Position numbers and translations under genes: made by a program. Positions 1 to 64,000 of a DNA stretch of 64,000 nt are shown piece after piece (position 1 is the stretch's first letter; each line of letters starts with the position of its first letter). Source of the DNA: an uncultured Ectothiorhodospiraceae bacterium. Lineage in GTDB: Bacteria > Pseudomonadota > Gammaproteobacteria > CAMYNG01. The stretch spans positions 4,549-68,548 of the forward strand of contig CAMYNG010000014.1 of assembly GCA_947259765.1 (NCBI GenBank), written 5' to 3'. The notes beneath the pieces were generated by a model. That model had not been told where the DNA came from. It saw nothing but the letters and a program-made list of their open reading frames with translations, and did no database searches.

Positions 1-1023
1 CATAACGGCCACATTCATTTCCTCCACGCCGGGATAACGACTGCGCCATTGGGGCATCATCTGGCGCAGATAGGTCTGAATATCCCGCGCCAGTTGTTGG
101 AAATAGGTGCTTGAAGTACGCCCACAGCCGGGGCAGGCGATCACGGCCGGTGTAAACGAGCGGAGTTCCAGGCTTTGCAGGATTTCCTGGGCAACCTGAA
201 CTTCCTGTGTACGGGCGCCACCGGGCTCCGGTGTCAGGGAAATGCGAATGGTATCGCCAATACCTTCCTGCATGAGCACCGCCAGCGCGGCAGTTGAGGC
301 CACCACACCTTTGGTTCCCATGCCGGCCTCGGTCAAGCCCAGGTGCAAGGGATAATCGCAGCGTGAGGCCAGATCGCGATAGACATGGATCAAGTCCTGA
401 ACACCGCTCATTTTGCAGGACAGGATGATGTGGTTGTGAGGTAGGCCCACTGATTCGGCCTGCGCGGCGCTTTCGAGCGCCGAAGTGACCACCGCGTTAC
501 GCATGATTTCCGTGGCATCAAGGGGCTCGGCGCGCGCCGCGTTTTCATCCATTAGCCGAGCCAGCAGCGCCTGATCCAGGCTGCCCCAGTTGACGCCGAT
601 ACGCACGGGTTTGTCCTGTTTGCAGGCGATTTCAATCATGCGTGCAAACTGTTCGTCACGTTTTTTACCGCGGCCCACGTTACCCGGGTTGATACGATAC
701 TTGGACAGTGCAGCGGCGCAATCGGGAAATTCGTCCAACAACTTGTGGCCATTGAAATGAAAATCGCCGATTAGAGGTACGTTTACCCCCATTTTATCGA
801 GTTGTTCACGAACCGGTGCGACTTGCGCGGCGGCTTCGGCTGAATTGACGGTGATCCGCACCAATTCCGAACCGGCGCGAGCAAGTTCGGCCACTTGCTG
901 TGCTGTCGCCTGAGCATCGGCAGTATCGGTATTGGTCATGGATTGCACGGCAACCGGCGCGTCACCACCGATGGTGACATTGCCGACCCTAACGGCGACG
1001 CTATGGCGTTTAGAAACTGGCAT
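1..1023 (-). CDS. ispG: 4-hydroxy-3-methylbut-2-enyl diphosphate synthase IspG (GcpE); 3' end runs off the window
   Basis: Reverse-strand translation from the ATG at 1023-1021 begins [32 protein letters not shown]. It continues through the conserved IspG core (GxxRISL, CPGCGRT-like C-terminal Cys region). The frame stays open to position 1, and an RBS-like AAGAGG sits upstream of the start. Confidence 0.9.
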
Positions 1024-1196
1024 GGGGCCTCTTGCGCGGAGACAGGTTTAACAAGCGGCCCATGATACCACCAAGATTTGCGCCAAGAGTATTGTTTTTC
1101 GGTGACGAGATCCCTTAGGCTGGGCGGGTTTTTTGTGCCGTAGAGCCTGTGTTGGTGGGCCTAGGTGGACCGGATGTGCGTGTTGGGGATTAGTGG

Positions 1197-2075
1197 ATGA
1201 AATCTAAAGACAAACAAAAACGTAAAGACAAACGCAAAAAGAGGCACAAGCATGATGGTGCCAGTCTCGCCGGGCAGGCCGATAAGCACGATCTTTACCA
1301 GAAGTCCGTGCAGGCGCCGGAGGCCGAGGTCGAATTCTTTGACAAGACTTATCGGGATCTGCGCGGGAAATCAGCGCAGCTGATGCGTGAGGATTTTTGT
1401 GGAACCGCTTTTTTGTCAACGGCCTGGTGCCAGTCCGATCCAAAGCGTACTGCGCTCGGCATTGATATCTGCGGCGATACGCTTGCCTGGGGACGTGAGC
1501 ATAATATATCCCCCGCCGGGGACGACGTTGCACAAAGAGTGACCCTGGTACAGGAAGATGTGCGCACCGCCGGCGTGGAACCGGCCGACATCACCTGCGC
1601 GCTGAATTTCAGTTATTGCATTTTCAAAACCCGTGATGAGCTGCGCGAGTACTTTGTCTCTGCGCGAAAGGGTCTTAAGGATGACGGCATATTGGTGCTG
1701 GATTTATTTGGTGGTACGGAGTGTCTCGACGAACTGGAAGAGGAATCCGATATCGATGACGAACCCGCGTCCTACGTTTGGGATCAGGATAAATTCAATC
1801 CCATCAACAACCACATTCTTTGTCATATTCATTTCAGGTTTGACGACGGCTCGCGCCTGAAAAAGGCGTTTACCTACGACTGGCGCCTGTGGAGTATCGC
1901 CGAGATCACCGAACTGCTTGACGAGGCCGGCTTCAGCAAGGTGCGCGTGTATTGGGAACGTTTCGAAGAATCCGACGACGATGATGACGAACTGGAAGGC
2001 ACCGGTGAATACTACGAAGCCACCGACGTCGAAAACCAGGAGTCATGGATGACTTATATCGTTGCTGAGAAATAA
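1197..2075 (+). CDS. Putative SAM-dependent methyltransferase-like protein with a highly basic Lys/Arg/His N-terminal tail
   Basis: 292-aa ORF with Gly-rich motifs (EDFCGTAF, LVLDLFGGTEC) resembling methyltransferase motif I. The N-terminal 20 residues are almost entirely K/R/H, and the C-terminus is acidic. The assignment is family-level only. Confidence 0.5.
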   Translation: MKSKDKQKRKDKRKKRHKHDGASLAGQADKHDLYQKSVQAPEAEVEFFDKTYRDLRGKSAQLMREDFCGTAFLSTAWCQSDPKRTALGIDICGDTLAWGREHNISPAGDDVAQRVTLVQEDVRTAGVEPADITCALNFSYCIFKTRDELREYFVSARKGLKDDGILVLDLFGGTECLDELEEESDIDDEPASYVWDQDKFNPINNHILCHIHFRFDDGSRLKKAFTYDWRLWSIAEITELLDEAGFSKVRVYWERFEESDDDDDELEGTGEYYEATDVENQESWMTYIVAEK

Positions 2076-2195
2076 GTGACGAGTAACGAGTGACGAGTGA
2101 TAAAGAAAAAGCGCCGGGGATTCTATCCTGCCAAGAAACTCAGTTTTGACCGCCGTACCGGTTTTCCTTGTCACTTGTTACTCGTCCCTCGTCCC
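2076..2195. repeat. Inverted pair of tandem 7-mer arrays (GTGACGA GTAACGA GTGACGA GTGA ... GTCAC TTGTTAC TCGTCCC TCGTCCC) flanking a ~69-nt spacer, between convergent genes
   Basis: Arm 1 (2076-2100) starts immediately after the methyltransferase stop codon. Arm 2 (2170-2195) is its imperfect reverse complement and ends at the MCP stop (2201-2203). The arms can pair as a long stem. The same 7-mer array recurs at 56472-56497. Confidence 0.6.
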
Positions 2196-2200
2196 TGATT

Positions 2201-4537
2201 TTAAGTTTTGAACTGCGCTACCAGTTGTTGCAGGCGCACTGCCAGTTGGCTCAGTTCGGAACTGGCGTTGGAAGTCTGCGACGCGCCTTCGGTGGTTTGT
2301 TCTGCCACTTGACTGATGCTTACCACGTTACGATTGATTTCCTCGGTGACCGAGCTTTGTTCGTCGGCCGCACTGGCGATCATGGTGTTCATCTGATTGA
2401 TCGTGGCAATGGAGCTGGTAATTACCTGCAGTGCTTCACCGGCCTGAGTAGCTTGTTCAACGCTGGAGGTTGATTTTTCCCGACCTTTCTCCATGGCTGC
2501 AACTGCATCACGGGTGCCGGCCTGGAGTTTCTCGATCATCTGCTCAATCTCACCGGTGGACTGCTGGGTACGTCCGGCCAACGTGCGCACCTCGTCGGCC
2601 ACCACGGCGAAACCGCGGCCTTGTTCACCGGCGCGCGCGGCTTCAATGGCGGCGTTGAGCGCGAGCAAATTGGTTTGTTCGGCGATATTACGGATCACAT
2701 CCATGACCGCACCGATGTTTTCACTTTCCTTTTTGAGCCGTTCGATGACGTCGGCGGCCTGTTGCATCTCCTCTGACAGGGCGTGAATGGTGGTCACGGA
2801 AGATTTAACCACTTCGTTACCCTGGCCGGCCTGCTCGTCGGCAGCTTGCGCAGCTTGCGCGGCCTCCGACGCATTGCGTGCGACTTCCTGCACGGTGGCT
2901 GACATTTCGTTTATCGCCGTGGCCATTTGATCGATTTGATCAAACTGCTGACTGACGCCGGCGCTGGTTTCATCGGTGATGGCGGTCATCTCTTCCGCGG
3001 CAGTCGCAACCTGTGCAGTCGAGGCTGAAAACTCCGTCATGCTTTGATGGATCTTGGCCAGTAATCGGTTCAGGGCACCGCCCATTTCACCAATTTCGTC
3101 ACGGCTTTTAATCGAAATGCGTTTGGTGAGATCCGATTCCTGTTCAATTTCCGTAACCGTATCGCGCAGTTGGCGTAAGGGACGTGTCAGGGTGTTGGCG
3201 AAGAAAAATCCAACCGCGCTGGCGCAAACGATCATGACAAAGGCGACAATAACCGCCGCAATGCGGATCGTTCCGGCGAGTTTTTTCTGTGCGGCAAAGG
3301 CTTCTTCGGTATCGATTTCACTGACGATACGCCAGTCAAGACCGGGGATATTGAGCGGAGCGTAGGCGGCGAGTACCTCGGTGCCGAGAAAGTTTTGTGC
3401 GGTTACAATTCCCGACTCGCCTGTTATCGCCGCGGCGGTGGCCGGTGATTTAACGTTCACGATACCGGTTGTTTCCTGGCGGGTTTTTATTTGCTGTTGT
3501 TTGTCTTTTGCGATGCCGGCCTTTGTCAGCTTTTGGGTGAAGGCTTCAGCATCCTCTATGACACCACGGCTGACGCTTCGCATCACGCCATCGCTGTTGA
3601 TCAAAAACACCTCGCCACTCTGTCCCAGTCCCACGTCAGTCCATTTTTGGTGGCTGGTCATGATCTCGTTAATCCCATCGAGTGGGATCTGCAGGACCAG
3701 TACGCCAATAAACTCGGCGCTATCGTAGTCTTCGATGTCCTGTATCGGTGAGGCGATGAACGCAACCTGACCATCGTACACCGGCGCATAGGCTGAGAAG
3801 TCGGTCAGCACCACCTCGTCATAGTTTTGTGCATTATTGGCGGTCTGGTAAGCCTGGGCCAGCTGGCTGTCTTTGAAGGGTCCGGCCGTGAGTGAGGTGC
3901 CAAAATCGATGTTTTTCTGTGCTGAGTAAACCACGCGACCCTGCGTGTTCACAATGTAGATGTCGCTCAGGCCGAATTTTTTCAGATTACCGAGCATCGG
4001 CGGGTGGCGGTCACCATGCTCGGTGCCGTATTCGCTACCATCATCGGGATCCTGCAAATCGGATTTTTGACCGAGCGGATTGCCGTTGCCCGAGATATAA
4101 GTGGTCTGCATGACGACAGCGGGGTCATCAAGCTGCTTGGCCAGGTTTTCCATGTCCGTAGGTGATTCACCGTTGAGTTCAGCATACCGGGTGCCGTAGT
4201 CGCCCTGATAGAACGTTACGAGGTCTGCACGTTGTGCGGCGTCGGCGCCACCGGAGGCGTCGCTGAAGTTATTGGCGAAGGCCCGTGTATTCTCAATGGT
4301 GTTTCGGTCCACCGACAGCGAACGCGTGGTGTTTGTTAAGCGGGTGAAATAGTTTTCAATTTGACTCTTCTTGATTTCCCGCATGGACAACAGGCGGTCG
4401 TGGACCTGGTCTTCGATGGCGACCGCGGCGGCACTATTGGCCCGGTTGTCGATGACAATGCTCGTGATGAAAATCGGTACCGCAGCGAGAATGATAAAGG
4501 CAGCCGTTATTTTGCTTTTTATGTTGAGCTTCAGCAT
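2201..4537 (-). CDS. Methyl-accepting chemotaxis protein with a periplasmic double-Cache-like sensor, HAMP domain and MCP signalling domain
   Basis: 778 aa. It has an N-terminal TM segment, a large periplasmic region, a second TM segment, a HAMP-like segment, and the highly conserved MCP signalling motif ([31 protein letters not shown]) with flanking methylation-helix repeats. Confidence 0.9.
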
Positions 4538-4726
4538 GGGGTAATCCCGAATTTCTATTGAAAGATCACCTCCATGTACATGACGATCCCTGCGAGCATT
4601 GCCAGTTTTTTCGGCGTATTGGAAACATTCTTTAGTGGCTTACGGGGAAACTGGGGAAATCTTGGAACTCGGAGTCGGCGGCGTAGCGTGGCCGCTACGG
4701 CCGGTTTTGCCGCTATCCCCCTGGAT

Positions 4727-5431
4727 TCAGCGCCGTACCGGGCGGTATGGTGTGTTGCGGGTGCGGTCGTGGGTATGCATGCGGTATTCGACAAAATCGG
4801 GCACATTTTCAAAGTGCAGGAACGGATTGCCGTCCAGCTGCTCATCCAGCGTGCTGACCGGCTTCTCGGCGTAGTTGTGTCCTGGGCGGATCACGGTCTG
4901 TGCCGGCAGCTCGCGGCCCAGTCGGCGCAGAGTGCCGTACATTTGTTCGGGATCACCTCCGGCCAGGTCGCAGCGACCGCAGCCAAACACGAACAACGTG
5001 TCGCCGGTTATCAGGTCGTTTCCCAGCTGGTAGCAGGCTGAACCCGGGGTATGGCCGGGTGTGTGCAGCACCTGGATTTTCGTGTTGCCCAGTGAAATCG
5101 TATCGCCACCATGGTGCAGCGTCGGCAGGTCGAGGTAATGGCCCCAAAACTGTGCCTCGGGCTTGAGCAGGTGCAACTGAGCGTCAAACCGGTCAAGGAT
5201 GCCCTTAACGCCGTTGATGTGGTCGTGATGGCTGTGGGTGAGCAGGATATCGCTGATTTCAATCCCGAGTTCATCGCTGCGTTGCAGGATACGCTCGACC
5301 TCCCAGGCCGGGTCCACGACCGCCGTGCGACCGGTAGCCCGGTCCGTAATCAGGTAGATAAAATTCTCCATGGGGCCGAGCTCAAGGGTCTCAATGCGGT
5401 AGCCGGTCGCTTCGCTCATGTAGATCTCCAT
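4727..5431 (-). CDS. MBL-fold metallo-hydrolase (glyoxalase II / persulfide-dioxygenase-like)
   Basis: The THSHHDHINGV metal-binding motif (HxHxDH) and a downstream HTPGHTPGS motif are present. The length is about 230 aa. Confidence 0.8.
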   Translation of the reverse strand: MEIYMSEATGYRIETLELGPMENFIYLITDRATGRTAVVDPAWEVERILQRSDELGIEISDILLTHSHHDHINGVKGILDRFDAQLHLLKPEAQFWGHYLDLPTLHHGGDTISLGNTKIQVLHTPGHTPGSACYQLGNDLITGDTLFVFGCGRCDLAGGDPEQMYGTLRRLGRELPAQTVIRPGHNYAEKPVSTLDEQLDGNPFLHFENVPDFVEYRMHTHDRTRNTPYRPVRR

Positions 5432-5616
5432 GTGGGGTTAACGCTATTGTAGCTGTTTGCGTGTACGTCATACCCCGGTAATTGCAGAGGAACTGTTTAA
5501 GATTTGTACCTCTGACGTCGGGCTGCAGACTCATGAAGTACCCAACACCCGCCGATAAAAGATCCAAGAAGCGGGAATTGAATTGAGTTTTGCCTTGAAA
5601 AAATTAGGGTTTTTGC

Positions 5617-6234
5617 ATGTTACGTTGTAAGCAGTTGTACTGGAGTGCGATTCTGGTCTTGTTCACCGCCGGTTTCGCGCAAGCCGCCGCCGTTTATGTT
5701 TACCGCCTGCCCGATGGCAGTCATCTGATTACTGATCAGCAGTATAACGACGGCGTCCATACTCTGGTTCGTGTCACGCGTCGGGTGAACGACGCGGGCA
5801 AGTACGCCTCGCAGCACTTCCAGAAGCGCAACACGGAAAAATTTACGCGCTTTGACCCGCTCATTCGCCAGCTTGCCGCGCAGTACAGTGTCGATGCGGC
5901 GCTGGTGAAAGCCGTGGTCCATACCGAGTCATTTTTCAATCCCCAGGCGAAGTCACGCAAGGGTGCGCGCGGTCTGATGCAGCTTATGCCGCAGACGGCG
6001 GCGTTGTATGGTGTATCGGATTCGTATGACCCGGAGCAGAATCTGGAGGCGGGCGTCAAACATCTCCGTTACCTGCTCGACAAATATCCGTCCAAGTTGC
6101 CACATGCTCTGGCGGCCTATAACGCGGGCGAAACCGCGGTGCAGTCCTATGATGGTATTCCGCCTTATCCAGAGACCCGTCGGTATGTGCGTAAGGTCCT
6201 CGATTACCAGACTTACTATCGCGCATGGTTCTAA
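5617..6234 (+). CDS. Lytic transglycosylase (SLT-domain) with signal peptide
   Basis: Signal-peptide-like N-terminus. The SLT-domain motifs are present: catalytic-Glu region VHTESFFNPQAKSRKGARGLMQLMPQTA and AYNAG. Confidence 0.85.
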   Translation: MLRCKQLYWSAILVLFTAGFAQAAAVYVYRLPDGSHLITDQQYNDGVHTLVRVTRRVNDAGKYASQHFQKRNTEKFTRFDPLIRQLAAQYSVDAALVKAVVHTESFFNPQAKSRKGARGLMQLMPQTAALYGVSDSYDPEQNLEAGVKHLRYLLDKYPSKLPHALAAYNAGETAVQSYDGIPPYPETRRYVRKVLDYQTYYRAWF

Positions 6235-6258
6235 CCTAGCCGTTGCGAAACAACTAGG

Positions 6259-7203
6259 TTAGATGTCAAGCCAGGCACCCAGACCAATCCACCGATCCTC
6301 TTCCTGAAAAAATTCACCAAGGAGAGTTCGGCCATCATAAATGCTAAGGCCGACGCGCAGCAGGCGGCCCGATTTCCGGTAGAAAAGACCCAGCTGGATT
6401 GAGGTATCAATATTCCAGCCGCTCTCTTCGTAAGACGTAAAATTTACAGCCGCATACGGTCGCCAGTTTTTGCCCCAGATGACTTTGTTTTTTTCGTATT
6501 CCAGCCCGGCCTGCGCGCGCCAGGCTTCCTGCAGATCCTTGCCAAGCAAATCATACGCCCAGCCCAGTTCAGCGTACGTGCGCCACTGCGGTCGAAACGA
6601 CCAGGCAAACGCGCCGAAAACCTCCTCGCGTGTGTAGCCTATCCGCTTACGACCGGTGCGTTCAGCGTACTCATCACCGACATGGCTGGAGACGTGGTGC
6701 AGACCGGTACGGTACGCCCATTGATCGTTGTGACGATAGGAAACAATTAATCCGTACAGTCCATCCCAGCCAATATTGTCCTGGGATTGTCCTCGGTCAA
6801 ATTGCCCGTTAAAGCCTGCTTCAATACCAAACTGCCAGCCGCGATCCATCTGCTCGTCTGGCGACAGCTGGGCTATTTCGATAAGACCGCCGAGCTGTAA
6901 AATAAATCGGCTGTTGGTGGTGTTGGTAATGGTTGAGTCGTCGACATAGGCCAGCTGTGCGCCCATGCTGGGTCGCATTGGATCGGCAAGGTAGGGCTGA
7001 AAAAGGTGACGGGTGGGTAAAAACTTATAGATCGTTTTTGATTCTTTTTTATCGGCCGGTGCCGCGTGGACGCCGTTGGCGAAGATCAACGTAATCGACA
7101 GCATAGCGGCCGCTAGCCCGTACGGAGCAGCACCGCTTCGAATAGAAAACAGGCAATCGTGTTTTTGTGTTGTGTCCGGCAATGGCAGGTCCTGCATGAT
7201 CAA
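6259..7203 (-). CDS. Hypothetical secreted or outer-membrane protein (possible beta-barrel)
   Basis: 314-aa ORF with a signal-peptide-like hydrophobic N-terminal segment. It is rich in Tyr/Gly/Trp with alternating hydrophobic patterns typical of OM beta-strands. I recognise no specific family. Confidence 0.4.
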   Translation of the reverse strand: MIMQDLPLPDTTQKHDCLFSIRSGAAPYGLAAAMLSITLIFANGVHAAPADKKESKTIYKFLPTRHLFQPYLADPMRPSMGAQLAYVDDSTITNTTNSRFILQLGGLIEIAQLSPDEQMDRGWQFGIEAGFNGQFDRGQSQDNIGWDGLYGLIVSYRHNDQWAYRTGLHHVSSHVGDEYAERTGRKRIGYTREEVFGAFAWSFRPQWRTYAELGWAYDLLGKDLQEAWRAQAGLEYEKNKVIWGKNWRPYAAVNFTSYEESGWNIDTSIQLGLFYRKSGRLLRVGLSIYDGRTLLGEFFQEEDRWIGLGAWLDI

Positions 7204-7303
7204 TGTACGTGTCGGTCAAATTCCGAGTGGTGGCTCGTTTCAGTTTGGTAAAGATCCGCGAAGTCGCAACTTTTAAGTAAGTGCTTACTAGCATCCAGAG
7301 AGA

Positions 7304-7978
7304 TCAAATCTCTGGTTCCGGTTCGATCAGACGGGCATCGTCATTCTGCGGGCTGCTGACCGTGGTACTCACGGGATACCAGCGTAACTGGCTGGCGTCG
7401 AACGGAGTTTGCCAGTCTGTGTCGGTATGATTGCCGACCAGCCAGGCGTCGTAGTTGCCGGGGTCGACGATCAAGGGCATACGAGTATGAATACCGGCAA
7501 AGTCCGGGTGGGCTGCAGTGGTGATCAGGGCACAGGATTCCAGAGATTCGCCCGTAGGCCCGATCCAGGACTCCCATAGGCCCGCGATCGCCATGAGCGG
7601 TTGCTCGGCGTGGAGGATGTAGTAGGGCCGCTTGTGCCCGTTGTGGTTTTGCCATTCATAGAACCCGCTGGCTGGCACTAGACAGCGGCGTTGCCGCCAG
7701 GCCGCGCGATAAGCCGGCTTTTCGGCAGCCGTTTCGGCCCGTGCGTTTATCAGGCTGTAGCGGCGCTCCGGCTGGCCGTGCGCATCGGCCTTGACCCAGG
7801 CGGGTGTCAGCCCCCAGTGCAGGAACGTCGCCTCGCGCTGGCCCAGTAGGCTGCGAACCGCGAGGATAGGTCCGCCTGGGGGAATATTGAATCGTGGGCT
7901 AAGCTCGGGCACGTTCAGCAGACCGAAGTGCGCGGCGATATCTTCGCCCTTACTGTATAAGGTATAACGTCCACACAT
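7304..7978 (-). CDS. yedK: SOS-response-associated peptidase (SRAP / YedK family; abasic-site processing protein)
   Basis: The protein begins MCGRY, the hallmark N-terminal catalytic Cys2 of the SRAP family. It is ~224 aa and is divergently paired with dinB. Confidence 0.85.
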   Translation of the reverse strand: MCGRYTLYSKGEDIAAHFGLLNVPELSPRFNIPPGGPILAVRSLLGQREATFLHWGLTPAWVKADAHGQPERRYSLINARAETAAEKPAYRAAWRQRRCLVPASGFYEWQNHNGHKRPYYILHAEQPLMAIAGLWESWIGPTGESLESCALITTAAHPDFAGIHTRMPLIVDPGNYDAWLVGNHTDTDWQTPFDASQLRWYPVSTTVSSPQNDDARLIEPEPEI

Positions 7979-8100
7979 GGCCGGGTTCCGGTATTATGCC
8001 GAGTGATGCAGGGGGCTATTGTGCCCGCGGTTGCGCTATGTAAGCCAGTTTTGCAAATCGGCCTCGCAATCCATTATTACCAGCCAGGTTGCCGTTTTTG

Positions 8101-9270
8101 ATGATCATTCACGTTGATATGGATGCCTTCTACGCTTCGGTCGAGGTCCGGGAACAGCCCGCCCTGGCCGGGCGACCCGTAGTGGTGGGCGGTGCTGCCC
8201 GAACGCGCGGCGTGGTGGCGGCGGCCAACTATGAGGCTCGCCAGTACGGCATACACAGTGCCATGCCTATGGTGATCGCCACTCGACGTTGTCCCGAGCT
8301 TGTGGTGTTGCCCGTCCGAATGAATCTGTATTCCGACGTATCCCAGCAGATTCACGCCATTTTCGCGCGTTTTACCCCTGAGATCGAACCACTTTCACTC
8401 GACGAGGCCTTTCTGGATACGCTAGCCAGTGAGCGTCTGTTTGGCGCAGCCGAAGTCATCGCGAAGAGGATCAAGTCGGCGATCGCCAGTGAATTGCATC
8501 TGGTTGCGTCGGTGGGCGTCGCGCCAACCAAGTTCGTGGCCAAAATTGCCTCGGACGTGGAGAAGCCCAATGGATTTGTGGTGGTTCCGGAGCCGGACGT
8601 ACAGCGTTTTCTTGACCCCTTGCCGGTAAGCCGGCTGTGGGGTGCCGGCAAGGCTACGCAAGCGCAGCTGACACGTCTGGGGATACGGACTATCAGTCAG
8701 TTGCGTCAGCAGCCCGAGGCGCTGCTGGAAGAGCGCTTTGGCAAGCTCGGCCTGCATTTATGGGAATTGGCCCACGGTCGTGATCCGCGTCCTGTTGTCA
8801 GTGATCGGCGGGCCAAGTCGATTTCCAACGAAACAACCTTCTCGACTGACATCGACAGCCCGGAGGTGTTAAAGACCTGGCTTGCGGGGCTGACCGAGCA
8901 AGTCGCATGGCGGCTGCGGCGTGCTGAACTGTATGCCAGCCACGTGCAGCTCAAGGTGCGCTTTGCCGATTTCAGCACCATCACCCGATCCAGTACACTG
9001 CCGCAACCAGGCCGCGACACCAATACCTTATGGCAGGTGGTGCAACAATTGTGGCAGGGGCGTATACCACGCGAGCGATTTCCGGTGCGACTTGTCGGAG
9101 TGGGCGTCAGCGGCCTGTGCGAGCGGTTTGAGCATCAGGCGGATCTGTTTGATTCAAGTGAAGCGCAGCAGGAAAGTATTGATACGCTTACCGATGAAAT
9201 AAACGCGCGGTTCGGCGCGCGGACTGTGGCGCGGGGCAGGGGTTTGGGACCGCGACGAGAATCTGATTAG
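8101..9270 (+). CDS. dinB: DNA polymerase IV (DinB, Y-family translesion polymerase)
   Basis: Starts MIIHVDMDAFYASVEVREQPALAGRPVVVGG, the canonical Y-family N-terminus. The 8089 ATG (MPFLM...) is an alternative start. The little-finger domain is at the C-terminus. Confidence 0.9.
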   Translation: MIIHVDMDAFYASVEVREQPALAGRPVVVGGAARTRGVVAAANYEARQYGIHSAMPMVIATRRCPELVVLPVRMNLYSDVSQQIHAIFARFTPEIEPLSLDEAFLDTLASERLFGAAEVIAKRIKSAIASELHLVASVGVAPTKFVAKIASDVEKPNGFVVVPEPDVQRFLDPLPVSRLWGAGKATQAQLTRLGIRTISQLRQQPEALLEERFGKLGLHLWELAHGRDPRPVVSDRRAKSISNETTFSTDIDSPEVLKTWLAGLTEQVAWRLRRAELYASHVQLKVRFADFSTITRSSTLPQPGRDTNTLWQVVQQLWQGRIPRERFPVRLVGVGVSGLCERFEHQADLFDSSEAQQESIDTLTDEINARFGARTVARGRGLGPRRESD

Positions 9271-9284
9271 GGAGAAACACGCTA

Positions 9285-11954
9285 ATGTCCGATCTGGGTC
9301 GTGATCAAACGACACCGACGCCCACCGTGACTCGGCTGGGCGATTACACACCACCGGCTTTTTTTGTCGATAGTGTCGAGCTCTACTTTGTGCTCGATGC
9401 GGCCTCGACCACGGTACGAAGTACGCTGAAAATTCGGCGAAATCCCGCCTTCAGCGGTCGACCCGCGCTGCAACTGAATGGTCAGGATCTTGAATTAAAA
9501 AGCTTGCAGCTCGATGGTGTAGCACTTAACGACGCTCACTATGCGCTGTCATCCCGGCAGCTATGCGTGTCCGACGTTCCGGATGCCTTCGAGTTACACG
9601 TCGAAACGATTATCCACCCCGAGGACAACACTGCCCTTGAAGGTCTGTACGCGTCGAGTGACATGTTGTGCACTCAGTGCGAGGCCGAGGGATTCCGCCG
9701 CATCACATTTTTTCCGGACAGGCCCGATGTTATGGCCCGTTTTAAAGTCACCTTGGAAGCGGATCGGACGCTGTATCCGGTATTGCTTTCCAACGGAAAT
9801 CGCGTGGCGGGTGGTAATCTGGAAAATAATCGCCACTGGGCTCGCTGGGACGATCCGTTTCCAAAGCCGAGTTACCTGTTTGCCCTGGTGGCTGGCAATC
9901 TTCTGTTCCAGGAGGATGCGTTTGTCACCATGAGCGGCCGGCGAGTGGTGTTGCGCTTGTATGTTGAAGCGGAAAACCGTGGCAAATGTGACCATGGTTT
10001 GAACAGCCTTAAGCAAGCGATGCGTTGGGACGAAGAAACCTACGGCCGCGAATACGATCTGGATCTTTTTAACATCGTTGCCGTCAATGATTTCAATATG
10101 GGCGCAATGGAAAACAAGGGCTTGAATATTTTTAATGCCGCCTGTGTGCTCGCCAGTCCCGAGACTGCGACCGACGCAGACTATGACAATATCCAAGGCA
10201 TTATCGGCCATGAGTATTTTCACAACTGGTCCGGCAACCGTGTTACCTGTCGTGACTGGTTTCAGCTTAGCCTGAAAGAAGGTTTCACGGTCTTTCGCGA
10301 TCAGGAATTCAGTGCGGATATGAATTCGCGCACGGTCAAACGCATCGACGATGTCGATATATTGCGGGCGCACCAGTTTGCTCAGGATGCCGGACCCATG
10401 GCCCATCCGGTGCGCCCCGATGAATACATAGAGATCAGCAACTTCTATACCGTAACCGTTTATAACAAGGGTGCCGAAGTCGTGCGTATGCTCGCCAACC
10501 TGCTCGGCCCGGAGGGTTTTCGCAAGGGCACGGATTTGTACTTTGGCCGCTACGACGGTCAGGCGGTTACCACTGACGATTTTGTAGCCGCGATGGAAGA
10601 GGCCAACGAAGCCGATTTTACTCAATTCCGGCGTTGGTATGCGCAAGCCGGTACGCCGCAACTGCATGTTGAGGACGACTATGACGCCGAGCGACGGGAA
10701 TACCGCCTGCGTGTACGTCAGTCTTGTCCGTCTACACCGGGACAATCGGACAAGCAAGCCTTTCATATTCCCTTGCAAGTTGGCTTGCTCGACGCCAACG
10801 GAGAGGATTGTGCGTTACGCTTGGCCGGTGAGACACAGCAGGATGCGCCACGCAATCGCGTGCTGGAGATCCGTGAAACACAACAAGAGTTTTGTTTTAC
10901 CGATATTTCTTCAGCGCCTGTACCGTCGTTGTTGCGCGGTTTTTCGGCGCCGGTGAAAGTGGTACGTGACTGGCCGGAAGAGGAATTGGCGTTTCTGTTT
11001 ATGCACGACAGTGATGAATTTAATCGGTGGGATGCCGGTCAGCAACTTATGCTGCGTTGCCTTGGAATTTTAATTGCCGCTATCCAGGCAGGTGAGACGT
11101 TATCTGTGTCGCCGCTGCTGCTCGATGCGTTTCGCCACACGTTGCGGGATGTTCGATTGGACAAAGCCTTGATGGCCCAGGCCATCAGCGTCCCCAGTGA
11201 GAGTTATATTGCCGATCAGTATGAACGGGTGGATGTTGATGCCATTCATGCTGCGCGTGAATATTTGCTGCAAGAGTTGTCGCGCGAGTTGCAGACGGAA
11301 TTTGAGAAAATCTACCGGGACAATATTACGCCTGGGGCATACCAATTTAACGCCAGCGACGCAGGTAAACGTGCATTAAAGAATCGCTGCCTGACTTTCT
11401 TGTTGCACGATAAATACGAACCTGCAATTGACGTGGCGCTGCGTCAGCTTGACGATGCCGGCAATATGACGGATCGCATTGGCGCTTTAACACCGCTGGT
11501 TGACCATGATGTACCCGATGTGAGCGCGGCGTTGGCGCGCTTCTATTCTGACTGGAAGCACGACGCACAGGTTGTTGACAAGTGGTTTTCCCTGCAGGCA
11601 ATGTCACAACGCACGGATACTCTGGAGAGAGTGCTCGAACTGAGTAGTCACCCGGCATTCTCGTTGCGTAATCCGAACAAAGTGCGTGCGCTCATCGGCC
11701 GGTTCTGTCTTGCCAACCCGGTACGATTCCATGCCGGCAATGGTACGGGATACCGATTATTACGCGACTTTGTTTTGCAAATTGACGCGCTCAATCCACA
11801 GCTGGCGGCCCGACTCGTGCAGGCAATGATTCGCTGGCGGCGTTACGACGACGCCAGACAGTCCTTGATGCGCGGCGAATTGCAAACGATCCTGGAACAC
11901 AGCTCGTTGTCGCCCGACGTGTTTGAAATCGTGAGCAAGAGCCTTAGCGGCTGA
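9285..11954 (+). CDS. pepN: Aminopeptidase N (M1 family zinc metallopeptidase)
   Basis: 889 aa with the HEYFHNWSGNRVTCRDWFQLSLKEGF zinc-binding HExxH...E motif and a GAMEN-like GAMENKG motif. Confidence 0.95.
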   Translation: MSDLGRDQTTPTPTVTRLGDYTPPAFFVDSVELYFVLDAASTTVRSTLKIRRNPAFSGRPALQLNGQDLELKSLQLDGVALNDAHYALSSRQLCVSDVPDAFELHVETIIHPEDNTALEGLYASSDMLCTQCEAEGFRRITFFPDRPDVMARFKVTLEADRTLYPVLLSNGNRVAGGNLENNRHWARWDDPFPKPSYLFALVAGNLLFQEDAFVTMSGRRVVLRLYVEAENRGKCDHGLNSLKQAMRWDEETYGREYDLDLFNIVAVNDFNMGAMENKGLNIFNAACVLASPETATDADYDNIQGIIGHEYFHNWSGNRVTCRDWFQLSLKEGFTVFRDQEFSADMNSRTVKRIDDVDILRAHQFAQDAGPMAHPVRPDEYIEISNFYTVTVYNKGAEVVRMLANLLGPEGFRKGTDLYFGRYDGQAVTTDDFVAAMEEANEADFTQFRRWYAQAGTPQLHVEDDYDAERREYRLRVRQSCPSTPGQSDKQAFHIPLQVGLLDANGEDCALRLAGETQQDAPRNRVLEIRETQQEFCFTDISSAPVPSLLRGFSAPVKVVRDWPEEELAFLFMHDSDEFNRWDAGQQLMLRCLGILIAAIQAGETLSVSPLLLDAFRHTLRDVRLDKALMAQAISVPSESYIADQYERVDVDAIHAAREYLLQELSRELQTEFEKIYRDNITPGAYQFNASDAGKRALKNRCLTFLLHDKYEPAIDVALRQLDDAGNMTDRIGALTPLVDHDVPDVSAALARFYSDWKHDAQVVDKWFSLQAMSQRTDTLERVLELSSHPAFSLRNPNKVRALIGRFCLANPVRFHAGNGTGYRLLRDFVLQIDALNPQLAARLVQAMIRWRRYDDARQSLMRGELQTILEHSSLSPDVFEIVSKSLSG

Positions 11955-13191
11955 GCGTTAAGTCTTCCTGTTGTTCGACCAGGTTGCGCCCACCTTGCTT
12001 GGCGCGAAACAGGGCACGGTTGGCAGCCTTGAGTACGTCCACCGAATCTGCATGGCGGCTCAGTTTTTCCGCGACCCCCACGCTGATAGTAACGGCGACA
12101 CGTCGCAATCGTGTGGTTTGGCGAGGATTGATTGGCCGCTTACTCGGCCGAACCAGTGAGCGAAGAAAAAAGGCCCTCTCGGCAACACGCTGGCGGAGGA
12201 TCTCCATCATTACCTTGGTTTCGTCACCGTCCTTGCCGGCAAATACCAGTGCAAATTCCTCCCCGCCAAAGCGGAATCCGCGCGCCGAGGTGATGCGACG
12301 AATTTCCGCTGACACCATGCGTAATACCTGATCGCCCACTTCGTAGCCAAAACTGTCATTGATTTTTTTGAAGTGATCAACATCGACAATGGCGAGCGCG
12401 TAACGGCGATTAAGTTGTGCGAGATGTTGGCGTAATGCGCGGCGGGTAGGCAGGCCGGTAAGTTCATCCAAATAGGCGCGGCTGTAGGAGTTGAGCACAA
12501 TACCTGCGATCAGGCCGATTTCCGCCAAAACAATCCAGCTACCCGTTACGTCGGGAAAGCGGTGGTAATGCAGGCCGATCATCATGGCGATGGCAGCGAA
12601 AAGCAGGCCGTTCTGTAGGCAGGAGGGCTGGCGAATACTGCGAAACAGCAACCAAAATCCGGTTACGGCGGCAAACCAAATCGCGATTTGTGGTAATTGG
12701 ATTGCGGTGATCCAGGAAGCATGCGTCAACTGTGCTTGTAACGTAAAGTAGAGCGATTGGGGCACAATTTGCATCAAGAGCAGCACCGTGCTCGCCTGGA
12801 CGACAATAATGAGCAGGCGTAACACCCCGTGACTGGAAAAGATCCCGCGCTCGCGAAGCACATCGGCAATAAAGAAATTTAGTGGCAACAACAACGCTAT
12901 AAGCCCGACCGAGAGTGTCTTCTGCATGGCATTGGCGTCCGGCGACCAGACATAAAGGCGCAGAACGGCGTACGCGCCAAGTATCAACAAAAATACACTA
13001 AATTCGCGACTCCGGTTAAAAACGACGCTCAGCCCCAGACCGCACAGCGCAAGCAGATAGATTAGCAGGCCAGGTCCAGTTGAGAGGGCGGCCGCATCAG
13101 CGGGATCGGGATGGCTCAGTGCCAGGCCGAGTAAAAACAACAAGCCGAAAACGATCAGTGAGCTGACCGATTTGTGCAGATTCAAAATCAT
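11944..13191 (-). CDS. Membrane-anchored diguanylate cyclase (multi-TM sensor domain + GGDEF)
   Basis: About 8 predicted TM helices in the N-terminal half. The C-terminal GGDEF domain carries the active-site motif GGEEF (RFGGEEFALVF). No RxxD I-site lies immediately upstream of the active site. Confidence 0.85.
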   Translation of the reverse strand: MILNLHKSVSSLIVFGLLFLLGLALSHPDPADAAALSTGPGLLIYLLALCGLGLSVVFNRSREFSVFLLILGAYAVLRLYVWSPDANAMQKTLSVGLIALLLPLNFFIADVLRERGIFSSHGVLRLLIIVVQASTVLLLMQIVPQSLYFTLQAQLTHASWITAIQLPQIAIWFAAVTGFWLLFRSIRQPSCLQNGLLFAAIAMMIGLHYHRFPDVTGSWIVLAEIGLIAGIVLNSYSRAYLDELTGLPTRRALRQHLAQLNRRYALAIVDVDHFKKINDSFGYEVGDQVLRMVSAEIRRITSARGFRFGGEEFALVFAGKDGDETKVMMEILRQRVAERAFFLRSLVRPSKRPINPRQTTRLRRVAVTISVGVAEKLSRHADSVDVLKAANRALFRAKQGGRNLVEQQEDLTLSR

Positions 13192-13442
13192 CGCGTTATC
13201 GGAGGGTTTGGAATCTCGTCTCAGCCTACGGTAGTCGTAGCCGGTGTATCAAAAATAACCATATTTAAATTATTGTTATTAATTGGGCGTTGTATGCCGC
13301 CCGCTATCACTTTACCTGCAGCTGAGGCTGCTGGCCAGTCGTAGAGCTGGCCCCAGGTTTCCACCGTAACTATTTATTTTACAGGGGAAAAGTGGTAGAA
13401 ATGACTCCTTGCGTTTTAACACCTCGCCGGCGGGGGGGAAGA

Positions 13443-14129
13443 ATGAATAACAAAAAAATCGTCGACAAGATTTACAAATGTTTACGACTGGCGGAATCTT
13501 GCAATCCTAACGAAGCGGCTGCCGCCATGCGTCAGGCTCGCGGGCTGATGAAGAAGTATGGCGTAAGCCAGGAGCAGGTTGATACCGCGCCGGTAACGGA
13601 GTGCACCGCATCGGCCGGAGAAAGCTACACACCGCCTTTTTGGCTGGTGGCGCTGTCGGATATCGTCGCCTGTGCTTTTTCCTGTCGCGCGTTTGTGGCG
13701 CGCAGTTTCGGCCGTAGAAGTGAGTTTCGCTTCATAGGTGAGGGCGCTGGCCCTGAAATTGCCAGCTACACATTCACCGTATTGCACCGGCGCCTGCAGG
13801 ACGCGCGTGAAGTATTTATGCAACGTTTTCAATCAGGGGATGAAACGCAACGAATTCGGCAGGGTGATGTATTCGCACAAGCCTGGTTATACCGTGTGGC
13901 GCGCTATGTTTCTGTATTTGCCGGTCACGAGGAAACCAGTGTTGCCGTTGATACCTACATAGAAGAACATTACGGTAGGATATTGGATTTTGATCGGAGT
14001 CCGGCGGAAATCGCGAAAGATGACATGGAGGCCATTAATACGGGTTTGCGTGAAGGTCAACGGGTTAGCCTGTATAAACCGGTTCATCTTGCCGAGACTC
14101 TTGGCGCGCTCGCGATGGAGCCGGCTTGA
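13443..14129 (+). CDS. DUF2786-domain protein (family usually seen in phage or plasmid contexts)
   Basis: N-terminus KIVDKIYKCLRLAESCNPNEAAAAMRQARGLMKKYGV matches the DUF2786 signature (KIxKLLALAxSxNENEAxxAxxKAQxLMxKY). The start at 13443 is preceded by GGGGGGAAG. The ORF track gives a longer version from 13392. Confidence 0.6.
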   Translation: MNNKKIVDKIYKCLRLAESCNPNEAAAAMRQARGLMKKYGVSQEQVDTAPVTECTASAGESYTPPFWLVALSDIVACAFSCRAFVARSFGRRSEFRFIGEGAGPEIASYTFTVLHRRLQDAREVFMQRFQSGDETQRIRQGDVFAQAWLYRVARYVSVFAGHEETSVAVDTYIEEHYGRILDFDRSPAEIAKDDMEAINTGLREGQRVSLYKPVHLAETLGALAMEPA

Positions 14130-14262
14130 TTTCCCAGCTGGAATGACCTACGTATTCAAGAGTTCGCGGCAATTGTTTTTTGGGTTCACAGTGTTCGCTA
14201 AACCCGGATTAATTTAAGTATGGCCTACCGGTGTCCCGTCGAGCGGGTAGTTTGCGCCAAAG

Positions 14263-15234
14263 TTGGCCAACCTTTCAGTAGTAATCATGTCGGCATACCT
14301 CAAGTATAAAAACGGTGAAGCAATCGATCAGATACCGTGCAAGACGGTGTTAACGATCGGCCGTGACAAAAACAGCGACATTGTACTCAATGACCTGCGT
14401 GTTTCCCGTAATCACGCCATGGTCAGGCAAATCGGCCGCAGCGACTACTACTTAATCGACAGCGGCAGCGCCAATGGCAGCTATGTGAACAAACGCAGGG
14501 TGGCCATGCCTACGCTGTTGAAAAATGGTGATCGCGTCACCATTGGGAACGTGGCATTCGTTTTCGACCAGGTGAGCAAAGAGGAGGACAAGTCGGATAC
14601 GGTTTCCATGCTTGAAACGATTGTTGTAGATGGCTCCACTATCAAGCAAAACACAATTCTTGTTGCGGACATTCGCGGCTTTACTTCCCTGTCGGAAGAA
14701 GTCCATATTAAAACGCTGACCAAGTTAATGAATAGCTGGTTTCAGCAAGTCGCTGATTCTATTGTGGTGAACGGTGGAGAGGTCGACAAGTTTATCGGTG
14801 ATTGTGTATTTGCCCGTTGGGATACCGCCGAGGATCAGGAACAGACCGTTTGCCAGGCCTTAAAAGCCGCACAACAAATTAACGAGATTAGCGGTAAGCT
14901 CGGTAGTACCTTTCAGGATATAAAGCGTGAAATGAAGGTTGGCGTAGGGATCAATACCGGTTCCGCATCGGTAGGAATCGGGCAGGAAAACACGGCGCTG
15001 GGTGATGCGGTTAACGTTGCTTTTCGACTGGAGAGCGCCAGTAAGACTATCGGCAACGACGTCATACTGAGCGAATCAGTATATCGGTTTGTGCCGGAAA
15101 AATTCTGGCAAGGTAATGAGCAGGCCATTTCCGTTAAGGGCAAACAGCTTCCCGTACGCGTCGTGGGACTGGATTTTCCGCAACTAAAAAAAATCGTTAC
15201 GGTTCTTGAAAAATCACAGAAACGTAAAAATTAA
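14263..15234 (+). CDS. FHA-domain protein fused to a class III adenylate/guanylate cyclase catalytic domain
   Basis: FHA motifs are present (TIGRDKNSDIVL, SRNHA, YYLIDSGSANGSYVN). Cyclase motifs follow (VADIRGFTSLSEE, KFIGDCVFARW, GVGINTGSASVGIGQENTALGDAVNVAFRLES). An alternative start lies at 14287. Confidence 0.85.
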   Translation: MANLSVVIMSAYLKYKNGEAIDQIPCKTVLTIGRDKNSDIVLNDLRVSRNHAMVRQIGRSDYYLIDSGSANGSYVNKRRVAMPTLLKNGDRVTIGNVAFVFDQVSKEEDKSDTVSMLETIVVDGSTIKQNTILVADIRGFTSLSEEVHIKTLTKLMNSWFQQVADSIVVNGGEVDKFIGDCVFARWDTAEDQEQTVCQALKAAQQINEISGKLGSTFQDIKREMKVGVGINTGSASVGIGQENTALGDAVNVAFRLESASKTIGNDVILSESVYRFVPEKFWQGNEQAISVKGKQLPVRVVGLDFPQLKKIVTVLEKSQKRKN

Positions 15235-15389
15235 CTTCTGAATTATATAAAACCGAAACCTAGGGGTCACAGAGAAAATTTGTAACGATCAAGCTCTCAG
15301 AGTCCCCTGTGCTTGGTTTGATTTGGTTCGGCCCAAGTTTTTTTAACACCCGAAACTTCTATTCCCTGCCGAGGCCTGCCTGAGAGACA

Positions 15390-15839
15390 TCACACTTTGT
15401 CTTCCGCGCCTTTGTCATGACGCAGGAAAATGCGTATCTCTTCCAAAGCGTTTTCCATTTCGAGTTTTATATCGTTGATGATGCGCGCAGCGGGCCCGGC
15501 AAACTGCCAGTCTTTATGTTCTGGATCGTTACTTTGCAGGGCGGCCTGGCCCCGATGTAGAATTTCGGCGTCCTCGTCGGGGATGAACTGAGCCAGTAAC
15601 ACGTAGGCTTCTGCGAGGCTTTGCGCTACCGAAGACTGCTCCTTGCCTAATTCCCATATCAATAGTTGCAATGCGTTCTTGATTTTGTCCTTGCTATACG
15701 GCAACTGTGATTCAGGCATGCCTACGCTGGCGTCGGCTTTGTCTGCAAGTGCGTGACCCAGATCGCTGACGATGACTTGGGCCGCGCGTATTTGCGCTTG
15801 CGGATTATTCTGGTCGGATTGGGGTAATCTTGATTTCAT
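15390..15839 (-). CDS. Hypothetical protein (149 aa, predicted alpha-helical)
   Basis: ORF with no recognisable motif. It is convergent with the FHA-cyclase gene. Confidence 0.4.
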   Translation of the reverse strand: MKSRLPQSDQNNPQAQIRAAQVIVSDLGHALADKADASVGMPESQLPYSKDKIKNALQLLIWELGKEQSSVAQSLAEAYVLLAQFIPDEDAEILHRGQAALQSNDPEHKDWQFAGPAARIINDIKLEMENALEEIRIFLRHDKGAEDKV

Positions 15840-15948
15840 TGCTTCAGCATGGCTAAGCGATACACTCGGCGCATCGACGGTCTGCGGATCTTATTCCAGT
15901 GGATAGTAGCCGATGACCCGGTTAGCCTCGTGTTCCAGCCGCGCCAAA

Positions 15949-16464
15949 CTATTTTGCGGAGGAAATGTAACGCGACAGATCGGGCAGCCGGTGTCCCTTA
16001 TATTTGATCTGTCCATCCGGGGCAACCAGGACAATTGTCGGGGTCGCTGCCAAACTGTATTTTTCAATTACGTTTTCCTTTTGCTCGTCGTCATTCAGGA
16101 CGAGGTAGGGAAGTTTGTTATCACTGACAAACTCCTTTACCTCAGTGCGATTTTCATAACCGATGTTAACCGCAACGAGTGTAAGACCTTTCTTGCGATA
16201 TTGTTCATGAATGTTTTTAAATTGCGGGATCATCGCATAGCAGTAGTGGCAGCGAGTGGACCAGAACAATAACAACACGTAGCCTTTTTTCCGCAACTGC
16301 TCCAGGCTGTGGGATTTACCTCGTAAATCAGACAGTGAAAAAACCGGAGCAGTGTGACCTGCGCCGACGCCGACCTGCTCGTTGGTCGCCGCCAAGGGCA
16401 GGGCCGTGTGCAGTAGAAATATCAACGCAATTACTGATTTTGAGTACATGGATTTGACAAGCAT
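15949..16464 (-). CDS. TlpA/redoxin-family thiol:disulfide oxidoreductase (periplasmic thioredoxin-like)
   Basis: CxxC motif in the thioredoxin-fold context LLLFWSTRCHYCYAMIPQF. The signal-peptide-like N-terminus is MLVKSMYSKSVIALIFLLHTALPLAA. The ORF track extends to 16530. Confidence 0.8.
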   Translation of the reverse strand: MLVKSMYSKSVIALIFLLHTALPLAATNEQVGVGAGHTAPVFSLSDLRGKSHSLEQLRKKGYVLLLFWSTRCHYCYAMIPQFKNIHEQYRKKGLTLVAVNIGYENRTEVKEFVSDNKLPYLVLNDDEQKENVIEKYSLAATPTIVLVAPDGQIKYKGHRLPDLSRYISSAK

Positions 16465-16638
16465 AGTGAATTTTCCGCAGATTTGCCTGTGACATGATAC
16501 ACAAGACCGAACATCGATTGTATTCAACAATCAGGATTACAGCGTATATTCACGGCTGACCGAATCACCTGCCGGTTTGCGACGTGGACAGGCGGAATTC
16601 GTTAGCGAACTGTTTTAAAATTCGCGCTACGGGAATAA

Positions 16639-17370
16639 ATGTACCGGAAGGATTCTGGAGGTTTGGGTACAGTGGACACCGCAGTAATGGCATTGGCCAC
16701 GTTTGGGGGGCCCATTTTGTTACTTTTAGTGGGCGCGGGCCTGGGATTCGCTGCTTACCGGGTGTGGCGTGATTACGGACAATATTGGCGACCCATGCGA
16801 CGGTTGACCCGCAATTGGTTGCACGAGATACAGTTGCCTGGTGGGCCGGACGGCGATACGTTCGTAGAACACGTGGCGTTGCTACCTGGCGGCCTACTGG
16901 TTCTGCACATAATGGATTTTAACGGTGCCATTTTTGGCGCGCGCAATACGGATTTCTGGACCCAAGTGCTGGACCGTCGTAGTTATCGATTTCCGAATCC
17001 CTCTGAGAAACTTAAGGCCACAACCGGAGCCGTGCGCGCGGCCGTTGGTGATGAACAGGTCGTCGGTCACATTGTTTTTTCCGATAGTTGCTCCTTTCCC
17101 AAAGGCATTCCGGAAGGCGTTTCCACGGCGCGTGAGTTGACAACCGTACTTGAGGACCTGGCCCTTGGAACGGTTTCCGAATCGCGCCGTGAAGCCTGGG
17201 ACGGGCTCAAGAACCAGGTGAGCGGGCCGCAGTCAGGGAAAACTTCGAGCTCGTATTTGGGTAACTGGAACCGGTTCGTATTTCGTGCGATTCTGGCACT
17301 TGGGCTGGTTCTAAGCTCTATTCTTTGGTCCGGGTGGGTGATTTGGCAGACTAACTTCAACGACATTTGA
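16639..17370 (+). CDS. Membrane-anchored NERD (nuclease-related domain) protein
   Basis: N-terminal TM helix followed by the NERD-like core FVEHVALLPGGLLVLHIMDFNGAIFG. A second C-terminal TM segment is present. Confidence 0.55.
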   Translation: MYRKDSGGLGTVDTAVMALATFGGPILLLLVGAGLGFAAYRVWRDYGQYWRPMRRLTRNWLHEIQLPGGPDGDTFVEHVALLPGGLLVLHIMDFNGAIFGARNTDFWTQVLDRRSYRFPNPSEKLKATTGAVRAAVGDEQVVGHIVFSDSCSFPKGIPEGVSTARELTTVLEDLALGTVSESRREAWDGLKNQVSGPQSGKTSSSYLGNWNRFVFRAILALGLVLSSILWSGWVIWQTNFNDI

Positions 17371-17394
17371 GACTTTTAGTGGACAGGTGTATTA

Positions 17395-17844
17395 ATGCTG
17401 GCAGTATTAAAAAAGGTATTTTCTGTAGACGATTCGACGTCACCGGACCCGGAGCGCGATGATGTTCGGTTGTCCGCTGCATTGTTATTGCTTGAGGCCA
17501 TGCACGCCGATCACAGCGTGAGCGCTGACGAACAGATCGCGGTGGACAAGGGTTTACAGGCTTTGTTCGAGATTTCTGAGATTGAGGCGCGAGAGTTGCG
17601 TGAGTCCGCGGAACGGCGATTTGAGGAAGTGACCTCAATGCATGAGTTTGTTGCGGCAGTCAACACCCATTTCAGCGAAACACAAAAAGAACAGGTTGTC
17701 GAAATCATGTGGCGTATCGCACACAGTGACTGCGTGCTGGATAAGTATGAAGATAACATTATTCGCCGGGTCGCCGAATTACTTCATCTGAGTCATGCGC
17801 GCTTTATTCAAGCAAAACATCGGGCGACCGAAAACAACTCATGA
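17395..17844 (+). CDS. TerB-family (tellurite-resistance TerB-like) protein
   Basis: 149 aa. The acidic helical pattern with internal repeat (DEQIAVDKGLQALFEI ... EQVVEIMWRIAHSDCVLDKYEDNIIRRVAELLHLS) is typical of TerB-fold proteins. Confidence 0.6.
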   Translation: MLAVLKKVFSVDDSTSPDPERDDVRLSAALLLLEAMHADHSVSADEQIAVDKGLQALFEISEIEARELRESAERRFEEVTSMHEFVAAVNTHFSETQKEQVVEIMWRIAHSDCVLDKYEDNIIRRVAELLHLSHARFIQAKHRATENNS

Positions 17845-17864
17845 GCGCTTGAAAAAGGATCTGT

Positions 17865-18377
17865 TTGCCGGTGTCCGAGGTTTACAGGGAAGGAAAGTAC
17901 GAACAATTGATGATGTCAAACGGTATCAAGCTGCTTGTCATTGCGATTGCTGCATTTTTTGCAGCAAGTGCGCTGGCTGCGCCGCCGGTTGCTGCGCCAA
18001 CCAAGGGCTATGTTGCGCGCTCACAATTTACTACGGAAATTGTTGACCGCGAGCCCATCAATCGAGTGCTTGTGTTGGCAAATGATGTTCGTGAGGTTTT
18101 CTTTTTTACCGACTTGCGTGGCCTGGATGGGCAGACTGTTACCCACCGCTGGGAGCACAATGGTAAAGTGGTTTCTACAGTCGAGTTCAAGGTCAAGGGT
18201 CCGCGCTGGCGAGTATTTTCACGCAAGGACCTGGACCCGTTTGCTTTGGGAAAGTGGACCGTTGTTGTGACGGACGCAAACGGCTGGCCCATTAAAGCCG
18301 TTATATTTAAGTACGTGGATCCTGCACAAAGCAGCGACATGCAAGAAATCATACTGCCGCCGGAGGGTGAAAACTAA
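17865..18377 (+). CDS. Secreted DUF2914-like protein
   Basis: A signal peptide follows the alternative start at 17913 (MMSNGIKLLVIAIAAFFAASALA). The C-terminal segment FFFTDLRGLDGQTVTHRWEHNGKV...WRVFSRKDLDPFALGKWTVVVTDANG resembles DUF2914. Confidence 0.5.
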   Translation: MPVSEVYREGKYEQLMMSNGIKLLVIAIAAFFAASALAAPPVAAPTKGYVARSQFTTEIVDREPINRVLVLANDVREVFFFTDLRGLDGQTVTHRWEHNGKVVSTVEFKVKGPRWRVFSRKDLDPFALGKWTVVVTDANGWPIKAVIFKYVDPAQSSDMQEIILPPEGEN

Positions 18378-18412
18378 ACGTTGAGTTAGCCCAGGGTTAA
18401 AAGCGAATGGGC

Positions 18413-21400
18413 TTACGGCCGTTCGAGGATTGTCTCCTCGACATCCGTTGTAGGTAATATTTCGTCAGACCCCACTGCCGGTTCTTGCTGTTCCGTTGAG
18501 AGTTGCTGTTTCCACTTCGATAACAAACGTTGGTATTCCGATTCCGCCTCATCCCTGACGCGCGTATTGGCGTGACTGCGTGCTGCCGCCATGCCAGCCA
18601 GTTGTTTGTCGCGTTCGGCTGCTGCGGCAGCGGCAGCGACAGCGGCGTCGACTTCTTCCGGTTTTTTCGTGTGCGTCTCTTGCGGTTCAACCCAGGACGC
18701 CACTTTTTCGACGTCAACATAGGTTTCACTGTTTATGGCGACAAAGCCCAGCACGCCTACCATGACCACACTGGCGGCGATGGCAATCACCGAACGTTTG
18801 TGGCGTTTGAAGGCGGATTCCTCGCTACTGTCCTTATTCTCCTGGGGGCCCGGTCGAACGGCGTTTATGGGCGCCAGTGAGCTGAAGTCATACTCGCTGC
18901 CGTCGCCATCGGTGATCTCGATTTCGTGCGAATCGGCGGAGCTGTTTACCGTGAACGACGGAATATCGTCATCCTGCTTTTTCTTGCTACGAGCGGAGCG
19001 CGTGGGTCGCTGTTCATCAGCCGCGGTAGATAAATTCGGGATATCATCGTCTTCATCGTCCTCATCATCGATCTCCTGGACGGATTTCGGACGTTGGAAA
19101 ATGAAAATGTCTTCTTCGCCCTCAAGTATGGTTCTGCCCTTGACTTCGCGAACCTGCGTACGGGCCAGCGACATGCCGTCGGCAACCGTACCGGGCTCCG
19201 TTACCTGGCGCTGTCTATCGGCTTCGTGCAGCTTGCTGACAATCTCCTCCGCCATTTCTCGTGCCTTGGCTTCGGATTGCTCACGCGCAGCCTGACGGCG
19301 GCGCTCGGCTTCGAGGCGTTCACGGGCTTCCTGTTCGGCCTGAATCGCTTCCTCTGCACGTCGGCGCGCCTCAGTCTCGGCTTCGGCCTTGGCGCGGGCG
19401 GAGTTCTCTGCCTGGCGGCGGGCTTCTGCTTCGGCTTGGGCCCTGGCGGCGGCCTCCGCTTCGGCACGCGCGAGTTCAGCGGCTTTGGCTTCGGCACGTG
19501 CACGTTCCGCGGCTTCCGCCGCTTCGGCCCTGGCGCGTTCTGCAGCTTCACGCCTGGCCTGTTCGGCCTGGGCTCGCTCGACGGATTCGCGCTCGACCTG
19601 GGCACGCGCTGCGGCTGCGGCTTCGGCACGGGCCCGTTCCGCGGCTTCGGTTTCGGCTTCGATTCGTCTGCGCTCGGCGGTTTCTGCTTCAATCCGGGAG
19701 CGCTCGGCAACTTCGGCTCTGGCACGTTCCGCAGCTTCGGCTTCCGCACGGGCCCGTTCTGCGGCTTCCGCTTCAGCCTTCGCACGTGCCTGGGCGGCGG
19801 CTTCGGCTTCCATTTTGGCGATGGATGCGCGGGCGGCGGCGGCCTGTGCTTCGGCTGCTTCCTCCGCCTCGCGACGAATACGCGCTGCGGCTTCAGCTTC
19901 CTCACGCGCCTTGGCGGCTTCTTGGGCCATTTGCTGACGGGTGAGGGTCAACTCGTTACGTAAACGCTCGGCTTCTTCGCGGGCCTGCTCCCGAATGGCT
20001 TCCGCTTCAGCGCGTAGACGTTGGGCATCCTCTTCGGCCTGCGCGCGGGCGGAGGAAGCGGCTTGCGCGGCGGTCAGCGCTTCGTCACGCGCAGTTTGAC
20101 GCTCGGCCTCGAGTTCTTCCTGTCTTTTGGAAGCCTCTTCGGATTGTGTCCGGATACGAGCCAGTTCTTCCTCTGCCAGTTTGCGTGTGGCCGAGGCATC
20201 GGCGCGCAGTTTTTCGGTTTCCGCCACCGCTTGTTGCTTGGTGAGTTCGGCGTCCTGTTTCAGGCGTTCCGCCTCAGAGAGGGCCTGTTTACGCAGTTCT
20301 TCGGCTTTTTGAGCCCGCTTGGCCTCTTGTTCGACACGTTGCTTGGCTGACTCCAATTCACGGTTGTAGCGGTTTTGGTTTTCTTCCAGTCGTTTGGCTT
20401 CGGCAAGTGCTTGTAGCCGAGCTTCCTCGGCCTTTTTCGCGCGTGCCGACTCTTTTTCGGCACGTTTGCAGGCGGCGTCAAGTTCCGCGGTGTAGTGAGT
20501 TTTTTGCATGCGCTGCATGCGTTCGGCTTCATCCAGCGCTTTCTTGCGCGACTCCTCGGCCTTCTTGGCGCGTTCGGCTTCCGCTTCGGCGCGTTTCCTT
20601 GCGGCCTGCAGTTCACGGTCTTTTTTCGCCTGGTTTTGCTTTTTGATCTTTTCCGCGTCTTTCAATGCCTGCTGGCGCGCTTTCTCTGCTTCCTCTGCGC
20701 GTCGAGCCTGCTCCGAGGCGTGTTTTCGCGCGGCTTGAAGCTCCGCCTCTTTACGTGCAATTTCTTCTTTCTTCAAATTTTCCAGTTCGCGTCGTGCTTC
20801 TGACTTTGCAGCTTCCGCCTGCGCGGTTTTTTCCGCCAGGTCTTTCGCCTGCTTGCGTAATTGTTCCGCCTCTTCTTGCAGCTTGGTGCTGGCCTCGTCC
20901 GCGATCACGGTCTGTTTTTGCGCAACGGTTCTAACCGAGTCTTTAAAACCGCCTGAAGTTGTACTGGGTTTTGAGCTCGTGTCGCCAGACTTCGGTTCTT
21001 CGGTGGGCGTTAACGGTTTCTGTCGCGGTTTAAGAGTGGATTTCTTTTTTGCTTTCGCAGGCTTTGACTCCGCTTCGAGGTTGACGATATTGCCATCTTG
21101 TCCGGTGGTGGCCAATTTACTTACGTTGAGACCGCCTTGTAGCACCTTGCACTTAAGGCCCTGCTGCGTCAGTAAAAACGCCGCCGCAGCACTTAAGGTG
21201 CCGTCGTTGCAATAAAGGATATAGTCGCGTTCCGGATTCAAAGAGTTCACCCGCGTCCGCAATGCGGACAGGGGGATATTGGTCGCGCCGGGCAGAGTGT
21301 TCTTCTGGAATTCAGCGTTGGTGCGCACGTCGAGCAGATAACTTCCGCCATTGATTAACGTTGTCGCGGAGGCGTCATCGATATAATCCAGCAATGGATC

Positions 21401-22243
21401 CACAAGTAGCGGAATAAAATCGTCCTTGTGCAGGCGCATTAACGTGCCGTCTTCCAACATTGTCACGGTGGCATTACGCTTGCCATTCGTGATCAGGGCT
21501 TCTTCACCAAAACCGTCGCCGTTGGACAGAATTGCGAGCCGCACATCTGACGCTTTACGCGTTGGTCGGCGCGAAACGGCGCATTCGCCTCGTTTGACAA
21601 TGTAATAGTAGTCATCATCTTCACCCTGCTTGACGATAACCGATCCCTTTTTGGCTCTTATCTCTTCCATGCTGATAAGCAGACGCTGAATGTTTTCCGT
21701 CGGCAGATGCAGGAAGGTGCTCGATTGCAGAAAGCGCAGCATCCAGTCGTTGGTCTGGTCTTCTGCGCTGTGTTCGGTCACCTGGTAGGAGTCGAAGGAA
21801 TGATCGCCACACAACAGGATATCGAGTAAGTCCGGGTCGACCACAAACACCGTAACGGGTGTTTTTGCTCTGGCGGTGCAGCAGCGTGGCAGTTTGTCTG
21901 AAATCGCTTTGACAGTGTCGGGCGTTTTGGCCTTGATTAGTGTGGTGCGCGGCTTACCGATCTCGGAGAGTTCGATCTGCCCCTGCATGAGGAAGAAGTG
22001 ACGCTTGTCGCGTTCGCCCTGGCGAAACAAAGTCCGTCCGGCCGGATACTCCTCAATGGAAGATTTATCTATAATTTCTTCGAACTTGTCGGCCGTCAAT
22101 TCATTGATCGGTTCGAAGGTTCGCAGCATTTTGCGATCGACTTGTTTTTGCGGTTGTGCCATTTGCCTGTCCCGGGCGCGGTGATCCCCAGCGTCTAGAG
22201 TGAGTGAGTCATCGTGCTTTGTCGCGAAAACCAAAATACCCAA
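18413..22243 (-). CDS. Giant multidomain protein: 2x cNMP-binding domain, rhodanese domain, ~600-aa Ala/Glu/Arg/Lys coiled-coil repeat (TolA-like), C-terminal TM anchor and short periplasmic tail
   Basis: CAP-family cNMP-binding motifs appear twice (FRQGERDKRHFFLMQGQIEL; VIVKQGEDDDYYYIVKRGECAV). A rhodanese active-site loop is present (YILYCNDGTLSAAAA). There are long runs of AEAEAAERARAEAE repeats, and a single TM helix SVIAIAASVVMVGVLGFVAI near the C-terminus. An alternative start (MAQPQKQ) lies at 22162. Confidence 0.85.
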   Translation of the reverse strand: MGILVFATKHDDSLTLDAGDHRARDRQMAQPQKQVDRKMLRTFEPINELTADKFEEIIDKSSIEEYPAGRTLFRQGERDKRHFFLMQGQIELSEIGKPRTTLIKAKTPDTVKAISDKLPRCCTARAKTPVTVFVVDPDLLDILLCGDHSFDSYQVTEHSAEDQTNDWMLRFLQSSTFLHLPTENIQRLLISMEEIRAKKGSVIVKQGEDDDYYYIVKRGECAVSRRPTRKASDVRLAILSNGDGFGEEALITNGKRNATVTMLEDGTLMRLHKDDFIPLLVDPLLDYIDDASATTLINGGSYLLDVRTNAEFQKNTLPGATNIPLSALRTRVNSLNPERDYILYCNDGTLSAAAAFLLTQQGLKCKVLQGGLNVSKLATTGQDGNIVNLEAESKPAKAKKKSTLKPRQKPLTPTEEPKSGDTSSKPSTTSGGFKDSVRTVAQKQTVIADEASTKLQEEAEQLRKQAKDLAEKTAQAEAAKSEARRELENLKKEEIARKEAELQAARKHASEQARRAEEAEKARQQALKDAEKIKKQNQAKKDRELQAARKRAEAEAERAKKAEESRKKALDEAERMQRMQKTHYTAELDAACKRAEKESARAKKAEEARLQALAEAKRLEENQNRYNRELESAKQRVEQEAKRAQKAEELRKQALSEAERLKQDAELTKQQAVAETEKLRADASATRKLAEEELARIRTQSEEASKRQEELEAERQTARDEALTAAQAASSARAQAEEDAQRLRAEAEAIREQAREEAERLRNELTLTRQQMAQEAAKAREEAEAAARIRREAEEAAEAQAAAARASIAKMEAEAAAQARAKAEAEAAERARAEAEAAERARAEVAERSRIEAETAERRRIEAETEAAERARAEAAAAARAQVERESVERAQAEQARREAAERARAEAAEAAERARAEAKAAELARAEAEAAARAQAEAEARRQAENSARAKAEAETEARRRAEEAIQAEQEARERLEAERRRQAAREQSEAKAREMAEEIVSKLHEADRQRQVTEPGTVADGMSLARTQVREVKGRTILEGEEDIFIFQRPKSVQEIDDEDDEDDDIPNLSTAADEQRPTRSARSKKKQDDDIPSFTVNSSADSHEIEITDGDGSEYDFSSLAPINAVRPGPQENKDSSEESAFKRHKRSVIAIAASVVMVGVLGFVAINSETYVDVEKVASWVEPQETHTKKPEEVDAAVAAAAAAAERDKQLAGMAAARSHANTRVRDEAESEYQRLLSKWKQQLSTEQQEPAVGSDEILPTTDVEETILERP

Positions 22244-22318
22244 AATAATTAGGGTTTTGGGGATTTAAACAGCCGAATCTCCCCTCAATGAATCTTAGAA
22301 GACAATTCATGTCTTCGT

Positions 22319-22334
22319 TGTGACTGCCTTCACA
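22319..22334. promoter_or_regulatory. Perfect CRP/FNR-family palindrome TGTGACTGCCTTCACA upstream of the giant cNMP-binding protein gene
   Basis: The sequence matches TGTGA-N6-TCACA exactly. It lies ~76 nt upstream of the 22243 start codon (minus strand) in the tonB/giant-gene intergenic region. An adjacent 8-bp inverted repeat GAAGACAATTCATGTCTTC lies at 22298-22316. Confidence 0.55.
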
Positions 22335-22397
22335 AACGGCTGATTTTCTTGTTATTCGGGTTTCAGCGGTTTGGACGGAGTCGACGAGCTCATTGGC

Positions 22398-23360
22398 TCA
22401 GGAGGGGAGAAATACGACCGGGTAGGTGACGGTAATGGTGCCGACGCTTTTACTGCCAAAATTGAACAGTTTTATTCGCGACATCAGACGTTTTTCCAGC
22501 GCAGGCGAGTTGAGTTCACTTGAAACAACACTGATTTTAGTGATTTTGCCTGACGGGGCGATAGTCAGTTTTAACACCAGTTTGCCCTGCAGCGAGGGGT
22601 CGGTACGGAGTGCCCGGGAGTAGATCCGATCAATGGCGCCCTTGTTCTTATCAAAGATCAGCTGAATTTCCTCGTCCGTACGCCCGGCCTTGCGCGACTT
22701 TTTGCCGCCCAGGGTGCTTTGGTTTTTGCTGCTGATGTTGCTGGAGACCTTGGTGGACTCGCGTTTCGCCAGCTTTGTGGACTCCGCGGTACGGGCCATG
22801 CTGCCAGTATTGATGCCGCCGGACGCAGTGCCCGCGCGTGCAGTCAGGAGCGACTCCGTACCGGTACCACTGGCGGTTACCGCGGCCGCGCTTTGACTTA
22901 GCTGCCCTTTGCTGGTGCTGCTGACGTCAAAATCATCCCGCAAGTCAGACAATTCGTCCGTCCACGCTAGTGCTTGCTGTGCCTTCTTACGTGCCGCTTC
23001 GGAGGTATCAACCTTGGGCTTGGGCTTGGGTTTCGGTTTGGGTTTTTCCTTTTTGGCGACCTTTTCTTTCTTCTTCACCGCTGGTTTTTTCTTCTCAACC
23101 TTGGGCTTCGGTTTGGCCTTGGGTTTTGGCGGCGGTGGAGGTGGTTTCTGCTGCCGTTCAAGGATCACCTTGGCCAGACGCGGTGGAACTTCCTCAAGTT
23201 TTTGTCGGTCTACCTCAGGCACAGGCAGGATTGAGAGAATGATACCGAGCAAGGTCGCCACAAGTAGGCTGGCGACCACCATGCGTTTAAAACGAATATC
23301 GGTGTCAAGATCCGCCCACGGCAGGATGGGATCACGAACATAGTAGTCCGCATAGGCCAT
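22398..23360 (-). CDS. tonB: Energy transducer TonB (Pro/Lys-rich spacer, C-terminal TonB domain)
   Basis: N-terminal TM helix, a PPPPPPKPKAKPKPKVEKKKP spacer, and a conserved C-terminal TonB-fold segment (GKLVLKLTIAPSGKITKISVV...GTITVTYPVVF). Confidence 0.85.
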   Translation of the reverse strand: MAYADYYVRDPILPWADLDTDIRFKRMVVASLLVATLLGIILSILPVPEVDRQKLEEVPPRLAKVILERQQKPPPPPPKPKAKPKPKVEKKKPAVKKKEKVAKKEKPKPKPKPKPKVDTSEAARKKAQQALAWTDELSDLRDDFDVSSTSKGQLSQSAAAVTASGTGTESLLTARAGTASGGINTGSMARTAESTKLAKRESTKVSSNISSKNQSTLGGKKSRKAGRTDEEIQLIFDKNKGAIDRIYSRALRTDPSLQGKLVLKLTIAPSGKITKISVVSSELNSPALEKRLMSRIKLFNFGSKSVGTITVTYPVVFLPS

Positions 23361-23872
23361 CAGTTAACACCTCCAGCGGAACTTGACCGTTGTACGACCG
23401 CAAGGGAGATATCCGGAAAATTCGCCTGCGCGCTGGTTTGCATGATGCGTTTCAGGAGTTTGTAGGGAATCTCCCGATCACCCACGATGGTGATCTTGCC
23501 GCGCTTCTTCGCATCCTGACCTGCGCGTGCTGCACGCGCCGAGTGAAAGTTCAGTTCTGTGAGCAGCGGTTTGATGACGCCCTTGCCGCCGTTTGTCGCT
23601 TTGTCGATGCTGACGACGGGACGACCTTGCACCAGGATATCCGACTCATTGACTAAGATCGTGACGGTTTCCTTGGGTTTTTGTTCGGCACTCGATTCGG
23701 GTAATTTCACCGATTTGGTGCTGGGCAATACCTCGACTTCGGAAGAATTGACCAGCAGGAAAAACACCAGGATGGTAAAGATGTCCATCAGGGAAACCAT
23801 GTTCAAGCCTACATTGCGCTTTTTACGCTTGTAGTGCTGTTGCATCCGCTTTGCGCGGCGTGACATTTTCAT
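23360..23872 (-). CDS. exbD: Biopolymer transport protein ExbD/TolR (copy 2)
   Basis: The pattern INVTPLVDVMLVLLIIF typical of ExbD is seen as GLNMVSLMDIFTILVFFLL. Length ~170 aa. Confidence 0.85.
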   Translation of the reverse strand: MKMSRRAKRMQQHYKRKKRNVGLNMVSLMDIFTILVFFLLVNSSEVEVLPSTKSVKLPESSAEQKPKETVTILVNESDILVQGRPVVSIDKATNGGKGVIKPLLTELNFHSARAARAGQDAKKRGKITIVGDREIPYKLLKRIMQTSAQANFPDISLAVVQRSSSAGGVN

Positions 23873-23890
23873 GGTGTTTATTTCCTGCTC

Positions 23891-24397
23891 TTAACGGCTT
23901 TTGGTCGTGCGCGGCGCGTCGCCAATGGAAATGTCCGGAAACAATTCAGCGTTAATAGCCTCGCCGAACTGCACGCTCTTAAACATGCGCACGGAATCCA
24001 TGACCTGGACCAGGGTGTCGTAGGACGTGTCCGGCTCAGATAAAATACTGGCGGCGGTTTTATCCGGGAAACGCGCTTTGACCTGTTGCAAAAGCTTGGA
24101 GAGCGCAACGTAGTCATGCTTATCGCTTTTTTTCGGGATGCGTTTAATCAGGCCGCCGCGTGAGTCGGCAATCTCCAGCGCCGGATCGCGGATAATTACT
24201 TGTAGGTGGAACTCCGGTTTCTCTGCACCCTTGGCGGTATTCCCCGTGGGGAGATTGAGTTGCAGGATCGCAACCCGCGAAAATACGGCCGTGATCAATA
24301 GGAACGGTACCAGGATCACCATCAGGTTCATAAACGCGGTGATATTAAGTTCGGCGGCCTCTATGCTACGGCTGCGCCTTGCTCGAAAACGTCGCAT
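23891..24397 (-). CDS. exbD: Biopolymer transport protein ExbD/TolR (copy 1)
   Basis: ELNITAFMNLMVILVPFLLI TM motif. Length ~168 aa. Confidence 0.85.
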   Translation of the reverse strand: MRRFRARRSRSIEAAELNITAFMNLMVILVPFLLITAVFSRVAILQLNLPTGNTAKGAEKPEFHLQVIIRDPALEIADSRGGLIKRIPKKSDKHDYVALSKLLQQVKARFPDKTAASILSEPDTSYDTLVQVMDSVRMFKSVQFGEAINAELFPDISIGDAPRTTKSR

Positions 24398-24399
24398 GG

Positions 24400-25041
24400 T
24401 CAGGAGCTAGTGGTCTTGTCCGTGATCAGGTTGACGAATTTAACGCTCGCCATTTCCAGACTATCGACGATTTCCGTGGTCTTGGTTTGAATCACCGTGT
24501 ACACAAGTAAAAGCGGAATCGCGACCATCAAACCAAACGCCGTGGTGTTCATGGCCACCGAAATACTCGATGACAACAAGTCGGCTTTTTGCGACGGGTC
24601 GGCATTGGATACTGCGGTAAAGGCCTGAATAAGACCGATGATTGTGCCCAGAAGTCCCAGCAGTGTCGCAATGTTGGCAAAGGTCGCCAGATAGTGAGTA
24701 CGTTTCTCCAGCCGCGGCAGGACTTCCATCATGCCTTCTTCCATGGCCATCTCGATATCATCACGTCGTTTGGCAGTTTTCATTCGCGCCAGGCCGTATG
24801 ACAGGATCTGGCTGATAGCCTGATTGGATTTCGACGTGATGTTGAATGCGCCCTGGTAATCGCCGCGTTTTAACATCGGCAGGATTTTGTTCATGAGCCT
24901 GCGGTTGTTGGTCTTGGCAACGGACAGGTAAATGTAGCGTTCAAGTGCAATTGCAACGCCGAGCGCGAGTACCAACATGATGGGGTACATGAAAAGTCCG
25001 CCTTCCTGAAAAAAGCCGACAATACTGGTGTACACGTTCAT
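24400..25041 (-). CDS. exbB: MotA/TolQ/ExbB proton-channel family protein
   Basis: Three TM helices. The conserved C-terminal channel region is TLLGLLGTIIGLIQAF...AFGLMVAIPLLLVY. Confidence 0.9.
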   Translation of the reverse strand: MNVYTSIVGFFQEGGLFMYPIMLVLALGVAIALERYIYLSVAKTNNRRLMNKILPMLKRGDYQGAFNITSKSNQAISQILSYGLARMKTAKRRDDIEMAMEEGMMEVLPRLEKRTHYLATFANIATLLGLLGTIIGLIQAFTAVSNADPSQKADLLSSSISVAMNTTAFGLMVAIPLLLVYTVIQTKTTEIVDSLEMASVKFVNLITDKTTSS

Positions 25042-25203
25042 TCCTAAATCTCCCAGTACATTTTACTAAATGTGTGTAAGTTGAAAGTTGGATCCGGAAG
25101 TTTTCTGGGCCAAGCCTTCGAAGTCAGCTTGCGGCCGAACCGGTTGGCGACTTTTATTTATAGTCGCCGCTGCTTTTTTAAAAACTAGGTTTTGTACATC
25201 CAT

Positions 25204-25485
25204 TTACTCTGTCAGCTGATAGTGGAATTTCACCTGGCGCTGGAACACATCCCGTTCTATGGGTGACAAAGCATCATTAATGAGCTGGTTCAGCGGTAAC
25301 TCACTGGCATTGGGTAATTCTGATTGTTGCCAGGGCACAATATACAACACTTTGGGTAACTCACGATTACCTACTACGGTAGTACCTTCCAGATTGACGA
25401 CTTCCTCGGCGTGTACCGCAGCAGACAAAAACAACGGCAGACAGGCTAGCAGGACTGGCTGAAAAAAACATTGTTTAACTCGCAC
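25204..25485 (-). CDS. Small secreted hypothetical protein (93 aa) upstream of exbB
   Basis: Signal peptide MRVKQCFFQPVLLACLPLFLSAAVHA. No recognised domain. Confidence 0.4.
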   Translation of the reverse strand: MRVKQCFFQPVLLACLPLFLSAAVHAEEVVNLEGTTVVGNRELPKVLYIVPWQQSELPNASELPLNQLINDALSPIERDVFQRQVKFHYQLTE

Positions 25486-25499
25486 TTCGATTTCCTCCG

Positions 25500-26120
25500 T
25501 TAGCCGGATTTAGCGGCACGACGTTCAATATCTACAATCCATTTCGCGACCTGCTTATCAGAATCGCCAGTTAAAGATTGATACCGCTTGTATTCCTTAA
25601 GCGCCTGTTTCGCATCTTTAAGATAAATATCATACAGGATACCAAGGTTAAGATGCGCAGATGCGTAGTCTGTTTTAATTTCCAAGGCACGTTGGTAGGA
25701 TTTTTGTGCCTCAGCAAACTTGCCCTGGCGTCGGTAAACGATGCCCAGAACGTTATGTCCAACCGCGTTGCCCGGGTTTAACGCCAGCGCCTTGGTCAGT
25801 TCCTTTTCCGCCTGCGGTAATTTATTTTCACGTAAATAAAGAATACCCAGATTAACGTGAGGTCCGGCCAATTCCGGTTGGCTGCTTGAGATTTGTTTCA
25901 AGGTAGACAACGCGCGTTGTGATTGGCCCGACTGAATAAGCGATAGCGCGTACTGGTAACGAGTATGGGTGGCCGGGGTTATCGGCGGCGGTGGCTTGCT
26001 GGCTACCACCGGCTCGGTGGTTTGGCACCCTGAAAGAAAAGCAAACACTACAAATAAAAGGAAGACTAGGGTGTTAGTGGATCTCACGTAAATACTCCTC
26101 GCTTCGCTCCTGCCGGGCAT
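25500..26120 (-). CDS. TPR-repeat lipoprotein
   Basis: Lipobox-like FLSGC and three to four TPR motifs (GPHVNLGILYLRENKLPQAEKELTKALALNP...). The start overlaps the upstream gene, so the true start is uncertain. Confidence 0.7.
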   Translation of the reverse strand: MPGRSEARSIYVRSTNTLVFLLFVVFAFLSGCQTTEPVVASKPPPPITPATHTRYQYALSLIQSGQSQRALSTLKQISSSQPELAGPHVNLGILYLRENKLPQAEKELTKALALNPGNAVGHNVLGIVYRRQGKFAEAQKSYQRALEIKTDYASAHLNLGILYDIYLKDAKQALKEYKRYQSLTGDSDKQVAKWIVDIERRAAKSG

Positions 26121-28932
26121 AGCGAACCGGTTGCAACTTAGCCAACACGGTCAAACTGCTTTTTACCCATTTGTCGTAGATGCCGTCCGTAATGCGATTC
26201 ACGTTCGTAACGTGGATGTCGATGGCCTTTTCTTCAAAGGGGAAGGCCTGTTCTTCCAACAAAATCTCGTATTGTTCAAGTTCCTCGCCTTTCAATCCTC
26301 GGGGTCGTTGCGATTTCAGCAGCGATTTTGCGAAGTCGTGATACAGCTCGCCGACCTGATAGGTGGCGGCCGTTGTAACTGCCGCTACATTGAATTCGAT
26401 CGCTTTTTGGTAGGCCTGGATGGCTTGCTGCATTAACTTTTTCTTGTTCTTCAGGCTCTTCTTTAACGGTTGGGTCAGTTTTACGCGCTTGTATGCCGCG
26501 CGCGCCGGCTCAGCGAGTTGTAGTGTGGCACTGGCGGCGATGTCCCGCGTACGCGGCGTACGACTGGCGGCCATTTTTTTGTCCACCTTGACAATATCTT
26601 TAAGCCAGTAAAAGCGTTTTTTCTGATCACCTTTTTTACCGTACAAGGCAGCTAGTTGAAAGCGCGCCTCCATGGACTCAGGCATTTTCGTGGGATACTG
26701 CTTAACGTAGGCACTGTAGGCGCGAAGGGCGTCATTGCCGCGGCCGGTGTCCTTGTACATATTGGCTGACTGCCAGAGCATGGCCATGCGGATGCTCGGG
26801 TCAGCGTGCGTGGCTGCCATGGTTTCAATTTCCCGCGCCGCCTTGCTGGTACTGCCGGTCTTGCCGTAAACAACAGCCAGTTTTTCAGTAACGCCTTGCT
26901 GAAGCTTATGGTTTTTCGGGTAACGGCGACGGAAATCCTCCAGTACGTTGGCGGCTCGCGGCCAGTCTTGCATCGTCATCAGTGCGGCACCGGCATCGTA
27001 CTGGGCAGTGGCGGCAACACTTGATCCGGGAGCTACCCGGCCGACCCGCAGGAAGTCATTGACCGCTGCCGCCATCGCGCCGTTTTCACGTCGTTCCTCG
27101 CCCTGTTTGTAGACACTTGCGGCCAGCCGCTCGCGAACTTCGGCATATTGTTTTTGCTTCGGCGAGTAAAGCTTTAGCACTTGAATGTAGGCCTGTTCCG
27201 CGTCGTTATACAGACCGCTCTCAAAATAAGCGTGTCCAAGTACTAACAGGCCGGAACGCTTCAGGTTCCGGTACTTGTTGATACTGGGAAGGGCGACGAG
27301 TTTTTGCGACGTCTCAATTGCGCGGGAATAGTCTTTGGCGTCCAACAATTCCTGGGCGGTGCGCGCATAGACCGCCGGTACGCGTTTATCGTTGGGAAAT
27401 TTTGCGCCGAACTGAAGCGCGGAGTCGATGGCCATGTCCCGAATCTGTGTATCTCCCGCCGCCGCGCGTTTTTCCAATGTTTGATAACCCACCAATGCGG
27501 CATAACCCGCCTCGGCACTTTGCTTGTGCTGCGGATATTGATAAGCGGTTTTCTCGTATTGCGCCACGGCTTCGGCGAGCCGGCCTGCGTCATTAAGTAC
27601 TTCGGCGTAGAGGAAATTAATCGACGGCGATGACGGTTCATTGGGAAATGTGCTGAGATATTGCGCGTACCAATTGGCGGCCTTTTGAAAATCAGCCGGT
27701 TTCTTCGATTTGCGTGCGACCGCATGGTAGTGAGTGGCCAGGTCTCGCAGGTGGACCATGAGTAGCGGCCGTACTTCGGTGCGCGCCTCTTCCGGGTGAG
27801 CCCGGGAAAATGCGCTGTTGGCACCATATAAAGTTACAAAGTCTTCTTTGGCAGGAAGAATAAGACTGGCGAACCCGCCCTGTTTGTATGCGTTGATGGC
27901 GCGGGTGTGGAATCCGGGTGAGCGAACGTCATCGGGATAACGCTGTGCGAAGGCAAGATAAGTATCGGCGGCGTCGCGAATGCGTTCCTTTTCAAGATAC
28001 AGTTTGCCCAGATTGTCATAGATCAGCGCCTCGTAGGGACGTGAACCGGCTTCGCGGAAGTATGCAATGACACTTTTCGGGCCGTCGAGATAGGAAAACG
28101 ACAGACTCACCACGCGCAAGGCGTCGTCGAGCACTTCCTTTTCCGCACGTGACAATTGCGGATCGGGACCGTCGAATCGTAGTTTGCCCTGCTCAAGTTT
28201 GTAATCCAGCAACTTGAAAAACACCACCAATGCATCCTGGCGTTTGCTTTGTTTGAACAGACTCCAGCCGTATTTGTACAGGGCCTTTTCATAGTAGCGA
28301 GATTTTTTGCCGGAGCGTAAAACCTGTTCGTAGGCCAAGCCTGCATCGGTAAAACGTTTGTTTACAAAAAGGATTTCGCCACGACGAAATTGCACTTCGT
28401 CGCGATGCGTTGTGTTGGGGTATTGCTGAATTAACTGGTCTAATGTTTTTAACGCATTTTTATGATCGCCCTTCAGATCGTAAGCCTTGGCCAGTTGGTA
28501 TAGCGCGTTGTCGCTACTTTTTTGTTCAGGGTAGTTGTTGATATAACTGCTGTATAAACCTATTGCGGAATCCACCGGACTGCCGCTGGCGTCTCCGTCA
28601 CCTTTGGCCATTTGATCCTGTCCCGCCTCGAGTTCGATATCAGCGAGTCGACGCATGGCTTCTCGGTAGTTCTCATCTTCAGGTGCTTTTTCGAGAAATT
28701 CCCGATAACCCGAGGCGACCACGTCGCGATCAACTTCGACTTTCTGTTCAGGCTCAAGTACAACCTTGCGCTTGCTTAGAGAGTCGATAGTCGTGTCGCC
28801 GGTCCCGGCACATGCCGACAGCGAAAGCAGCACAGCGCACAGGCACAGATACCTGAAACAAGCAAAAGCTGTTGATATTGGTGGCTTAGGGTTGCGACGA
28901 TGGTAATTGCATCGTCCTGCGTGGTTTACCAT
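26074..28932 (-). CDS. Large TPR-repeat lipoprotein (952 aa)
   Basis: Lipobox LSAC and many TPR-like repeats throughout. It is the first gene of the apparent TPR-TPR-orf-exbB-exbD-exbD-tonB operon. Confidence 0.7.
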   Translation of the reverse strand: MVNHAGRCNYHRRNPKPPISTAFACFRYLCLCAVLLSLSACAGTGDTTIDSLSKRKVVLEPEQKVEVDRDVVASGYREFLEKAPEDENYREAMRRLADIELEAGQDQMAKGDGDASGSPVDSAIGLYSSYINNYPEQKSSDNALYQLAKAYDLKGDHKNALKTLDQLIQQYPNTTHRDEVQFRRGEILFVNKRFTDAGLAYEQVLRSGKKSRYYEKALYKYGWSLFKQSKRQDALVVFFKLLDYKLEQGKLRFDGPDPQLSRAEKEVLDDALRVVSLSFSYLDGPKSVIAYFREAGSRPYEALIYDNLGKLYLEKERIRDAADTYLAFAQRYPDDVRSPGFHTRAINAYKQGGFASLILPAKEDFVTLYGANSAFSRAHPEEARTEVRPLLMVHLRDLATHYHAVARKSKKPADFQKAANWYAQYLSTFPNEPSSPSINFLYAEVLNDAGRLAEAVAQYEKTAYQYPQHKQSAEAGYAALVGYQTLEKRAAAGDTQIRDMAIDSALQFGAKFPNDKRVPAVYARTAQELLDAKDYSRAIETSQKLVALPSINKYRNLKRSGLLVLGHAYFESGLYNDAEQAYIQVLKLYSPKQKQYAEVRERLAASVYKQGEERRENGAMAAAVNDFLRVGRVAPGSSVAATAQYDAGAALMTMQDWPRAANVLEDFRRRYPKNHKLQQGVTEKLAVVYGKTGSTSKAAREIETMAATHADPSIRMAMLWQSANMYKDTGRGNDALRAYSAYVKQYPTKMPESMEARFQLAALYGKKGDQKKRFYWLKDIVKVDKKMAASRTPRTRDIAASATLQLAEPARAAYKRVKLTQPLKKSLKNKKKLMQQAIQAYQKAIEFNVAAVTTAATYQVGELYHDFAKSLLKSQRPRGLKGEELEQYEILLEEQAFPFEEKAIDIHVTNVNRITDGIYDKWVKSSLTVLAKLQPVRYARQERSEEYLREIH

Positions 28933-29444
28933 TTTCGAACTTTAAACTTCGGGCTTTCTCCACCGGCGGCGTCGGTGATCAGCAATTCAATATGGGTCGG
29001 TTCGATACCGGGACTGACCTGTTCGCTGTACTTGCCGGTGACGGAACGATGGCCCTTGCCAAAGCCGATAAACTCGGCAACAAATTCATGGCTGCCCGGC
29101 CCGAGATTTCCACTATAAATACGGTGAACGGCGCTTTTTGCCAGGGCGCCCGATTCCCGCTCCGTATATAAATGGCGCACCAGCCGCTTGCCGTCCAGCT
29201 TCAATTCCAGCGTATCGAGGGCGAACGGCTCGCGGGTTTTCGTCGCGACGTATATATTAAGGCTCGCGGTTCGCAGGCGCGGGTCGGCGTTTTCGATCTC
29301 ATCGAGTTTTTGCGCAAACGACGTTTCACCTTGCGCGTGGGCGGAGGGAAAATTCGGCAGCCCAGCTTGTAACCACAGCGTACAAGCAGCGAGGGTAAAA
29401 CACAGGGCGCGGAGGTAGATGGTTTTCAAAGGTTCAGTCACCAA
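28926..29444 (-). CDS. Hypothetical secreted protein (172 aa)
   Basis: Signal peptide. No recognised motif. Confidence 0.4.
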   Translation of the reverse strand: MVTEPLKTIYLRALCFTLAACTLWLQAGLPNFPSAHAQGETSFAQKLDEIENADPRLRTASLNIYVATKTREPFALDTLELKLDGKRLVRHLYTERESGALAKSAVHRIYSGNLGPGSHEFVAEFIGFGKGHRSVTGKYSEQVSPGIEPTHIELLITDAAGGESPKFKVRKW

Positions 29445-29652
29445 ACCGGTTATAACTCGATAAGCGCCGGTTTTCCATCACAAATTCAAACACAGCGGAG
29501 TGTATTTCAGGGACCCGGGCTGACGTGAGATGCGACCCATCGAGCTTGCCGGGCAGGTATTATTGCCTACAAAGACTACTGAATTATAAAGGGTTTTCAT
29601 GTGAACATCTGTTAGGCCAGTCACAAAATCCACTCCTTGGGAATCCTGCGCG

Positions 29653-30750
29653 TCACGGTTTTTCAGCACGGTCCATCGCTGCGGGCTCGGGCGGTTGCAG
29701 GCCCTTTGAGTAGTGTAAAAGTCCTTTGGCATCAATAATTATCGCCTCAATCCCCGGTAGCCGCTCAATCAGTGCCAGCCCCTTTTTTGGACCCAATACG
29801 AACACAGTGGTCGAAAGTGCATCGGTTGTGGTTGCGTCCGGGCCCAGAACGGACACGCTGCGACTTCCGCGCGCCGGTTTGCCCGTGTCGGGACTTAATA
29901 TATGGTGAAAGCGGACACCGTCGCGGATGAAGTAGCGCTCGTAGTCGCCAGACGTGGAAATCGCGCTATCGGTGAGCGGCAGTAACACGGCGGTTTCTTT
30001 TCCTTGTCGTGGATCCCGGATACCGGTTAGCCACGGGCGGCCGCGGCGATCGCCCATAATTCGCGTGTCACCGCCGGCAGTCACCAATGCGTGCGTTATT
30101 CCCAGGTCTTGCAAGATCATTATGCCGCGGTCCACGGCATAACCCTTAGCGATGCCTCCCAGGTCGATGCGTACTCCCGGTTGCGTGAAGCGAATAGATT
30201 GAGATGTCGTAGCCAGCTTTATGTTGCGATAGTTTACTCCTGGAAGCGCAGAGTCGATTTGTTTCTGGCTGGGCGCGCGCTTTTTCCTGTAATCGTACAG
30301 GTAGCCGACGCTGGCGAAGGTGACATCGAAAGCGCCATCGGACAGTCGGGAAAACTTCAAGGCGCGTTGTATCAGGGCAAAAAACTCCCTGCTGATAGGT
30401 ACTTTTTCTTTTGCCGCAAGTTGATTAACTCGGGAGAGTTCGCTGTCAGGACGATACGGGCTGTACTGATCATCAATGCGTCGCATCTCGTGCATGACCG
30501 CCTCGATGGCTTCTTCGGCATGTTGTGGGTTGTCGCTCCACAACTCGACGCGAATGGCGGTTCCCATTATCGCCTGCTCGGCGTCAAACCATTTTGCATC
30601 TGCACGTGGGCAAACCGCCAGGGTAAAAACTAACCCGAAAATCAGCGTGAATGTTGCCGAGCAGCGATTTGATTTTTTTCTACAGGAACGTTGAATTTGC
30701 ATCACCTTTATTCTGCCACAGCCTTCTTGCCGCCGTGGCATTGTACTCAA
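29653..30750 (-). CDS. apbE: FAD:protein FMN transferase (ApbE family), probable lipoprotein
   Basis: ApbE-like motifs are present (AIMGTAIRVELW, DLGGIAKGYAVDRG). The N-terminal lipobox is LAVC. An alternative start lies at 30705. Confidence 0.85.
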   Translation of the reverse strand: MSTMPRRQEGCGRIKVMQIQRSCRKKSNRCSATFTLIFGLVFTLAVCPRADAKWFDAEQAIMGTAIRVELWSDNPQHAEEAIEAVMHEMRRIDDQYSPYRPDSELSRVNQLAAKEKVPISREFFALIQRALKFSRLSDGAFDVTFASVGYLYDYRKKRAPSQKQIDSALPGVNYRNIKLATTSQSIRFTQPGVRIDLGGIAKGYAVDRGIMILQDLGITHALVTAGGDTRIMGDRRGRPWLTGIRDPRQGKETAVLLPLTDSAISTSGDYERYFIRDGVRFHHILSPDTGKPARGSRSVSVLGPDATTTDALSTTVFVLGPKKGLALIERLPGIEAIIIDAKGLLHYSKGLQPPEPAAMDRAEKP

Positions 30751-30838
30751 TCCCGTTTAACTTTAGGATGAGTGGTGCGTTATATGTGTTTGTTTATTAG
30801 AGAACGGTGAATTTGCCGTTCATCGCAATATTAGCGAA

Positions 30839-32188
30839 ATGCAAAAACGCCCAAGCGCACAGGCCGCAATAAGACGGTTATGCAGTGGAGGTTATAACAG
30901 GATGGGTGTCAAAGAAGAAAAATTTGCCCTTAGTTCCGCGCCAGTCACAGCGCCTTCCAATCTTGGCCTGTCTCAGCAGCACCCGGTGCGGTCGGGGGAA
31001 GTTACTGCACTAGACCGCTGGTTGGCCAGGAAGTTACTCACAACGCTCGGAAAACCGCCATTCTCGATACGACTTTGGGACGGCTCGCTTGTCAAGATGC
31101 GCCCCGCTGAACCCAACCAGGTAATTTTTCATGATCGACCGGCCCTGTTGCAAGTGCTTATAAATCCGGAACTGAAGTTCGGCGACCTATACAGTTGTGG
31201 GCGTATTGAGTTAAAGGGAGATCTGGTGGCATTTGTTGTGCAGTGTTATCAGGGCCTGCGGTTTGTTGCTCGCTCCGGCGGTCCGGCCCTTTGGCTCAAG
31301 TGGCTACTGAATCGACCCAGGCGCAATACGCTGATCCAATCGCGCCATAACATCTACCACCACTACGATATTGGCAACGATTTCTATGCGCTCTGGCTGG
31401 ATAAGGTAGCCATGCAGTATACCTGTGGCTACTACCCGGAGCCGGAAATGACCCTGGAGGAAGCCCAGTGTTCCAAATTGCATCACGTATGTCGAAAATT
31501 GCAGCTCAAACCGGGTGATACGGTTGTCGAAGCGGGTTGCGGTTGGGGAGGACTCGCGCTCTTTATGGCGAAACATTACGGGGTGACGGTACGTGCGTAC
31601 AACATTTCTCATCAACAAGTTAGTTTTGCTCGCCAACGGGTAGAACGGGAAGGCATGGCAGGCCAGGTTGAGTATATCGAGGATGATTACCGTAGCATCA
31701 CCGGCCGTTATGATGTGTTTGTGTCGGTAGGCATGTTGGAGCATGTTGGCATCAAGCATTTTGAGGAGCTGGGTGAGGTGATTCAGCGCTGCATGAAGCC
31801 GGACGGGCGGGGTTTGATTCATACCATTGGACGGCGGCGACCGGGGATGATGAATCCGTGGATTGAGCGGCGAGTTTTTCCCGGTGCGCGACCGCCGAGT
31901 CTTGCGGAAATGGGGCGTATATTCGAACCTCAGGAGTTCGCCATACAGGATGTGGAAAACCTACGCCTGCATTACGTAAAAACCCTGCAAGATTGGATGC
32001 GGCGTTTCGAGGAAAATCTGGACACAATTCAAAAATCGTTCGACGACGTGTTTATTCGAGCATGGCGTCTTTATCTCGCCGGTTCCATCGCCGCCTTCAC
32101 TGCCAACGAACTGCAGTTGTTTCAGGTCATGTTTACAGGGCCGGAAAATCAAAATCCGCCCTGGTCACGAGCGCATTTATACCCATGA
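30839..32188 (+). CDS. cfa: Cyclopropane-fatty-acyl-phospholipid synthase family methyltransferase
   Basis: SAM-binding motif VVEAGCGWGGLALFMAKHYG and the C-terminal CFA-synthase region. The 449-aa ORF may start later. Confidence 0.85.
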   Translation: MQKRPSAQAAIRRLCSGGYNRMGVKEEKFALSSAPVTAPSNLGLSQQHPVRSGEVTALDRWLARKLLTTLGKPPFSIRLWDGSLVKMRPAEPNQVIFHDRPALLQVLINPELKFGDLYSCGRIELKGDLVAFVVQCYQGLRFVARSGGPALWLKWLLNRPRRNTLIQSRHNIYHHYDIGNDFYALWLDKVAMQYTCGYYPEPEMTLEEAQCSKLHHVCRKLQLKPGDTVVEAGCGWGGLALFMAKHYGVTVRAYNISHQQVSFARQRVEREGMAGQVEYIEDDYRSITGRYDVFVSVGMLEHVGIKHFEELGEVIQRCMKPDGRGLIHTIGRRRPGMMNPWIERRVFPGARPPSLAEMGRIFEPQEFAIQDVENLRLHYVKTLQDWMRRFEENLDTIQKSFDDVFIRAWRLYLAGSIAAFTANELQLFQVMFTGPENQNPPWSRAHLYP

Positions 32189-32191
32189 GTC

Positions 32192-33346
32192 TTGGTTTTC
32201 AGCCGTCGCCGGCCACGAACAATGATTGATTGTGATGTGCTCATTGTAGGCGGCGGACCCTCCGGGTCCAGTCTCGCCTGGGCTTTGCGCGACAGCGGTC
32301 TAGATGTGCAGTTGCTCGACAAGCACGTGTTTCCAAGAGACAAAGTTTGTGCCGGTTGGATAACCCCCGAAGTGGTCAGCACGTTGCGCTTGAATTTGGC
32401 TGACTACGCGGTGGGACGCACCTTGCAGCCATTTCACGGTTTTCGCGTGAGTCGACTAGGTGGTCGTGAGGTGCACACTAAGGATTCAGCCACACCGGTT
32501 AGCTTTGGCATTCGTCGCTGCGAATTTGACTACTACCTATTGCAACGCAGCGACGTCACGTACCATGAATGCGTTAGCGTAAAACAACTTGTACGCGACG
32601 ACTCCGGATACGTCATCGGGAAGCGTTTTCATACCCGCCTGCTAGTGGGTGCCGGGGGACATTTTTGTCCGGTTGCGCGCAGCCTGGGCGCGAAACCTGG
32701 AGGTGAGGAGACTGCGGTGGTGGCGCAGGAGACCGAGTTTCTTATGAGCCCGGCGCAAGCGGCAGCGTGTAAAGTCGACGCACGGTTTCCCGAGCTGTTT
32801 TTTTGCGAGGACTTGGCAGGTTATGGGTGGGTTGTTCGCAAGGGAGACTATTTGAACGTCGGCCTGGGAAGAGAAGACAAACACCACCTTGCGGAGCATA
32901 TGCAATCGTTCTGTGAATTTCTCAAGGCACGGGGAAAGGTTCCCTACGACATGGGCCGCAAGTTCCCGGGACATGCATATTTGCTGTATCCGCATGCCAC
33001 TCGCCGCGTCGTCGATGATCACGTACTTCTGATAGGTGATGCGGCAGGTTTGGCCTATCCGCAAAGCGGCGAAGGAATTCGTCCCGGTATTGAATCCGCG
33101 TTACTGGCGGCACAAATTATCCGGCGTTGTCAGGGTGACTACAGTTCCGCGGCGTTGAGCCGCTACGAGCATCGTCTTGAGGAACGTCTGGGGCGGCGAA
33201 GTCAAAAATCAGTCTCGGAGCGACTCCCCGGCTGGATTACCGCTTTTGTTGGTAGCAAGCTTTTGTCGACACGCTGGTTCGTACAAAATATAGTCCTGAA
33301 TCGCTGGTTTTTACACGCGCACCAGCCACCGTTGACAGTAGAATAG
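32192..33346 (+). CDS. FAD-dependent oxidoreductase (geranylgeranyl-reductase-like flavoprotein)
   Basis: Rossmann FAD motif CDVLIVGGGPSGSSLAWAL and a GD-motif LIGDAAG. The likely start is at 32222. Confidence 0.8.
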   Translation: MVFSRRRPRTMIDCDVLIVGGGPSGSSLAWALRDSGLDVQLLDKHVFPRDKVCAGWITPEVVSTLRLNLADYAVGRTLQPFHGFRVSRLGGREVHTKDSATPVSFGIRRCEFDYYLLQRSDVTYHECVSVKQLVRDDSGYVIGKRFHTRLLVGAGGHFCPVARSLGAKPGGEETAVVAQETEFLMSPAQAAACKVDARFPELFFCEDLAGYGWVVRKGDYLNVGLGREDKHHLAEHMQSFCEFLKARGKVPYDMGRKFPGHAYLLYPHATRRVVDDHVLLIGDAAGLAYPQSGEGIRPGIESALLAAQIIRRCQGDYSSAALSRYEHRLEERLGRRSQKSVSERLPGWITAFVGSKLLSTRWFVQNIVLNRWFLHAHQPPLTVE

Positions 33347-33407
33347 ATGTTGAAGCATATGATTCGGTTTTTTTTCAGCCCAGCCGATCTTGATTAGGAA
33401 GTAAAAA

Positions 33408-34580
33408 TTGGCGGCTTCAAAAGACGATACGGAAAAAAAAGAGACGGGCGTGGCTAACGGGCCGAATGCATCAGCGGAAGAGTCATGGCAAAAATTATCG
33501 GCTCCCGAGGATCGACGGTTTTCGGACACGCAGGTTGGTGGTAAGTCAAATCGTTGGGTAGTTCCGAGTTGGGAAGATCAGCGCACGCAGTTTCTCACGC
33601 GTTTTCTTTTCGCTATCCTGGGTGTTGTCTATTTTAATTTTGTTTTTGAGTACAAGTCTCCATGGTTGAGTCTTGGACAAGTCAATATGGCATTGGGCCT
33701 GTATCTGCTGTGGTTGACGGTTTCTTTTTTTCACGCTTACTTCAAGAATGACTCACTGATACGCTTTCGCCTGGCAATGTGGTATGACATTGTCCTGTGC
33801 TCGATCATTGTTGTTAATGATCCGTTCGTTATTCCGCTGACTTCAATGGTGTACATTGTAATCGTGCTTGGCAATGGCATGCGGTACGGTATGCGTTGCT
33901 TCTCCGAGGCGTTGGTGGGAAGTTTTATAGCCGCTGTGTTGTCGTTGACGCTGCGCTACTCGGGATCGTTTCATGAATTAACGCCGGGCGTAATTTTTCT
34001 TAATATGTTTGGCGCCATAATACTCATTTACGCCTACCTGTTAATGAGTAAAGTTGAAGCGTCGCGGCGAATCGTTGAGCAGAGCAGTCGTACCGATCCA
34101 CTAACGGGTCTAATGAACAGAACCGCACTGGATGAAGTTGCCGCGGAAATGTTTTTTCAGGTTAATCACGAGAATGCGCGGATCGTGGTAATGTTTGCTG
34201 ATCTGGATAAATTTAAAATTGTTAACGACACCCTCGGGCACGATGAGGGCGACCGCGTGCTTTGCGCAGTTTCAAAAATTATTCAAAATGCCATTCGAGA
34301 CAGGGATTTGGCTGCTCGCTACGGTGGTGATGAATTTGTGCTCCTGTTGCGAAATATGACACTTCGGGACGCGGAACCCGTAGCACATCGAATACAACAG
34401 GATCTGGCGAAATGGGCGGAACAGAACGCTCTGGACATCGGTATTACTATATGCGCGGGTGAAGCACCCACTCACGGCACCAGCTTTCGCACTTTGCTGT
34501 CGCGGCTTGATCGTGCTTTATATCGTTCGAAATTTTCCGGACAAACCAGTGGCCTGAGTATGGTCACACCGGAAGACTGA
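33408..34580 (+). CDS. Membrane-anchored diguanylate cyclase (GGDEF) with I-site
   Basis: Multi-TM N-terminus. GGDEF domain with RDRDLAARYGGDEFVLLL, which includes an RxxD I-site five residues upstream of GGDEF. Confidence 0.85.
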   Translation: MAASKDDTEKKETGVANGPNASAEESWQKLSAPEDRRFSDTQVGGKSNRWVVPSWEDQRTQFLTRFLFAILGVVYFNFVFEYKSPWLSLGQVNMALGLYLLWLTVSFFHAYFKNDSLIRFRLAMWYDIVLCSIIVVNDPFVIPLTSMVYIVIVLGNGMRYGMRCFSEALVGSFIAAVLSLTLRYSGSFHELTPGVIFLNMFGAIILIYAYLLMSKVEASRRIVEQSSRTDPLTGLMNRTALDEVAAEMFFQVNHENARIVVMFADLDKFKIVNDTLGHDEGDRVLCAVSKIIQNAIRDRDLAARYGGDEFVLLLRNMTLRDAEPVAHRIQQDLAKWAEQNALDIGITICAGEAPTHGTSFRTLLSRLDRALYRSKFSGQTSGLSMVTPED

Positions 34581-34587
34581 GTTTCTT

Positions 34588-35145
34588 TTGCAAAGTCACC
34601 TTTCAACTACTCGGATCGTCTCCCGATCCGCTTTTCCGTTACCGGACAGACCGGTTATTCTCTGCACGAAAGCGCTGCTCTCGGTTGTGGTCTTATTGAT
34701 ACTTTTCGGCAGCACAGCATGTTCGTCGCCGTCAGCCGAAGACCGAATACGGATTCGGCTTGCGGAATTGGTTACGGCAATTGAGGAAAAAGATCGTAGC
34801 GAAATTCAGAAAATTTTGGCTTTCGGATTTACCGCCAAAAGTCAGGGTGAGTCGGTTGATGCAAATCTATTGATGTTGGTCTATTTCCGACAAGTCAAAC
34901 AGATCCGCATCCAAACTTATGCAGTTGAAGTTGAAGTAGAGGATCGCGCGGCACAAGTCCGATTAAATGCTGTTGTCATGGGCGGACAAGGTTTGCTGCC
35001 CGAACGGGTAAATTTGTTCGAGACAAAATCCGCATGGATAACGCAGGACGGCGACGACTGGCAGCTTACTTCTGCGGAATGGCAGCGTCTTGAGATTAAT
35101 GGTGAGGATTTACCCACGGACATTAAGCGCGTGCTTGGTATTTAG
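34588..35145 (+). CDS. Hypothetical lipoprotein
   Basis: Hydrophobic segment ending in the lipobox-like STAC. The start is uncertain. No recognised family. Confidence 0.4.
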   Translation: MQSHLSTTRIVSRSAFPLPDRPVILCTKALLSVVVLLILFGSTACSSPSAEDRIRIRLAELVTAIEEKDRSEIQKILAFGFTAKSQGESVDANLLMLVYFRQVKQIRIQTYAVEVEVEDRAAQVRLNAVVMGGQGLLPERVNLFETKSAWITQDGDDWQLTSAEWQRLEINGEDLPTDIKRVLGI

Positions 35146-35154
35146 GCGGGCTTT

Positions 35155-35697
35155 CTACGGCCGGTTAGCGCTTCGGATTGTACCGCGATGTAGGTCGAAC
35201 CGGTTTTGCTTACGGTCCGAAAAAAACAGTTGCAGGGTTTCCGAAATGGTCCGAAAGGCCAGTTGTTGCCAGGGAATGTCTGCTTCGTCGAATAATTCCA
35301 CTTCCAGGCTTTCCGGGCCCGGCGAGAATTCGGTATCAATGAGTTCTGCCAGGTACAACATATATACCTGATTGATATGGGGAAGGCTGAATATCGTGTA
35401 AAGATTGGTGATGCGTATGTTGGCGTTGGCTTCTTCGCGGGATTCTCGCTCGGCGGCTTCTTCTACGGTTTCTCCGTTCTCCATAAACCCTGCGGGTAAG
35501 GTCCAGAGGCCATAGCGAGGTTCAATGGCGCGTTTGCATAACAGAATTTTATCTTTCCAAACAGGTAGACAACCGGTAACAATTTTCGGGTTTTGATAAT
35601 GAATTGTCGCACACTGGATGCAAACGTGGCGGGGTAGGTTGTCACCTGCCGGTATTTTTATCTCGATACTCGCGCCGCAGGCACTGCAATACTTCAT
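35155..35697 (-). CDS. NUDIX hydrolase with N-terminal zinc-ribbon
   Basis: N-terminal CxxC...CxxC (CSACGASI...CIQCATI). NUDIX box GFMENGETVEEAAERESREEANA (GX5EX7REUXEEXGU). Confidence 0.85.
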   Translation of the reverse strand: MKYCSACGASIEIKIPAGDNLPRHVCIQCATIHYQNPKIVTGCLPVWKDKILLCKRAIEPRYGLWTLPAGFMENGETVEEAAERESREEANANIRITNLYTIFSLPHINQVYMLYLAELIDTEFSPGPESLEVELFDEADIPWQQLAFRTISETLQLFFSDRKQNRFDLHRGTIRSANRP

Positions 35698-35750
35698 TCA
35701 CGATTCGACATGTAAGGCGCAATTGGATTTCAGCACAGTTATCGCTGAGA

Positions 35751-36035
35751 CTATTTTTTTTGACCCTGGGGTACGTATCCCGGTGGTAACTGACCCTGGT
35801 TACCCTCATTGAAAATGAAACCGAGCATGTGTTGCTCAATCAATTCAACGCTGCCTGGGTCGGCGGTGCTGATTTGATTTTCGTTCAATATCGTAGTGAG
35901 ACGCTCCAGCCACTGTTGCCAGCCTTCAACGGAAACATTGTCGAAAATACGCTGGCCGAGCTCACCAGGGTGAGGCGGACTGTCGAGCCCTGGGGCTTCC
36001 CGTTTGAGTACCTGGCAATAAACGACGCGAGACAT
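35751..36035 (-). CDS. yggX: Fe(II)-trafficking / oxidative-damage protection protein YggX
   Basis: 94 aa starting MSRVVYCQVLKREAPGLD...PGELGQRIFDNVS..WQQW. It aligns by eye to E. coli YggX (MSRTIFCTFLQREAEGQD..YPGELGKRIYN). The ORF track's longer 134-aa version has a non-homologous extension. Confidence 0.85.
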   Translation of the reverse strand: MSRVVYCQVLKREAPGLDSPPHPGELGQRIFDNVSVEGWQQWLERLTTILNENQISTADPGSVELIEQHMLGFIFNEGNQGQLPPGYVPQGQKK

Positions 36036-36213
36036 AATAAATTTTGACCTTTGTTTACTTGCGGAAATTAAAGCACGCGGGCGAAGGCAGCCGCAAATGT
36101 ACGCGCCGGTGACACCAGCGTGGGTAATTTCCCAGTGACGTGCTAAACTGTTCAACCGCTAAAGTGGGTATTATCCTTGAACTACAGGCGTGGTCAATCC
36201 CGGGAGAGAAACC

Positions 36214-36600
36214 ATGAGCACAGCAAGTAATTTGGCCTATTCCGCCAACATAAAGAACGAGGAGTTCAAATTAACTCCTGCGGCCGGCGAACAATTAGCA
36301 GCAATTCTTAGCGATGCTGACGAGGGTATTGCGGCAATACGGGTATTTGTCGGCGGTGGTGGGTGCAGTGGAATGACCTATGGCATGACGTTTGCCGAAA
36401 AAGCCACGGAATTTGACAAAACCCTGGAAGGTGAGGGTTACAAGATCTTTGTTGATGCGGTCGCAATGAATTTTCTGCAAGGCTGCGAAATCGATTTTGT
36501 GCAAGAGGGGCTTAACGCCAGTTTTGTCTTTAACAACGTATTCCAGGCCGTGGGTGGCAGCGGTGCCTGTGGAGGTTGTGGAGGAGGCGGTTGCGCCTGA
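36214..36600 (+). CDS. IscA/HesB/ErpA-family Fe-S carrier-like protein with atypical Gly/Cys-rich C-terminal tail (…AVGGSGACGGCGGGGCA)
   Basis: Conserved HesB core (VFVGGGGCSGMTYGMTF; FVDAVAMNFLQGCEIDFVQEGLNASFVFNN). Instead of the canonical C-terminal CGCGxSF, the protein ends in a Gly-rich tail with three Cys. The RBS GGGAGAG sits 6 nt upstream of the ATG at 36214. Confidence 0.75.
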   Translation: MSTASNLAYSANIKNEEFKLTPAAGEQLAAILSDADEGIAAIRVFVGGGGCSGMTYGMTFAEKATEFDKTLEGEGYKIFVDAVAMNFLQGCEIDFVQEGLNASFVFNNVFQAVGGSGACGGCGGGGCA

Positions 36601-36604
36601 GGGT

Positions 36605-37924
36605 GTGAAGCAGAATGCAGTAAACCCGGCCAGCGGAGATCCACCCAGAAAAGCCAGTCGCTGCAAAGACGGTGGCCGCGTCCTGATTATTGCGCCACAC
36701 GGCAGTTATCGAACCGCGCCGTTTATTCGTGCCGCGGAAAATCTTGGATTACCCGTTCTCGTCGCCTCGCAAGGAAGGCATTCTATCGTGAGTGCCTACG
36801 CCAATGGCCTACATATCGATTTTCATGACCCGGACGCGGCATTGGCAACAATTCTTGCGGAAGCCCGTCGTCAGCCGTTTTCCGCCGTTATCGGTACGGA
36901 TGACAGTTCTACGGAGCTGGCAACTCGGGTGTGCGCATTATTGAATTTGCCGCACAATCCGATCGCCGCAGTACAGCTGGCGCGTCGCAAGGACCTGGCT
37001 AGAAAAAGGCTGTCAGAGCAGCACGTGCAGGTACCCGAGCACCGGTTGTTGGATTTGCGCTGTAACTTGCTTGAGCAAGTCGACGGTTTCAGGTTTCCGG
37101 GCGTCATCAAACCGCTGGTTTTGTCCGCCAGTCGTGGCGTCATCCGGGTCAATGATCCTGCAGAGCTACAAACGGCAGCGCAGCGTATTCACGCAATGCT
37201 GTTGCTGGAACCGGGTCTGCAGGATGCAGAGACTCATCAGCTACTCCTTGAGAGCTTCATTGCCGGTCAGGAAGTCGCCGTAGAAGCCATACTTTATGCG
37301 GGCCGGCTCGAACTGCTGGCGGTATTCAATAAGCCCGAAGAGATGAACGGGCCTTTTTTTGAAGAGACTTTTTATGTCACGCCCAGTGGGCTTGACTCGA
37401 CGACGCTGGAAAATCTGCGTGATACTCTCGCCGCGAGTTGTGCCGCCTACGGTTTGCGCGAAGGACCCGTGCACGCCGAGTGCAGGATCAATGCAGCGGG
37501 GGTGTGGGTCATCGAGATCGCGGCACGGACAATCGGCGGTCTATGTGCGCGTTTGTTGCACTTTGGTACCGGACGTACACTGGAAGAACTCGTGCTCGAA
37601 CATGCCATGGGTCGCCGGCAGCCAGTGGAGTCTGGCAAAGATGCCGCCGGGGTACTCATGATCCCCATCCCGCGCGCAGGCGTACTGAAAAGGGTGGAAG
37701 GATTGTTGAAGGCGCGACGCGTTAAGTTTATCGAGGAAATCGACATCCAAATCCGTGAAGGTCATCAGGTGGTACCGTTGCCCGAAGGCTCAAGTTATCT
37801 GGGTTTCGTGTTCTCCAGGGCACCGCACCCTGAGCAAGTATATCTGGCTTTGCAACAGGCTTATGCGTGTCTCAATATTGTTGTCGCGCCGCTTTGGACA
37901 GTGCAGGCGAGACAAGCCGGCTAA
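36605..37924 (+). CDS. ATP-grasp domain ligase (carboxylate-amine ligase-like)
   Basis: Pre-ATP-grasp N-domain (RVLIIAPHGSYRTAPFIRAAENLGLPVLV), then an ATP-grasp core (GFRFPGVIKPLVLSASRGVIRV; ESFIAGQEVAVEAI; EGPVHAECRINAAGVWVIEIAARTIGG). The start is uncertain. The frame is open back to the ATG at 36497, which overlaps the hesB-like gene by 104 nt. GTG at 36605 is the first start after the hesB-like stop. Confidence 0.7.
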   Translation: MKQNAVNPASGDPPRKASRCKDGGRVLIIAPHGSYRTAPFIRAAENLGLPVLVASQGRHSIVSAYANGLHIDFHDPDAALATILAEARRQPFSAVIGTDDSSTELATRVCALLNLPHNPIAAVQLARRKDLARKRLSEQHVQVPEHRLLDLRCNLLEQVDGFRFPGVIKPLVLSASRGVIRVNDPAELQTAAQRIHAMLLLEPGLQDAETHQLLLESFIAGQEVAVEAILYAGRLELLAVFNKPEEMNGPFFEETFYVTPSGLDSTTLENLRDTLAASCAAYGLREGPVHAECRINAAGVWVIEIAARTIGGLCARLLHFGTGRTLEELVLEHAMGRRQPVESGKDAAGVLMIPIPRAGVLKRVEGLLKARRVKFIEEIDIQIREGHQVVPLPEGSSYLGFVFSRAPHPEQVYLALQQAYACLNIVVAPLWTVQARQAG

Positions 37925-37949
37925 TTACGAACCAAATAGAATTTTTCGC

Positions 37950-39017
37950 ATGAAAACTCAAATTCCAGAAACGTACCAGTTGGTTGAAACCAGGTTGCAG
38001 GAGCACATGCCGGATGGCACCACGCGATGCAATTTGTGTCTATGGCGCTGTCGTTTGCGGCATGGCCAACGAGGATTTTGCCAAACGCATGTAAATCGCA
38101 ACGGTACGCTGTATAACCTCTCTTACGGAATTTTGTCTGCCATTGACGTGGGTCCCATCGAGGACAAACCGGTACGTCATTTTCGACCCGGTAGTCGTGT
38201 TATGTCGGTGGGAAGTTACGGTTGTAATTTTCGCTGTGGTGGGTGCCACAATCTGGAAATTTCCTGGGGCGTTGAGGCGCTTGATGAACTGGCGCGCGGC
38301 CAGTCACATGCCGCCTATGTAACGCCGGCACAGCTCGTCGAAGCAGCCCAGCAACACGGGGCCGAGGGCATTGCCTTTACTTACTCGGAACCCGCGGTGT
38401 GGCTGGAATACGTGCTGGACGTTGCGCAGCTGGCGCGCGCTTGTGGCTTGTACACCGTTTATGTTTCCAACAGTTTCGTTACGGATGAAGCGCTGGAGCT
38501 GATTGCCCCCCACATCGATGTGCTGTGCTCTGATGTAAAGAGTATGCAGGATTCGTTTTACGCAGAGATATGCGGCAAGGCGACTGTAGAGCAGGTTTTA
38601 GCCAGCATTGAGAAAGCACACAAACTTGGTATCCACGTTGAAACACGGACTAACATCATCCCTGGTAAAAACGACAACGTGGATACATATCGACGTATTG
38701 CAGAGTGGATACGTGAGCATCTCGGTGCCGATAGTCCTTGGCATATCACTCGGTTTTTTCCGGCCTATAAGCTCGAAAACTTGCCGATGACCCCAGCGGA
38801 ATCCATGTGGCAGGCGCGCGATATTGCCGAACAAGTGGGACTGTCACGTGTTTACGTCTATGATGACAAGGGTTGTGATTGTGCCGATAGCAATCTCCCG
38901 GTGGCCGAGTATCTCGATGCGGACAGTGTTGCGATTCATAAACAGAAACAATGTGCGGCAAGTTGTTGTGGCGAATCAGGTGTGCTGATCAAGAAGTATG
39001 AGCGCGACGCCGGATAG
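37950..39017 (+). CDS. PflA-like radical SAM enzyme of the AmmeMemoRadiSam-system type (N-terminal Cys-ribbon + CX3CX2C), with extra C-terminal Cys cluster
   Basis: TRCNLCLWRCRL..GFCQTHVNRNGTLYNLSYG...DVGPIEDKPVRHFRPGSRVMSVGSYGCNFRCGGCHNLEIS matches the signature of TIGR04337-type radical SAM activases. The C-terminus carries CDCADS...CAASCCGE. The ATG at 37950 is 25 nt after the ATP-grasp stop. Confidence 0.75.
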   Translation: MKTQIPETYQLVETRLQEHMPDGTTRCNLCLWRCRLRHGQRGFCQTHVNRNGTLYNLSYGILSAIDVGPIEDKPVRHFRPGSRVMSVGSYGCNFRCGGCHNLEISWGVEALDELARGQSHAAYVTPAQLVEAAQQHGAEGIAFTYSEPAVWLEYVLDVAQLARACGLYTVYVSNSFVTDEALELIAPHIDVLCSDVKSMQDSFYAEICGKATVEQVLASIEKAHKLGIHVETRTNIIPGKNDNVDTYRRIAEWIREHLGADSPWHITRFFPAYKLENLPMTPAESMWQARDIAEQVGLSRVYVYDDKGCDCADSNLPVAEYLDADSVAIHKQKQCAASCCGESGVLIKKYERDAG

Positions 39018-39156
39018 TTGAAGATTTTTCGGTCGATGGATTTGCTGGCCTCAATTTTTCCTGAACCATCCGTATTTCCGGGTTACACTTCCCGCTACAT
39101 CTGAAACAAAGCCGTCACCTCTAATTTATAGAAGCAGGTTTGCCTTGAGCCCCTGA

Positions 39157-39933
39157 ATGGACAACGAAATTCATCCAACGGCGCTGGTGTCGCCTAATGC
39201 AGTTTTAGGAACAGGGAATACCGTTGGGCCGTTTGTTGTCATCGAGGCCGGTGTTGCCTTGGGCAATGACAATTCCGTGGCAGGCCACAGTGTTCTTAAA
39301 TCCGGCACTACCCTGGGTGATCGTAACGTCCTGGCAGAACATGCGGTGCTGGGTGGAGCACCGCAGGATCTGGGTTTTGATATCACGATGAGTACGCGAT
39401 TGCTTATCGGTGACGACAATACGTTTCGCGAATATGTCACGGTTCACCGTGCGTCGAAGTGCGATGCCGCAACACAGATTGGCAAGCACAATTTTTTTAT
39501 GAACGGAGCGCACATTGCGCACGATTGCGAGTTCGGTGATAGGATAATCGTTGCACCCTTTGCCGCTTTTGGAGGTCACGTGCGCGTCGACAATTTCGCA
39601 TTTATTTCTGGAGGCGTCATGGTGCATCAGTTTTCCAAGATCGGCCGAAACGCCATGATCGGCGGCAACAGCAAGATCACCCAGGATGTTTTGCCGTACA
39701 TGATCACGGATGGTGTTCCTGGCAAAGTGAGGGGTTTAAACAGCGTCGGCCTGCGCCGCGCTGGTTTTTCGCCGGCGGAAATGCGTTCCTTAAAGGCGGC
39801 CTTTCAGCTCATGTTCGGTTCCGTTAGGAGTAAGGAAGATTTGATTACCGAGTTAAACGGCATGGAATCGGATCATTGTCGCCACCTTGCGGACTTTGTT
39901 TCCACCTCCCGGCGCGGCTTCCACCGTGTCTGA
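39157..39933 (+). CDS. lpxA: Acyl-ACP--UDP-N-acetylglucosamine O-acyltransferase LpxA-family protein (hexapeptide-repeat left-handed beta-helix + C-terminal helical domain)
   Basis: 258 aa. Hexapeptide repeats and conserved catalytic-region motifs (FMNGAHIAHDCEFGD; HQFSKIGRNAMIGG; GLNSVGLRRAGFSPAEMRSLKAAFQLMF) align with E. coli LpxA. The location next to fabA-fabB is unusual. Confidence 0.75.
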   Translation: MDNEIHPTALVSPNAVLGTGNTVGPFVVIEAGVALGNDNSVAGHSVLKSGTTLGDRNVLAEHAVLGGAPQDLGFDITMSTRLLIGDDNTFREYVTVHRASKCDAATQIGKHNFFMNGAHIAHDCEFGDRIIVAPFAAFGGHVRVDNFAFISGGVMVHQFSKIGRNAMIGGNSKITQDVLPYMITDGVPGKVRGLNSVGLRRAGFSPAEMRSLKAAFQLMFGSVRSKEDLITELNGMESDHCRHLADFVSTSRRGFHRV

Positions 39934-40120
39934 CTCGTTTGGGTGGAAATAATTTCCCTGCTGAACGCCTTTATTTCAACGGGTTGCCTACGTAGAATAC
40001 CGCTCTTGATACTTGGTCGGTGCGGAAATATCAGCGGCCGGCAATTCCCGGTCCACCACTTGGGTTTTGTATGTACCCTTGCCCCCGGTGATGGGTAACG
40101 AATTAATCGAATATTAGAAA

Positions 40121-40657
40121 ATGGAAAACGTGGTCGCAAAATTCGAGAAAAAGAACGCCTATTCCTACGAGGAATTAATTCAGTGTGGCCATGGCAAACT
40201 GTTCGGCGCCGGAAATGCTCAGCTGCCGCTGCCGCCCATGTTGATGTTTGATCGCATACCGGTCATTACCGAGACAGCCGGGGCTTACGGCAAGGGGGAA
40301 ATTGTCGCGGAGCTTGATGTAAATCCGGACCTGTGGTTTTTCGCCTGTCATTTTGAAGGTGATCCGGTCATGCCCGGTTGCCTTGGGCTTGATGCGTTGT
40401 GGCAGCTGCTCGGTTTTTACCTGGGCTGGCTCGGGGGACCGGGCCACGGCCGCGCACTTGGTGCAGGCGAGGTCAAGTTTGGTGGCCAGGTCATACCCGA
40501 TACAAAACGGGTGACCTATCGCATCGATATCAAACGCATCATAATGCGGAAACTTTTTATGGGTATTGCCGACGCGCGTATGGAAGCGGATGGCCGTGAG
40601 ATCTATACCGCCAAGGATCTGCGCGTAGGCCTGTTCACTTCAACCGAAGGTATGTAA
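40121..40657 (+). CDS. fabA: 3-hydroxydecanoyl-ACP dehydratase/isomerase FabA
   Basis: [33 protein letters not shown] hot-dog active-site region, nearly identical to FabA consensus. Confidence 0.95.
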
Positions 40658-40662
40658 AAACA

Positions 40663-41883
40663 ATGGCTTTGCGACGTGTTGCAGTTACCGGCCTGGGGAT
40701 CATTTCCAGCATTGGTAGCAACAAAACAGAGGTTACCGATGCGCTACGTGCCGGGCGCTCAGGGATTGAATTTTGCCAGGATTACGCTGACCGTGGATTT
40801 CGCTCACAGGTGCACGGTTCTCTAAAGGTGGAGCCGAATGATCTGATAGATCGTAAGCTGCGTCGTTTTATGGGCGATTCGGCTGCGTTCAACTATCTGG
40901 CCATGCAGGAGGCCGTTGCGGATTCCGGACTGAAGCCTGACGAAATTTCCCACGAACGCACCGGTCTTGTGGTTGGATCCGGGGGAACCTCGACCGAGAA
41001 TATCGTGCTTGCGGCGGACATTGCGCGTGAAAAAGGTGTGAAGCGGGTGGGGCCTTACATGGTGACCCGTACCATGGCCAGTACCAACTCGGCCTGTCTG
41101 GCAACCGCGTTCAAGATTAAGGGTGTCAACTATTCCATGAGTTCGGCGTGCTCCACCAGCGCGCATTGCGTCGGTCATGGTGCCGAGTTGATCCAGATGG
41201 GCAAGCAGGATGTTGTCTTTGCTGGCGGGGGTGAGGAATTACACTGGACCCTTTCGGTGTTGTTTGATGCCATGGGTGCTCTGTCCTCAAAGTATAACGA
41301 CACTCCGGATCGTGCCTCGCGTGCCTACGACGTGGATCGCGATGGGTTCGTCATTTCCGGCGGCGGTGGGGTGATAGTGCTCGAGGAACTGGAGCGGGCG
41401 CGGCAGCGGGGTGCAAATATCTATGCCGAGTTGGTGGGATACGGTGCCAACTCTGACGGCTACGACATGGTTCAGCCATCGGGCGAGGGCGCAGCACGCT
41501 GCATGCGCTTGGCTTTACAGGATGTTGATTTGCCGATTGACTACATCAATGCCCACGGCACCAGTACGCCGGTCGGTGATATGCGCGAGCTGGAAGCTAT
41601 AAAGACGGTGTTTGCCGATCGGATCCCGCCGATCAGTTCAACCAAATCGCTAACGGGACACGCGCTTGGCGCGGCCGGCGTTAACGAGGCGATCTATTCC
41701 TTGTTAATGATGAACGATTCCTTTATTTCCGCATCCGCCAACATTGATAATCTGGATCCCGAGGCGGATGGTTTCCCCATCGTGCAAACCTGCCAGGAAA
41801 CGCAGTTAAACTGTATCATGTCGAACAGTTTCGGTTTCGGTGGCACCAATGCGAGTTTGATATTCAAACGGTCGGCTGACTAA
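40663..41883 (+). CDS. fabB: Beta-ketoacyl-ACP synthase I FabB
   Basis: 406 aa. KAS I motifs are present (active Cys in [16 protein letters not shown], His in [18 protein letters not shown]). Confidence 0.95.
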
Positions 41884-42058
41884 ATCGATTGTTCTCGGGT
41901 TTTCCGGCTTAGTAACCTGGCTCGAATGTATTGCAGTATCGTTGTCTATTACGGCTGGACTCATTTCCGCCAATTTTGTCCCGTGTGACGTAAATCCGGT
42001 ATTGCGAAATGGAATTTTCCGAACGGGAGACACGGAACGAATTTTTTAAATTCCACCG

Positions 42059-43228
42059 ATGATCGATGACTCCATAGTCTTTCTTGTCTTTGTCGTATTT
42101 ACCGGTGCCGCAGTTTTGGCGACCATCGCCCTGTACGCCCGACAATCCCTTATCGTTGCCTACATCCTTCTTGGTGTCCTACTGGGGCCGTCTGTTTTCA
42201 AGGTCATTAACGATATCGAGTCGATTCGCGAAATATCGCACTTCGGGATTATTTTTCTTCTGTTTCTCCTGGGTCTTGATCTGGATCCGCAACGTTTGCG
42301 GCGGATGCTCGGCAAGGCTTTTATAGTTACTCTGGGTAGTTCACTGGTTTTCGCGGCCATCGGCCTGGGTGTAACGTTCGGTTTCGGTTTCAATCTAACT
42401 GATAGCGTAATTGTTGGTTTCGCCATGATGTTTTCCAGCACCATCATTGGCTTGAAATTGTTACCGACCACGGTACTGCACCACAAGCACATGGGCGAAA
42501 TTATCATCAGCGTGCTGTTGCTGCAGGATTTACTAGCCATCGTCGTGCTTATTGTGCTTAACACAATGGGGCAGGATGGCGAACTCATCGCCCGCCTGTC
42601 GTATGCGGCATTGGCGCTACCAGCAGTTATTGTACTGGCCATCCTGGTAGAGCGTTTTGTTCTTAATCGTCTGTTGGCGCGTTTTGACACCATTCGTGAG
42701 TACATCTTTCTGGTGGCCATTGGCTGGTGTATGGGAATAGCCAAACTAGCGGAGTTTGTAGGACTCTCGTACGAAATCGGTGCTTTTGTCGCCGGGGTTT
42801 CCCTGGCCTCACGGCCTATTGCCATGTATATCACCGAGAGTTTGAAACCTTTGCGTGATTTTTTCCTTATTTTGTTTTTCTTTACCCTGGGTGCGCAGTT
42901 CGATCTGCGTGGACTTGGTGGAGTTATCTACCCGGCACTGGTACTGGCGGCGGCTGCCTTACTGGGCAAGCCAATAGTATTCGGTTGGCTGCTGACAAGG
43001 AGTAAAGAAGAGCCCCGTCTCGCGCGCGAGGCAGGTGTAAGACTGGGGCAAGTGAGCGAATTTTCGCTGTTGATCGCGCTGTTAGGCACCCAGATTGGCG
43101 TGATGAGCACACTGGCTTCGGAGCTGGTGCAGGTGACTATGTTATTGACCTTCGTCGTGTCGTCGTACTACATCGTGATGAAATACCCGACGCCTATTGC
43201 AGTTTCGGATCGGCTTCGGCGAGACTAA
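42059..43228 (+). CDS. Cation:proton antiporter (CPA family, Kef/NhaP-like membrane domain only)
   Basis: 389 aa with ~11 TM helices. Motifs typical of CPA2 are present (GIIFLLFLLGLDLDPQRL; SEFSLLIAL). Confidence 0.8.
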   Translation: MIDDSIVFLVFVVFTGAAVLATIALYARQSLIVAYILLGVLLGPSVFKVINDIESIREISHFGIIFLLFLLGLDLDPQRLRRMLGKAFIVTLGSSLVFAAIGLGVTFGFGFNLTDSVIVGFAMMFSSTIIGLKLLPTTVLHHKHMGEIIISVLLLQDLLAIVVLIVLNTMGQDGELIARLSYAALALPAVIVLAILVERFVLNRLLARFDTIREYIFLVAIGWCMGIAKLAEFVGLSYEIGAFVAGVSLASRPIAMYITESLKPLRDFFLILFFFTLGAQFDLRGLGGVIYPALVLAAAALLGKPIVFGWLLTRSKEEPRLAREAGVRLGQVSEFSLLIALLGTQIGVMSTLASELVQVTMLLTFVVSSYYIVMKYPTPIAVSDRLRRD

Positions 43229-43271
43229 TTTCGTGATTGAACTTTACGCGACTTGAAGATACGGGAAACTG

Positions 43272-43299
43272 ATTTCGGTTTTCGATTGTGGACCGAAAT
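43272..43299. terminator. Candidate bidirectional hairpin between convergent antiporter and membrane-protein genes
   Basis: 8-bp stem ATTTCGGT / ACCGAAAT with a 12-nt loop, in the 112-nt convergent intergenic region. Confidence 0.3.
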
Positions 43300-43340
43300 A
43301 CGATCGTGCGATCCAGCGTTTAGGTTTTCAGTTCCGAGAA

Positions 43341-44246
43341 CTATTCCAGCTGAGGTTTTTCCACGGGTGTTTGTGCGCTTACTTCACCCCCCGACCCTGG
43401 TTGTGATTTTGGTATCTTAATTTTGATCACCTTCTGTGTCATTGATGGAGGTAAAATGTCGAGTACCTCGATGAGGTGATAGTTTCTCAAGTCAAGTACG
43501 CCGACAAGCCATTGAAAACGGGAACGCAACTCCAAATAGATAAAGTGCTTTGTATCATCGTTGTATTGTCGCAGAAAATCGTCGAAGATTTTTCTATCTT
43601 CAGGCCGGTCGGCGAGATAGGAATCCATATCAATGGCGTGTTTGAGTATCCTGTCAATATTTTTTTCACTGATAGGTTGAAAGAGCTCGCCCACAAGGTA
43701 TATCGGTCTGCGTTCCCGACGTGACTTCTGAACCAGTTCAGAATACGCAGTGAGATCTTCGGGAACGTCCACAAACGCGATCGGGGGGTTGTTAGTGCCG
43801 TACTGATCAAGGGTATCTAGATCGATTCCGGCCTCAATAACCTGATAAGCGGGAATGGGGTGCAAGCGATCCCCAGTAAACGTAATCAGCACGGGGTGCT
43901 CTCCATAGACAACCCAGATACCGGAAACCAGCGCACCAAACTGGATGGCGGCTATGAGGCTCATATCAAGCTTGATGTGCGGTTTGTTTTTTCTGTATAC
44001 AATGAGAGTGAGCAACGGTCCAAGCACGATGTCGACGGCCGCGATTAGCCGTATGCCTTCCCAGCCACCGTCGGTGTGGAACAGGGGTACGGGATACCAG
44101 TGAAGTACGATCAGATACAGAAGCACAAAGAAAATGACAAGGCTAATGCCAAGGTGAATGAGAAAGGCATAGATCTTGTCGCGGGTAAAAAAACGACTCA
44201 GTAACATGGTTCTAGATCTCCGGTGTTTTCCTGCAAATTCCCCCAT
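43341..44246 (-). CDS. Membrane protein, possibly TfpX/TfpZ-like type IV pilin accessory family
   Basis: Two N-terminal TM helices with HLGISLVIFFVLLYLIVLHWYPVPLFHTDGGWEGIRLIAAVDIVLGPLLTLIVY. From memory this resembles TfpZ-family N-termini. Assignment is tentative. Confidence 0.4.
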   Translation of the reverse strand: MGEFAGKHRRSRTMLLSRFFTRDKIYAFLIHLGISLVIFFVLLYLIVLHWYPVPLFHTDGGWEGIRLIAAVDIVLGPLLTLIVYRKNKPHIKLDMSLIAAIQFGALVSGIWVVYGEHPVLITFTGDRLHPIPAYQVIEAGIDLDTLDQYGTNNPPIAFVDVPEDLTAYSELVQKSRRERRPIYLVGELFQPISEKNIDRILKHAIDMDSYLADRPEDRKIFDDFLRQYNDDTKHFIYLELRSRFQWLVGVLDLRNYHLIEVLDILPPSMTQKVIKIKIPKSQPGSGGEVSAQTPVEKPQLE

Positions 44247-44299
44247 AATTTCGGTATGAGCGGAAAAAAATTTAGCAAATTTAGAGAAATTTTAAAAGG

Positions 44300-44863
44300 A
44301 TGGTGATGTCAGTTTTTAAGTCGGGACTTTTTACTCGCAGGAGAGTGCGAACTATCGTGATGCTGTTGGTATTTGTGCTGGTGTTTTTTGCCATGCGGGC
44401 GTATCAGCAACGTGATCTGGTGCGTAAGGAGATGCCCGAGCTGACGGGAACCAGCTTCACTGGGCATCAGGTTAGCCTTGCAGGTATCACCGAGCCCACT
44501 CTGGTTTATTTCTGGGCCGGTTGGTGTCCGGTGTGCAAACTTCAAAGCCCGGTGATCCGAAAGCTGGCGCAAGACCATCCGGTGATCGCGGTGGCTATGC
44601 AGACCGAAGAGGAAGAAATTCGCGAATTCTTGGCCGAAGCACAAGCCAGTTTGCCGGTACTGCCGGATCCAGGCGGCATTATTGCGCGGCGATTTGGCGT
44701 GCGTGGTGTGCCCGCCATTTTTATTGTTTCGCCGGGGGGTGAGATACGCTTCTCCGAAGTAGGCTACACTACCGGCCCCGGTTTGAGGTTGCGGCTTTGG
44801 TGGGCAGCCCGCGACAAGAAGAAAAGCGCTATTGTATCTACAGCGCAAGACTCGCCCACATAA
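44300..44863 (+). CDS. Thioredoxin-fold thiol:disulfide oxidoreductase (TlpA/ResA-like), membrane-anchored
   Basis: TM anchor, then TLVYFWAGWCPVCKLQSPV (WCxxC motif) and a downstream cis-Pro region VPAIFIVSPGG. Confidence 0.8.
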   Translation: MVMSVFKSGLFTRRRVRTIVMLLVFVLVFFAMRAYQQRDLVRKEMPELTGTSFTGHQVSLAGITEPTLVYFWAGWCPVCKLQSPVIRKLAQDHPVIAVAMQTEEEEIREFLAEAQASLPVLPDPGGIIARRFGVRGVPAIFIVSPGGEIRFSEVGYTTGPGLRLRLWWAARDKKKSAIVSTAQDSPT

Positions 44864-44994
44864 TTCTAAAAGATTTCGCGAATTCACTAATGAGCCGTTT
44901 CCTAAGGCTGCAGTGTGGTTGCCGGTAGGCTATTGTTAGCTGCCCCGAAAATTCGCAAAGCAATCGTTTCCAGACCGAAATTAATACGACAGGC

Positions 44995-46236
44995 CTAGAG
45001 TTTTTCCTGAACTGCATCGATAAATGTTTTGAGTTCTTTCCGGGCATCGCCGGCCACAGCCTGTAGCAACGGCAACAGCTGTTTAATAATTCCGGAACGA
45101 TGTCTAATTAATTGAGTGGTTTCGCCGGCGTCCGCTAGTTGTATCGCCGCCAAAATTGACAGCGGTTCGGCTTGAGCCTCTTTTTCGGGTTGATGCAGGC
45201 ATACTGTGTTGCCGCCAGCATTTTTTGCCTGTTGCAGAGTATGCAAAGCTTGGTCGAGAACATCTTTGTATCGGCTTGACCTGATTACCGAAGGTTGACA
45301 CACTCCAATGCTGGCGGTTAAAAGCAAACGTTGATCGTGGGCGGAAAAGACCGCGTTTTTTATTGCTGACCGAAGGCGCTCAGCAAGTACCTGGGCGGCG
45401 TTGGTATTTGTGGACCGCAAAATTAACATGAATCGTCCGGGACCCAGCGTGGCGGCATGATCGCCTTCGCGCACGGTTGTGTTAATAAGGTCGCCGATTT
45501 TACGGGCGATGACACAGCTAGCTGGTTTGCCATGCGTGATGTAGATGCTTTTATAGTTATCGATCTCGATACCGAGCCAGGTCCAGTTGCCGGTATTTCT
45601 TTTAATTTGTGCCAGTAACTCCGTAGCGACGCGCTCAAAGTATTTTATACTGCCCAGGCCGGTTGCCGGGTCTACAGTTGTTTCACTGGCTAAACGTTCT
45701 TCGGTATGGTTTAGTCTCTCGGCGACGCGCTGGTGTGAAATATAAGATTGCGCGCGTGCCTTAACGTGTAACGCATTGAATGGCTTATTGACGAAGTCAT
45801 TGGCACCTAAAGCAACCACCTCTTGTTTTGTGGCTTCGTTATCACCTTTGCCGGTAATTACGATTATGGGTAAATTTTTAAGTAGCGGATCCTGACTTCC
45901 TCGTATACGGGAAATAAGCTCTGTACCATCCATTTCCGGCATGGAAAGATCCGTGAACACAACCTGGACATCGTTCACTTCGGATAACAGTTCCCAGGCT
46001 CGTGCGCCGTTCTCACACTCGGACAATTCGAACTCCGGCGCAAGTAATTTGCGCAGGGCTACGCGCATGACTCGCGAATCGTCGACAATCAACACGTGCG
46101 GTTTACTTGGCGTTTTTGATTTTTTAGCTGGAGCCTGCATGAGTCCGGTGTCCTGACAGCTCATATTCAGCATAGCTGCTTCGGCCGAATGCGCCAGATT
46201 CTTTCGGTGGCACAGGAAACTTGTATTTGAATTCAC
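44995..46236 (-). CDS. Response regulator (REC) fused to a degenerate GGDEF domain (GPGRF in place of GGDEF, RxxD I-site retained)
   Basis: REC motifs are present (VLIVDDSRVMR, phospho-acceptor region VVFTDLSMPEMDG, IVITGKGD). The GGDEF-like fold has REGDHAATLGPGRF. Confidence 0.75.
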   Translation of the reverse strand: MNSNTSFLCHRKNLAHSAEAAMLNMSCQDTGLMQAPAKKSKTPSKPHVLIVDDSRVMRVALRKLLAPEFELSECENGARAWELLSEVNDVQVVFTDLSMPEMDGTELISRIRGSQDPLLKNLPIIVITGKGDNEATKQEVVALGANDFVNKPFNALHVKARAQSYISHQRVAERLNHTEERLASETTVDPATGLGSIKYFERVATELLAQIKRNTGNWTWLGIEIDNYKSIYITHGKPASCVIARKIGDLINTTVREGDHAATLGPGRFMLILRSTNTNAAQVLAERLRSAIKNAVFSAHDQRLLLTASIGVCQPSVIRSSRYKDVLDQALHTLQQAKNAGGNTVCLHQPEKEAQAEPLSILAAIQLADAGETTQLIRHRSGIIKQLLPLLQAVAGDARKELKTFIDAVQEKL

Positions 46237-46313
46237 TATCGAATAGCGTAACGAAACCAGGAAGTTGCAAGACGCAAAACGGTTTTTTCGCTATCCCACG
46301 ACAGGAGTTTTTC

Positions 46314-46790
46314 ATGCGCATAGCCTTATTACTGCCGACACTGTTTGTGTTTGTTCCCCTTGTACAGGCAGGTGGATCCCAACCCAGCGACTATATGAAA
46401 CACTACTCAGTAGATGGAAAGTTCGAAGACGTGCGCGATGATCTCGAGCTGGCTATTACCGGGCGCGGGATCAAAATCAATAACGTCGCCCATATCGGTA
46501 ATATGCTTGAACGTACTGGCAAGGATCTCGGTGCAGCCAAGCAGGTATTCGCCGATGCGGAGTCATTTGAATTCTGTTCAGCGACCGTGTCACGCCAAAC
46601 CATGGAAGCGGATCCCCACAATATTGTTTTCTGTCCGTATGTCATTTCTGTATACGTATTACCCGATCAACCCGGCCGTGTGCACCTGTCCTTTCGGCGA
46701 CCCTTAATCGTTGGTAGCGATGCATCAAAGGCCTCTCTGCAGGCAGTGGAAAACCTGCTGGATGAAATCGTACGTGAAGTTGCCCAATAG
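46314..46790 (+). CDS. DUF302-family secreted protein
   Basis: Signal peptide MRIALLLPTLFVFVPLVQA. The ~130-aa DUF302-like core has the characteristic IFCPYVISVYV-type segment. Confidence 0.55.
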   Translation: MRIALLLPTLFVFVPLVQAGGSQPSDYMKHYSVDGKFEDVRDDLELAITGRGIKINNVAHIGNMLERTGKDLGAAKQVFADAESFEFCSATVSRQTMEADPHNIVFCPYVISVYVLPDQPGRVHLSFRRPLIVGSDASKASLQAVENLLDEIVREVAQ

Positions 46791-47328
46791 GCCATTGCGG
46801 ACCATTCGGGGCACTATCGTTCTTATCGCAGGGCTTAGTGTCGCTGCAACGGGAGCGGCGGCGGAATTCGATGAGCGAGTACGGCAGGCCAGCCATCGAC
46901 AGACAAACAACGCACGACTTGTTGAGCTGGCGACCGACCCGGCCCGGCAAGTACGTGAGGCCGTGGCGGCAAACCGCAGGACCCCACCCGCAGTGCTGTA
47001 CCAATTGGCCGCAGATACCGATTTTCACGTACGCATTGCCGTAGCCACGAACCTGACGACCGATGAACGGACCTTTCTGCGCCTGGCTGCAGATCACAAG
47101 GTGGCGGTACGCAGCGTGGTCGCACGATTCGAGTACGTACCGGTCTCTGCACTTCGCTTGTTAGCGGTAGATGCAGTACCCAAAATTCGTCTCGAGGTCG
47201 CCCGCAACTGGAACACGGACGCGACAACACTGCAGCAATTGTCGAAAGACTCAGATGCAGATATTCGGGCAATCGCGTTACAAAGCTTACAAAAGCTTAA
47301 AGAAGAAAAATCTGCAGTTCCGGATTAA
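46711..47328 (+). CDS. HEAT/leucine-rich-repeat-variant repeat protein (secreted)
   Basis: Repeated ~30-aa units (VREAVAANRRTPPAVLYQLAADTDFHVRIAVATNLTTDERTFLRLAADHKVAVRSVVA...). A signal-peptide-like segment is present. The 5' end overlaps the previous gene, so the true start is probably internal. Confidence 0.5.
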   Translation: MVAMHQRPLCRQWKTCWMKSYVKLPNRPLRTIRGTIVLIAGLSVAATGAAAEFDERVRQASHRQTNNARLVELATDPARQVREAVAANRRTPPAVLYQLAADTDFHVRIAVATNLTTDERTFLRLAADHKVAVRSVVARFEYVPVSALRLLAVDAVPKIRLEVARNWNTDATTLQQLSKDSDADIRAIALQSLQKLKEEKSAVPD

Positions 47329-47489
47329 TTTCGGTCGCTCTATTTTGGGGTCACACCGGCGGCATCGGGCGGTTAATCGGTTGATCTCCACAGGAATTTC
47401 GTAAATTGTGATCTGGGTTGTCTGTGCCGGTTAAAGCTTTGCCGGTTTGGTGTCGTTAACTTGGTTGCGGCTTCCAAGTAGTTACCCAA

Positions 47490-48377
47490 ATGCAGACACC
47501 TGAACCGACCGGCCCCACTTCAATGACTCCACGCGAACTGGTTTCCGGCGTGGTGCGCCTAGTCTCGTTGCCGGAGGTCTGTCTGCGGGTTAGCGAGATG
47601 CTGGAAGATTCCCGCACCTCGGCGCATGATCTCGGTCGTGTCATCGGCCGTGATACCGGTCTGACAGCACGCCTGCTGAAAATCGTCAACAGTGCGTATT
47701 ATGGTTTTCCATCCCGTATCGAAACGGTCAGTCGTGCGGTCGCGATAATCGGTATGCGTGAGCTGCGCGGGCTGGTATTGGCGGCTTCCGCCATCGAGGC
47801 GTTTTCAAAGGTACCCAATGATATCCTCAACATGGCGCATTTTTGGCGCCACAGCGTCTATTGTGGCGTGGTCGCTCAGTTGCTGGCCGCAGAGTGCAAC
47901 GTGTTACACAAAGAACGCTTGTTCGTCGCCGGCCTGTTGCATGACATTGGTAAGCTGATTGTTTCGCACAAGTTGCCGCAGAAGGCGCGCATTATCCAAC
48001 AGCGTTGTGAGGCAGAAGAATTGCTTGATTTCGAAGTTGAACAGCAAGTGCTGGGATTTGACCATGCGGAGGTGGGTGGAGAGTTATTGCAGCAATGGCG
48101 CATGCCCGAGTCGCTTGCCGATGCCGTACGCTACCATCATATTCCCGAGTCTGCGGAGCAGAGTACCATGGATGTTTGCATCATCCATATCGCCAATGTC
48201 ATGACAGGAATTGCCGAGGAAGGTCTGGAAATTGAAACCAGTCTGCAACCCATCGACCCTTATGCCTGGAAAGTTACCGGCCTGAGCGACTCAATTATTG
48301 AGAGTGTTCTAACTGAGGCGGGTCCACGCTTCACCGAGGCACTCGAAGCTATCCTGCCACGTTCGTTCTACTCCTGA
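47490..48377 (+). CDS. HDOD-domain signal-transduction protein
   Basis: LKIVNSAYYGFPSRIETVSRAVAIIGMRELRGLVL and the HD-like GLLHDIGKLIV motifs. Confidence 0.85.
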   Translation: MQTPEPTGPTSMTPRELVSGVVRLVSLPEVCLRVSEMLEDSRTSAHDLGRVIGRDTGLTARLLKIVNSAYYGFPSRIETVSRAVAIIGMRELRGLVLAASAIEAFSKVPNDILNMAHFWRHSVYCGVVAQLLAAECNVLHKERLFVAGLLHDIGKLIVSHKLPQKARIIQQRCEAEELLDFEVEQQVLGFDHAEVGGELLQQWRMPESLADAVRYHHIPESAEQSTMDVCIIHIANVMTGIAEEGLEIETSLQPIDPYAWKVTGLSDSIIESVLTEAGPRFTEALEAILPRSFYS

Positions 48378-48522
48378 GCGTGTCGGGTTTCGACTTTTCG
48401 TTTTCCCGCACAAATGACTGCCGGTTTCAGGCTTTATCATTAGTCACTCAGTAATCTGAATAAAGTGTTCGTGCTTTGACGCCTTGTTGTCCCGGTGGAA
48501 TTGAGTTTCGTCTCCGTCGGAA

Positions 48523-48634
48523 GGCATGGACAAGACCAACGTACGGCAAGACACACTGTAAATACACCCCTGTAAGCTCAAGGGCCACGTCCTTGTGGCC
48601 CATAGTCTCGCCGTACGTTGGCCTTGTCCATGCC
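48523..48634. repeat. 112-nt near-perfect palindrome (30-bp arms GGCATGGACAAGACCAACGTACGGCAAGAC / GTCTCGCCGTACGTTGGCCTTGTCCATGCC) enclosing a second hairpin (GGGCCAC-N6-GTGGCCC)
   Basis: The arms at 48523-48552 and 48605-48634 are reverse complements with 2 mismatches. The inner 7-bp stem is at ~48582-48601. The element is intergenic between the HDOD gene and mazG. Confidence 0.6.
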
Positions 48635-48753
48635 AGATAGATCTGCTTCAGTCTAATGAGAACGGTGGTTAAAATTTCATTTTTGACTCTGGACTCTTTT
48701 CCCAAGTTACTGGAACCTAGTCCCTAGAACCTTTGTGTATCAGGACACGTCAC

Positions 48754-49542
48754 ATGAAAGTCATACAAGATCTACTCGATATCATGCGCCGCTTGCGTGA
48801 CCCGGAGTCGGGTTGTCCGTGGGATCGCGAACAGACCTTCGCCAGTATCGTGCCACACACGCTGGAGGAAGCCTACGAGGTCGCCGAAACCATTGAGGCG
48901 GGTAACCACAGCGCATTATGTGACGAGTTGGGAGATCTGTTGTTCCAAATCGTCTTTTACGCGCGTCTTGCGGAAGAGCAAGGTGAGTTTGATTTTGAAG
49001 CCATTGCCCGCGGTCTGGCGGACAAGCTGGTGCGCCGTCATCCCCACGTGTTTGCCGGCGAGTCTGTTGCGAGTTCAGCAGAGCAGACACGCGCCTGGGA
49101 AACTCTGAAGGCAGAGGAGCGTGCGGCCAGTGCTTCTACACAGGATAGCAGTGCGTTGGCCGGAGTTAGTTTAACGCTGCCCGCACTGAGCCGGGCGCAA
49201 AAGTTACAGCGCCGGGCGGCCCGGGTGGGTTTCGATTGGCCATCGTGGCACGGCGCGGCGGAAAAAATCCCTGAAGAGCTGGGTGAATTACGCGCCGGCA
49301 TCGACGCCAACGACAGCAGAGCTCGGATCGAGGAAGAGGTCGGTGATGTGTTATTCAGTTGTGTCAATCTGGCTCGGCACCTGGAGGTGGACGCCGAGGC
49401 GGCCTTGCGGCGGGCGGGCCGTAAGTTCGAGACTCGCTTTAAAAGCATGGAAACCGAATTGGCAGCACATGGCGGTGTGGCGGCCGTTGATTTCGATACC
49501 CGGGAGCGGGTGTGGGAGGAGGTTAAACGCCGGGAGTCATAA
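48754..49542 (+). CDS. mazG: Nucleoside triphosphate pyrophosphohydrolase MazG
   Basis: MKVIQDLLDIMRRLRDPESGCPWDREQTFASIVPHTLEEAYEV and a second EExxE/D repeat (EEVGDVLF), the tandem MazG domains. Confidence 0.9.
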   Translation: MKVIQDLLDIMRRLRDPESGCPWDREQTFASIVPHTLEEAYEVAETIEAGNHSALCDELGDLLFQIVFYARLAEEQGEFDFEAIARGLADKLVRRHPHVFAGESVASSAEQTRAWETLKAEERAASASTQDSSALAGVSLTLPALSRAQKLQRRAARVGFDWPSWHGAAEKIPEELGELRAGIDANDSRARIEEEVGDVLFSCVNLARHLEVDAEAALRRAGRKFETRFKSMETELAAHGGVAAVDFDTRERVWEEVKRRES

Positions 49543-49736
49543 CCCTGGATAATTCTGCATGAGCGCAATTCTTCCGCCTCTGCGATCACCAGCCCAACGA
49601 TCGCTACCCCAACGATCACTACTTCAGCGTTCACCACTGGAGAAGCAACCCGCTCGCGGGTTAAAGTACGGCATCCAATAAAAGTGCCTTCGTGCACAAA
49701 AAATTACAACCAATAACCTAAAGGGGAGAGACACCA

Positions 49737-50930
49737 ATGGAGGTTCTTAAATCTGGCGCTGACGTGCTGTTTATCCTGCTCGGTGCAATCATGGTGCTGG
49801 CCATGCATTCCGGTTTTGCGTTTCTGGAAGTCGGCACCGTGCGTAAAAAAAATCAGGTTAACGCACTGGTTAAAATTATCACTGATTTTGCTGCATCCAC
49901 AGTGGCTTACTTTTTTATCGGCTATACGGTGGCCTACGGTGTCGGCTTTCTCGACAGCGCATCGGTGTTGTCCACCAAAAATGGTTATGAGCTGGTCAAG
50001 TTTTTCTTCCTGTTAACCTTCGCAGCGGCGATACCGGCCATTATCTCCGGCGGTATCGCCGAGCGTGCCCGGTTTTACCCACAGCTCGTCGCCAGCTTCG
50101 CTATTGTGAGTCTGGTGTATCCGTTCTTCGAGGGCATTACCTGGAATGGCAATTTTGGCGTTCAGGCCTGGATCGCTAACGCGTTTGGTGCCGAATTCCA
50201 TGATTTTGCCGGCTCCGTGGTGGTGCATGCCATGGGCGGTTGGCTGGGCCTGGTGGCGGTCCTGCTGCTGGGCGCCCGCAAGGGTCGGTTTGGCAAAGAC
50301 GGCTCCATTCAGTCCACCCACCCGCCGTCAAGTATCCCGTTTTTGGCCCTGGGCGCCTGGATACTGACTGTCGGCTGGTTTGGCTTTAATGTCATGTCGG
50401 CGCAGACGGTCGAGTCAGTCAGCGGTCTGGTGGCACTGAATTCACTCATGGCTATGGTCGGCGGGATCCTTGCGGCATTGTTTATTGGCCGTAACGATCC
50501 GGGTTTTGTGCATAACGGCCCCTTGGCCGGGCTCGTGGCGGTCTGTGCGGGGTCCGACCTAATGCACCCAATCGGCGCGTTGGCCACCGGTGCCGTCGCC
50601 GGCGCCCTGTTCGTCTGGGCGTTTACCTTGTGCCATAACAAGTGGCGTATCGATGATGTGTTGGGGGTTTGGCCACTACACGGCTTGTGCGGAGCCTGGG
50701 GCGGGCTGGCCGCCGGAATCTTTGGTAGCAAGGCGCTGGGTGGCCTCGGCGGGGTCACCTTTATGGCCCAGCTGGCGGGTACCGTACTGGGAATTCTGGT
50801 TGCGGTTGCGGGTGGCGCGCTGGTGTATGGGATCCTGAAGGCGCTCGTAGGCATTCGCTTGAGCGAGGAAGAGGAATATAACGGTGCCGACCTCAGTATT
50901 CACAAGATTGCCGCGGAACCCGCCGACTAG
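49737..50930 (+). CDS. amt: Ammonium transporter (Amt family)
   Basis: 11 TM helices. Amt signatures are present (DFAGSVVVHAMGGWLGL; twin-His region; LHGLCGAWGG). Confidence 0.9.
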   Translation: MEVLKSGADVLFILLGAIMVLAMHSGFAFLEVGTVRKKNQVNALVKIITDFAASTVAYFFIGYTVAYGVGFLDSASVLSTKNGYELVKFFFLLTFAAAIPAIISGGIAERARFYPQLVASFAIVSLVYPFFEGITWNGNFGVQAWIANAFGAEFHDFAGSVVVHAMGGWLGLVAVLLLGARKGRFGKDGSIQSTHPPSSIPFLALGAWILTVGWFGFNVMSAQTVESVSGLVALNSLMAMVGGILAALFIGRNDPGFVHNGPLAGLVAVCAGSDLMHPIGALATGAVAGALFVWAFTLCHNKWRIDDVLGVWPLHGLCGAWGGLAAGIFGSKALGGLGGVTFMAQLAGTVLGILVAVAGGALVYGILKALVGIRLSEEEEYNGADLSIHKIAAEPAD

Positions 50931-50944
50931 GTTCAGGCTGCGTC

Positions 50945-50978
50945 TGCCGGGGCTGCGCGATGGCCCCGGCTCGTATTC
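50945..50978 (+). terminator. Candidate rho-independent terminator after amt
   Basis: GCCGGGG-N11-CCCCGGC stem-loop followed by TCGTATT. Confidence 0.35.
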
Positions 50979-51059
50979 CCGCGTGGTTTCCGGTGTTCTT
51001 CTGGCACGGTGACTGGAAAAATGCTAAGTTTCCGCCCCCGAATATGTCTGTAACCTGTA

Positions 51060-52415
51060 ATGCCCCGTAAACTGTTTGTCAAAACTTTCGGCTGCCAGAT
51101 GAACGAGTATGACTCGGACAAGATGGCCGATGTGCTTGCCGAATCGCATCAGTTTGAGCGTGTCGGCGATCCGGCCGTGGCGGATGTGTTGTTGCTCAAT
51201 ACTTGCTCGGTGCGTGAAAAGGCACAGGAAAAGGTATTCTCGGAGCTGGGCCGCTGGCGCGAGTTAAAACAGGCGCAGCCGCATCTGGTGCTGGGTGTTG
51301 GAGGCTGTGTCGCCAGTCAGGAAGGTGAGGCCATCCTGGCCCGTGCGCCGTTTGTTGACATAGTGTTTGGTCCGCAAACCCTGCATCGTTTACCGCAAAT
51401 GCTTGACGACGTTCTCGCCCGGCGGCGCGCGGTGGTCGATATCAGTTTCCCCGAGATTGAAAAATTCGATCACCTGCCGGCGCCGCGCACGGATGGCGTC
51501 AGCGCTTTTGTTTCCATTATGGAAGGTTGCAGCAAGTACTGCAGTTTCTGCGTGGTACCCTACACGCGGGGCGAGGAATTCAGTCGGCCGTTTGACGATG
51601 TTCTGGCCGAAGTCGCGCAACTGGCACGGCAGGGTGTACGCGAAGTGACGCTACTCGGCCAGAACGTGAATGCCTACCGGGGGCTGATGGACGATGGTGA
51701 GAAGGCTGATTTGGCGCTGCTGATCCATTACCTCGCCGCTATCGAGGGCATTGATCGCATCCGTTACACCACTTCACACCCGCTGGAAATGACAGACAGC
51801 CTCATCGCGGCATACACCGAAGTGCCGGAATTGGTGGGGCACCTACACTTGCCGGTTCAGTCCGGTTCGGATCGGGTGTTGGCGCAGATGAAGCGCGGCC
51901 ACACGGCCCTTGAATACCGGTCGGTGATAAGTCGTTTGCGTGAGGCCAGGCCGAATATCAGTATTTCATCGGATTTTATTATCGGATTCCCCGGTGAGAC
52001 AGAGGCGGATTTCGAGGCGACGCTTGATTTGATTTCCGAGGTGGGCTTCGATCATTCCTTTAGCTTTGTTTACAGCCAACGTCCGGGAACCCCGGCGGCA
52101 GGCTTACCTGACGACGTGCCGCTTACAACCAAAAAGGCCCGCCTGGCGGTGCTGCAGGCCCGGATCAGCCAGCGGGCCGGCGAAATTTCCCGCGGTATGG
52201 TCGGTAGTTTACAGCGGATCCTGGTAGAGGGGCCGGCCAAAAAAGACCCCAACGAGCTTTGTGGCCGCACAGAGAATAATCGTGTGGTAAACTTCAAGGG
52301 ACCAGCGTCACTAATAGGTCAGTTTATAAACGTTCGCATTACAGCGGCTTTGCCTAATTCTTTGCGTGGTCAGCAAGTTCCTGCGGAAGCCTCCGCTGCG
52401 CGTGCCTGCCCCTGA
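51060..52415 (+). CDS. miaB: tRNA-2-methylthio-N6-dimethylallyladenosine synthase MiaB (radical SAM methylthiotransferase)
   Basis: N-terminal MTTase Cys ([15 protein letters not shown]...LNTCSVRE), radical [11 protein letters not shown], and a TRAM domain at the C-terminus. Confidence 0.95.
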
Positions 52416-52439
52416 CCGCCGAATTCCCATACCTCGATT

Positions 52440-53438
52440 TTGAGTACCAGCCCCTTCGCTAACGATTTCGTACTTGAGCCGGTTGATCATCGGCGTCTGG
52501 CCAACCTGTGTGGCCAGTTTGACGAGCACCTGCGGCAGATCGAGCGGCGTCTCGGGGTCGAGATCAACAATCGTGGCAACGCTTTTCGAGTCATAGGGGA
52601 AACGCGCTCGGTACAGGCCGCCGGCGAAGTGCTCAAGGGACTCTACGGGCAAACGGAAACCGGATCGCTCAGTCCGCAACGGATCCACCTGTTTCTGCAG
52701 GACTCCGGTGTGGACGCCCTGCTGGAAGAGTCGAACCGATCGGCGGAAGAGGTGGTGATCCACACCCGCCAGGGCGCGGTGTCCGGACGCGGTCCGAACC
52801 AACAGCTCTATCTACAAAACATTCTCAACCACGATGTGAACTTCGGCATTGGGCCCGCCGGTACCGGCAAAACTTATCTGGCGGTGGCGTGTGCGGTTCA
52901 GGCATTGGAGCGTGACGACGTGCGTCGTGTTGTGTTGACGCGTCCGGCCGTGGAAGCCGGCGAGCGGCTCGGTTTTCTTCCTGGTGATCTGGCACAAAAG
53001 ATCGATCCCTATTTGCGGCCCCTATACGACGCGCTGTACGAAATGCTGGGCTTTGAACAGGTCGCGAAACTGATGGAGCGAAATATTATTGAAGTAGCTC
53101 CATTAGCTTATATGCGCGGACGTACCCTGAACGAGTCGTTTATTATTCTCGACGAAGCACAGAACACCACCGTCGAGCAGATGAAAATGTTTCTCACCCG
53201 CATCGGTTTTGGTTCAACGGTGGTTATTACCGGCGATGTGACACAGATTGATTTGCCTCGTGGTCAGCGATCGGGTTTACGGCAGGTCATTGAGGTACTG
53301 CGAGATGTAGACGGGATCAGTTTTACGTTTTTTAAGCCCAAGGATGTTGTTCGTCATCCTCTGGTGCAACGTATCGTAACGGCTTATGAGGCATTTGAAA
53401 CTGACACTGGCGACGGCAATATGGACCTGAATACGTGA
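52440..53438 (+). CDS. ybeZ: PhoH-family ATPase (YbeZ)
   Basis: Walker [13 protein letters not shown] and Walker B IILDEAQN in the PhoH context. Confidence 0.9.
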
Positions 53439-53929
53439 CCCTGATCGTGGACCTGCAAATCGCCGACGATACCTCCGCTGATAGTGTACCGCCGCTGGAG
53501 CAGTTTTCGGCTTGGGTTAACGAGGCCAGTGCCGGATTGTTGACCGATGAATTGGAGTACGAGCTTACAGTGCGCGTCGTAGATGAAATAGAAGGTACAG
53601 CGCTGAACGAGCAGTACCGGAATCAGCGCGGCTCTACCAATGTGTTGTCGTTTCCATTCGAGGCGCCCGAGGGCGTGGATTTACCTTTGCTGGGAGACCT
53701 GGTTATTTGCGCGCCGGTAGTGGCACGTGAAGCAGACGAACAGCACAAAAGTCTGCAAGCGCATTGGGCTCATTTAGTGGTGCACGGCGTGTTGCACCTG
53801 TTAGGCCATGACCATATTGAACAACAACAGGCCGAGGAGATGGAGCGACTCGAAGTCGCGGTTCTCGCACGCCTCGGATTTTCTGATCCTTACCAAGCAC
53901 AAGAACAGTATGAACGAAGAACGAGTTAG
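53435..53929 (+). CDS. ybeY: rRNA maturation endoribonuclease YbeY
   Basis: [15 protein letters not shown] zinc-binding motif (H3xH5xH). Confidence 0.9.
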
Positions 53930-54821
53930 CCGGTCATCGGCGAAAACATCGATGGCAGAAAAGCCAGAGCGTTCCTGGCTGGAACGTTTGAGCCAGGCCT
54001 TGATTGGGGAGCCTCGCGATCGCGAACAGTTGTTAACTGTTTTACGCGACGCAGAGCAGCGTAACCTGCTGGATGCCGAGGCGCTGGGCATGATCGAAGG
54101 TGCCTTGCAGGTTTCGGAAATGCAGGTGCGCGACATCATGATCCCACGTTCGCAGATGAGTGTTGTGGAGCGTGGCGCGTCTCCGGAAGATATTTTAAAA
54201 ATTGTCATCGACTCAGCCCACTCTCGCTTTCCAGTGATTGGCGACAATCGTGACGAAGTGGTGGGTGTATTGCTGGCCAAGGATTTATTACCGTTTTTTG
54301 CGTCTCGTAAAAACGGTGAAAAACTTAACCTGCGCGATTTGTTGCGGCCAGCAGTCTTTGTTCCGGAAAGCAAGCGGCTGAATGTATTGCTAAAAGAGTT
54401 TCGTTCCAGCCGTAATCACATGGCCATCGTGGTCGATGAATACGGCGGCGTAGCCGGCCTGGTAACAATTGAAGATGTACTGGAGCAAATCGTCGGCCAG
54501 ATCGAGGACGAACATGATATCGATGAAGACGTGTTTATCATGGACCATTCGGAAAACCTAAGCGCGGTCAAGGCGTTGACCCCCATCGACGAATTCAATG
54601 AGCATTTTAAAACCGAACTCAGCGATGAGGAGTTCGACACCATCGGTGGTCTGGTTATGAGCACCTTTGGTCATTTACCCCAACGAGGCGAAAAAACCCA
54701 GCTCGACGATCTTGAGTTTGAGATTCTGCGTGCGGATAACCGGCGTATCTACCTTATGCAGGTCACGCGCACTGAAATTGCACCGCGGGATGATTCTGCA
54801 CAGGAAAAGCTGGCTGACTGA
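53907..54821 (+). CDS. corC: HlyC/CorC-family transporter-associated protein (CBS pair + CorC_HlyC domain)
   Basis: CBS-domain motifs ([14 protein letters not shown]; [26 protein letters not shown]) and a C-terminal transporter-associated domain. The start at 53907 overlaps the ybeY end. Confidence 0.85.
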
Positions 54822-54860
54822 GTCGCTCCTTTTGGTATGTGATGAACATCGGGTCCTGAA

Positions 54861-56492
54861 TTGAAGTCTCACTCTGTATCCTCATCCCTTCATTTAACTG
54901 ACGTTCAACAACCTGATGAATCCGGTTTGAACCAGCGCACGGATGCCGGACTACGGACGTGGAAAATTTCCTCGTGGCTTTGTCGATGGCCGGGCGAACT
55001 GTTGGCGTTGTTGAGTGGTGCCGCGCTGGCGCTGGCATTTGCGCCGTTTGATCTATGGCCGCTGGCAGTGGTGCTACCGGCGGTATTGTTTTTTCTCTGG
55101 CTAGGTGTGCCGCCGCGTCGTGCCGGCTGGCGGGGCTATCTGTTTGGTCTTGGCTTGTTCAGTGTTGGTGCGTCCTGGTTGTTTGTGGCCATATATGTTT
55201 ATGGCAACACGTCTGCACCTGCTGCGGTGTTTTTGACCGGGTTGTTTGTTGCCTTCCTGGCTTTGTTTACCGGCTTGCAGGGCTATATCAGCGGACTGTT
55301 GGCTGTTCGCTTGGGTAACTCCGTCCGGGCCAGGGCATTGTCACTTCTTTTGGCCTGGCCGTGTCTGTGGGTGTTGTTCGAGTGGCTGCGGGGTTGGGTG
55401 TTAACCGGCTATCCGTGGCTCAACCTGGGGTACAGTCAAATCAGCAGTCCACTTGCCGGTCTGGCGAGTGTGTTCGGAATATATGGCGTCTCATTGGCCG
55501 TCGCAGGTTCAGCCGGGTTGCTGCTTTTTATCCTGATGAGCCAAGGCCGAATTCGTGGCTTTGGCCTGGTCGTTCTGGCGTTGATCTGGTTGGGCAGCGG
55601 GCTTCTGGGTCGACTGGAGTGGACCCGGCCAGTGGGTGAACCCATCAGTGTTGCCCTGGTCCAGGGTAACGTGCCGCAAATCACCAAGTGGCAGCCCGGC
55701 GCGCTGGAAGAACGCCTGAAGGTCTATCGACAACTGACACGACAGAGTTGGGATGCACAGTTGATTATCTGGCCGGAAAACTCGGTGACCGTGTTTTACC
55801 ATCAACTGGCGGATTCGTATTTCGAACCGCTGCGCCAGGAAGCACGCGAGCATGGCAGCGAATTGCTGATTGGCATGCCTTACGAGGAGCCGGACGCATC
55901 ACGCTACTACAGCAGCTTTGTGAGCCTGGGTCCCGACGTTAAGGTCTACCATAAGCGGCACCTGGTACCGTTCGGAGAATACGTGCCGCTGGAAAGCTGG
56001 TTACGGGGCCTGTTTGGCTTTTTTGATTTGCCCCTGTCCGGTTTTAGTCCGGGGGGCAATGATCAACTTCCATTAACGGTGTTTGGTCATCCGATCTCGG
56101 TTTCTATCTGTTACGAGGATGCGTTTGGCGAGGAGGTTATTGACTTCCTGCCCGCCGCACGATTCTTGGTTAATGGCAGTAACAATGCCTGGTACGGAGA
56201 TTCTCTGGCACCCCATCAACACTTTCAAATTTCACGCATGCGCGCGTTGGAAACCGGTCGGCCGCTATTGCGCGTGACCACAAATGGAATATCCGCCTTT
56301 GTTGATCATCACGGACGGATAATGGCCAGAAGTGTGCAATTTCAGCGTGAGGTCTTGCGCGGTGAGGTGCAGCCCCGCGAGGGCGCCACGCCGTATGTGC
56401 GGTTTGGCAATTGGCCGGTGCTGTTGGTTCTATTCTGCGTGATCGGAGTCGTTCTGCTTGCGTCCCGAAGTCGAGTGACGAGTGACGAGTGA
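54861..56492 (+). CDS. lnt: Apolipoprotein N-acyltransferase Lnt
   Basis: Multi-TM N-terminus plus a CN-hydrolase domain (LIIWPENSV; catalytic Cys region ISVSICYEDAFGEEV). The C-terminal 5 residues and the stop codon are encoded by the GTGACGA 7-mer repeat. Confidence 0.9.
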   Translation: MKSHSVSSSLHLTDVQQPDESGLNQRTDAGLRTWKISSWLCRWPGELLALLSGAALALAFAPFDLWPLAVVLPAVLFFLWLGVPPRRAGWRGYLFGLGLFSVGASWLFVAIYVYGNTSAPAAVFLTGLFVAFLALFTGLQGYISGLLAVRLGNSVRARALSLLLAWPCLWVLFEWLRGWVLTGYPWLNLGYSQISSPLAGLASVFGIYGVSLAVAGSAGLLLFILMSQGRIRGFGLVVLALIWLGSGLLGRLEWTRPVGEPISVALVQGNVPQITKWQPGALEERLKVYRQLTRQSWDAQLIIWPENSVTVFYHQLADSYFEPLRQEAREHGSELLIGMPYEEPDASRYYSSFVSLGPDVKVYHKRHLVPFGEYVPLESWLRGLFGFFDLPLSGFSPGGNDQLPLTVFGHPISVSICYEDAFGEEVIDFLPAARFLVNGSNNAWYGDSLAPHQHFQISRMRALETGRPLLRVTTNGISAFVDHHGRIMARSVQFQREVLRGEVQPREGATPYVRFGNWPVLLVLFCVIGVVLLASRSRVTSDE

Positions 56493-56497
56493 CGAGT
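56472..56497. repeat. Second copy of GTGACGA 7-mer tandem array (x3) spanning the lnt stop codon
   Basis: CGA GTGACGA GTGACGA GTGACGA GT at 56472-56497. The same unit is found at 2076-2100. Confidence 0.6.
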
Positions 56498-56512
56498 TGC
56501 TGGCCTAACGGT

Positions 56513-57034
56513 TCAGTCTTGTTTTTCGCCATAGGTCTTGCGAAACACGGTTCCCAGGCATTTCGGGCAGGGTGCGACGTGTGACGTCGTTTCCACGCGG
56601 ATGCGGTGACCGCATTTTTTGCACGCGAGGATGCCCGGGCCGGTAATGTCGCCGGTATACCAGTCGCCCTGCTCGGCTTGCTGGCGAAATTTCTCAAGTT
56701 CAATTCGGGTGGTATCGGCAGCATTGGCGAACATTTCGGCAAAACTGGACTCTGCAAGTTGCAAATCAAATTTGAGCCAGTCACGCAGCCCCTGACCGGT
56801 TTCGCTCAGATAGGTGGCGGCGTCCTGCACGTCACGTTGTAGATAGTCACCGATGTGATCGATTTCTTCACGACTCCATTCTTCCATTTCGTGGAGTTTA
56901 TCCTTGGCGTAGTCGATACGTAGCTTGAGCGCCTGTTCGGACGAATCCTCGATTTCGGAATAGGCCTCACGTAATTGTTCCAACATACGGTTATACGCAT
57001 TATGCAGGCGATTTTTTTCAGGCTGTTTTTCCAT
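56513..57034 (-). CDS. DUF1451-like zinc-ribbon protein (YbeL-like)
   Basis: Acidic helical N-terminal region and a C-terminal CxxC...CxxC zinc ribbon (CKKCGHRIRV...CPKCLGT). The ORF track gives a longer version to 57142. Confidence 0.6.
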   Translation of the reverse strand: MEKQPEKNRLHNAYNRMLEQLREAYSEIEDSSEQALKLRIDYAKDKLHEMEEWSREEIDHIGDYLQRDVQDAATYLSETGQGLRDWLKFDLQLAESSFAEMFANAADTTRIELEKFRQQAEQGDWYTGDITGPGILACKKCGHRIRVETTSHVAPCPKCLGTVFRKTYGEKQD

Positions 57035-57137
57035 GACCGGTACCACTTTTGCGAACCAGGTTTTATCCTCGCGCCAAGTCGCAGATTGTGCAAGGGGTTC
57101 AGCACGAAAAATTCGCCGGTCGCTGATACCGGCGTAA

Positions 57138-60306
<3,169 letters not shown>

Positions 60307-60310
<4 letters not shown>

Positions 60311-61347
60311 AATTAAGTTCAGACCAACTGCTGGCACGATTACGCCAGCCCGGCAACGAAGCCCTGGCGCCGATCTATCTCATCAGTGGAGACGAACCCT
60401 TTCAGCTCGGTGAGCTTGCAGATGCGCTCCGTTCCTGCGCTCGGCGGCAGGGTTATACCGATCGGCAGGTATTTTTCGCCGAGCGTGGTTTCGATTGGCA
60501 GTCACTCAGTGCCGAGCAAGATGCCTTGTCGCTGTTTGCCGAACGGCGCGTCCTCGATTTACGATTGCCGGGCAGCAAACCCGGCGACGCGGGCTCGCGC
60601 GCATTGCGGGCCTACGCCGCGCGTCCTCCCGCGGACACGGTGTTACTGGTGACCACGGGCAAACTCGATCGCAGCCAGGCGCGGAGCAAATGGGTCACAG
60701 AGTTGGAACGGGCGGGTGTCGCGGCCCAGGTATGGCCGGTGGAGGCGGGTCGTTTACCTCGTTGGTTGCAGTCGCGCATGCAGGCGCGTGGTCTCGATCC
60801 CGATACAGGCGCCGTTCAGCTTCTGGCCGAGCGGGTCGAGGGCAATCTGCTCGCGGCCGATCAGGCCATGGAAAAGCTGTTGCTGTTATACGGCCCGGGG
60901 CCGGTGGATACCGGGCAGGTCATCGCCGCGGCCGCCGACAGTGCCCGGTTTGACGTTTTTTCACTGGGTGATACCGCGTTGTCGGGAGATACGCCGCGAG
61001 CCTTGCGGATGTTGTTTGGTCTGCTGGCAGAAGGCGTTGAGCCCGCTGTCGCCCTGTGGGCGCTGGCCCGGGTGACCCGCGAGGCGTCCCGCTTGGCCGC
61101 TGCCGGACAGACCGGGGCGGCGCTTGACGGCGCCATGACGCGCCTGGGTATCTGGGATAAGCGTAAACCGGCGGTACGCGCCGCGTTGCAGCGGCACTCG
61201 CAGGAACACTGGCACCGGCTGGTGCGCTGTTTAGCGCGGGCGGATCGGGTAATTAAGGGGCTTGAAGCAGGCACAGTGCGGGATGAATTGATACAATTAG
61301 TAACAGGTATCGCCGCACAGGGCGCCCAGGAGTGGGTACGTCACTGA
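60307..61347 (+). CDS. holA: DNA polymerase III subunit delta
   Basis: Conserved N-terminus (YLISGDEPFQLGE) and the synteny lptE-holA. Confidence 0.85.
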
Positions 61348-61381
61348 CGGCCGGGCACAGCGTTGAGGTAACCAGCATTTC

Positions 61382-62650
61382 ATGGACGCCAAAGTAGACA
61401 TCAAGCAGTACATGACCGATGTGGGCCAACGCGCCCGTGCCGCCGCGCGGGTGTTGGCGCGAGCGAACACGGCGGCCAAGGACGCCGCGCTAATGGCGAT
61501 GGCCAGTCAAATTGAACAATCTAAAGACACCTTGCTGGCTGCCAATGCCGAAGATATGCAGGCTGGCCGGGAGCTGGGACTGGATGCGGCCTTGCTGGAT
61601 CGGCTGGAACTGACCCCGGACCGCGTTGCTGCCATGGCCGAAGGTCTACGCCAGATTGCTGCACTCGCGGATCCAGTGGGCGCGATTACGGATATGAATT
61701 TTCGGCCGTCGGGGATCCAGGTCGGTCGCATGCGCGTACCCTTGGGAGTGGTCGGTATCATTTACGAGTCGCGGCCAAACGTCACCGCGGATGCCGCTGG
61801 TTTGTGTCTGAAGTCCGGAAATGCGGCTATTTTACGCGGTGGCTCCGAGGCGTTGCATTCTAATCAGGCGGTGGCGGCCTGTATTCGCGCCGGACTGGGT
61901 GAAGCCGGGTTGCCGGACGACGCCGTGCAGGTAATAGAGGTTACGGATCGAGCCGCGGTTGGTGAGCTGATCACCATGCAACAGTACGTCGATGTTATCG
62001 TACCGCGTGGTGGCAAGGGTTTGATTGAACGCGTCAGTGCCGAGGCCAGGGTACCCGTTATCAAGCACCTGCACGGCGTGTGTCACGTGTATATCGATGC
62101 CGACGCGGATCCAGAGAAGGCAGTCGATGTGGCGTTTAATGCTAAAACCCAGCGCTATGGCACGTGTAATACCATGGAAACCTTGTTGGTGGATGGTCCC
62201 ATTGCAACAGAGGTGCTGCCCAAACTTGAGCAACGTTATCGGCATGCGAACGTTGAATTGCGCGGTTGCGCACAGACGAAAAAGATTCTTGCAGACGTCA
62301 AACCGGCGACGGAGGAGGACTGGGATACAGAGTATCTTGCTCCCGTGCTTTCAATCCGCATTGTCGACGGCCTTGACGCCGCCTTGGATCATTTACATGC
62401 ACATAGCTCGGGTCACACCGACGCCATCGTGACCGAAAATTTTTCACGAGCGCGACGTTTTCTGGCCGAAGTGGATTCCAGCTCGGTCATGGTGAATGCG
62501 TCCACCCGCTTCGCTGACGGCTTCGAATACGGCCTGGGTGCCGAAATCGGCATCAGTACCGACAAAATTCACGCCCGTGGTCCGGTAGGACTGGAAGGCC
62601 TGACATCACAAAAGTACGTGGTCATTGGTGACGGTCATATTCGCAAGTAA
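61382..62650 (+). CDS. proA: Glutamate-5-semialdehyde dehydrogenase (gamma-glutamyl phosphate reductase)
   Basis: [35 protein letters not shown]; catalytic Cys region [10 protein letters not shown]. Confidence 0.95.
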
Positions 62651-62746
62651 ACCTCGCCGTCGCGGTTTAACCCGCGGCTTATCCCGTACGGTCGCTGCCC
62701 CCGTTCCCGCTTTGCCAGTTGGCAGAGCAAACCGGCCAGATACGAA

Positions 62747-63382
62747 ATGATCGGTTTGTTCGGCGGTACTTTCGATCCTATTCACTTTGGTCATCTGCGT
62801 CCGGCGCTGGAGGTATTCAACGCCTTGCCGTTCAGTGAACTACGTCTTCTCCCGTGTGGTGTGCCGGGGCATCGGACGCGACCGGTTGCCAACGCGCTGC
62901 AGCGACTGACCATGGTGCGCGCGGCCATCAGTAGTATTCCGGGTTTCAAACTGGATACCCGGGAGGTTGATAAACCTACTCCGTGTTACACCGTGGAAAC
63001 CCTGCTGGAGTTACGCACACAAATGCCAACGCACCCGCTGGCCGTGGTGATTGGCATGGACGCATTTCTTGGGCTTGAGTCGTGGCATCGCTGGCATGAA
63101 GTCATTACGCTGGCGCATCTTGTTGTGACTCATCGGCCGGGTTGGGACGTGGAGCATATTCAGGACAATCCAGTGCTAAACCGGTTCGTTGGCGAGCATC
63201 AGTGTTGGCAAGCCGAGGAGCTGACAGCACGACCGGCTGGCGGGATCTGGTTTCAACCGGTGACTTTGCTGGATATTTCAGCCACGCGAATTCGTCAGAT
63301 GTTGAAGGCCGGAGATGACGTGCGGTTTCTACTGCCTGAATCTGTAAATCAGTTAATTAAACAACAGAGAATATATGCATGA
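62747..63382 (+). CDS. nadD: Nicotinate-nucleotide adenylyltransferase
   Basis: GLFGGTFDPIHFGHL (HxGH nucleotidyltransferase motif). Confidence 0.9.
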   Translation: MIGLFGGTFDPIHFGHLRPALEVFNALPFSELRLLPCGVPGHRTRPVANALQRLTMVRAAISSIPGFKLDTREVDKPTPCYTVETLLELRTQMPTHPLAVVIGMDAFLGLESWHRWHEVITLAHLVVTHRPGWDVEHIQDNPVLNRFVGEHQCWQAEELTARPAGGIWFQPVTLLDISATRIRQMLKAGDDVRFLLPESVNQLIKQQRIYA

Positions 63383-63741
63383 GCGAACCTAATCTGGATC
63401 TGGATGCATTGCGGGATCTGGTAATCGCCGCACTTGAGGAAATCAAGGCGAAAGATATCCGCGTGCTCGACTTGCGTGGCAAGGCAAGCTTCACGGACTT
63501 AATGATTATTGCCGGCGGAAATACGGATCGACAAGTCAAGGCGCTGGCAAACAATGTGGTACTCAAGGCAAAGGAAGCACACCGCCCACCTATCGGTGTT
63601 GAGGGTGAGCAGCAAGGTGAGTGGGTGCTGGTCGATCTCGGTGAACTGGTCGTGCATATCATGCTGCCTACGGTGCGTGACTTCTATAACCTCGAAAAAC
63701 TTTGGGGGGAGGATACGCCAGCGTCGGCGAGCGAATCCTGA
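63379..63741 (+). CDS. rsfS: Ribosomal silencing factor RsfS (Iojap)
   Basis: 120 aa with DLMIIAGGNTDRQVKALANNV...GEWVLVDLGELVVHIM conserved Iojap core. Confidence 0.9.
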   Translation: MSEPNLDLDALRDLVIAALEEIKAKDIRVLDLRGKASFTDLMIIAGGNTDRQVKALANNVVLKAKEAHRPPIGVEGEQQGEWVLVDLGELVVHIMLPTVRDFYNLEKLWGEDTPASASES

Positions 63742-63792
63742 GGCGGGTTTACAGCGGATCCACAATTGTAAATTTTGCCCACGAGAGGCGCC

Positions 63793-64000
63793 ATGTATTT
63801 GGAGTTAATAGCCGTTGGGACAAAAATGCCGCCGTGGGTAACACAGGGCTTTAGCGAATATTCCAAGCGCATGCCGACTGAATGTCCATTGCGATTGAGT
63901 GAGATACCTCTGGCCAAGCGGCAAAAGAACGTCGATCTCACGCGATTGATAGACAAGGAAGGCGAAAAGATGTTGCAGTCAATTCCGAAGGGTGCGTTGG
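63793..64000 (+). CDS. rlmH: 23S rRNA (pseudouridine1915-N3)-methyltransferase RlmH (5' part; continues beyond window)
   Basis: [28 protein letters not shown] matches the RlmH N-terminus ([20 protein letters not shown]). Confidence 0.85.

Follow-up and report, generated by a model that had tools for sequence, protein, structure and literature searches.

We describe a minus-strand gene in the window (the whole stretch of DNA analyzed, 64 kb) that, with a probability we put at roughly 60%, encodes a membrane-tethered cNMP effector, is transcribed independently under cAMP/CRP control, and is a neighbor rather than a part of the TonB-like gene cluster beside it. Its product consists of two cyclic nucleotide-binding (CNB) domains, a rhodanese domain, a helical repeat region, an acidic linker, a single TM helix, and a C-terminal tail (Table 1). 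This order had been proposed in an earlier note on the same DNA, and Pfam, composition, and hydropathy all agreed with it. Beyond the three-domain head, aligned sequences show conservation in the ILEGEEDIFIF beta-motif, in the short ELPSF motif, in the TM helix, and in a helix of the predicted periplasmic tail.

Table 1. Positions in the window of the gene, its parts, its promoter elements, and the context genes
Feature	Position	Strand	Basis
Whole gene	18413..22162	-	1249 aa plus stop; ORF list, translation, invariant M1, at least 22 intact orthologs
CNB-A, ~residues 10-118	21809..22135	-	Pfam stretch, PKG match, AF2, alignment
CNB-B, ~residues 136-257	21392..21757	-	Best Pfam stretch; invariant cassette; Foldseek
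Single-domain rhodanese, ~residues 263-347	21122..21376	-	Pfam PF00581; NCBIfam PspE/GlpE/ThiI-type
Basic Pro/Ser/Thr/Lys-rich linker, residues 348-405	20948..21121	-	Composition; pLDDT <50 from residue 354
Helical rod, residues 406-989	19196..20947	-	Composition; DNA-level degenerate repeats of 30 and 36 nt
Conserved cytoplasmic motif GMSLARTQVREVKGRTILEGEEDIFIFQRP, residues 996-1025	19088..19177	-	Alignment; AF2
(D/E)(E/D)-L/I-P-S-F motif within the acidic linker, residues 1064-1070	18953..18973	-	Alignment of 24 C-terminal regions
Single TM helix SVIAIAASVVMVGVLGFVAI (predicted), residues 1124-1143	18734..18793	-	Hydropathy scan; AF2 helix
Periplasmic tail (predicted), residues 1144-1249 (106 aa)	18416..18733	-	Alignment; AF2
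Conserved amphipathic helix RVRDEAESEYQRLLSKWKQQ, residues 1201-1220	18503-18562	-	Alignment; AF2 pLDDT up to 93
Perfect CRP-type box TGTGAAGGCAGTCACA (gene's strand)	22319..22334	-	Sole perfect match in the 64 kb window
Predicted -10 hexamer TAAGAT	22292..22297	-	21 nt after the box; TAnnnT aligned in most loci
FHA plus class III nucleotide cyclase gene (context)	14263..15234	+	Pfam FHA and Guanylate_cyc
Upstream Glt/Agl-type cluster (context)	22398..29444	-	Pfam/NCBIfam; gene set of the core complex of PMC3169522
GltG/PglI-like TonB	22398-23360	-	NCBIfam AgmX/PglI C-terminal domain
ExbD	23360-23872	-	Cluster member
ExbD	23891-24397	-	Cluster member
ExbB	24400-25041	-	Cluster member

Gene start and domain architecture

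An uninterrupted ORF runs from 18413 to 22243 on the minus strand, as seen in the ORF list and its translation. The TTG at 22243 is merely the longest possible start, and the maximal ORF from there encodes 1276 aa, the length given in the earlier note, which had found a real ORF and named no strand. All sequences in a 25-protein alignment begin instead at a Met matching the ATG at 22162 (M1 invariant), which makes this ATG the most likely start, with a protein of ~1249 aa and a gap of 235 nt to the TonB-like gene. The two genes are co-oriented, as had been claimed, with 154 nt between the stop of the TonB-like gene and the maximal ORF.

Pfam cNMP_binding matched two stretches of the head (E 4e-25; 88 bits, cutoff 27.5), while Rhodanese PF00581 matched a third (E 1e-12; 48.8 bits, cutoff 22.2); beyond CNB and rhodanese, Pfam gave no family at E <= 1 on the whole protein. 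The AF2 model of the head had a mean pLDDT of 86.8, with values above 90 over CNB-A, and its top Foldseek matches were PKG/PKA-R tandem CNB structures (E ~1e-20, best 2.5e-20); the PKG match in a PDB sequence search covers residues 12 to 263. CNB-A has the cNMP-binding fold with a degenerate phosphate-binding cassette, in which the alignment shows 'PRCCTARA' to be kept and Gly-Glu to be missing. The cassette of CNB-B is canonical (F218-G-E-E-A-L...K-R229-N-A-T-V, i.e., FGEEAL...KRNATV), and its residues F218, G219, E220, R229, N230, and A231 are invariant in 25 homologs. The conserved cassette residues that the earlier note had named as a check were found in CNB-B and not in full in CNB-A, and, because CNB-A is without the Gly-Glu, probably just one of the two domains binds a nucleotide.

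The rhodanese active-site loop of the window protein reads C318-N-D-G-T-L-S. C318, at the catalytic position, is at least 90% conserved in the 25-protein alignment, with Ser instead in two sequences (P0004 and P0006), and the loop CNDGTLS is without the Arg typical of active rhodaneses. Because of this missing Arg and these two Ser residues, the domain may have an output other than catalysis. The same features bear on a reading in which the main output is enzymatic and the protein, held near the inner membrane, works as a cAMP-gated sulfurtransferase or persulfide carrier in sulfur trafficking in sulfur-oxidizing Chromatiales/Thioalkalispiraceae, with the rod and anchor just localizing it. Consistent with that reading are the conserved Cys, the canonical CxxGxR[ST] loop (C[ED]TGRRS) of the short forms, and the names of the hosts (Thiohalophilus, Thioalkalispiraceae, Chromatiales, and Ectothiorhodospiraceae). 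The best family matches, single-domain PspE, GlpE, and ThiI-C, also favor it: they have the same fold and a Cys in a loop of equal length (NCBIfam E 1e-8 to 2e-3), but the scores are far under the equivalog cutoffs, and the window protein differs from them in its loop and in its fusion to CNB domains. Besides the lost Arg and the Ser replacements, it is weakened by the finding of no conserved sulfur-metabolism genes beside the gene in the window and related loci, and by the context of the soluble ~350-aa relatives, which is not one of sulfur (glnK-amtB-[gene]-aroE-ksgA-pdxA in 36 of 48 loci). We regard a sulfur-trafficking role as possible, if rather improbable.

The linker behind the head is probably disordered, going by its model confidence. 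The rod that follows has 584 residues free of Pro and Gly, with A/E/R/K/Q making up 70 to 92%. The 'heptad-like repeats' described earlier hold in a restricted sense, since the heptad signal of large hydrophobic residues is weak and a 3.55-residue periodicity appears just when Ala is counted; an Ala-based coiled coil and a single ER/K-type helix are both possible for the rod. It measures several hundred residues, of variable length, in the long forms and is missing from intermediate forms of 617 to 637 aa, which retain the motif and TM helix. We read the rod as a spacer of variable length, dispensable in these relatives, and not as a conserved functional unit.

The earlier note had also seen in the rod a resemblance to TolA domain II and suggested a TolA-like tether with inverted topology. 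In such a reading the rod, homologous or analogous to that domain, would itself span or organize the envelope. The resemblance is one of composition alone (a long helical region of ~580 aa rich in Ala, Glu, Arg, and Lys), and TolQ/TolR-like genes do adjoin. However, TolA models in Pfam and NCBIfam had no match (for NCBIfam tolA_full, none at E <= 0.01), homology was not detectable, and TolA domain III is absent. The predicted topology contradicts the tether as well: the rod and cNMP head lie on the cytoplasmic side of a sole, C-terminal TM helix preceded by positive charges, there is no signal peptide, and the periplasmic part has merely 106 aa. With rod-less relatives in addition, we consider such a tether very unlikely.

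The motif GMSLARTQVREVKGRTILEGEEDIFIFQRP is kept in all long and intermediate forms, with I28, L29, D34, F36, F38, and P41 (C-terminal fragment numbering) invariant, and AF2 predicts for it a three-stranded beta meander (pLDDT ~75). The F of the short ELPSF motif is likewise invariant. The TM helix was detected by the hydropathy scan in all complete clade-1 ORFs but one (L019, below threshold). In the window protein it is preceded by KRHKR, and K/R/H on its N-terminal side fit an N-in, C-out orientation. The tail-anchored, C-out topology proposed earlier is supported as a prediction by the one helix, these flanking charges, and the length of the tail, and we infer an N-in, C-out inner-membrane tail anchor. 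The tail-helix region has conserved A222, E225, L230, and W233 (C-terminal fragment numbering). The C-terminal module was found in no family but that of the CNB-CNB-rhodanese proteins (14 representatives among 1.84 billion).

At least 22 other assemblies, among them the isolate Thiohalophilus thiocyanatoxydans DSM 16326 and one closed chromosome, contain an intact single ORF of 926 to 1235 aa that has the same order of parts and shares the motif, TM helix, and tail. The earlier note had allowed for a fusion artifact of assembly in the repetitive region, whereby an assembly error or frameshift would have run a ~350-aa cNMP/rhodanese gene together with a repetitive gene unrelated to it. Stand-alone ~350-aa CNB-CNB-rhodanese relatives are indeed common, the ortholog carried by a single MAG contig (L001/L010) is broken into two ORFs (481 and 856 aa), and the closest database proteins end prematurely at contig ends. 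The same uninterrupted architecture in at least 22 independent assemblies nevertheless refutes such a fusion, the conserved C-terminal motifs co-occur with no other head, and the tandem repeats in the rod DNA are short and degenerate (2.0 to 2.4 copies at 78 to 80% identity). Its probability is negligible, and we ruled it out.

A CRP-type box and predicted promoter

The gene is preceded by a CRP-type box, TGTGA-N6-TCACA, located 157 to 172 nt upstream of the ATG, with a chance expectation of 0.04 per 64 kb. This box is a feature that the earlier note did not contain. A CRP-type box was found 100 to 230 nt upstream of the ortholog in all anchored-form loci (31/31, 26 of them perfect), and it is retained whichever gene stands upstream. 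Across 443 kb, 40 sites carry no more than one mismatch, and 31 of them are these boxes; the box is largely missing upstream of the soluble short forms.

The predicted -10 hexamer lies 21 nt after the box, and therefore the center of the box falls at about -41.5, a class II spacing; when the 31 promoter regions are aligned, most show a TAnnnT element equally far from the box. Transcription is predicted to start near 22285. The promoter was called solely from consensus and spacing, and a generic promoter scan did not report it. No CRP gene was found within the 64 kb window.

Linkage to the TonB-like cluster

The 'exbB-exbD-exbD-tonB operon' of the earlier note comprises genes that are present and that belong to a larger cluster, in the order 172-aa gene, 952-aa TPR protein, 206-aa TPR lipoprotein, 93-aa gene, ExbB, ExbD, ExbD, and TonB-like gene. 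The TonB-like protein scored 69.8 for the AgmX/PglI C-terminal domain (curated cutoff, 40) and 24.5 for TonB_Cterm, under the cutoff of 27.1 (NCBIfam); a Pfam search of it gave no match.

The linkage to tonB-exbBD is conserved in part: the cluster adjoins the gene in 17 of 29 informative anchored-form loci (target identities of 51 to 72%) and is missing at this position in the other 12, in most of which the flanking synteny is otherwise kept. In these 12 loci, that of T. thiocyanatoxydans DSM 16326 among them, the gene is retained and none of its conserved motifs is lost. In the examined loci, the cluster never adjoins the ~350-aa soluble relatives. Genes within the cluster abut or overlap, whereas what lies between the TonB-like gene and this gene varies: it may be nothing (a gap of 212 to 532 nt), an OMP-like gene of 230 aa, or a PDZ-like gene of 240 aa. 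The ApbE gene and the cluster form one presence/absence block, and a neighbor-joining (NJ) tree sorts the cluster-less loci into two nested clades plus basal rod-less forms.

The earlier note had proposed a scaffold coupling a second messenger to TonB/ExbBD. Put more fully, the protein would serve the adjacent ExbB-ExbD-ExbD-TonB-like (Glt/Agl-type) motor as a cytoplasmic adaptor or scaffold under cNMP regulation, linking the messenger to envelope work driven by the proton motive force, e.g., through its TM or periplasmic helix contacting GltG-like or TPR proteins. Co-orientation and adjacency in the window and the 17 loci speak for such an adaptor, and the NJ tree fits a joint origin of cluster and rod followed by loss. 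The periplasmic tail has a conserved helix and the cluster encodes TPR proteins, a class that in general can bind such helices. In addition, a one-mismatch CRP-like box (TGTGA-N6-TAACA) lies 134 to 190 nt upstream of the first gene of the cluster in the window, L004, L068, and L087, suggesting that the cluster and the gene may share CRP control.

On the other hand, the 12 cluster-less loci, the joint coming and going of the cluster with the ApbE gene, and the variable slot all argue against an adaptor. The gene has its own predicted promoter in every locus, and on that ground we do not count it as the final member of the TonB-like operon. In two other gammaproteobacteria (L087 and L088), the TonB-like gene closes the same cluster, and the genes beyond it are unrelated. 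A region of ~25 kb is syntenic throughout the clade, and therefore descent alone can explain the adjacency. The 'core complex' of PMC3169522 has the same gene set as the upstream cluster and contains no CNB-rhodanese-rod gene. The proposed coupling is not supported by these patterns, and we keep the adaptor as an unlikely rival; the best explanation is that the gene is a neighbor of the Glt/Agl-type TonB-like cluster and no component of it.

Related proteins and proposed function

PDB sequence and fold searches returned just PKA-R/PKG tandem CNBs and isolated rhodaneses, nothing with the full architecture, and literature searches found no characterized protein with a CNB-CNB-rhodanese-rod-TM arrangement, in line with the earlier note. 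The nearest relatives are the ~350-aa gammaproteobacterial CNB-CNB-rhodanese proteins, which share the three-domain head (40 to 46% identity over ~345 aa), including the invariant CNB-B cassette and the rhodanese motifs, but are soluble and lack the rod, motif, TM helix, tail, and conserved CRP box. Their sources name them 'cyclic nucleotide-binding domain-containing protein' or 'CRP-like cAMP-binding protein', and our searches found no experimental study of them. In a separate, independent clade the same head is joined to a ~900-aa coiled coil, followed by a TM helix and, in the periplasm, an FGE-sulfatase domain.

The head shares the tandem CNB fold with PKA-R/PKG (Foldseek E 2.5e-20 to 1e-19, probability 1.0; phmmer E 6e-24), and the Glu/Arg spacing in the CNB-B cassette is what we take to be that of PKA RI-alpha. 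It differs in its ~20% identity, in the relative orientation of the domains (TM-score 0.3 to 0.4), in its degenerate CNB-A, in having no kinase partner or inhibitor sequence, and in the attached rhodanese and membrane anchor. By description alone, and as an analogy without a claim of membership, the protein may be likened to CbpA of P. aeruginosa, reportedly described by Endoh & Engel in 2009, a study cited in PMC11139211. CbpA is reportedly a cAMP-binding protein that is no transcription factor, with one degenerate and one functional CNB; its gene is said to be under the CRP homolog Vfr and the protein to be positioned at a specific cell site, while a rhodanese domain, a rod, and a TM helix are all reportedly absent from it. 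AglZ and GltJ of M. xanthus, cytoplasmic regulators of the Agl-Glt machinery (PMC3169522; PMC11135422), offer a conceptual lead, with no claim of sequence kinship, in the idea of a long coiled-coil or TM-anchored cytoplasmic regulator encoded near or acting on an AglRQS/GltG-type motor. AglZ differs in its receiver domain and lack of a TM helix, and GltJ in its TonB-C-like periplasmic domain.

In all long-form loci whose sequence reaches that far, the FHA-cyclase gene lies downstream; among PDB entries, its product best matches CyaB, an adenylate cyclase of P. aeruginosa (E 1.4e-20), and the gene is a candidate local source of cAMP. In our preferred reading, that of a CRP-controlled, membrane-tethered cNMP effector, a class II CRP-dependent promoter of its own would drive the gene, so that cAMP-CRP would switch it on. 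The PKA-R/PKG-like tandem-CNB head would bind a cyclic nucleotide at CNB-B, probably cAMP and perhaps from the nearby FHA-adenylate-cyclase gene, and nucleotide binding would put the attached rhodanese into a different state, either in access to its Cys or in partner binding. The head would stand at the end of a ~580-residue rod, up to ~85 nm long if fully helical, that the C-terminal TM helix would fix to the inner membrane, and a short conserved helix would be exposed in the periplasm. The family is best explained as widespread, uncharacterized gammaproteobacterial putative cNMP receptors whose head combines a degenerate CNB-A, a canonical CNB-B, and a rhodanese domain.

The gene and its product

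The open reading frame is uninterrupted, and its first Met, aligned with ATG 22162, is invariant across the protein and 24 homologues, so that the true product is most likely 1249 aa. With this start, the gap to the stop of the TonB-like gene (22398) becomes 235 nt; the 1276 aa and 154 nt of an earlier note on this DNA hold only for the maximal frame. The same note had allowed that the gene might be a fusion artefact in a repetitive region. We sought relatives in 185,579 species genomes, found 352, and retained 80 loci, at least 22 of which carry a single intact ORF of 926 to 1235 aa with the same part order, which rules out an assembly fusion. Their sources are MAGs of Chromatiales, Thioalkalispiraceae, Thiohalophilus, and Ectothiorhodospiraceae, together with the isolate T. 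thiocyanatoxydans DSM 16326 and the closed chromosome CP070733; the nearest relatives are from Chromatiales MAGs (72% identity). The exact protein, read from ATG 22162 or from ATG 22213, had no identical entry in the collection searched. The only repeats in the rod DNA are short and degenerate (30 and 36 nt). In MAG GCA_024275915.1 (L001/L010 contig), the orthologue is present as two ORFs of 481 and 856 aa; the break in L001 falls within the repetitive rod region and probably reflects a frameshift or a fault in the assembly.

Pfam placed cNMP_binding (PF00027) in two stretches of the protein (E 4e-25, 88 bits versus a gathering threshold of 27.5) and Rhodanese (PF00581; E 1e-12, 48.8 bits versus 22.2), and no other family even at E ≤ 1. 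The AF2 model of residues 1-365 (mean pLDDT 86.8) has two CNB beta-barrels (CNB-A and CNB-B), followed by an alpha/beta rhodanese. A Foldseek search with this head model returned tandem CNB structures of PKG and PKA-R on top (E about 1e-20), and the PDB sequence search agreed in listing them first, the PKG match covering both CNB domains. The two CAP-type cyclic-nucleotide-binding domains proposed earlier are thus confirmed, but only the second has an intact phosphate-binding cassette. The CNB-B cassette is canonical (F218-G-E-E-A-L-I-T-N-G-K-R229-N-A-T-V), with F218-G-E220 and R229-N-A231 invariant in 25 of 25 sequences, whereas that of CNB-A has no Gly-Glu, only the remnant PRxxTAxA being left, with the Arg replaced by His in four homologues. 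The proposed rhodanese domain with a Cys loop also holds, as PF00581 scores above threshold and C318 is at least 90% conserved; the active-site loop, CNDGTLS, is of PspE/GlpE length. Active rhodaneses typically carry a basic residue in this loop, and the target loop is without the Arg present in the C[ED]TGRRS of short relatives. The loop Cys is absent from two homologues (P0004 and P0006).

The rod contains no Pro or Gly, and its periodicity is 3.55 residues only if Ala is counted as hydrophobic; it is helical, and may be a dimeric coiled coil or a single ER/K-type helix. In the AF2 model of the last 265 residues, the conserved 30-aa motif forms a three-stranded meander (the beta-motif), after which come the TM helix and, in the periplasm, a long helix (pLDDT up to 93). 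We infer an N-in, C-out topology from how the charges are distributed and from CNB domains being cytoplasmic. In TolA, the TM helix is N-terminal, domain II is periplasmic, and domain III stands at the C-terminus, whereas the target has its TM helix toward the C-terminus and its rod on the cytoplasmic side. No Pfam or NCBIfam TolA model matches the protein, and TolA homology was rejected; the likeness of the rod to TolA domain II is one of composition. The C-terminal module (motif, TM helix, and tail) had 14 representatives among 1.84 billion proteins. All long matches placed in alignment A2 bear the CNB-CNB-rhodanese head, and the matches gave no new functional clue; among these proteins, the module is confined to this family.

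Coordinates of the features in the window, in the 1249-aa protein, and in related loci from other genomes (L numbers)
Feature	Position	Strand	Remarks
GGDEF gene	11944-13191		near the FHA-cyclase gene
FHA + class III nucleotide cyclase gene	14263-15234	plus	four genes away, opposite strand to the target
Maximal redoxin ORF	15949-16530	minus	
One-mismatch CRP-like box TGTGACATGATACACA	16488-16503		5' end of the maximal redoxin ORF
NERD gene	16639-17370	plus	divergent
DUF2914 gene	17865-18377	plus	converges on the target 3' end, 35 nt between stops
Target ORF	18413-22243	minus	ORF list and translation
Hexamer TAAGAT	22297-22292		21 nt past the box
Inverted repeat GAAGACA-tgaat-TGTCTTC	22301-22317	minus	7 bp
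Perfect CRP box TGTGAAGGCAGTCACA	22334-22319	gene's strand	in the 235-nt gap
One-mismatch CRP-like box TGTGACTGGCCTAACA	29610-29625	minus	173 nt upstream of the cluster's first gene
Basic Pro/Ser/Thr linker	residues 348-405		
Rod	residues 406-989		70-92% A/E/R/K/Q
30-aa motif GMSLA..V.EVKGRTILEGEEDIFIFQRP			residues 996-1025, C-terminal of the rod; from the alignment
(D/E)-L/I-P-S-F (ELPSF motif)			inside the acidic linker, between the 30-aa motif and the TM helix
TM helix, single	residues 1124-1143		KRHKR just before
Periplasmic tail, 106 aa			residues 1144-1249; sole conserved element, helix RVRDEAESEYQRLLSKWKQQ
Region compared for the gltC-like gene	window 26074-29444; L087 1300-3261; L088 1381-3348		in L087 and L088 the gene follows the ~175-aa first gene and precedes the ~950-aa TPR gene
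FGE-type loci	L046 9995-15010; L032 192-4922; L050 848-4794		
OMP-like ~230-aa gene	L001 8977-9678; L084 9122-9811; L086 3637-4332		co-oriented, immediately upstream of the cNMP gene
Split orthologue	L001 9983-14170		

Family forms and the neighbouring cluster

A search with the head module gave 1255 proteins at E ≤ 1e-3, mostly stand-alone forms of about 350 aa that are 40-46% identical to the target. Genes for these short soluble forms lie between glnK-amtB and aroE-ksgA-pdxA in 36 of 48 loci, and this conserved neighbourhood suggests that the branch is linked to nitrogen or ammonium signalling. The gene order (L002 and 47 others, e.g., L033-L083) is glnK, amtB, the short-form gene, aroE, and, further on, ksgA, pdxA, and a surA-like gene. 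Intermediate forms (617-637 aa) consist of the head, an ILEAEEDIFVF motif, and a TM helix, with almost no rod; the rod behaves as a spacer of variable length. Another clade (FGE-type) joins the same head to a Q/L/E-rich coiled coil of about 900 aa and a TM helix. The TM helix came out of the hydropathy scan in L046; in L032 and L050 it was read by eye. A periplasmic FGE-sulfatase-type (SUMF1-like) domain is present in L046, where Pfam confirmed it (E 3e-55), and in L032; the L050 locus ends at a contig end. The L046 gene adjoins ExeA/GspB-like, TerB, Rieske, and GGDEF genes. With target-type and FGE-type forms both anchored, tethering of the head to the inner membrane appears to have arisen independently two times or more.

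Upstream of the target, on the same strand, lie genes for a 172-aa protein, a 952-aa TPR protein, a TPR lipoprotein, a 93-aa protein, ExbB, two ExbD, and a 320-aa TonB-like protein. The ExbB and two ExbD genes of the proposed exbB-exbD-exbD-tonB operon were confirmed by Pfam, but the set belongs to a larger cluster and its last protein is AgmX/PglI/GltG-like. In NCBIfam, this TonB-like protein scores above the cutoff for the AgmX/PglI C-terminal domain, matches GltG (E 3e-18) and GltJ, and falls under the TonB_Cterm cutoff; Pfam gave no match to it. The TPR lipoprotein matches GltE (E 1e-12, under the cutoff), and the large TPR protein has no GltD-specific match. A "core complex" of aglRQS, gltD, gltE, gltG, and gltC in one cluster has been described, conserved in Gammaproteobacteria with function unknown (Luciano et al. 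2011, PMC3169522). Its aglR/Q/S correspond to ExbB and two ExbD. The window cluster is without the gltC-like TPR gene (~650 aa) that was found in L087 and L088. Judged by gap size, L009, L011, L018, L029, and L068 also have this gene. The upstream set thus appears to match the core complex with the gltC-like gene absent, and the cluster is probably a Glt/Agl-type core complex of unknown function rather than a classical siderophore TonB system.

The linkage of the gene to this cluster proved not to be conserved. Of 29 anchored-form (long and intermediate) loci, 17 have the cluster directly upstream and 12 (10 long-form and 2 intermediate) have none at that position; it is near none of the short forms (0 of 48 loci), and absent from L046, the sole FGE-type locus with upstream sequence. 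Two other gammaproteobacteria, L087 and L088, have the cluster with no adjacent cNMP gene, the cluster ending at the TonB-like gene with unrelated genes next to it. The adjacency is thus specific to the clade, and inherited synteny can account for it. Most cluster-less loci keep their flanks, with FAD-binding and CMAS genes on one side and DUF2914, TerB, NERD, FHA-cyclase, DUF2786, and peptidase M1 genes on the other, and the cluster and an ApbE gene come and go as one block. In an NJ tree, the cluster-less loci form two nested clades plus the basal intermediates.

Genes within the cluster abut or overlap, and the gap from the TonB-like gene to the target is 235 nt in the window and 212-532 nt elsewhere. 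This slot is empty, or it is taken by an OMP-like gene of 230 aa or by the gene of a secreted 240-aa protein that matches PDZ weakly. The OMP-like protein has a signal peptide, ends in ...G-F-x-L-x-F-x-R-R-F (...SRRF) as outer-membrane beta-barrels do, and has no Pfam match. Its gene, absent from the window, was also seen in L008, L013, L020-L027, and L053. The secreted protein occurs in L006, L009, L012, L029, and L064; the PDZ match is that of the L009 protein, the one tested.

The beta-motif, the ELPSF motif, the TM helix, and the periplasmic helix point to partners at the membrane. The four elements show the same degree of conservation whether or not a locus has the cluster, which argues that the partners would not be cluster proteins. 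We regard direct coupling of the target to the TonB-like motor as unlikely.

CRP boxes and the probable adenylate cyclase neighbour

The gap upstream of the target contains the only perfect CRP consensus (TGTGA-N6-TCACA) in the 64 kb window, where 0.04 would be expected by chance. The box was first spotted by eye and then tested. In each of the 31 long and intermediate loci, whatever gene precedes, the start codon has a CRP box 100-230 nt before it (26 perfect, 5 with one mismatch). Of the 40 sites in 443 kb that have one mismatch or none, 31 are these boxes. Our argument uses only perfect and conserved one-mismatch sites; two-mismatch sites show no enrichment in the window (10 found versus 23.6 expected). 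The box is largely absent upstream of the short soluble forms, and two FGE-type forms have a one-mismatch box at -191 and -232. No crp gene lies within the 64 kb window.

The window hexamer stands exactly 21 nt past the box, and most of the 31 aligned loci have TAnnnT at the same spacing (TACATT, TAAATT, TAGATT). This spacing would center the box at about -41.5, the geometry of class II CRP activation, with a predicted transcription start near 22285. The 7-bp inverted repeat fills the spacer between the box and the predicted -10 hexamer; it has no T-run after it and is not conserved in other loci. A generic scan of the 235-nt gap reported no sigma-70 consensus promoter and no intrinsic terminator, and RNA folding of the gap gave a z-score of -1.33. 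Because no terminator was found, some read-through from the TonB-like gene is possible. A gap that is wide next to the spacing inside the cluster, and that holds a conserved CRP box and a predicted -10 hexamer, speaks against co-transcription of the gene with the cluster.

Upstream of the cluster's first gene, TGTGA-N6-TAACA occurs at 134-190 nt in the window, L004, L068, and L087, and the gene and the cluster may therefore share a regulator, as separate transcripts. One more CRP-like box stands at the redoxin ORF, close to the divergent NERD gene, and perfect or near-perfect boxes precede the DUF2914 gene in L008, L011, and L019, which hints at a small local CRP regulon. The DUF2914 neighbour is kept in most long-form loci, not in Thiohalophilus, and its L001 homologue has a signal peptide.

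The catalytic domain of the FHA-cyclase has as its best PDB match the P. aeruginosa adenylate cyclase CyaB (E 1.4e-20). Its gene is downstream in all long-form loci that extend far enough, and not in the intermediate-form loci. The enzyme may supply the ligand; a GGDEF gene is close by.

A proposed membrane-tethered cyclic nucleotide effector

On the best-supported reading, the target would act as a cNMP effector tethered to the membrane, with cAMP as the probable nucleotide. Its own expression would be cAMP-CRP dependent, and its PKA-R-like nucleotide-sensing head would carry the rhodanese as the likely output or interaction surface. A more far-reaching proposal concerns the gammaproteobacterial Glt/Agl-type core complex, which has been without a known function since 2011: the target would be its missing regulator, cytoplasmic and under second-messenger control. 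The cAMP-gated head, on its long stalk, would be anchored beside the AglRQS-like motor, with the periplasmic helix docked on the cluster TPR proteins, as a functional analogue of Myxococcus AglZ or GltJ. The gene and the cluster would then be two transcription units of a single CRP regulon. We consider this proposal quite improbable.

As a membrane-tethered effector, the target would belong to the non-transcription-factor bacterial cNMP receptors. To our knowledge, few bacterial cAMP effectors beyond CRP-type transcription factors are known. The non-CRP effectors include CbpA, mycobacterial Pat, cNMP-gated channels, and Bd1971. The literature on CNB plus rhodanese yielded nothing relevant, in agreement with the earlier note, which knew of no characterised protein with this architecture: the domains are known, and the architecture and family are uncharacterised.

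An annotation of the window should not assign the gene to a TonB uptake system. The analysis defines a widespread gammaproteobacterial CNB-CNB-rhodanese family with soluble and at least two independently membrane-anchored forms. For the anchored forms, the predicted circuit is one in which cAMP-CRP would turn on a protein that itself senses cyclic nucleotide, with an FHA-adenylate cyclase gene nearby, and the conserved class II CRP box offers an unusually clean and directly testable regulatory prediction.

Follow-up and report, generated by a model that had tools for sequence, protein, structure and literature searches.

The question raised by this locus is whether an exact TGTGA-N6-TCACA palindrome lying in front of a gene for a giant cyclic-nucleotide-binding (cNMP-binding) protein is a regulatory site and, if so, what kind of promoter it would belong to and which signal it would convey. 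The DNA that was analysed, called the window in the following, is a stretch of 64,000 nucleotides from one contig of an uncultured Ectothiorhodospiraceae bacterium. It is noted that TGTGA-N6-TCACA is the consensus of the CRP site, and that in a class II promoter such a site is centred at −41.5 (PMC2844151). By coordinate, the exact palindrome reported in the first-pass annotation is indeed found at 22319-22334, and with the consensus of PMC2844151 this stretch has the 16-bp palindromic core of a CRP site. The genes around it all lie on the minus strand.

22319-22334, palindromic and without strand: putative CRP-type operator TGTGA-N6-TCACA, reading TGTGACTGCCTTCACA and, on the minus strand, TGTGAAGGCAGTCACA; exact, unique, with conserved half-sites.

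The exact pattern occurs once in the 64-kb window, where 0.04 matches are expected, and 4 of 100 dinucleotide-preserving shuffles contain one. With at most one mismatch allowed, the window has 3 matches versus 1.5 expected, which is unremarkable. The consensus match alone, when the whole window is scanned, is suggestive and not decisive.

The gene downstream of the palindrome is the following.

18413-22162, minus strand: giant gene for a 1249-aa protein, based on Pfam, the translation, the conserved ATG and PDB sequence matches.

The start codon at 22243 that had been assigned to this gene before is merely the first TTG of a mechanically derived open reading frame, and it is the ATG at 22162 (MAQPQKQVDRK...) that aligns with the starts of all the orthologues. 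The distance of ~76 nt between the site and the start codon has thus to be replaced, the site centre being located ~164 nt upstream of the ATG at 22162. The protein is composed, in order, of a degenerate cNMP domain, a canonical cNMP domain, a rhodanese domain, a coiled coil of ~700 aa that is rich in Ala, Glu, Arg and Lys, one transmembrane helix and a short C-terminal tail. The presence of cNMP-binding domains, as proposed by the first-pass annotation, is borne out by Pfam, with two of them being detected in addition to the rhodanese domain. The first is degenerate and the second has an intact canonical phosphate-binding cassette, FGEEALITNGKRNATV, and by sequence they match the cNMP domains of PKG and PKA in the PDB.

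It is also noted that the N-terminal 350 aa (21113-22162) correspond to a very large stand-alone family of Gammaproteobacteria, with 1185 matches at E <= 1e-20. The stand-alone members, such as those at 3138-4202 in locus L009 and 2348-3412 in locus L010, consist of a degenerate cNMP domain, a cNMP domain and a rhodanese domain with the conserved Cys, and have no coiled coil. The giant form with the coiled coil and the membrane anchor is a minority variant of that family. In several assemblies the giant form is annotated as two genes across the low-complexity region.

The evidence that carries the argument comes from the orthologous loci. A genome scan with the N-terminal 350 aa as the query gave 3 orthologues with ~70% identity, in Chromatiales/Gammaproteobacteria MAGs; a metagenome scan gave 2 loci, one of which duplicates L003, leaving 1 new orthologue; and a protein search combined with contig look-ups gave 5 more distant orthologues with 50-55% identity, some of them named Thiohalophilus. 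The set (n = 10) consists of the window and the nine loci L001, L002, L003, L005, L007, L008, L011, L012 and L013, from uncultured Chromatiales-like Gammaproteobacteria, with protein identities of 50-72% to the window. Only L001/L002, L003/L005 and L008/L012 are close pairs, leaving ~7 lineages that are effectively independent.

Upstream of the giant gene an exact TGTGA-N6-TCACA is present in 10/10 orthologues, and it is the sole exact match within each fetched locus. The half-sites are invariant among the ten sequences while the bases of the N6 spacer vary, and in a site-anchored ungapped alignment the flanks are 24-37% identical between lineages, which is the random level; a combination of exact half-sites in all ten sequences, a variable spacer and diverged flanks is that of a site under functional constraint. 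Moreover, because the half-sites are invariant and do not covary, recognition of DNA by a protein is indicated, rather than an RNA hairpin. This phylogenetic footprinting, with exact sites in every orthologue, strongly supports the prediction that the palindrome is a conserved, non-chance binding site for a CRP-like regulator, and likewise the earlier proposal that a CRP-type site controls the cNMP-binding giant gene.

The neighbour upstream of the giant gene is not the same in all the loci. In the window, L001, L002, L003 and L005 it is a TonB-like gene or Ton-like cluster; in L007, L008, L012 and L013 it is an unrelated gene for 227-258 aa after a methyltransferase gene; and in L011 it is a DUF4389 gene. 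Whichever neighbour lies upstream, the promoter accompanies the giant gene. The 350-aa paralogues, which lie beside glnB in L009 and L010, are without the CRP-type site, and since this paralogous family lacks it, the regulation would be specific to one clade.

We now consider the kind of promoter that the site would belong to. T, A and T at positions 1, 2 and 6 of the hexamer are the strongest determinants of a sigma-70 −10 element. In 10/10 orthologues, TCACA is followed after exactly 21 nt by a hexamer TAnnnT, reading TAAGAT in one sequence, TAGATT in two, TAAATT in four, and TACATT, TAAAGT and TACTCT in one each, with the distance between the site and the ATG ranging from 109 to 165 nt. With the 21 nt being fixed and the distance to the ATG being variable, it can be seen that the site is anchored to the −10 hexamer and not to the coding sequence. 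The predicted elements in the window are as follows.

22292-22297, minus strand: predicted −10 hexamer TAAGAT, the TAnnnT that lies 21 nt after TCACA in 10/10 orthologues.

22285 (+/- 2 nt), minus strand: predicted transcription start, derived from the −10 hexamer being placed at −12 to −7.

22163-22284, minus strand: predicted 5' untranslated leader, ~122 nt long, having a small 5' hairpin and no Rfam match.

With the hexamer at −12 to −7, the centre of the operator, between 22326 and 22327, is located at −41.5 relative to the predicted transcription start. The first-pass annotation had regarded the site as an activating one of class I geometry, centred at −60 to −90; by the conserved −10 hexamer, the predicted geometry is instead that of class II. 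The class I reading (−61.5 to −91.5) was dropped because the sole hexamer at a conserved distance gives −41.5. An alternative −10 hexamer, TTAAAT at 22263-22268, which would place the site at about −70.5, was also rejected, since in L001 and L002 its distance from the site differs by 7 nt and the distant orthologues lack it.

Relative to the predicted −10 hexamer, the spacing of class II, 21 nt, is found in 10/10 giant-gene promoters and also in 5/5 promoters of an upstream gene cluster that will be described below. In all these 15 promoters the −35 element is poor or absent, the best candidates having 0-3 of 6 matches to TTGACA at 16-18 bp. The giant-gene −10 hexamers are weak and were predicted solely from their conservation. 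In every respect that can be judged from sequence, the giant-gene promoter has the features predicted for class II. It is also noted that a sigma-70 promoter scan of 21900-22700 gave as its sole promoter-like match one inside a coding region; because the giant-gene promoter is without a −35 element, a consensus sigma-70 scan is blind to it.

This geometry is similar to that of the galP1 promoter of E. coli, where TCACA is followed by 21 nt and TATGGT, with no −35 element, the spacing being the same as in the giant-gene promoter. The galP1 control region was found upstream of galE at 100% identity, and it matches 5392 of 5426 genomes, being at least 99% identical in 5355 of them. The giant-gene promoter differs from galP1 in that its host is an uncultured Chromatiales-like bacterium, that the gene encodes a cNMP-binding membrane protein rather than a catabolic operon, and that its start and its CRP dependence are predicted.

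Based on these data, we propose that the giant cNMP-binding gene is quite probably transcribed from an activator-dependent sigma-70 promoter of class II, of which the palindrome is the operator. In this model, a dimer of the CRP/Vfr type, most likely loaded with cAMP, would bind TGTGA-N6-TCACA centred at −41.5, and the bound dimer would substitute for the absent −35 element by recruiting RNA polymerase to the weak TAAGAT (22297-22292). The transcription would then start at ~22285 and, through a leader of ~122 nt, lead to the ATG at 22162.

In some contexts, a site at −41.5 is a repressing one, and it may be argued that the bound regulator acts as a repressor, either by occluding RNA polymerase or by blocking the read-through from the TonB-like gene. 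The overlap of the site with the −35 region would fit such occlusion, and, as the upstream gene has no predicted terminator ahead of the site, its transcription could continue through the site in the window. However, no orthologue has a −35 element, and the −10 hexamers are so weak that the promoter should be inactive without an activator. In addition, the exact phasing at −41.5 is conserved, which is unnecessary for occlusion, and loci without a co-directional Ton-like operon upstream have kept the promoter. Repression by the bound regulator is thus highly improbable.

Next to the operator there is a second palindrome, which the first-pass annotation had described as an adjacent 8-bp inverted repeat. 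Its position at 22298-22316 stands; its arms are 7 bp long, not 8 bp, and are separated by a 5-nt spacer.

22298-22316, no strand: 7-bp inverted repeat GAAGACA-N5-TGTCTTC, reading GAAGACAATTCATGTCTTC, which fills the spacer between the operator and the −10 hexamer; probably fortuitous.

The repeat occupies exactly −31 to −13 of the predicted promoter and lies wholly within the 21-nt spacer, and a protein bound there would interfere with RNA polymerase. It might serve a second regulator as a lineage-specific operator, placed between the −10 hexamer and the CRP-type site. Against this is the chance frequency of such repeats: perfect 7-bp inverted repeats with a spacer of 0-10 nt number 70 in the window and 52 +/- 9 in its shuffles, and when this intergenic region is shuffled, 14% of the resulting sequences have such a repeat. 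Furthermore, GAAGACA-N5-TGTCTTC is absent in 9/9 orthologues. A second operator here is accordingly improbable, and the repeat is probably fortuitous.

Since both inverted repeats lie between two co-directional genes, it could also be supposed that they act as RNA hairpins, serving as a terminator or processing signal of the upstream operon or as a structure of the leader, rather than as DNA to which a protein binds. This supposition is barely credible. A terminator scan of 21900-22700 gave 0 sites, and neither repeat is followed by a T-run; an Rfam scan of 21500-23000 at E <= 1 gave no match; the 5-bp arms of the CRP-type site are invariant in sequence and never covary; the 7-bp repeat is missing from all nine orthologues; and both repeats, including the 7-bp one, are located upstream of the predicted transcription start. 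As to the leader itself, the consensus fold of five close relatives is weak (−6 kcal/mol), with one small 5' hairpin and a few compensatory changes, and is unconvincing. The loop of the leader hairpin, CGGCTGTTTWAWA, is common to the window, L001 and L002, and in the close relatives a CCCGGGA block lies just before the ATG.

The class II reading of the giant-gene promoter can be compared with a second promoter of the same design that is present further upstream in the window, after the stop codon of an ApbE gene and ahead of the first gene in a Ton-like cluster.

29610-29625, minus strand: second putative CRP-type operator TGTGACTGGCCTAACA, with one mismatch; TGTGA-N6-(T/C)AACA is kept in L014, L015, L016 and L017.

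29583-29588, minus strand: second predicted −10 hexamer, a perfect TATAAT, exactly 21 nt after the second operator; predicted start at ~29576.

22398-29444, minus strand: upstream Ton-like cluster, with the same gene order in L015, L016 and L017.

At the heads of the clusters in the other loci, the same arrangement is found: TGTGATGGGGCTAACA followed by 21 nt and TACCCT in both L015 (1082-1124) and L016 (6306-6348), TGTGACCCACCTAACA followed by 21 nt and TAAGGT in L017 (4452-4494), which has the cluster and no giant gene, and TGTGACTCGTTCAACA followed by 21 nt and TATATT in L014 (5694-5736). The support for the second promoter thus comes from five sequences, two of which are near-identical, with a degenerate right half-site (TAACA or CAACA), and is thinner than that for the first promoter. 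The composite pattern TGTGA-N6-TMACA-N21-TAnnnT has 2 matches in the window, both gene-oriented, versus 0.00 in 100 shuffles, and in 17 loci it occurs solely at the two promoter positions, always in the gene orientation. A weight-matrix scan found no third composite promoter in the window.

It is noted that a further CRP-like site with one mismatch, TGTGACATGATACACA, lies at 16488-16503, in the intergenic region from which an AhpC/TSA-like gene and a NERD gene diverge. It has no counterpart, even with up to 2 mismatches, in the orthologous intergenic regions of L001, L003, L007 and L011, and its distance to a TAnnnT hexamer is 22 nt, not 21. With the site being unconserved and having the 22-nt spacing, it was dropped as a further operator and regarded as due to chance or lineage-specific.

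The cluster encodes, in order, a 172-aa protein, a 952-aa TPR protein, a 206-aa TPR protein, a 93-aa ORF, an ExbB/TolQ-like protein, two ExbD/TolR-like proteins and a 320-aa TonB/GltG-like protein. The last one is proline-rich, ends at 22398 and has an AgmX/PglI C-terminal domain; the model of this domain, NF033768, gives 69.8 bits versus a cut-off of 40 and is the sole model above its cut-off, while the equivalog models are far below theirs (65.8 versus 650 for GltG, 47.8 versus 225 for GltE, and GltJ likewise low). The ApbE gene together with the whole Ton-like cluster (22398-30750 in the window) behaves as one insertion or deletion. In L007, L008 and L012 the giant gene follows genes for a FAD-oxidoreductase, a CMAS-methyltransferase and the 227-258-aa protein, the contig of L013 ending before the oxidoreductase, and in L014 and L016 the oxidoreductase and methyltransferase genes lie upstream of ApbE.

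In our model, the second promoter (29625-29583), being identical in design, would drive the TPR/ExbB/ExbD/GltG-like cluster. Because of this identical design, both transcription units would answer the same signal.

We then turn to the regulator and its ligand. CRP/Vfr regulators with this consensus are common in the Gammaproteobacteria, and an orthologue would be expected to have a recognition helix of the Arg180-Glu181-Arg185 type. With E. coli CRP as the query, tblastn detected no crp-like gene in the window or in L001-L013, and a literature search found no paper linking Chromatiales with the cAMP receptor protein. What the sequence data show is the site, its conservation, the constant distance to a conserved −10 hexamer, the lack of a −35 element and the second promoter; from the data presented here we infer the identity of the regulator, its ligand, the direction of the regulation, the transcription starts and the link to the following cyclase gene.

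14263-15234, plus strand: FHA-domain class III nucleotide cyclase, CyaB-like, based on Pfam, PDB 3r5g and synteny.

The occurrence of a nucleotide cyclase with an FHA domain in the neighbourhood, as suggested before, is confirmed by Pfam. Its closest solved relative is the adenylate cyclase CyaB of P. aeruginosa (3r5g, 1.4e-20), and in the alignment it keeps, as CyaB does, the Lys in DKFIGD and a Thr at the second specificity position. From what is known of class III cyclases, this CyaB-like Lys/Thr pair indicates ATP as the substrate, and the enzyme is probably an adenylate cyclase. Synteny of the cyclase gene with the giant gene is kept in L001, L007 and L011, all the relatives with contigs long enough to include it, and it is plausible that the enzyme is the source of the nucleotide signal. 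No CRP-like site was found upstream of the cyclase gene.

The region of the window at 14263-18377, downstream of the giant gene, contains genes for DUF2914, TerB, NERD and AhpC-like proteins, a 149-aa ORF without family and the FHA-CyaB-like cyclase, and a similar order is seen in L001, L003, L007 and L011, the relatives being at 50-70% identity. GGDEF genes also recur, at 11944-13191 of the window (minus strand), 654-1781 of L014 and 522-1634 of L016, and a c-di-GMP input to the region is conceivable.

The synteny of the cyclase, its CyaB-like Lys/Thr pair and the intact second cNMP cassette of the giant protein give indirect support to the local cNMP circuit that had been suggested by the first-pass annotation. 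As one of the cNMP-binding domains of the giant protein is intact, the circuit would form a coherent feed-forward loop, in which the nucleotide would induce the effector, namely the giant protein, and would then bind it. The data on the cyclase, the cassette and the site are compatible with such a loop, without being a proof of it.

It may be asked whether the regulator needs to be a cAMP-responsive CRP at all. The operator could be a genuine class II one that is bound by another member of the CRP/FNR family or by a regulator with another ligand, for example a homologue responding to cGMP or a Clp-like protein with c-di-GMP as its antagonist; the locus would then not report cAMP. TGTGA-N6-TCACA is common to several CRP-family regulators, and no crp gene accompanies the giant gene in the loci that were searched. 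Another ligand would also be in line with three further observations: GGDEF genes occur nearby, both in the window and, for L014 and L016, close to the cluster; the phosphate-binding cassette of the giant protein reads R-N-A and is neither PKA-like nor PKG-like; and the best PDB matches of the protein are cGMP-dependent kinases. By contrast, the Lys/Thr pair of the syntenic cyclase is that of the adenylate cyclase CyaB, and an exact consensus of the E. coli type together with the galP1-like spacing is what would be expected of a true CRP/Vfr orthologue. We thus consider another regulator or ligand unlikely and retain a CRP/Vfr-type activator, most likely with cAMP, as the preferred reading. 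It is noted that, because the operator matches the E. coli consensus, heterologous testing in E. coli crp and cya strains is feasible.

The logic proposed for the giant protein resembles that of CbpA of P. aeruginosa, a small and soluble protein having one degenerate and one functional cNMP domain, the expression of which reportedly depends on Vfr-cAMP. With this domain composition and induction, CbpA would be a cAMP effector that is not a transcription factor and would follow the same feed-forward logic as the giant protein. The two differ in that the giant protein has 1249 aa with rhodanese, coiled-coil and transmembrane parts, and they are compared here by description. PMC11139211, citing Endoh and Engel (2009), describes CbpA as a cAMP-binding protein and as a second cAMP effector beside Vfr.

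For the upstream cluster, a likeness can be seen to the TonB3 system of Vibrio vulnificus, which, according to the title of Alice and Crosa (2012) as cited in PMC10734418, is controlled by Lrp and CRP, and which is expressed in serum, or on glycerol when casamino acids are low (PMC6957404). The likeness lies in the features of TonB3 as a CRP-controlled ExbB/ExbD/TonB cluster that is not for iron uptake. The gene orders differ, being ttpB-ttpC-exbB-exbD-tonB-ttpD for TonB3 and 172-aa/TPR/TPR/93-aa/ExbB/ExbD/ExbD/GltG-like in the window. In gene content the cluster also fits the description of the Agl/Glt 'core complex', which is conserved in Gammaproteobacteria and of unknown function (Luciano et al. 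2011, PMC3169522). The core complex is characterised by AglR/Q/S-like ExbB/ExbD proteins, a GltG-like protein of the TonB type and GltD/E/C-like TPR proteins in one cluster; in the window, one apparent operon encodes TPR proteins, one protein like ExbB, two like ExbD and one like TonB with an AgmX/PglI domain, the low equivalog scores given above leaving the likeness a putative one.

A more far-reaching and speculative reading is that the region constitutes a self-contained cAMP module, composed of the FHA-gated CyaB-like cyclase, the CRP-type regulator, an Agl/Glt-like proton-driven motor of the envelope and the giant protein as its cAMP-gated cytoplasmic partner or brake. In such a module the CRP-type regulator would switch on the motor cluster and the membrane-anchored coiled-coil giant together. 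We regard this reading as quite unlikely; if it is true, both a signal and a regulatory subunit would be assigned to the gammaproteobacterial 'core complex', an orphan so far.

Finally, we note what the finding means. A CRP site before a gene is routine in itself, and the predicted operator is a switch of the ordinary kind. What is unusual is how clean the promoter evidence is for an uncultured lineage, with ~7 independent lineages agreeing to the base. The cNMP-binding/rhodanese protein family is widespread, the giant protein being its membrane-anchored form, and the promoter suggests for it a feed-forward design, where the nucleotide would both induce the effector and bind it. With the two promoters, a probable input signal, cAMP acting via a CRP-type regulator, may be given to two gene sets of unknown function, the cNMP/rhodanese giant and the Agl/Glt-like cluster.

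What the first reader, a model, noticed from the sequence alone, without database searches (positions are those of the whole stretch)
36214..39017. Three-gene module: HesB/IscA variant with Gly/Cys-rich tail + ATP-grasp ligase + PflA-like (AmmeMemoRadiSam-type) radical SAM, without AMMECR1 or Memo
Seen in sequence: three co-directional, tightly spaced genes. Gene 1 has a complete A-type Fe-S carrier core. Its canonical C-terminal CGCGxSF is replaced by a low-complexity tail AVGGSGACGGCGGGGCA. Gene 2 is an ATP-grasp ligase whose reading frame is open for 100 nt back into gene 1. Gene 3 carries the N-terminal Cys-ribbon and the CX3CX2C loop of the radical SAM activase family that normally partners with AMMECR1 and Memo. 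Neither partner is present here, and the protein carries an extra C-terminal CDC...CAASCC cluster. Established knowledge: ATP-grasp ligases and radical SAM enzymes are the two most common RiPP or protein-tail maturases. A-type carriers deliver Fe-S clusters. The substrates of AmmeMemoRadiSam radical SAM enzymes are unknown. Inference: this may be an undescribed peptide or protein-tail modification module. The Gly/Cys tail of gene 1 could be the substrate, for example by ATP-grasp ligation or radical cross-linking. Alternatively it is a dedicated Fe-S-loaded activase system acting on the downstream lipid genes. A yggX Fe(II)-trafficking gene diverges from the same promoter region, which fits an iron-cofactor theme.
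Basis: partly seen in the sequence, partly recalled or inferred. Interest (0 to 1): 0.75.

Follow-up and report, generated by a model that had tools for sequence, protein, structure and literature searches.

The report
Conserved Fe-S carrier, ligase, radical-SAM operon
The three genes are a real, tightly linked operon conserved in many sulfur-oxidising gammaproteobacteria, part of an apparently undescribed gene network that ties the iron protein YggX and a variant iron-sulfur carrier to an amino-acid-ligase-type enzyme and a radical SAM enzyme of unknown substrate.

Summary
yggX (35751-36035, -) diverges from a variant A-type Fe-S carrier, here HesB* (36214-36600). An L-amino-acid-ligase-type ATP-grasp (36605-37924) and a PflA-like radical SAM, here rSAM-A (37950-39017), follow. 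In 80 species-representative genomes, HesB* lies directly upstream of the ATP-grasp in 70/75 loci and yggX is present in 70/80. rSAM-A lies directly downstream in 39/70. In other loci an unrelated CUAEP/CCAEP-tail rSAM (an ArsL paralogue) fills the same slot. Both rSAM types also occur convergent to mutY-yggX without the other genes. Starting from CCAEP rSAMs, 34/57 metagenome loci carry a distant LAL ATP-grasp immediately downstream, mostly without HesB*. The conserved part of the HesB* tail is a CxxC that replaces the canonical CGC, and the extreme C-terminus varies. Many yggX-hesB* intergenic regions carry an IscR type-1-like operator. The best reading is that the rSAM and the ligase are the catalytic pair, and YggX and HesB* supply their iron and Fe-S clusters. 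The idea that the tail is the substrate is disfavoured, and the lipid-gene link is not supported. The substrate is unknown. I found no description of this module.

The parts
35751..36035 (-). yggX, a Fe(II)-trafficking / oxidative-damage protection protein of 94 aa that starts MSRVVYC. It is transcribed divergently from the operon.
   Evidence: PF04362 97.2 bits and NF003817 97.3 bits, cutoff 74. It is present in 70/80 ATP-grasp-centred loci, nearly always divergent from hesB*. It is also next to both rSAM types in loci that lack the other genes.
36036..36213 (.). Divergent promoter region between yggX and hesB*.
   Evidence: One sigma-70-like site for yggX at 36197-36170, which is no more than chance for the region. 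In relatives the equivalent region carries an IscR type-1-like operator: 23/71 regions score at least 18/25, against about 1-2 expected. In the window itself the best match is only 15/25.
36214..36600 (+). HesB*, a variant A-type Fe-S carrier of 128 aa. C50 lies in the GGGGCSGM motif, and the tail is GGSGA-C117-GG-C120-GGGG-C125-A.
   Evidence: PF01521 and TIGR00049 above cutoff. The ErpA, IscA and SufA equivalog models score below cutoff. The nearest solved structures are HI1723 and IscA. The motif FVFNNVFQxVGGSGxCxxCG is conserved in about 70 loci, and the remainder of the tail varies.
36605..37924 (+). L-amino-acid-ligase-type ATP-grasp enzyme. The GTG start at 36605 gives 439 aa. An alternative GTG at 36554 would overlap hesB*.
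   Evidence: ATPgrasp_N + ATP-grasp_4 + LAL_C2. The family profile hits BL00235 (PDB 3vot) at E = 2e-59. The AlphaFold model has pLDDT 82 and matches 3vot with TM 0.78-0.83. The hesB* stop lies 4 nt before the GTG, and a GGAGGAGG Shine-Dalgarno sequence sits inside the Gly codons of the hesB* tail.
37950..39017 (+). rSAM-A, a PflA-like radical SAM enzyme of 355 aa. It has an N-terminal C4 ribbon, a CX3CX2C motif, and a clade-specific C-terminal C309-D-C311 ... C335-x3-C339-C340 tail.
   Evidence: TIGR04337 236.6 bits, cutoff 220, matching model positions 3-291 of 349 only. There are 14 invariant Cys in 22 orthologues that are 71-77% identical. The C-terminal motif is conserved in all full-length orthologues listed. 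PflA is the nearest solved structure. Residues 1-19 are conserved, so the shorter public gene call of 336 aa is probably truncated.
35155..35697 (-). Zn-ribbon Nudix hydrolase downstream of yggX. It is a conserved neighbour and is not claimed as part of the system.
   Evidence: An orthologue lies beside yggX in 35 loci. Pfam Zn_ribbon_Nudix + NUDIX in L001, L087 and L090.
39157..41883 (+). lpxA-like acyltransferase (39157-39933), fabA (40121-40657) and fabB (40663-41883). These are syntenic neighbours and are not claimed as part of the system.
   Evidence: NF003657 280.6 bits for lpxA. They are present downstream in about 31-33 loci, at a variable distance from the rSAM and with unrelated genes inserted. 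They are absent from many modules.

Best explanation
The finding is one arrangement of a wider, apparently undescribed gene network. The network has four roles.
1. A radical SAM enzyme carries a flexible C-terminal tail with adjacent cysteines.
   - Two non-orthologous rSAM families fill this role interchangeably.
   - One is the window's PflA-like rSAM-A, with CDC...Cx3CC.
   - The other is the CUAEP/CCAEP-tail rSAM, an ArsL paralogue.
2. An L-amino-acid-ligase-type ATP-grasp enzyme.
3. YggX.
4. In the sulfur-oxidising gammaproteobacterial clade, a dedicated A-type Fe-S carrier (HesB*). Its CGC ligand pair has become CxxC on a Gly-rich tail.

Proposed working, with every functional step inferred:
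- The rSAM is the catalytic core. It holds a thiophilic substrate or an auxiliary cluster on its Cys-Cys tail, as ArsL holds As(III) on its CCxxC tail.
- The ligase forms an acyl-phosphate on an amino-acid-like carboxylate. It then makes an amide bond in the same pathway, either on the rSAM product or to make its substrate.
- YggX supplies or protects iron, and HesB* supplies Fe-S clusters. Together they load and re-load the oxygen-sensitive, multi-cluster rSAM.
- In many relatives the operon appears to be under IscR control, so it would be expressed when Fe-S demand is high.

Shown here: the gene content, its conservation, the interchangeability of the two rSAM families, the family and fold assignments, and the operator enrichment. 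Inferred: every functional step. The substrate and product remain unknown.
For: Operon conservation
- HesB* lies directly upstream of the ATP-grasp in 70/75 loci.
- rSAM-A lies directly downstream in 39/70 loci.
- yggX is present in 70/80 loci.
- Gaps are mostly under 40 nt or overlapping, with a 4-nt overlap in L087.

Interchangeable rSAM families
- The CCAEP rSAM (NF040546, 621 bits) occupies the slot after the ATP-grasp in L026, L028, L029 and L036.
- It is co-directional just downstream of yggX in L053 and L066.
- It is convergent to mutY-yggX in L093, L096-L099 and L106.
- rSAM-A takes that same convergent arrangement in L085, L086, L089 and L091.

Ligase-rSAM link independent of HesB*
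- 34/57 CCAEP-centred metagenome loci have an LAL ATP-grasp immediately downstream. It is 37-42% identical to the window's and has ATP-grasp_4 + LAL_C2.
- HesB* was detected in only 3 of the 80 loci.

Fe-S theme
- HesB* keeps C50 and the tail Cys pair, and is closest to ErpA/IscA structures.
- IscR type-1 consensus matches of at least 18/25 occur in 23/71 yggX-hesB* intergenic regions, against about 1-2 expected. L056 matches 25/25. The consensus is from PMC6084964.

rSAM features
- rSAM-A has 14 invariant Cys.
- In ArsL the C-terminal CCxxC binds the substrate As(III) (bioRxiv 10.64898/2026.04.29.721666).

Ligase type
- The closest solved relative by sequence and fold is the dipeptide ligase BL00235.
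Against: - There is no biochemical evidence for any step.
- In the window itself the IscR-like site is not recognisable (15/25). None was found upstream of stand-alone rSAM-A genes.
- About 25 loci have yggX-hesB*-ATP-grasp with neither rSAM within 8 kb. Many rSAM-A and CCAEP genes lack a nearby ligase. I could not test whether the partners are elsewhere in those genomes.
- Most of the 80 genome loci are from related gammaproteobacterial lineages, so inherited synteny inflates the counts.
- The HesB* tail type co-varies with the rSAM type. This also fits a more direct tail-rSAM relation than plain cluster delivery.
- The resemblance between the rSAM-A Cx3CC tail and the ArsL CCxxC tail is a motif analogy and not homology.
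Confidence: 0.45

Rival explanations
1. Protein-tail maturation. The Gly/Cys tail of HesB* is the substrate. The ATP-grasp ligates an amino acid to the tail or cyclises it, and the rSAM cross-links or modifies its cysteines. The product would be a modified carrier or a released peptide.
For: - hesB* and the ATP-grasp are almost always adjacent, with very short gaps.
- The tail is flexible, Gly-rich and Cys-bearing.
- Tail type co-varies with the neighbouring rSAM. With rSAM-A, 27/41 tails have a third Cys. With the CCAEP rSAM, 10/10 lack it and end in F, Y or H.
- From established knowledge, some LAL-like ATP-grasp enzymes accept peptides (PGM1 in pheganomycin biosynthesis), and RimK and LysX act on protein C-termini.
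Against: - The invariant part of the tail, CxxC, sits where A-type carriers have their CGC cluster ligands.
- The extreme C-terminus differs in length and last residue among orthologues. That is unlike the substrates of RimK or LysX.
- The RimK model scores 20.5 bits against a cutoff of 143.
- ATP-grasp + rSAM pairs exist without a detectable HesB* in L063, L081 and L083, and in most of 34 CCAEP-centred loci.
- rSAM-A occurs with yggX alone.
- The tail co-variation is confounded by phylogeny.
Confidence: 0.15
2. Synteny without shared function. HesB* is this clade's ErpA-like housekeeping carrier beside yggX. The ATP-grasp and the rSAM are unrelated enzymes that sit in the same conserved chromosomal neighbourhood.
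For: - The region is housekeeping. nudix-yggX lie upstream and lpxA-fabA-fabB downstream, and both travel with the module in about 30-35 loci.
- Most loci come from related gammaproteobacterial orders.
- E. coli erpA is reported to be IscR-regulated (from my own knowledge). An IscR site therefore says little about the two enzymes.
Against: - Several distinct arrangements link the same components: rSAM-A or CCAEP after the ligase, rSAM-A or CCAEP convergent to yggX, CCAEP downstream of yggX, and CCAEP followed by a ligase only 37-42% identical.
- Flanking genes differ among these arrangements.
- Spacings consistent with translational coupling persist at 55-60% protein identity.
Confidence: 0.12
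3. An ordinary AmmeMemoRadiSam system. The rSAM works with AMMECR1 and Memo homologues encoded elsewhere in the genome, and its place behind the ATP-grasp is incidental.
For: - TIGR04337 scores above its cutoff (236.6 against 220).
- Public annotation uses that family name for the orthologues.
- Only 64 kb of this genome can be seen.
Against: - The clade scores only 221.6-236.6 bits, and only on model positions up to about 291 of 349. Canonical members score 253-337 bits over nearly the full model.
- The canonical C-terminal CxxC...CxxC ribbon is replaced by CDC...Cx3CC.
- In the 50%-identity representative library, only one full-length representative (P0361) aligns across the whole query including the tail. 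One 47%-identical relative, P0365, carries a related CDC...CCCC ending.
- No AMMECR1 or Memo domain is recorded in any orthologous locus that carried Pfam annotation.
- None was found in the window from 30.8 to 47.3 kb.
Confidence: 0.1
4. Organo-metalloid or antimetabolite biosynthesis on the arsinothricin model. The Cys-Cys tail binds As(III), Sb(III), Se or a similar species. The rSAM transfers a carbon fragment of SAM to it, and the LAL ligase packs the resulting amino acid into a dipeptide.
For: - The CCAEP rSAM is a clear paralogue of ArsL (264 bits on NF040542).
- The ArsL CCxxC tail binds As(III).
- From established knowledge, LAL enzymes make the dipeptides bacilysin, rhizocticin, tabtoxin and dapdiamide. 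BacD, RizA and DdaF appear among the hits.
- Haft noted CU/CC motifs in organometallic systems.
Against: - The genes sit in housekeeping neighbourhoods across hundreds of species and not in ars or resistance islands.
- No ArsM, efflux or resistance gene is consistently adjacent.
- The operon shows IscR-type regulation and a YggX / A-type-carrier context.
- rSAM-A is not related to ArsL.
Confidence: 0.06

Closest known systems
AmmeMemoRadiSam system radical SAM enzymes (NCBIfam TIGR04337; function unknown)
   Same: The PflA-like core, the N-terminal Cys ribbon and the CX3CX2C motif. Relatives are 35-47% identical over residues about 13-305. The HMM score is just above cutoff.
   Different: The canonical C-terminal CxxC...CxxC ribbon is replaced by a conserved CDC...Cx3CC tail. 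No AMMECR1 or Memo neighbours or fusions were seen. The consistent neighbours are yggX and, in about half of the loci, HesB* + ATP-grasp.
CUAEP/CCAEP-tail radical SAM (seleno)protein (NF040546) and its paralogue ArsL (NF040542)
   Same: It occupies the same operon positions as the window's rSAM, after the ATP-grasp and next to yggX. It has adjacent cysteines on a C-terminal tail. In ArsL such a tail binds the substrate.
   Different: It belongs to a different rSAM subfamily with a B12-binding-like N-terminal domain, and shows only about 24% local similarity to the window's protein. None is present in the 64-kb window. Its function is also unknown: Haft's 2022 preprint calls it uncharacterised.
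A-type Fe-S carriers ErpA / IscA / SufA
   Same: The fold family (PF01521, TIGR00049), the first ligand Cys in GGGCSG, and a C-terminal Cys pair. The nearest solved structures are HI1723 and IscA. An IscR type-1-like operator occurs in relatives. E. coli erpA is reported to have one, which I recall from my own knowledge.
   Different: CxxC replaces CGC. The loop before it is about 5 residues longer, and a variable Gly/Ala run follows, with or without a third Cys. It scores below the cutoff of every equivalog model. It is translationally linked to an ATP-grasp gene.
L-amino acid ligases (BL00235, BacD/YwfE, RizA)
   Same: The three-domain architecture including LAL_C2, the fold (TM 0.78-0.83 to 3vot), and the E-x-(A/G)-A-R-x-G-G catalytic-loop motif.
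   Different: It is only 23% identical to BL00235. It is a housekeeping-like gene conserved across a clade, where the known LALs sit in sporadic natural-product clusters. It pairs with an Fe-S carrier and an rSAM. Its family-specific invariant residues include APHGSYRT and Cys279/293/314.
Pyrrolysine biosynthesis PylB (rSAM) + PylC (ATP-grasp) (from established knowledge)
   Same: It is a precedent for an rSAM that makes an unusual amino acid, which an ATP-grasp then ligates through an amide bond.
   Different: The enzyme subfamilies are different. There is no PylD equivalent, and the Pyl system has no Fe-S carrier or YggX partners. This is a resemblance of logic only and was not tested here.

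Membership tests
AmmeMemoRadiSam rSAM (TIGR04337) | Whole-protein HMM score at or above the curated cutoff | tested here: met
   The score is 236.6 bits against a cutoff of 220, but only model positions 3-291 of 349 are matched. The clade representative P0361 scores 221.6, and canonical members score 253-337.
AmmeMemoRadiSam rSAM (TIGR04337) | Neighbouring or fused AMMECR1 and Memo homologues, the feature that names the system | tested here: not met
   None was found among ORFs scanned from 30.8 to 47.3 kb of the window. None is recorded among called genes of L001, L085-L087 and L089-L091. The rest of the genome could not be tested.
AmmeMemoRadiSam rSAM (TIGR04337) | C-terminal CxxC...CxxC ribbon seen in canonical members | tested here: not met
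   P0366, P0369, P0370, P0383 and P0395 have this ribbon. The window clade has CDC...Cx3CC instead.
A-type Fe-S carrier (PF01521 / TIGR00049) | Family HMM above cutoff | tested here: met
   PF01521 52.5 bits (cutoff 26.3) and TIGR00049 81.7 bits (cutoff 58.8).
A-type Fe-S carrier (PF01521 / TIGR00049) | Three ligand cysteines arranged C...C-G-C | tested here: inconclusive
   The first Cys, in GGGCSG, is present. The C-terminal pair is present but spaced CxxC after a longer loop, and this is conserved in about 70 orthologues. Whether it still binds a cluster cannot be tested here.
ErpA / IscA / SufA equivalogs | Equivalog HMM above cutoff | tested here: not met
   ErpA 71.9 against 117, IscA 70.3 against 150.6, SufA 72.9 against 136.2.
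L-amino acid ligase ATP-grasp | ATPgrasp_N + ATP-grasp_4 + LAL_C2 architecture and an LAL fold | tested here: met
   Pfam scores are 33.2, 105.1 and 52.3 bits, all above cutoff. 3vot matches the family profile at E = 2e-59. Foldseek gives E = 2e-33 and TM 0.78-0.83.
L-amino acid ligase ATP-grasp | ATP-dependent dipeptide formation from free L-amino acids | not testable with these tools
   This needs an enzyme assay.
Protein-tail ligases (RimK / LysX type) or graspetide maturases | Family HMM match, and a conserved acceptor residue at the substrate C-terminus or in its core | tested here: not met
   The RimK family scores 20.5 bits against a cutoff of 143.4. The HesB* C-terminal residues are not conserved.
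CUAEP/CCAEP-tail rSAM (NF040546) | Family HMM match of the window's rSAM | tested here: not met
   It is not among the NCBIfam hits of the window protein. tblastn of a CCAEP rSAM against the window gives only a 24% match at E = 0.47 on gene 3.
YggX (PF04362 / NF003817) | Family HMM above cutoff and the N-terminal Cys7 | tested here: met
   97.2 and 97.3 bits. MSRVVYC is present.
IscR regulon (type-1 site) | Match to ATASYYGACTRWWWYAGTCRRSTAT in the promoter region | tested here: inconclusive
   In relatives, 23/71 regions score at least 18/25 against about 1-2 expected, and L056 scores 25/25. The window's own intergenic region reaches only 15/25, which is within the range of shuffled sequences.

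The most novel reading that the evidence does not exclude
Two unrelated radical SAM families, each with an adjacent-cysteine C-terminal tail, are isofunctional cores of a widespread and so far unrecognised pathway. They work with an LAL-type ligase to make an unknown amino-acid-derived metabolite, cofactor or modification. The long-debated protein YggX, and in sulfur oxidisers a CxxC-tailed A-type carrier, are their dedicated iron and Fe-S partners. If so, this would give the first functional handle on three things: YggX, the CUAEP/CCAEP rSAM family, and a branch of the AmmeMemoRadiSam family.
Probability: 0.3. Interest if true: 0.8.

Novelty: new variant of a known kind. Interest (0 to 1): 0.62.

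Why it matters
- **YggX.** It has been studied mainly as a protectant of Fe-S enzymes, and no defined client is known to me. Here it is the common neighbour of two rSAM families across many genomes, which offers a concrete client to test.
- **Two uncharacterised rSAM families.** The AmmeMemoRadiSam-like clade and the CUAEP/CCAEP-tail family have no known substrates. They occupy the same operon slots and both pair with an LAL-type ligase. That narrows the search to an amino-acid-like substrate or product, and it suggests a simple first experiment: SAM cleavage products and ligase substrate screens.
- **The CxxC-tailed A-type carrier.** It is a natural variant of the cluster-ligand motif and could inform how these carriers bind and hand over clusters.
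- **Ecology.** The module is common in environmentally important sulfur-oxidising gammaproteobacteria, including Thiohalomonadales, Acidiferrobacterales, Sulfuricaulis and Woeseiaceae.

Tried and rejected
- **Fe-S or metal site in the ATP-grasp.** The three invariant Cys (C279/C293/C314) suggested one. I dropped the idea because the CCAEP-linked ligases, only 37-42% identical, keep just two of them.
- **YggX-rSAM fusion in L004.** The gene was called as a 574-aa product. I treat it as unconfirmed because hesB* is frameshifted in the same contig. In L053 and L066 the two genes are separate and about 13 nt apart.
- **ATP-grasp-rSAM fusion in L088.** The 636-aa product is probably also an assembly frameshift.
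- **DUF971 (PF06155) as a system component.** It lies directly upstream of CCAEP rSAMs in 12 loci. It may only reflect synteny with ubiE, which sits between them in some loci, so I do not claim it.
- **Link to the lipid genes.** I rejected this on the variable spacing and the frequent absence of those genes.
- **Searches that found nothing.**
  - Rfam on 33-42 kb gave no match at E up to 0.1.
  - The promoter and terminator scan was no better than shuffles, and there is no terminator between the rSAM and lpxA.
  - Look-ups of the window's own proteins returned no accession, name or contig.
  - The literature searches were AmmeMemoRadiSam, ATP-grasp + YggX, AMMECR1 + radical SAM, LAL + Fe-S + rSAM, and YggX + radical SAM. 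They gave nothing on this module.
- **IscR sites elsewhere.** None was found upstream of stand-alone rSAM-A genes or in the window's own promoter region.

Full report
**1. What is in the window**

Between 35.7 and 39.0 kb there are four genes.
- **yggX**, 35751-36035, minus strand, 94 aa. It scores 97 bits on PF04362 and 97 bits on NF003817.
- **HesB\***, 36214-36600, 128 aa, an A-type Fe-S carrier homologue transcribed divergently from yggX. It scores above cutoff on PF01521 and on TIGR00049 (81.7 against 58.8). It scores below cutoff on the ErpA, IscA and SufA equivalog models.
- **An ATP-grasp enzyme**, 36605-37924, with ATPgrasp_N, ATP-grasp_4 and LAL_C2 domains.
- **rSAM-A**, 37950-39017, 355 aa, a radical SAM enzyme. 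It scores 236.6 bits on TIGR04337, cutoff 220.

The hesB* stop lies 4 nt before a GTG. That GTG is preceded by GGAGGAGG, which is made of the Gly codons of the hesB* tail.

Orthologues are conserved only from R25 of the GTG-36605 protein, so the overlap is probably non-coding.

rSAM-A has 14 invariant cysteines among 22 orthologues:
- an N-terminal C27/C30/C34/C44 ribbon;
- the C92/C96/C99 SAM-cluster motif;
- C193 and C208;
- a C-terminal set, C309-D-C311 ... C335-x3-C339-C340.

No AMMECR1 or Memo domain was found among ORFs scanned from 30.8 to 47.3 kb.

**2. Is the module conserved?**

The ATP-grasp has thousands of relatives. The closest are about 55-66% identical and come from uncultured Gammaproteobacteria.

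A scan of one genome per species returned more than 550 relatives. I kept the best 80. They come mainly from Thiohalomonadales, Thioalkalispiraceae, Acidiferrobacterales, Sulfuricaulis, Woeseiaceae and Thiohalophilus.

By tblastn on these 80 loci:
- hesB* lies directly upstream of the ATP-grasp in 70 of the 75 loci with enough upstream sequence;
- yggX is present in 70 of 80, nearly always divergent from hesB*;
- rSAM-A lies directly downstream in 39 of the 70 loci with enough downstream sequence.

Gaps are short. The distance from the ATP-grasp stop to the rSAM start is mostly between -7 and +40 nt, and the two genes overlap by 4 nt in L087. The module is real.

**3. The HesB\* tail**

Across about 70 orthologues the conserved element is FVFNNVFQxVGGSGxCxxCG. 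A Gly/Ala run of variable length follows. It ends in CA, CG, F, Y, GG, AA and other residues.

Aligned to HI1723 and IscA, the CxxC sits where A-type carriers have their CGC ligand pair.

The tail is therefore a variant ligand motif on a longer, more flexible arm. It is not a hypervariable core peptide, and it has no conserved C-terminal acceptor.

One point remains open. Tail type co-varies with the neighbouring rSAM.
- With rSAM-A, 27/41 tails carry a third Cys and only 7/41 end in an aromatic residue.
- With the other rSAM type (section 4), 10/10 lack the third Cys and end in F, Y or H.

Phylogeny confounds this pattern.

**4. A second, unrelated rSAM fills the same slot**

In loci without rSAM-A, a 462-aa rSAM ending ...EPWYCCAEP... 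often appears. [quoted passage not shown] It occurs in three arrangements.
- Directly after the ATP-grasp, in the order yggX <-> hesB* - ATP-grasp - CCAEP, in L026, L028, L029 and L036.
- Co-directional just downstream of yggX and divergent from hesB* - ATP-grasp, in L053, L066, L061, L004 and L058.
- After the ATP-grasp with no hesB* or yggX, in L063, L081 and L083.

Haft's 2022 preprint calls this family uncharacterised and notes its rare CU/CC motif. In ArsL, the C-terminal CCxxC binds the substrate As(III).

**5. Views centred on the rSAMs**

*rSAM-A.* Its orthologues are 72-79% identical, more conserved than the ligase or HesB*. I looked up five on long contigs.
- Four lie convergent to mutY-yggX with no hesB* or ATP-grasp nearby: L085, L086, L089 and L091.
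- One has the full module: L090.

*CCAEP rSAM.* I scanned metagenome contigs starting from this family and kept 80 loci.
- 34 of the 57 loci with enough downstream sequence carry an ATP-grasp immediately downstream. It is 37-42% identical to the window's and has ATP-grasp_4 + LAL_C2.
- yggX is nearby in 22 loci.
- HesB* is detectable in only 3.
- Several loci show the CCAEP rSAM convergent to yggX-mutY, the same arrangement seen for rSAM-A.

The same components thus recur in several different arrangements, with different flanking genes, and with two non-orthologous rSAM families swapping places. This is hard to explain by inherited synteny alone. It argues that the ligase and the rSAM work together and that YggX is the common accessory.

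**6. Family and fold assignments**

*ATP-grasp.* The family profile hits the dipeptide ligase BL00235 (PDB 3vot) at E = 2e-59. The AlphaFold model has pLDDT 82 and matches 3vot with TM 0.78-0.83. RizA and BacD follow. RimK-type models score far below cutoff.

*rSAM-A.* The model has pLDDT 71, with low confidence in the Cys-rich segments. PflA is the nearest solved structure.

In the library of 50%-identity representatives:
- Only one full-length representative, P0361 at 65% identity, aligns over the whole query including the C-terminal tail.
- The next relatives are 35-47% identical, and most align only to about residue 305.
- The five canonical relatives I inspected carry a CxxC...CxxC ribbon at the C-terminus instead. 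One 47%-identical relative, P0365, carries a related CDC...CCCC ending.
- The rSAM-A clade scores 221.6-236.6 bits on TIGR04337. Canonical members score 253-337 bits over nearly the whole model.

rSAM-A is therefore a discrete edge clade of the family. It has its own C-terminal domain and none of the partner genes that name the system.

**7. Regulation**

Repeated words in the yggX-hesB* intergenic regions suggested an IscR site. I scored all 71 regions against the published E. coli type-1 consensus ATASYYGACTRWWWYAGTCRRSTAT (PMC6084964).
- 23 regions reach at least 18/25.
- About 1.9 would be expected from shuffles and about 1.0 from random segments of the same loci.
- L056 scores 25/25, L040 24/25 and L026 23/25.
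- All 25 best-scoring sites are on the hesB* strand.

This places the operon in an Fe-S homeostasis regulon in many lineages. The window's own region reaches only 15/25, so this feature is not shown for the window itself. No such site was found upstream of stand-alone rSAM-A genes.

**8. Interpretation**

The best-supported reading has these parts.
- An rSAM with an adjacent-Cys tail and an LAL-type ligase form a catalytic pair.
- YggX is the iron partner.
- In this clade, the CxxC-tailed carrier HesB* is the Fe-S partner of the multi-cluster rSAM.

I give this about 0.45. The gene-level facts are shown here. All functional steps are inferred, and the substrate is unknown.

In its favour are the tight hesB*-ligase coupling and the tail co-variation. 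Against it are four points:
- the ligand-like position of the conserved tail element;
- the unconserved C-terminus;
- the LAL type of the ligase;
- the many ligase-rSAM pairs without HesB*.

A role on the downstream lpxA-fabA-fabB genes is not supported. The spacing varies and those genes are often absent.

Smaller weights go to plain synteny, to an ordinary AmmeMemoRadiSam system, and to arsinothricin-like chemistry.

**9. Novelty**

All four proteins belong to known superfamilies. No curated family is specific for HesB*, for the ligase or for the module. No paper describing the module turned up in the searches I ran. I rate it a new variant of a known kind: an rSAM plus ATP-grasp cassette with dedicated Fe-S accessories.

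It matters for three reasons.
- It offers candidate clients for YggX.
- It offers a shared context for two uncharacterised rSAM families.
- It is a natural variant of the A-type carrier ligand motif.

Noticed in passing
window 36570-36607: The Gly codons of the HesB* tail (GGAGGTTGTGGAGGAGGCGGT) form a strong Shine-Dalgarno-like GGAGGAGG about 17 nt upstream of the GTG start of the ATP-grasp. The tail-coding sequence may therefore also serve translational coupling.
   Followed up: partly
window 37950-38009 and 36554-36605: The public gene calls appear to differ from the conservation-supported starts. The rSAM is called as 336 aa starting at M20, yet residues 1-19 (Y9, L11, T14, L16-E18) are invariant in orthologues. 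The ATP-grasp is called as 456 aa from GTG 36554, overlapping hesB*, yet its first roughly 40 residues are not conserved.
   Followed up: partly
window 39157-41883: An lpxA-like acyltransferase that scores above the LpxA equivalog cutoff sits directly upstream of fabA-fabB. The more usual place for lpxA is an lpxD-fabZ-lpxA-lpxB cluster. The trio is conserved in about 31-33 related loci, where lpxA is only 49-61% identical and fabA/fabB are 70-82% identical. It may be a second, specialised copy.
   Followed up: no
window 30839-33346: A cyclopropane-fatty-acid-synthase-family methyltransferase with an N-terminal DUF7884 domain (449 aa) is followed 3 nt later by an FAD-dependent oxidoreductase (384 aa). 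They look like a small lipid-modification pair upstream of the module.
   Followed up: no
L004 5600-6010 and 3694-5418; L088 6396-8306: Apparent gene fusions (YggX-CCAEP rSAM, 574 aa; ATP-grasp-rSAM, 636 aa) occur in long metagenome contigs. At least one neighbouring gene, hesB* in L004, is clearly frameshifted. The fusions may be indel artefacts, or they may be real and would then be strong evidence of functional linkage.
   Followed up: partly
L108, L111, L126, L130, L134, L141, L154, L164 (upstream of the CCAEP rSAM): A DUF971 / GBBH-like_N protein (PF06155, 104 bits) lies directly upstream of CCAEP rSAM + ATP-grasp pairs in 12 loci. In L109 and L119 a ubiE-like methyltransferase lies between them. 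It may be a further accessory, or it may only reflect ubiquinone-operon synteny.
   Followed up: partly
L004 7614-8977; L003 12197-12631; L138 4440-5167; L143 (between the CCAEP rSAM and the ATP-grasp): DUF169 proteins (PF02596) recur near CCAEP-type modules, and a class I methyltransferase does so in L003 and L004.
   Followed up: no
L087 3822-4706; L090 3493-3822 and 7718-9259: Genes with a possible iron, redox or selenium theme flank some full modules. They are ApbE (flavin transferase), a YccV-like protein between yggX and nudix, and SelO.
   Followed up: no
window 36475-36480 (HesB* residues 88-89, QGC): An extra Cys in the motif (Q/K/R)GC(D/E)ID(F/Y) is present in most HesB* orthologues but is replaced by S, V, T or A in some. 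Canonical A-type carriers have no Cys at this position.
   Followed up: no
window 1-1023, 51060-52415, 57156-63741: The rest of the window is ordinary gammaproteobacterial housekeeping sequence. It includes an ispG-like gene at the left end, a miaB-like rSAM, and leuS-lptE-holA-proA-nadD-rsfS-like genes. I identified these only from the first residues of the ORFs.
   Followed up: no
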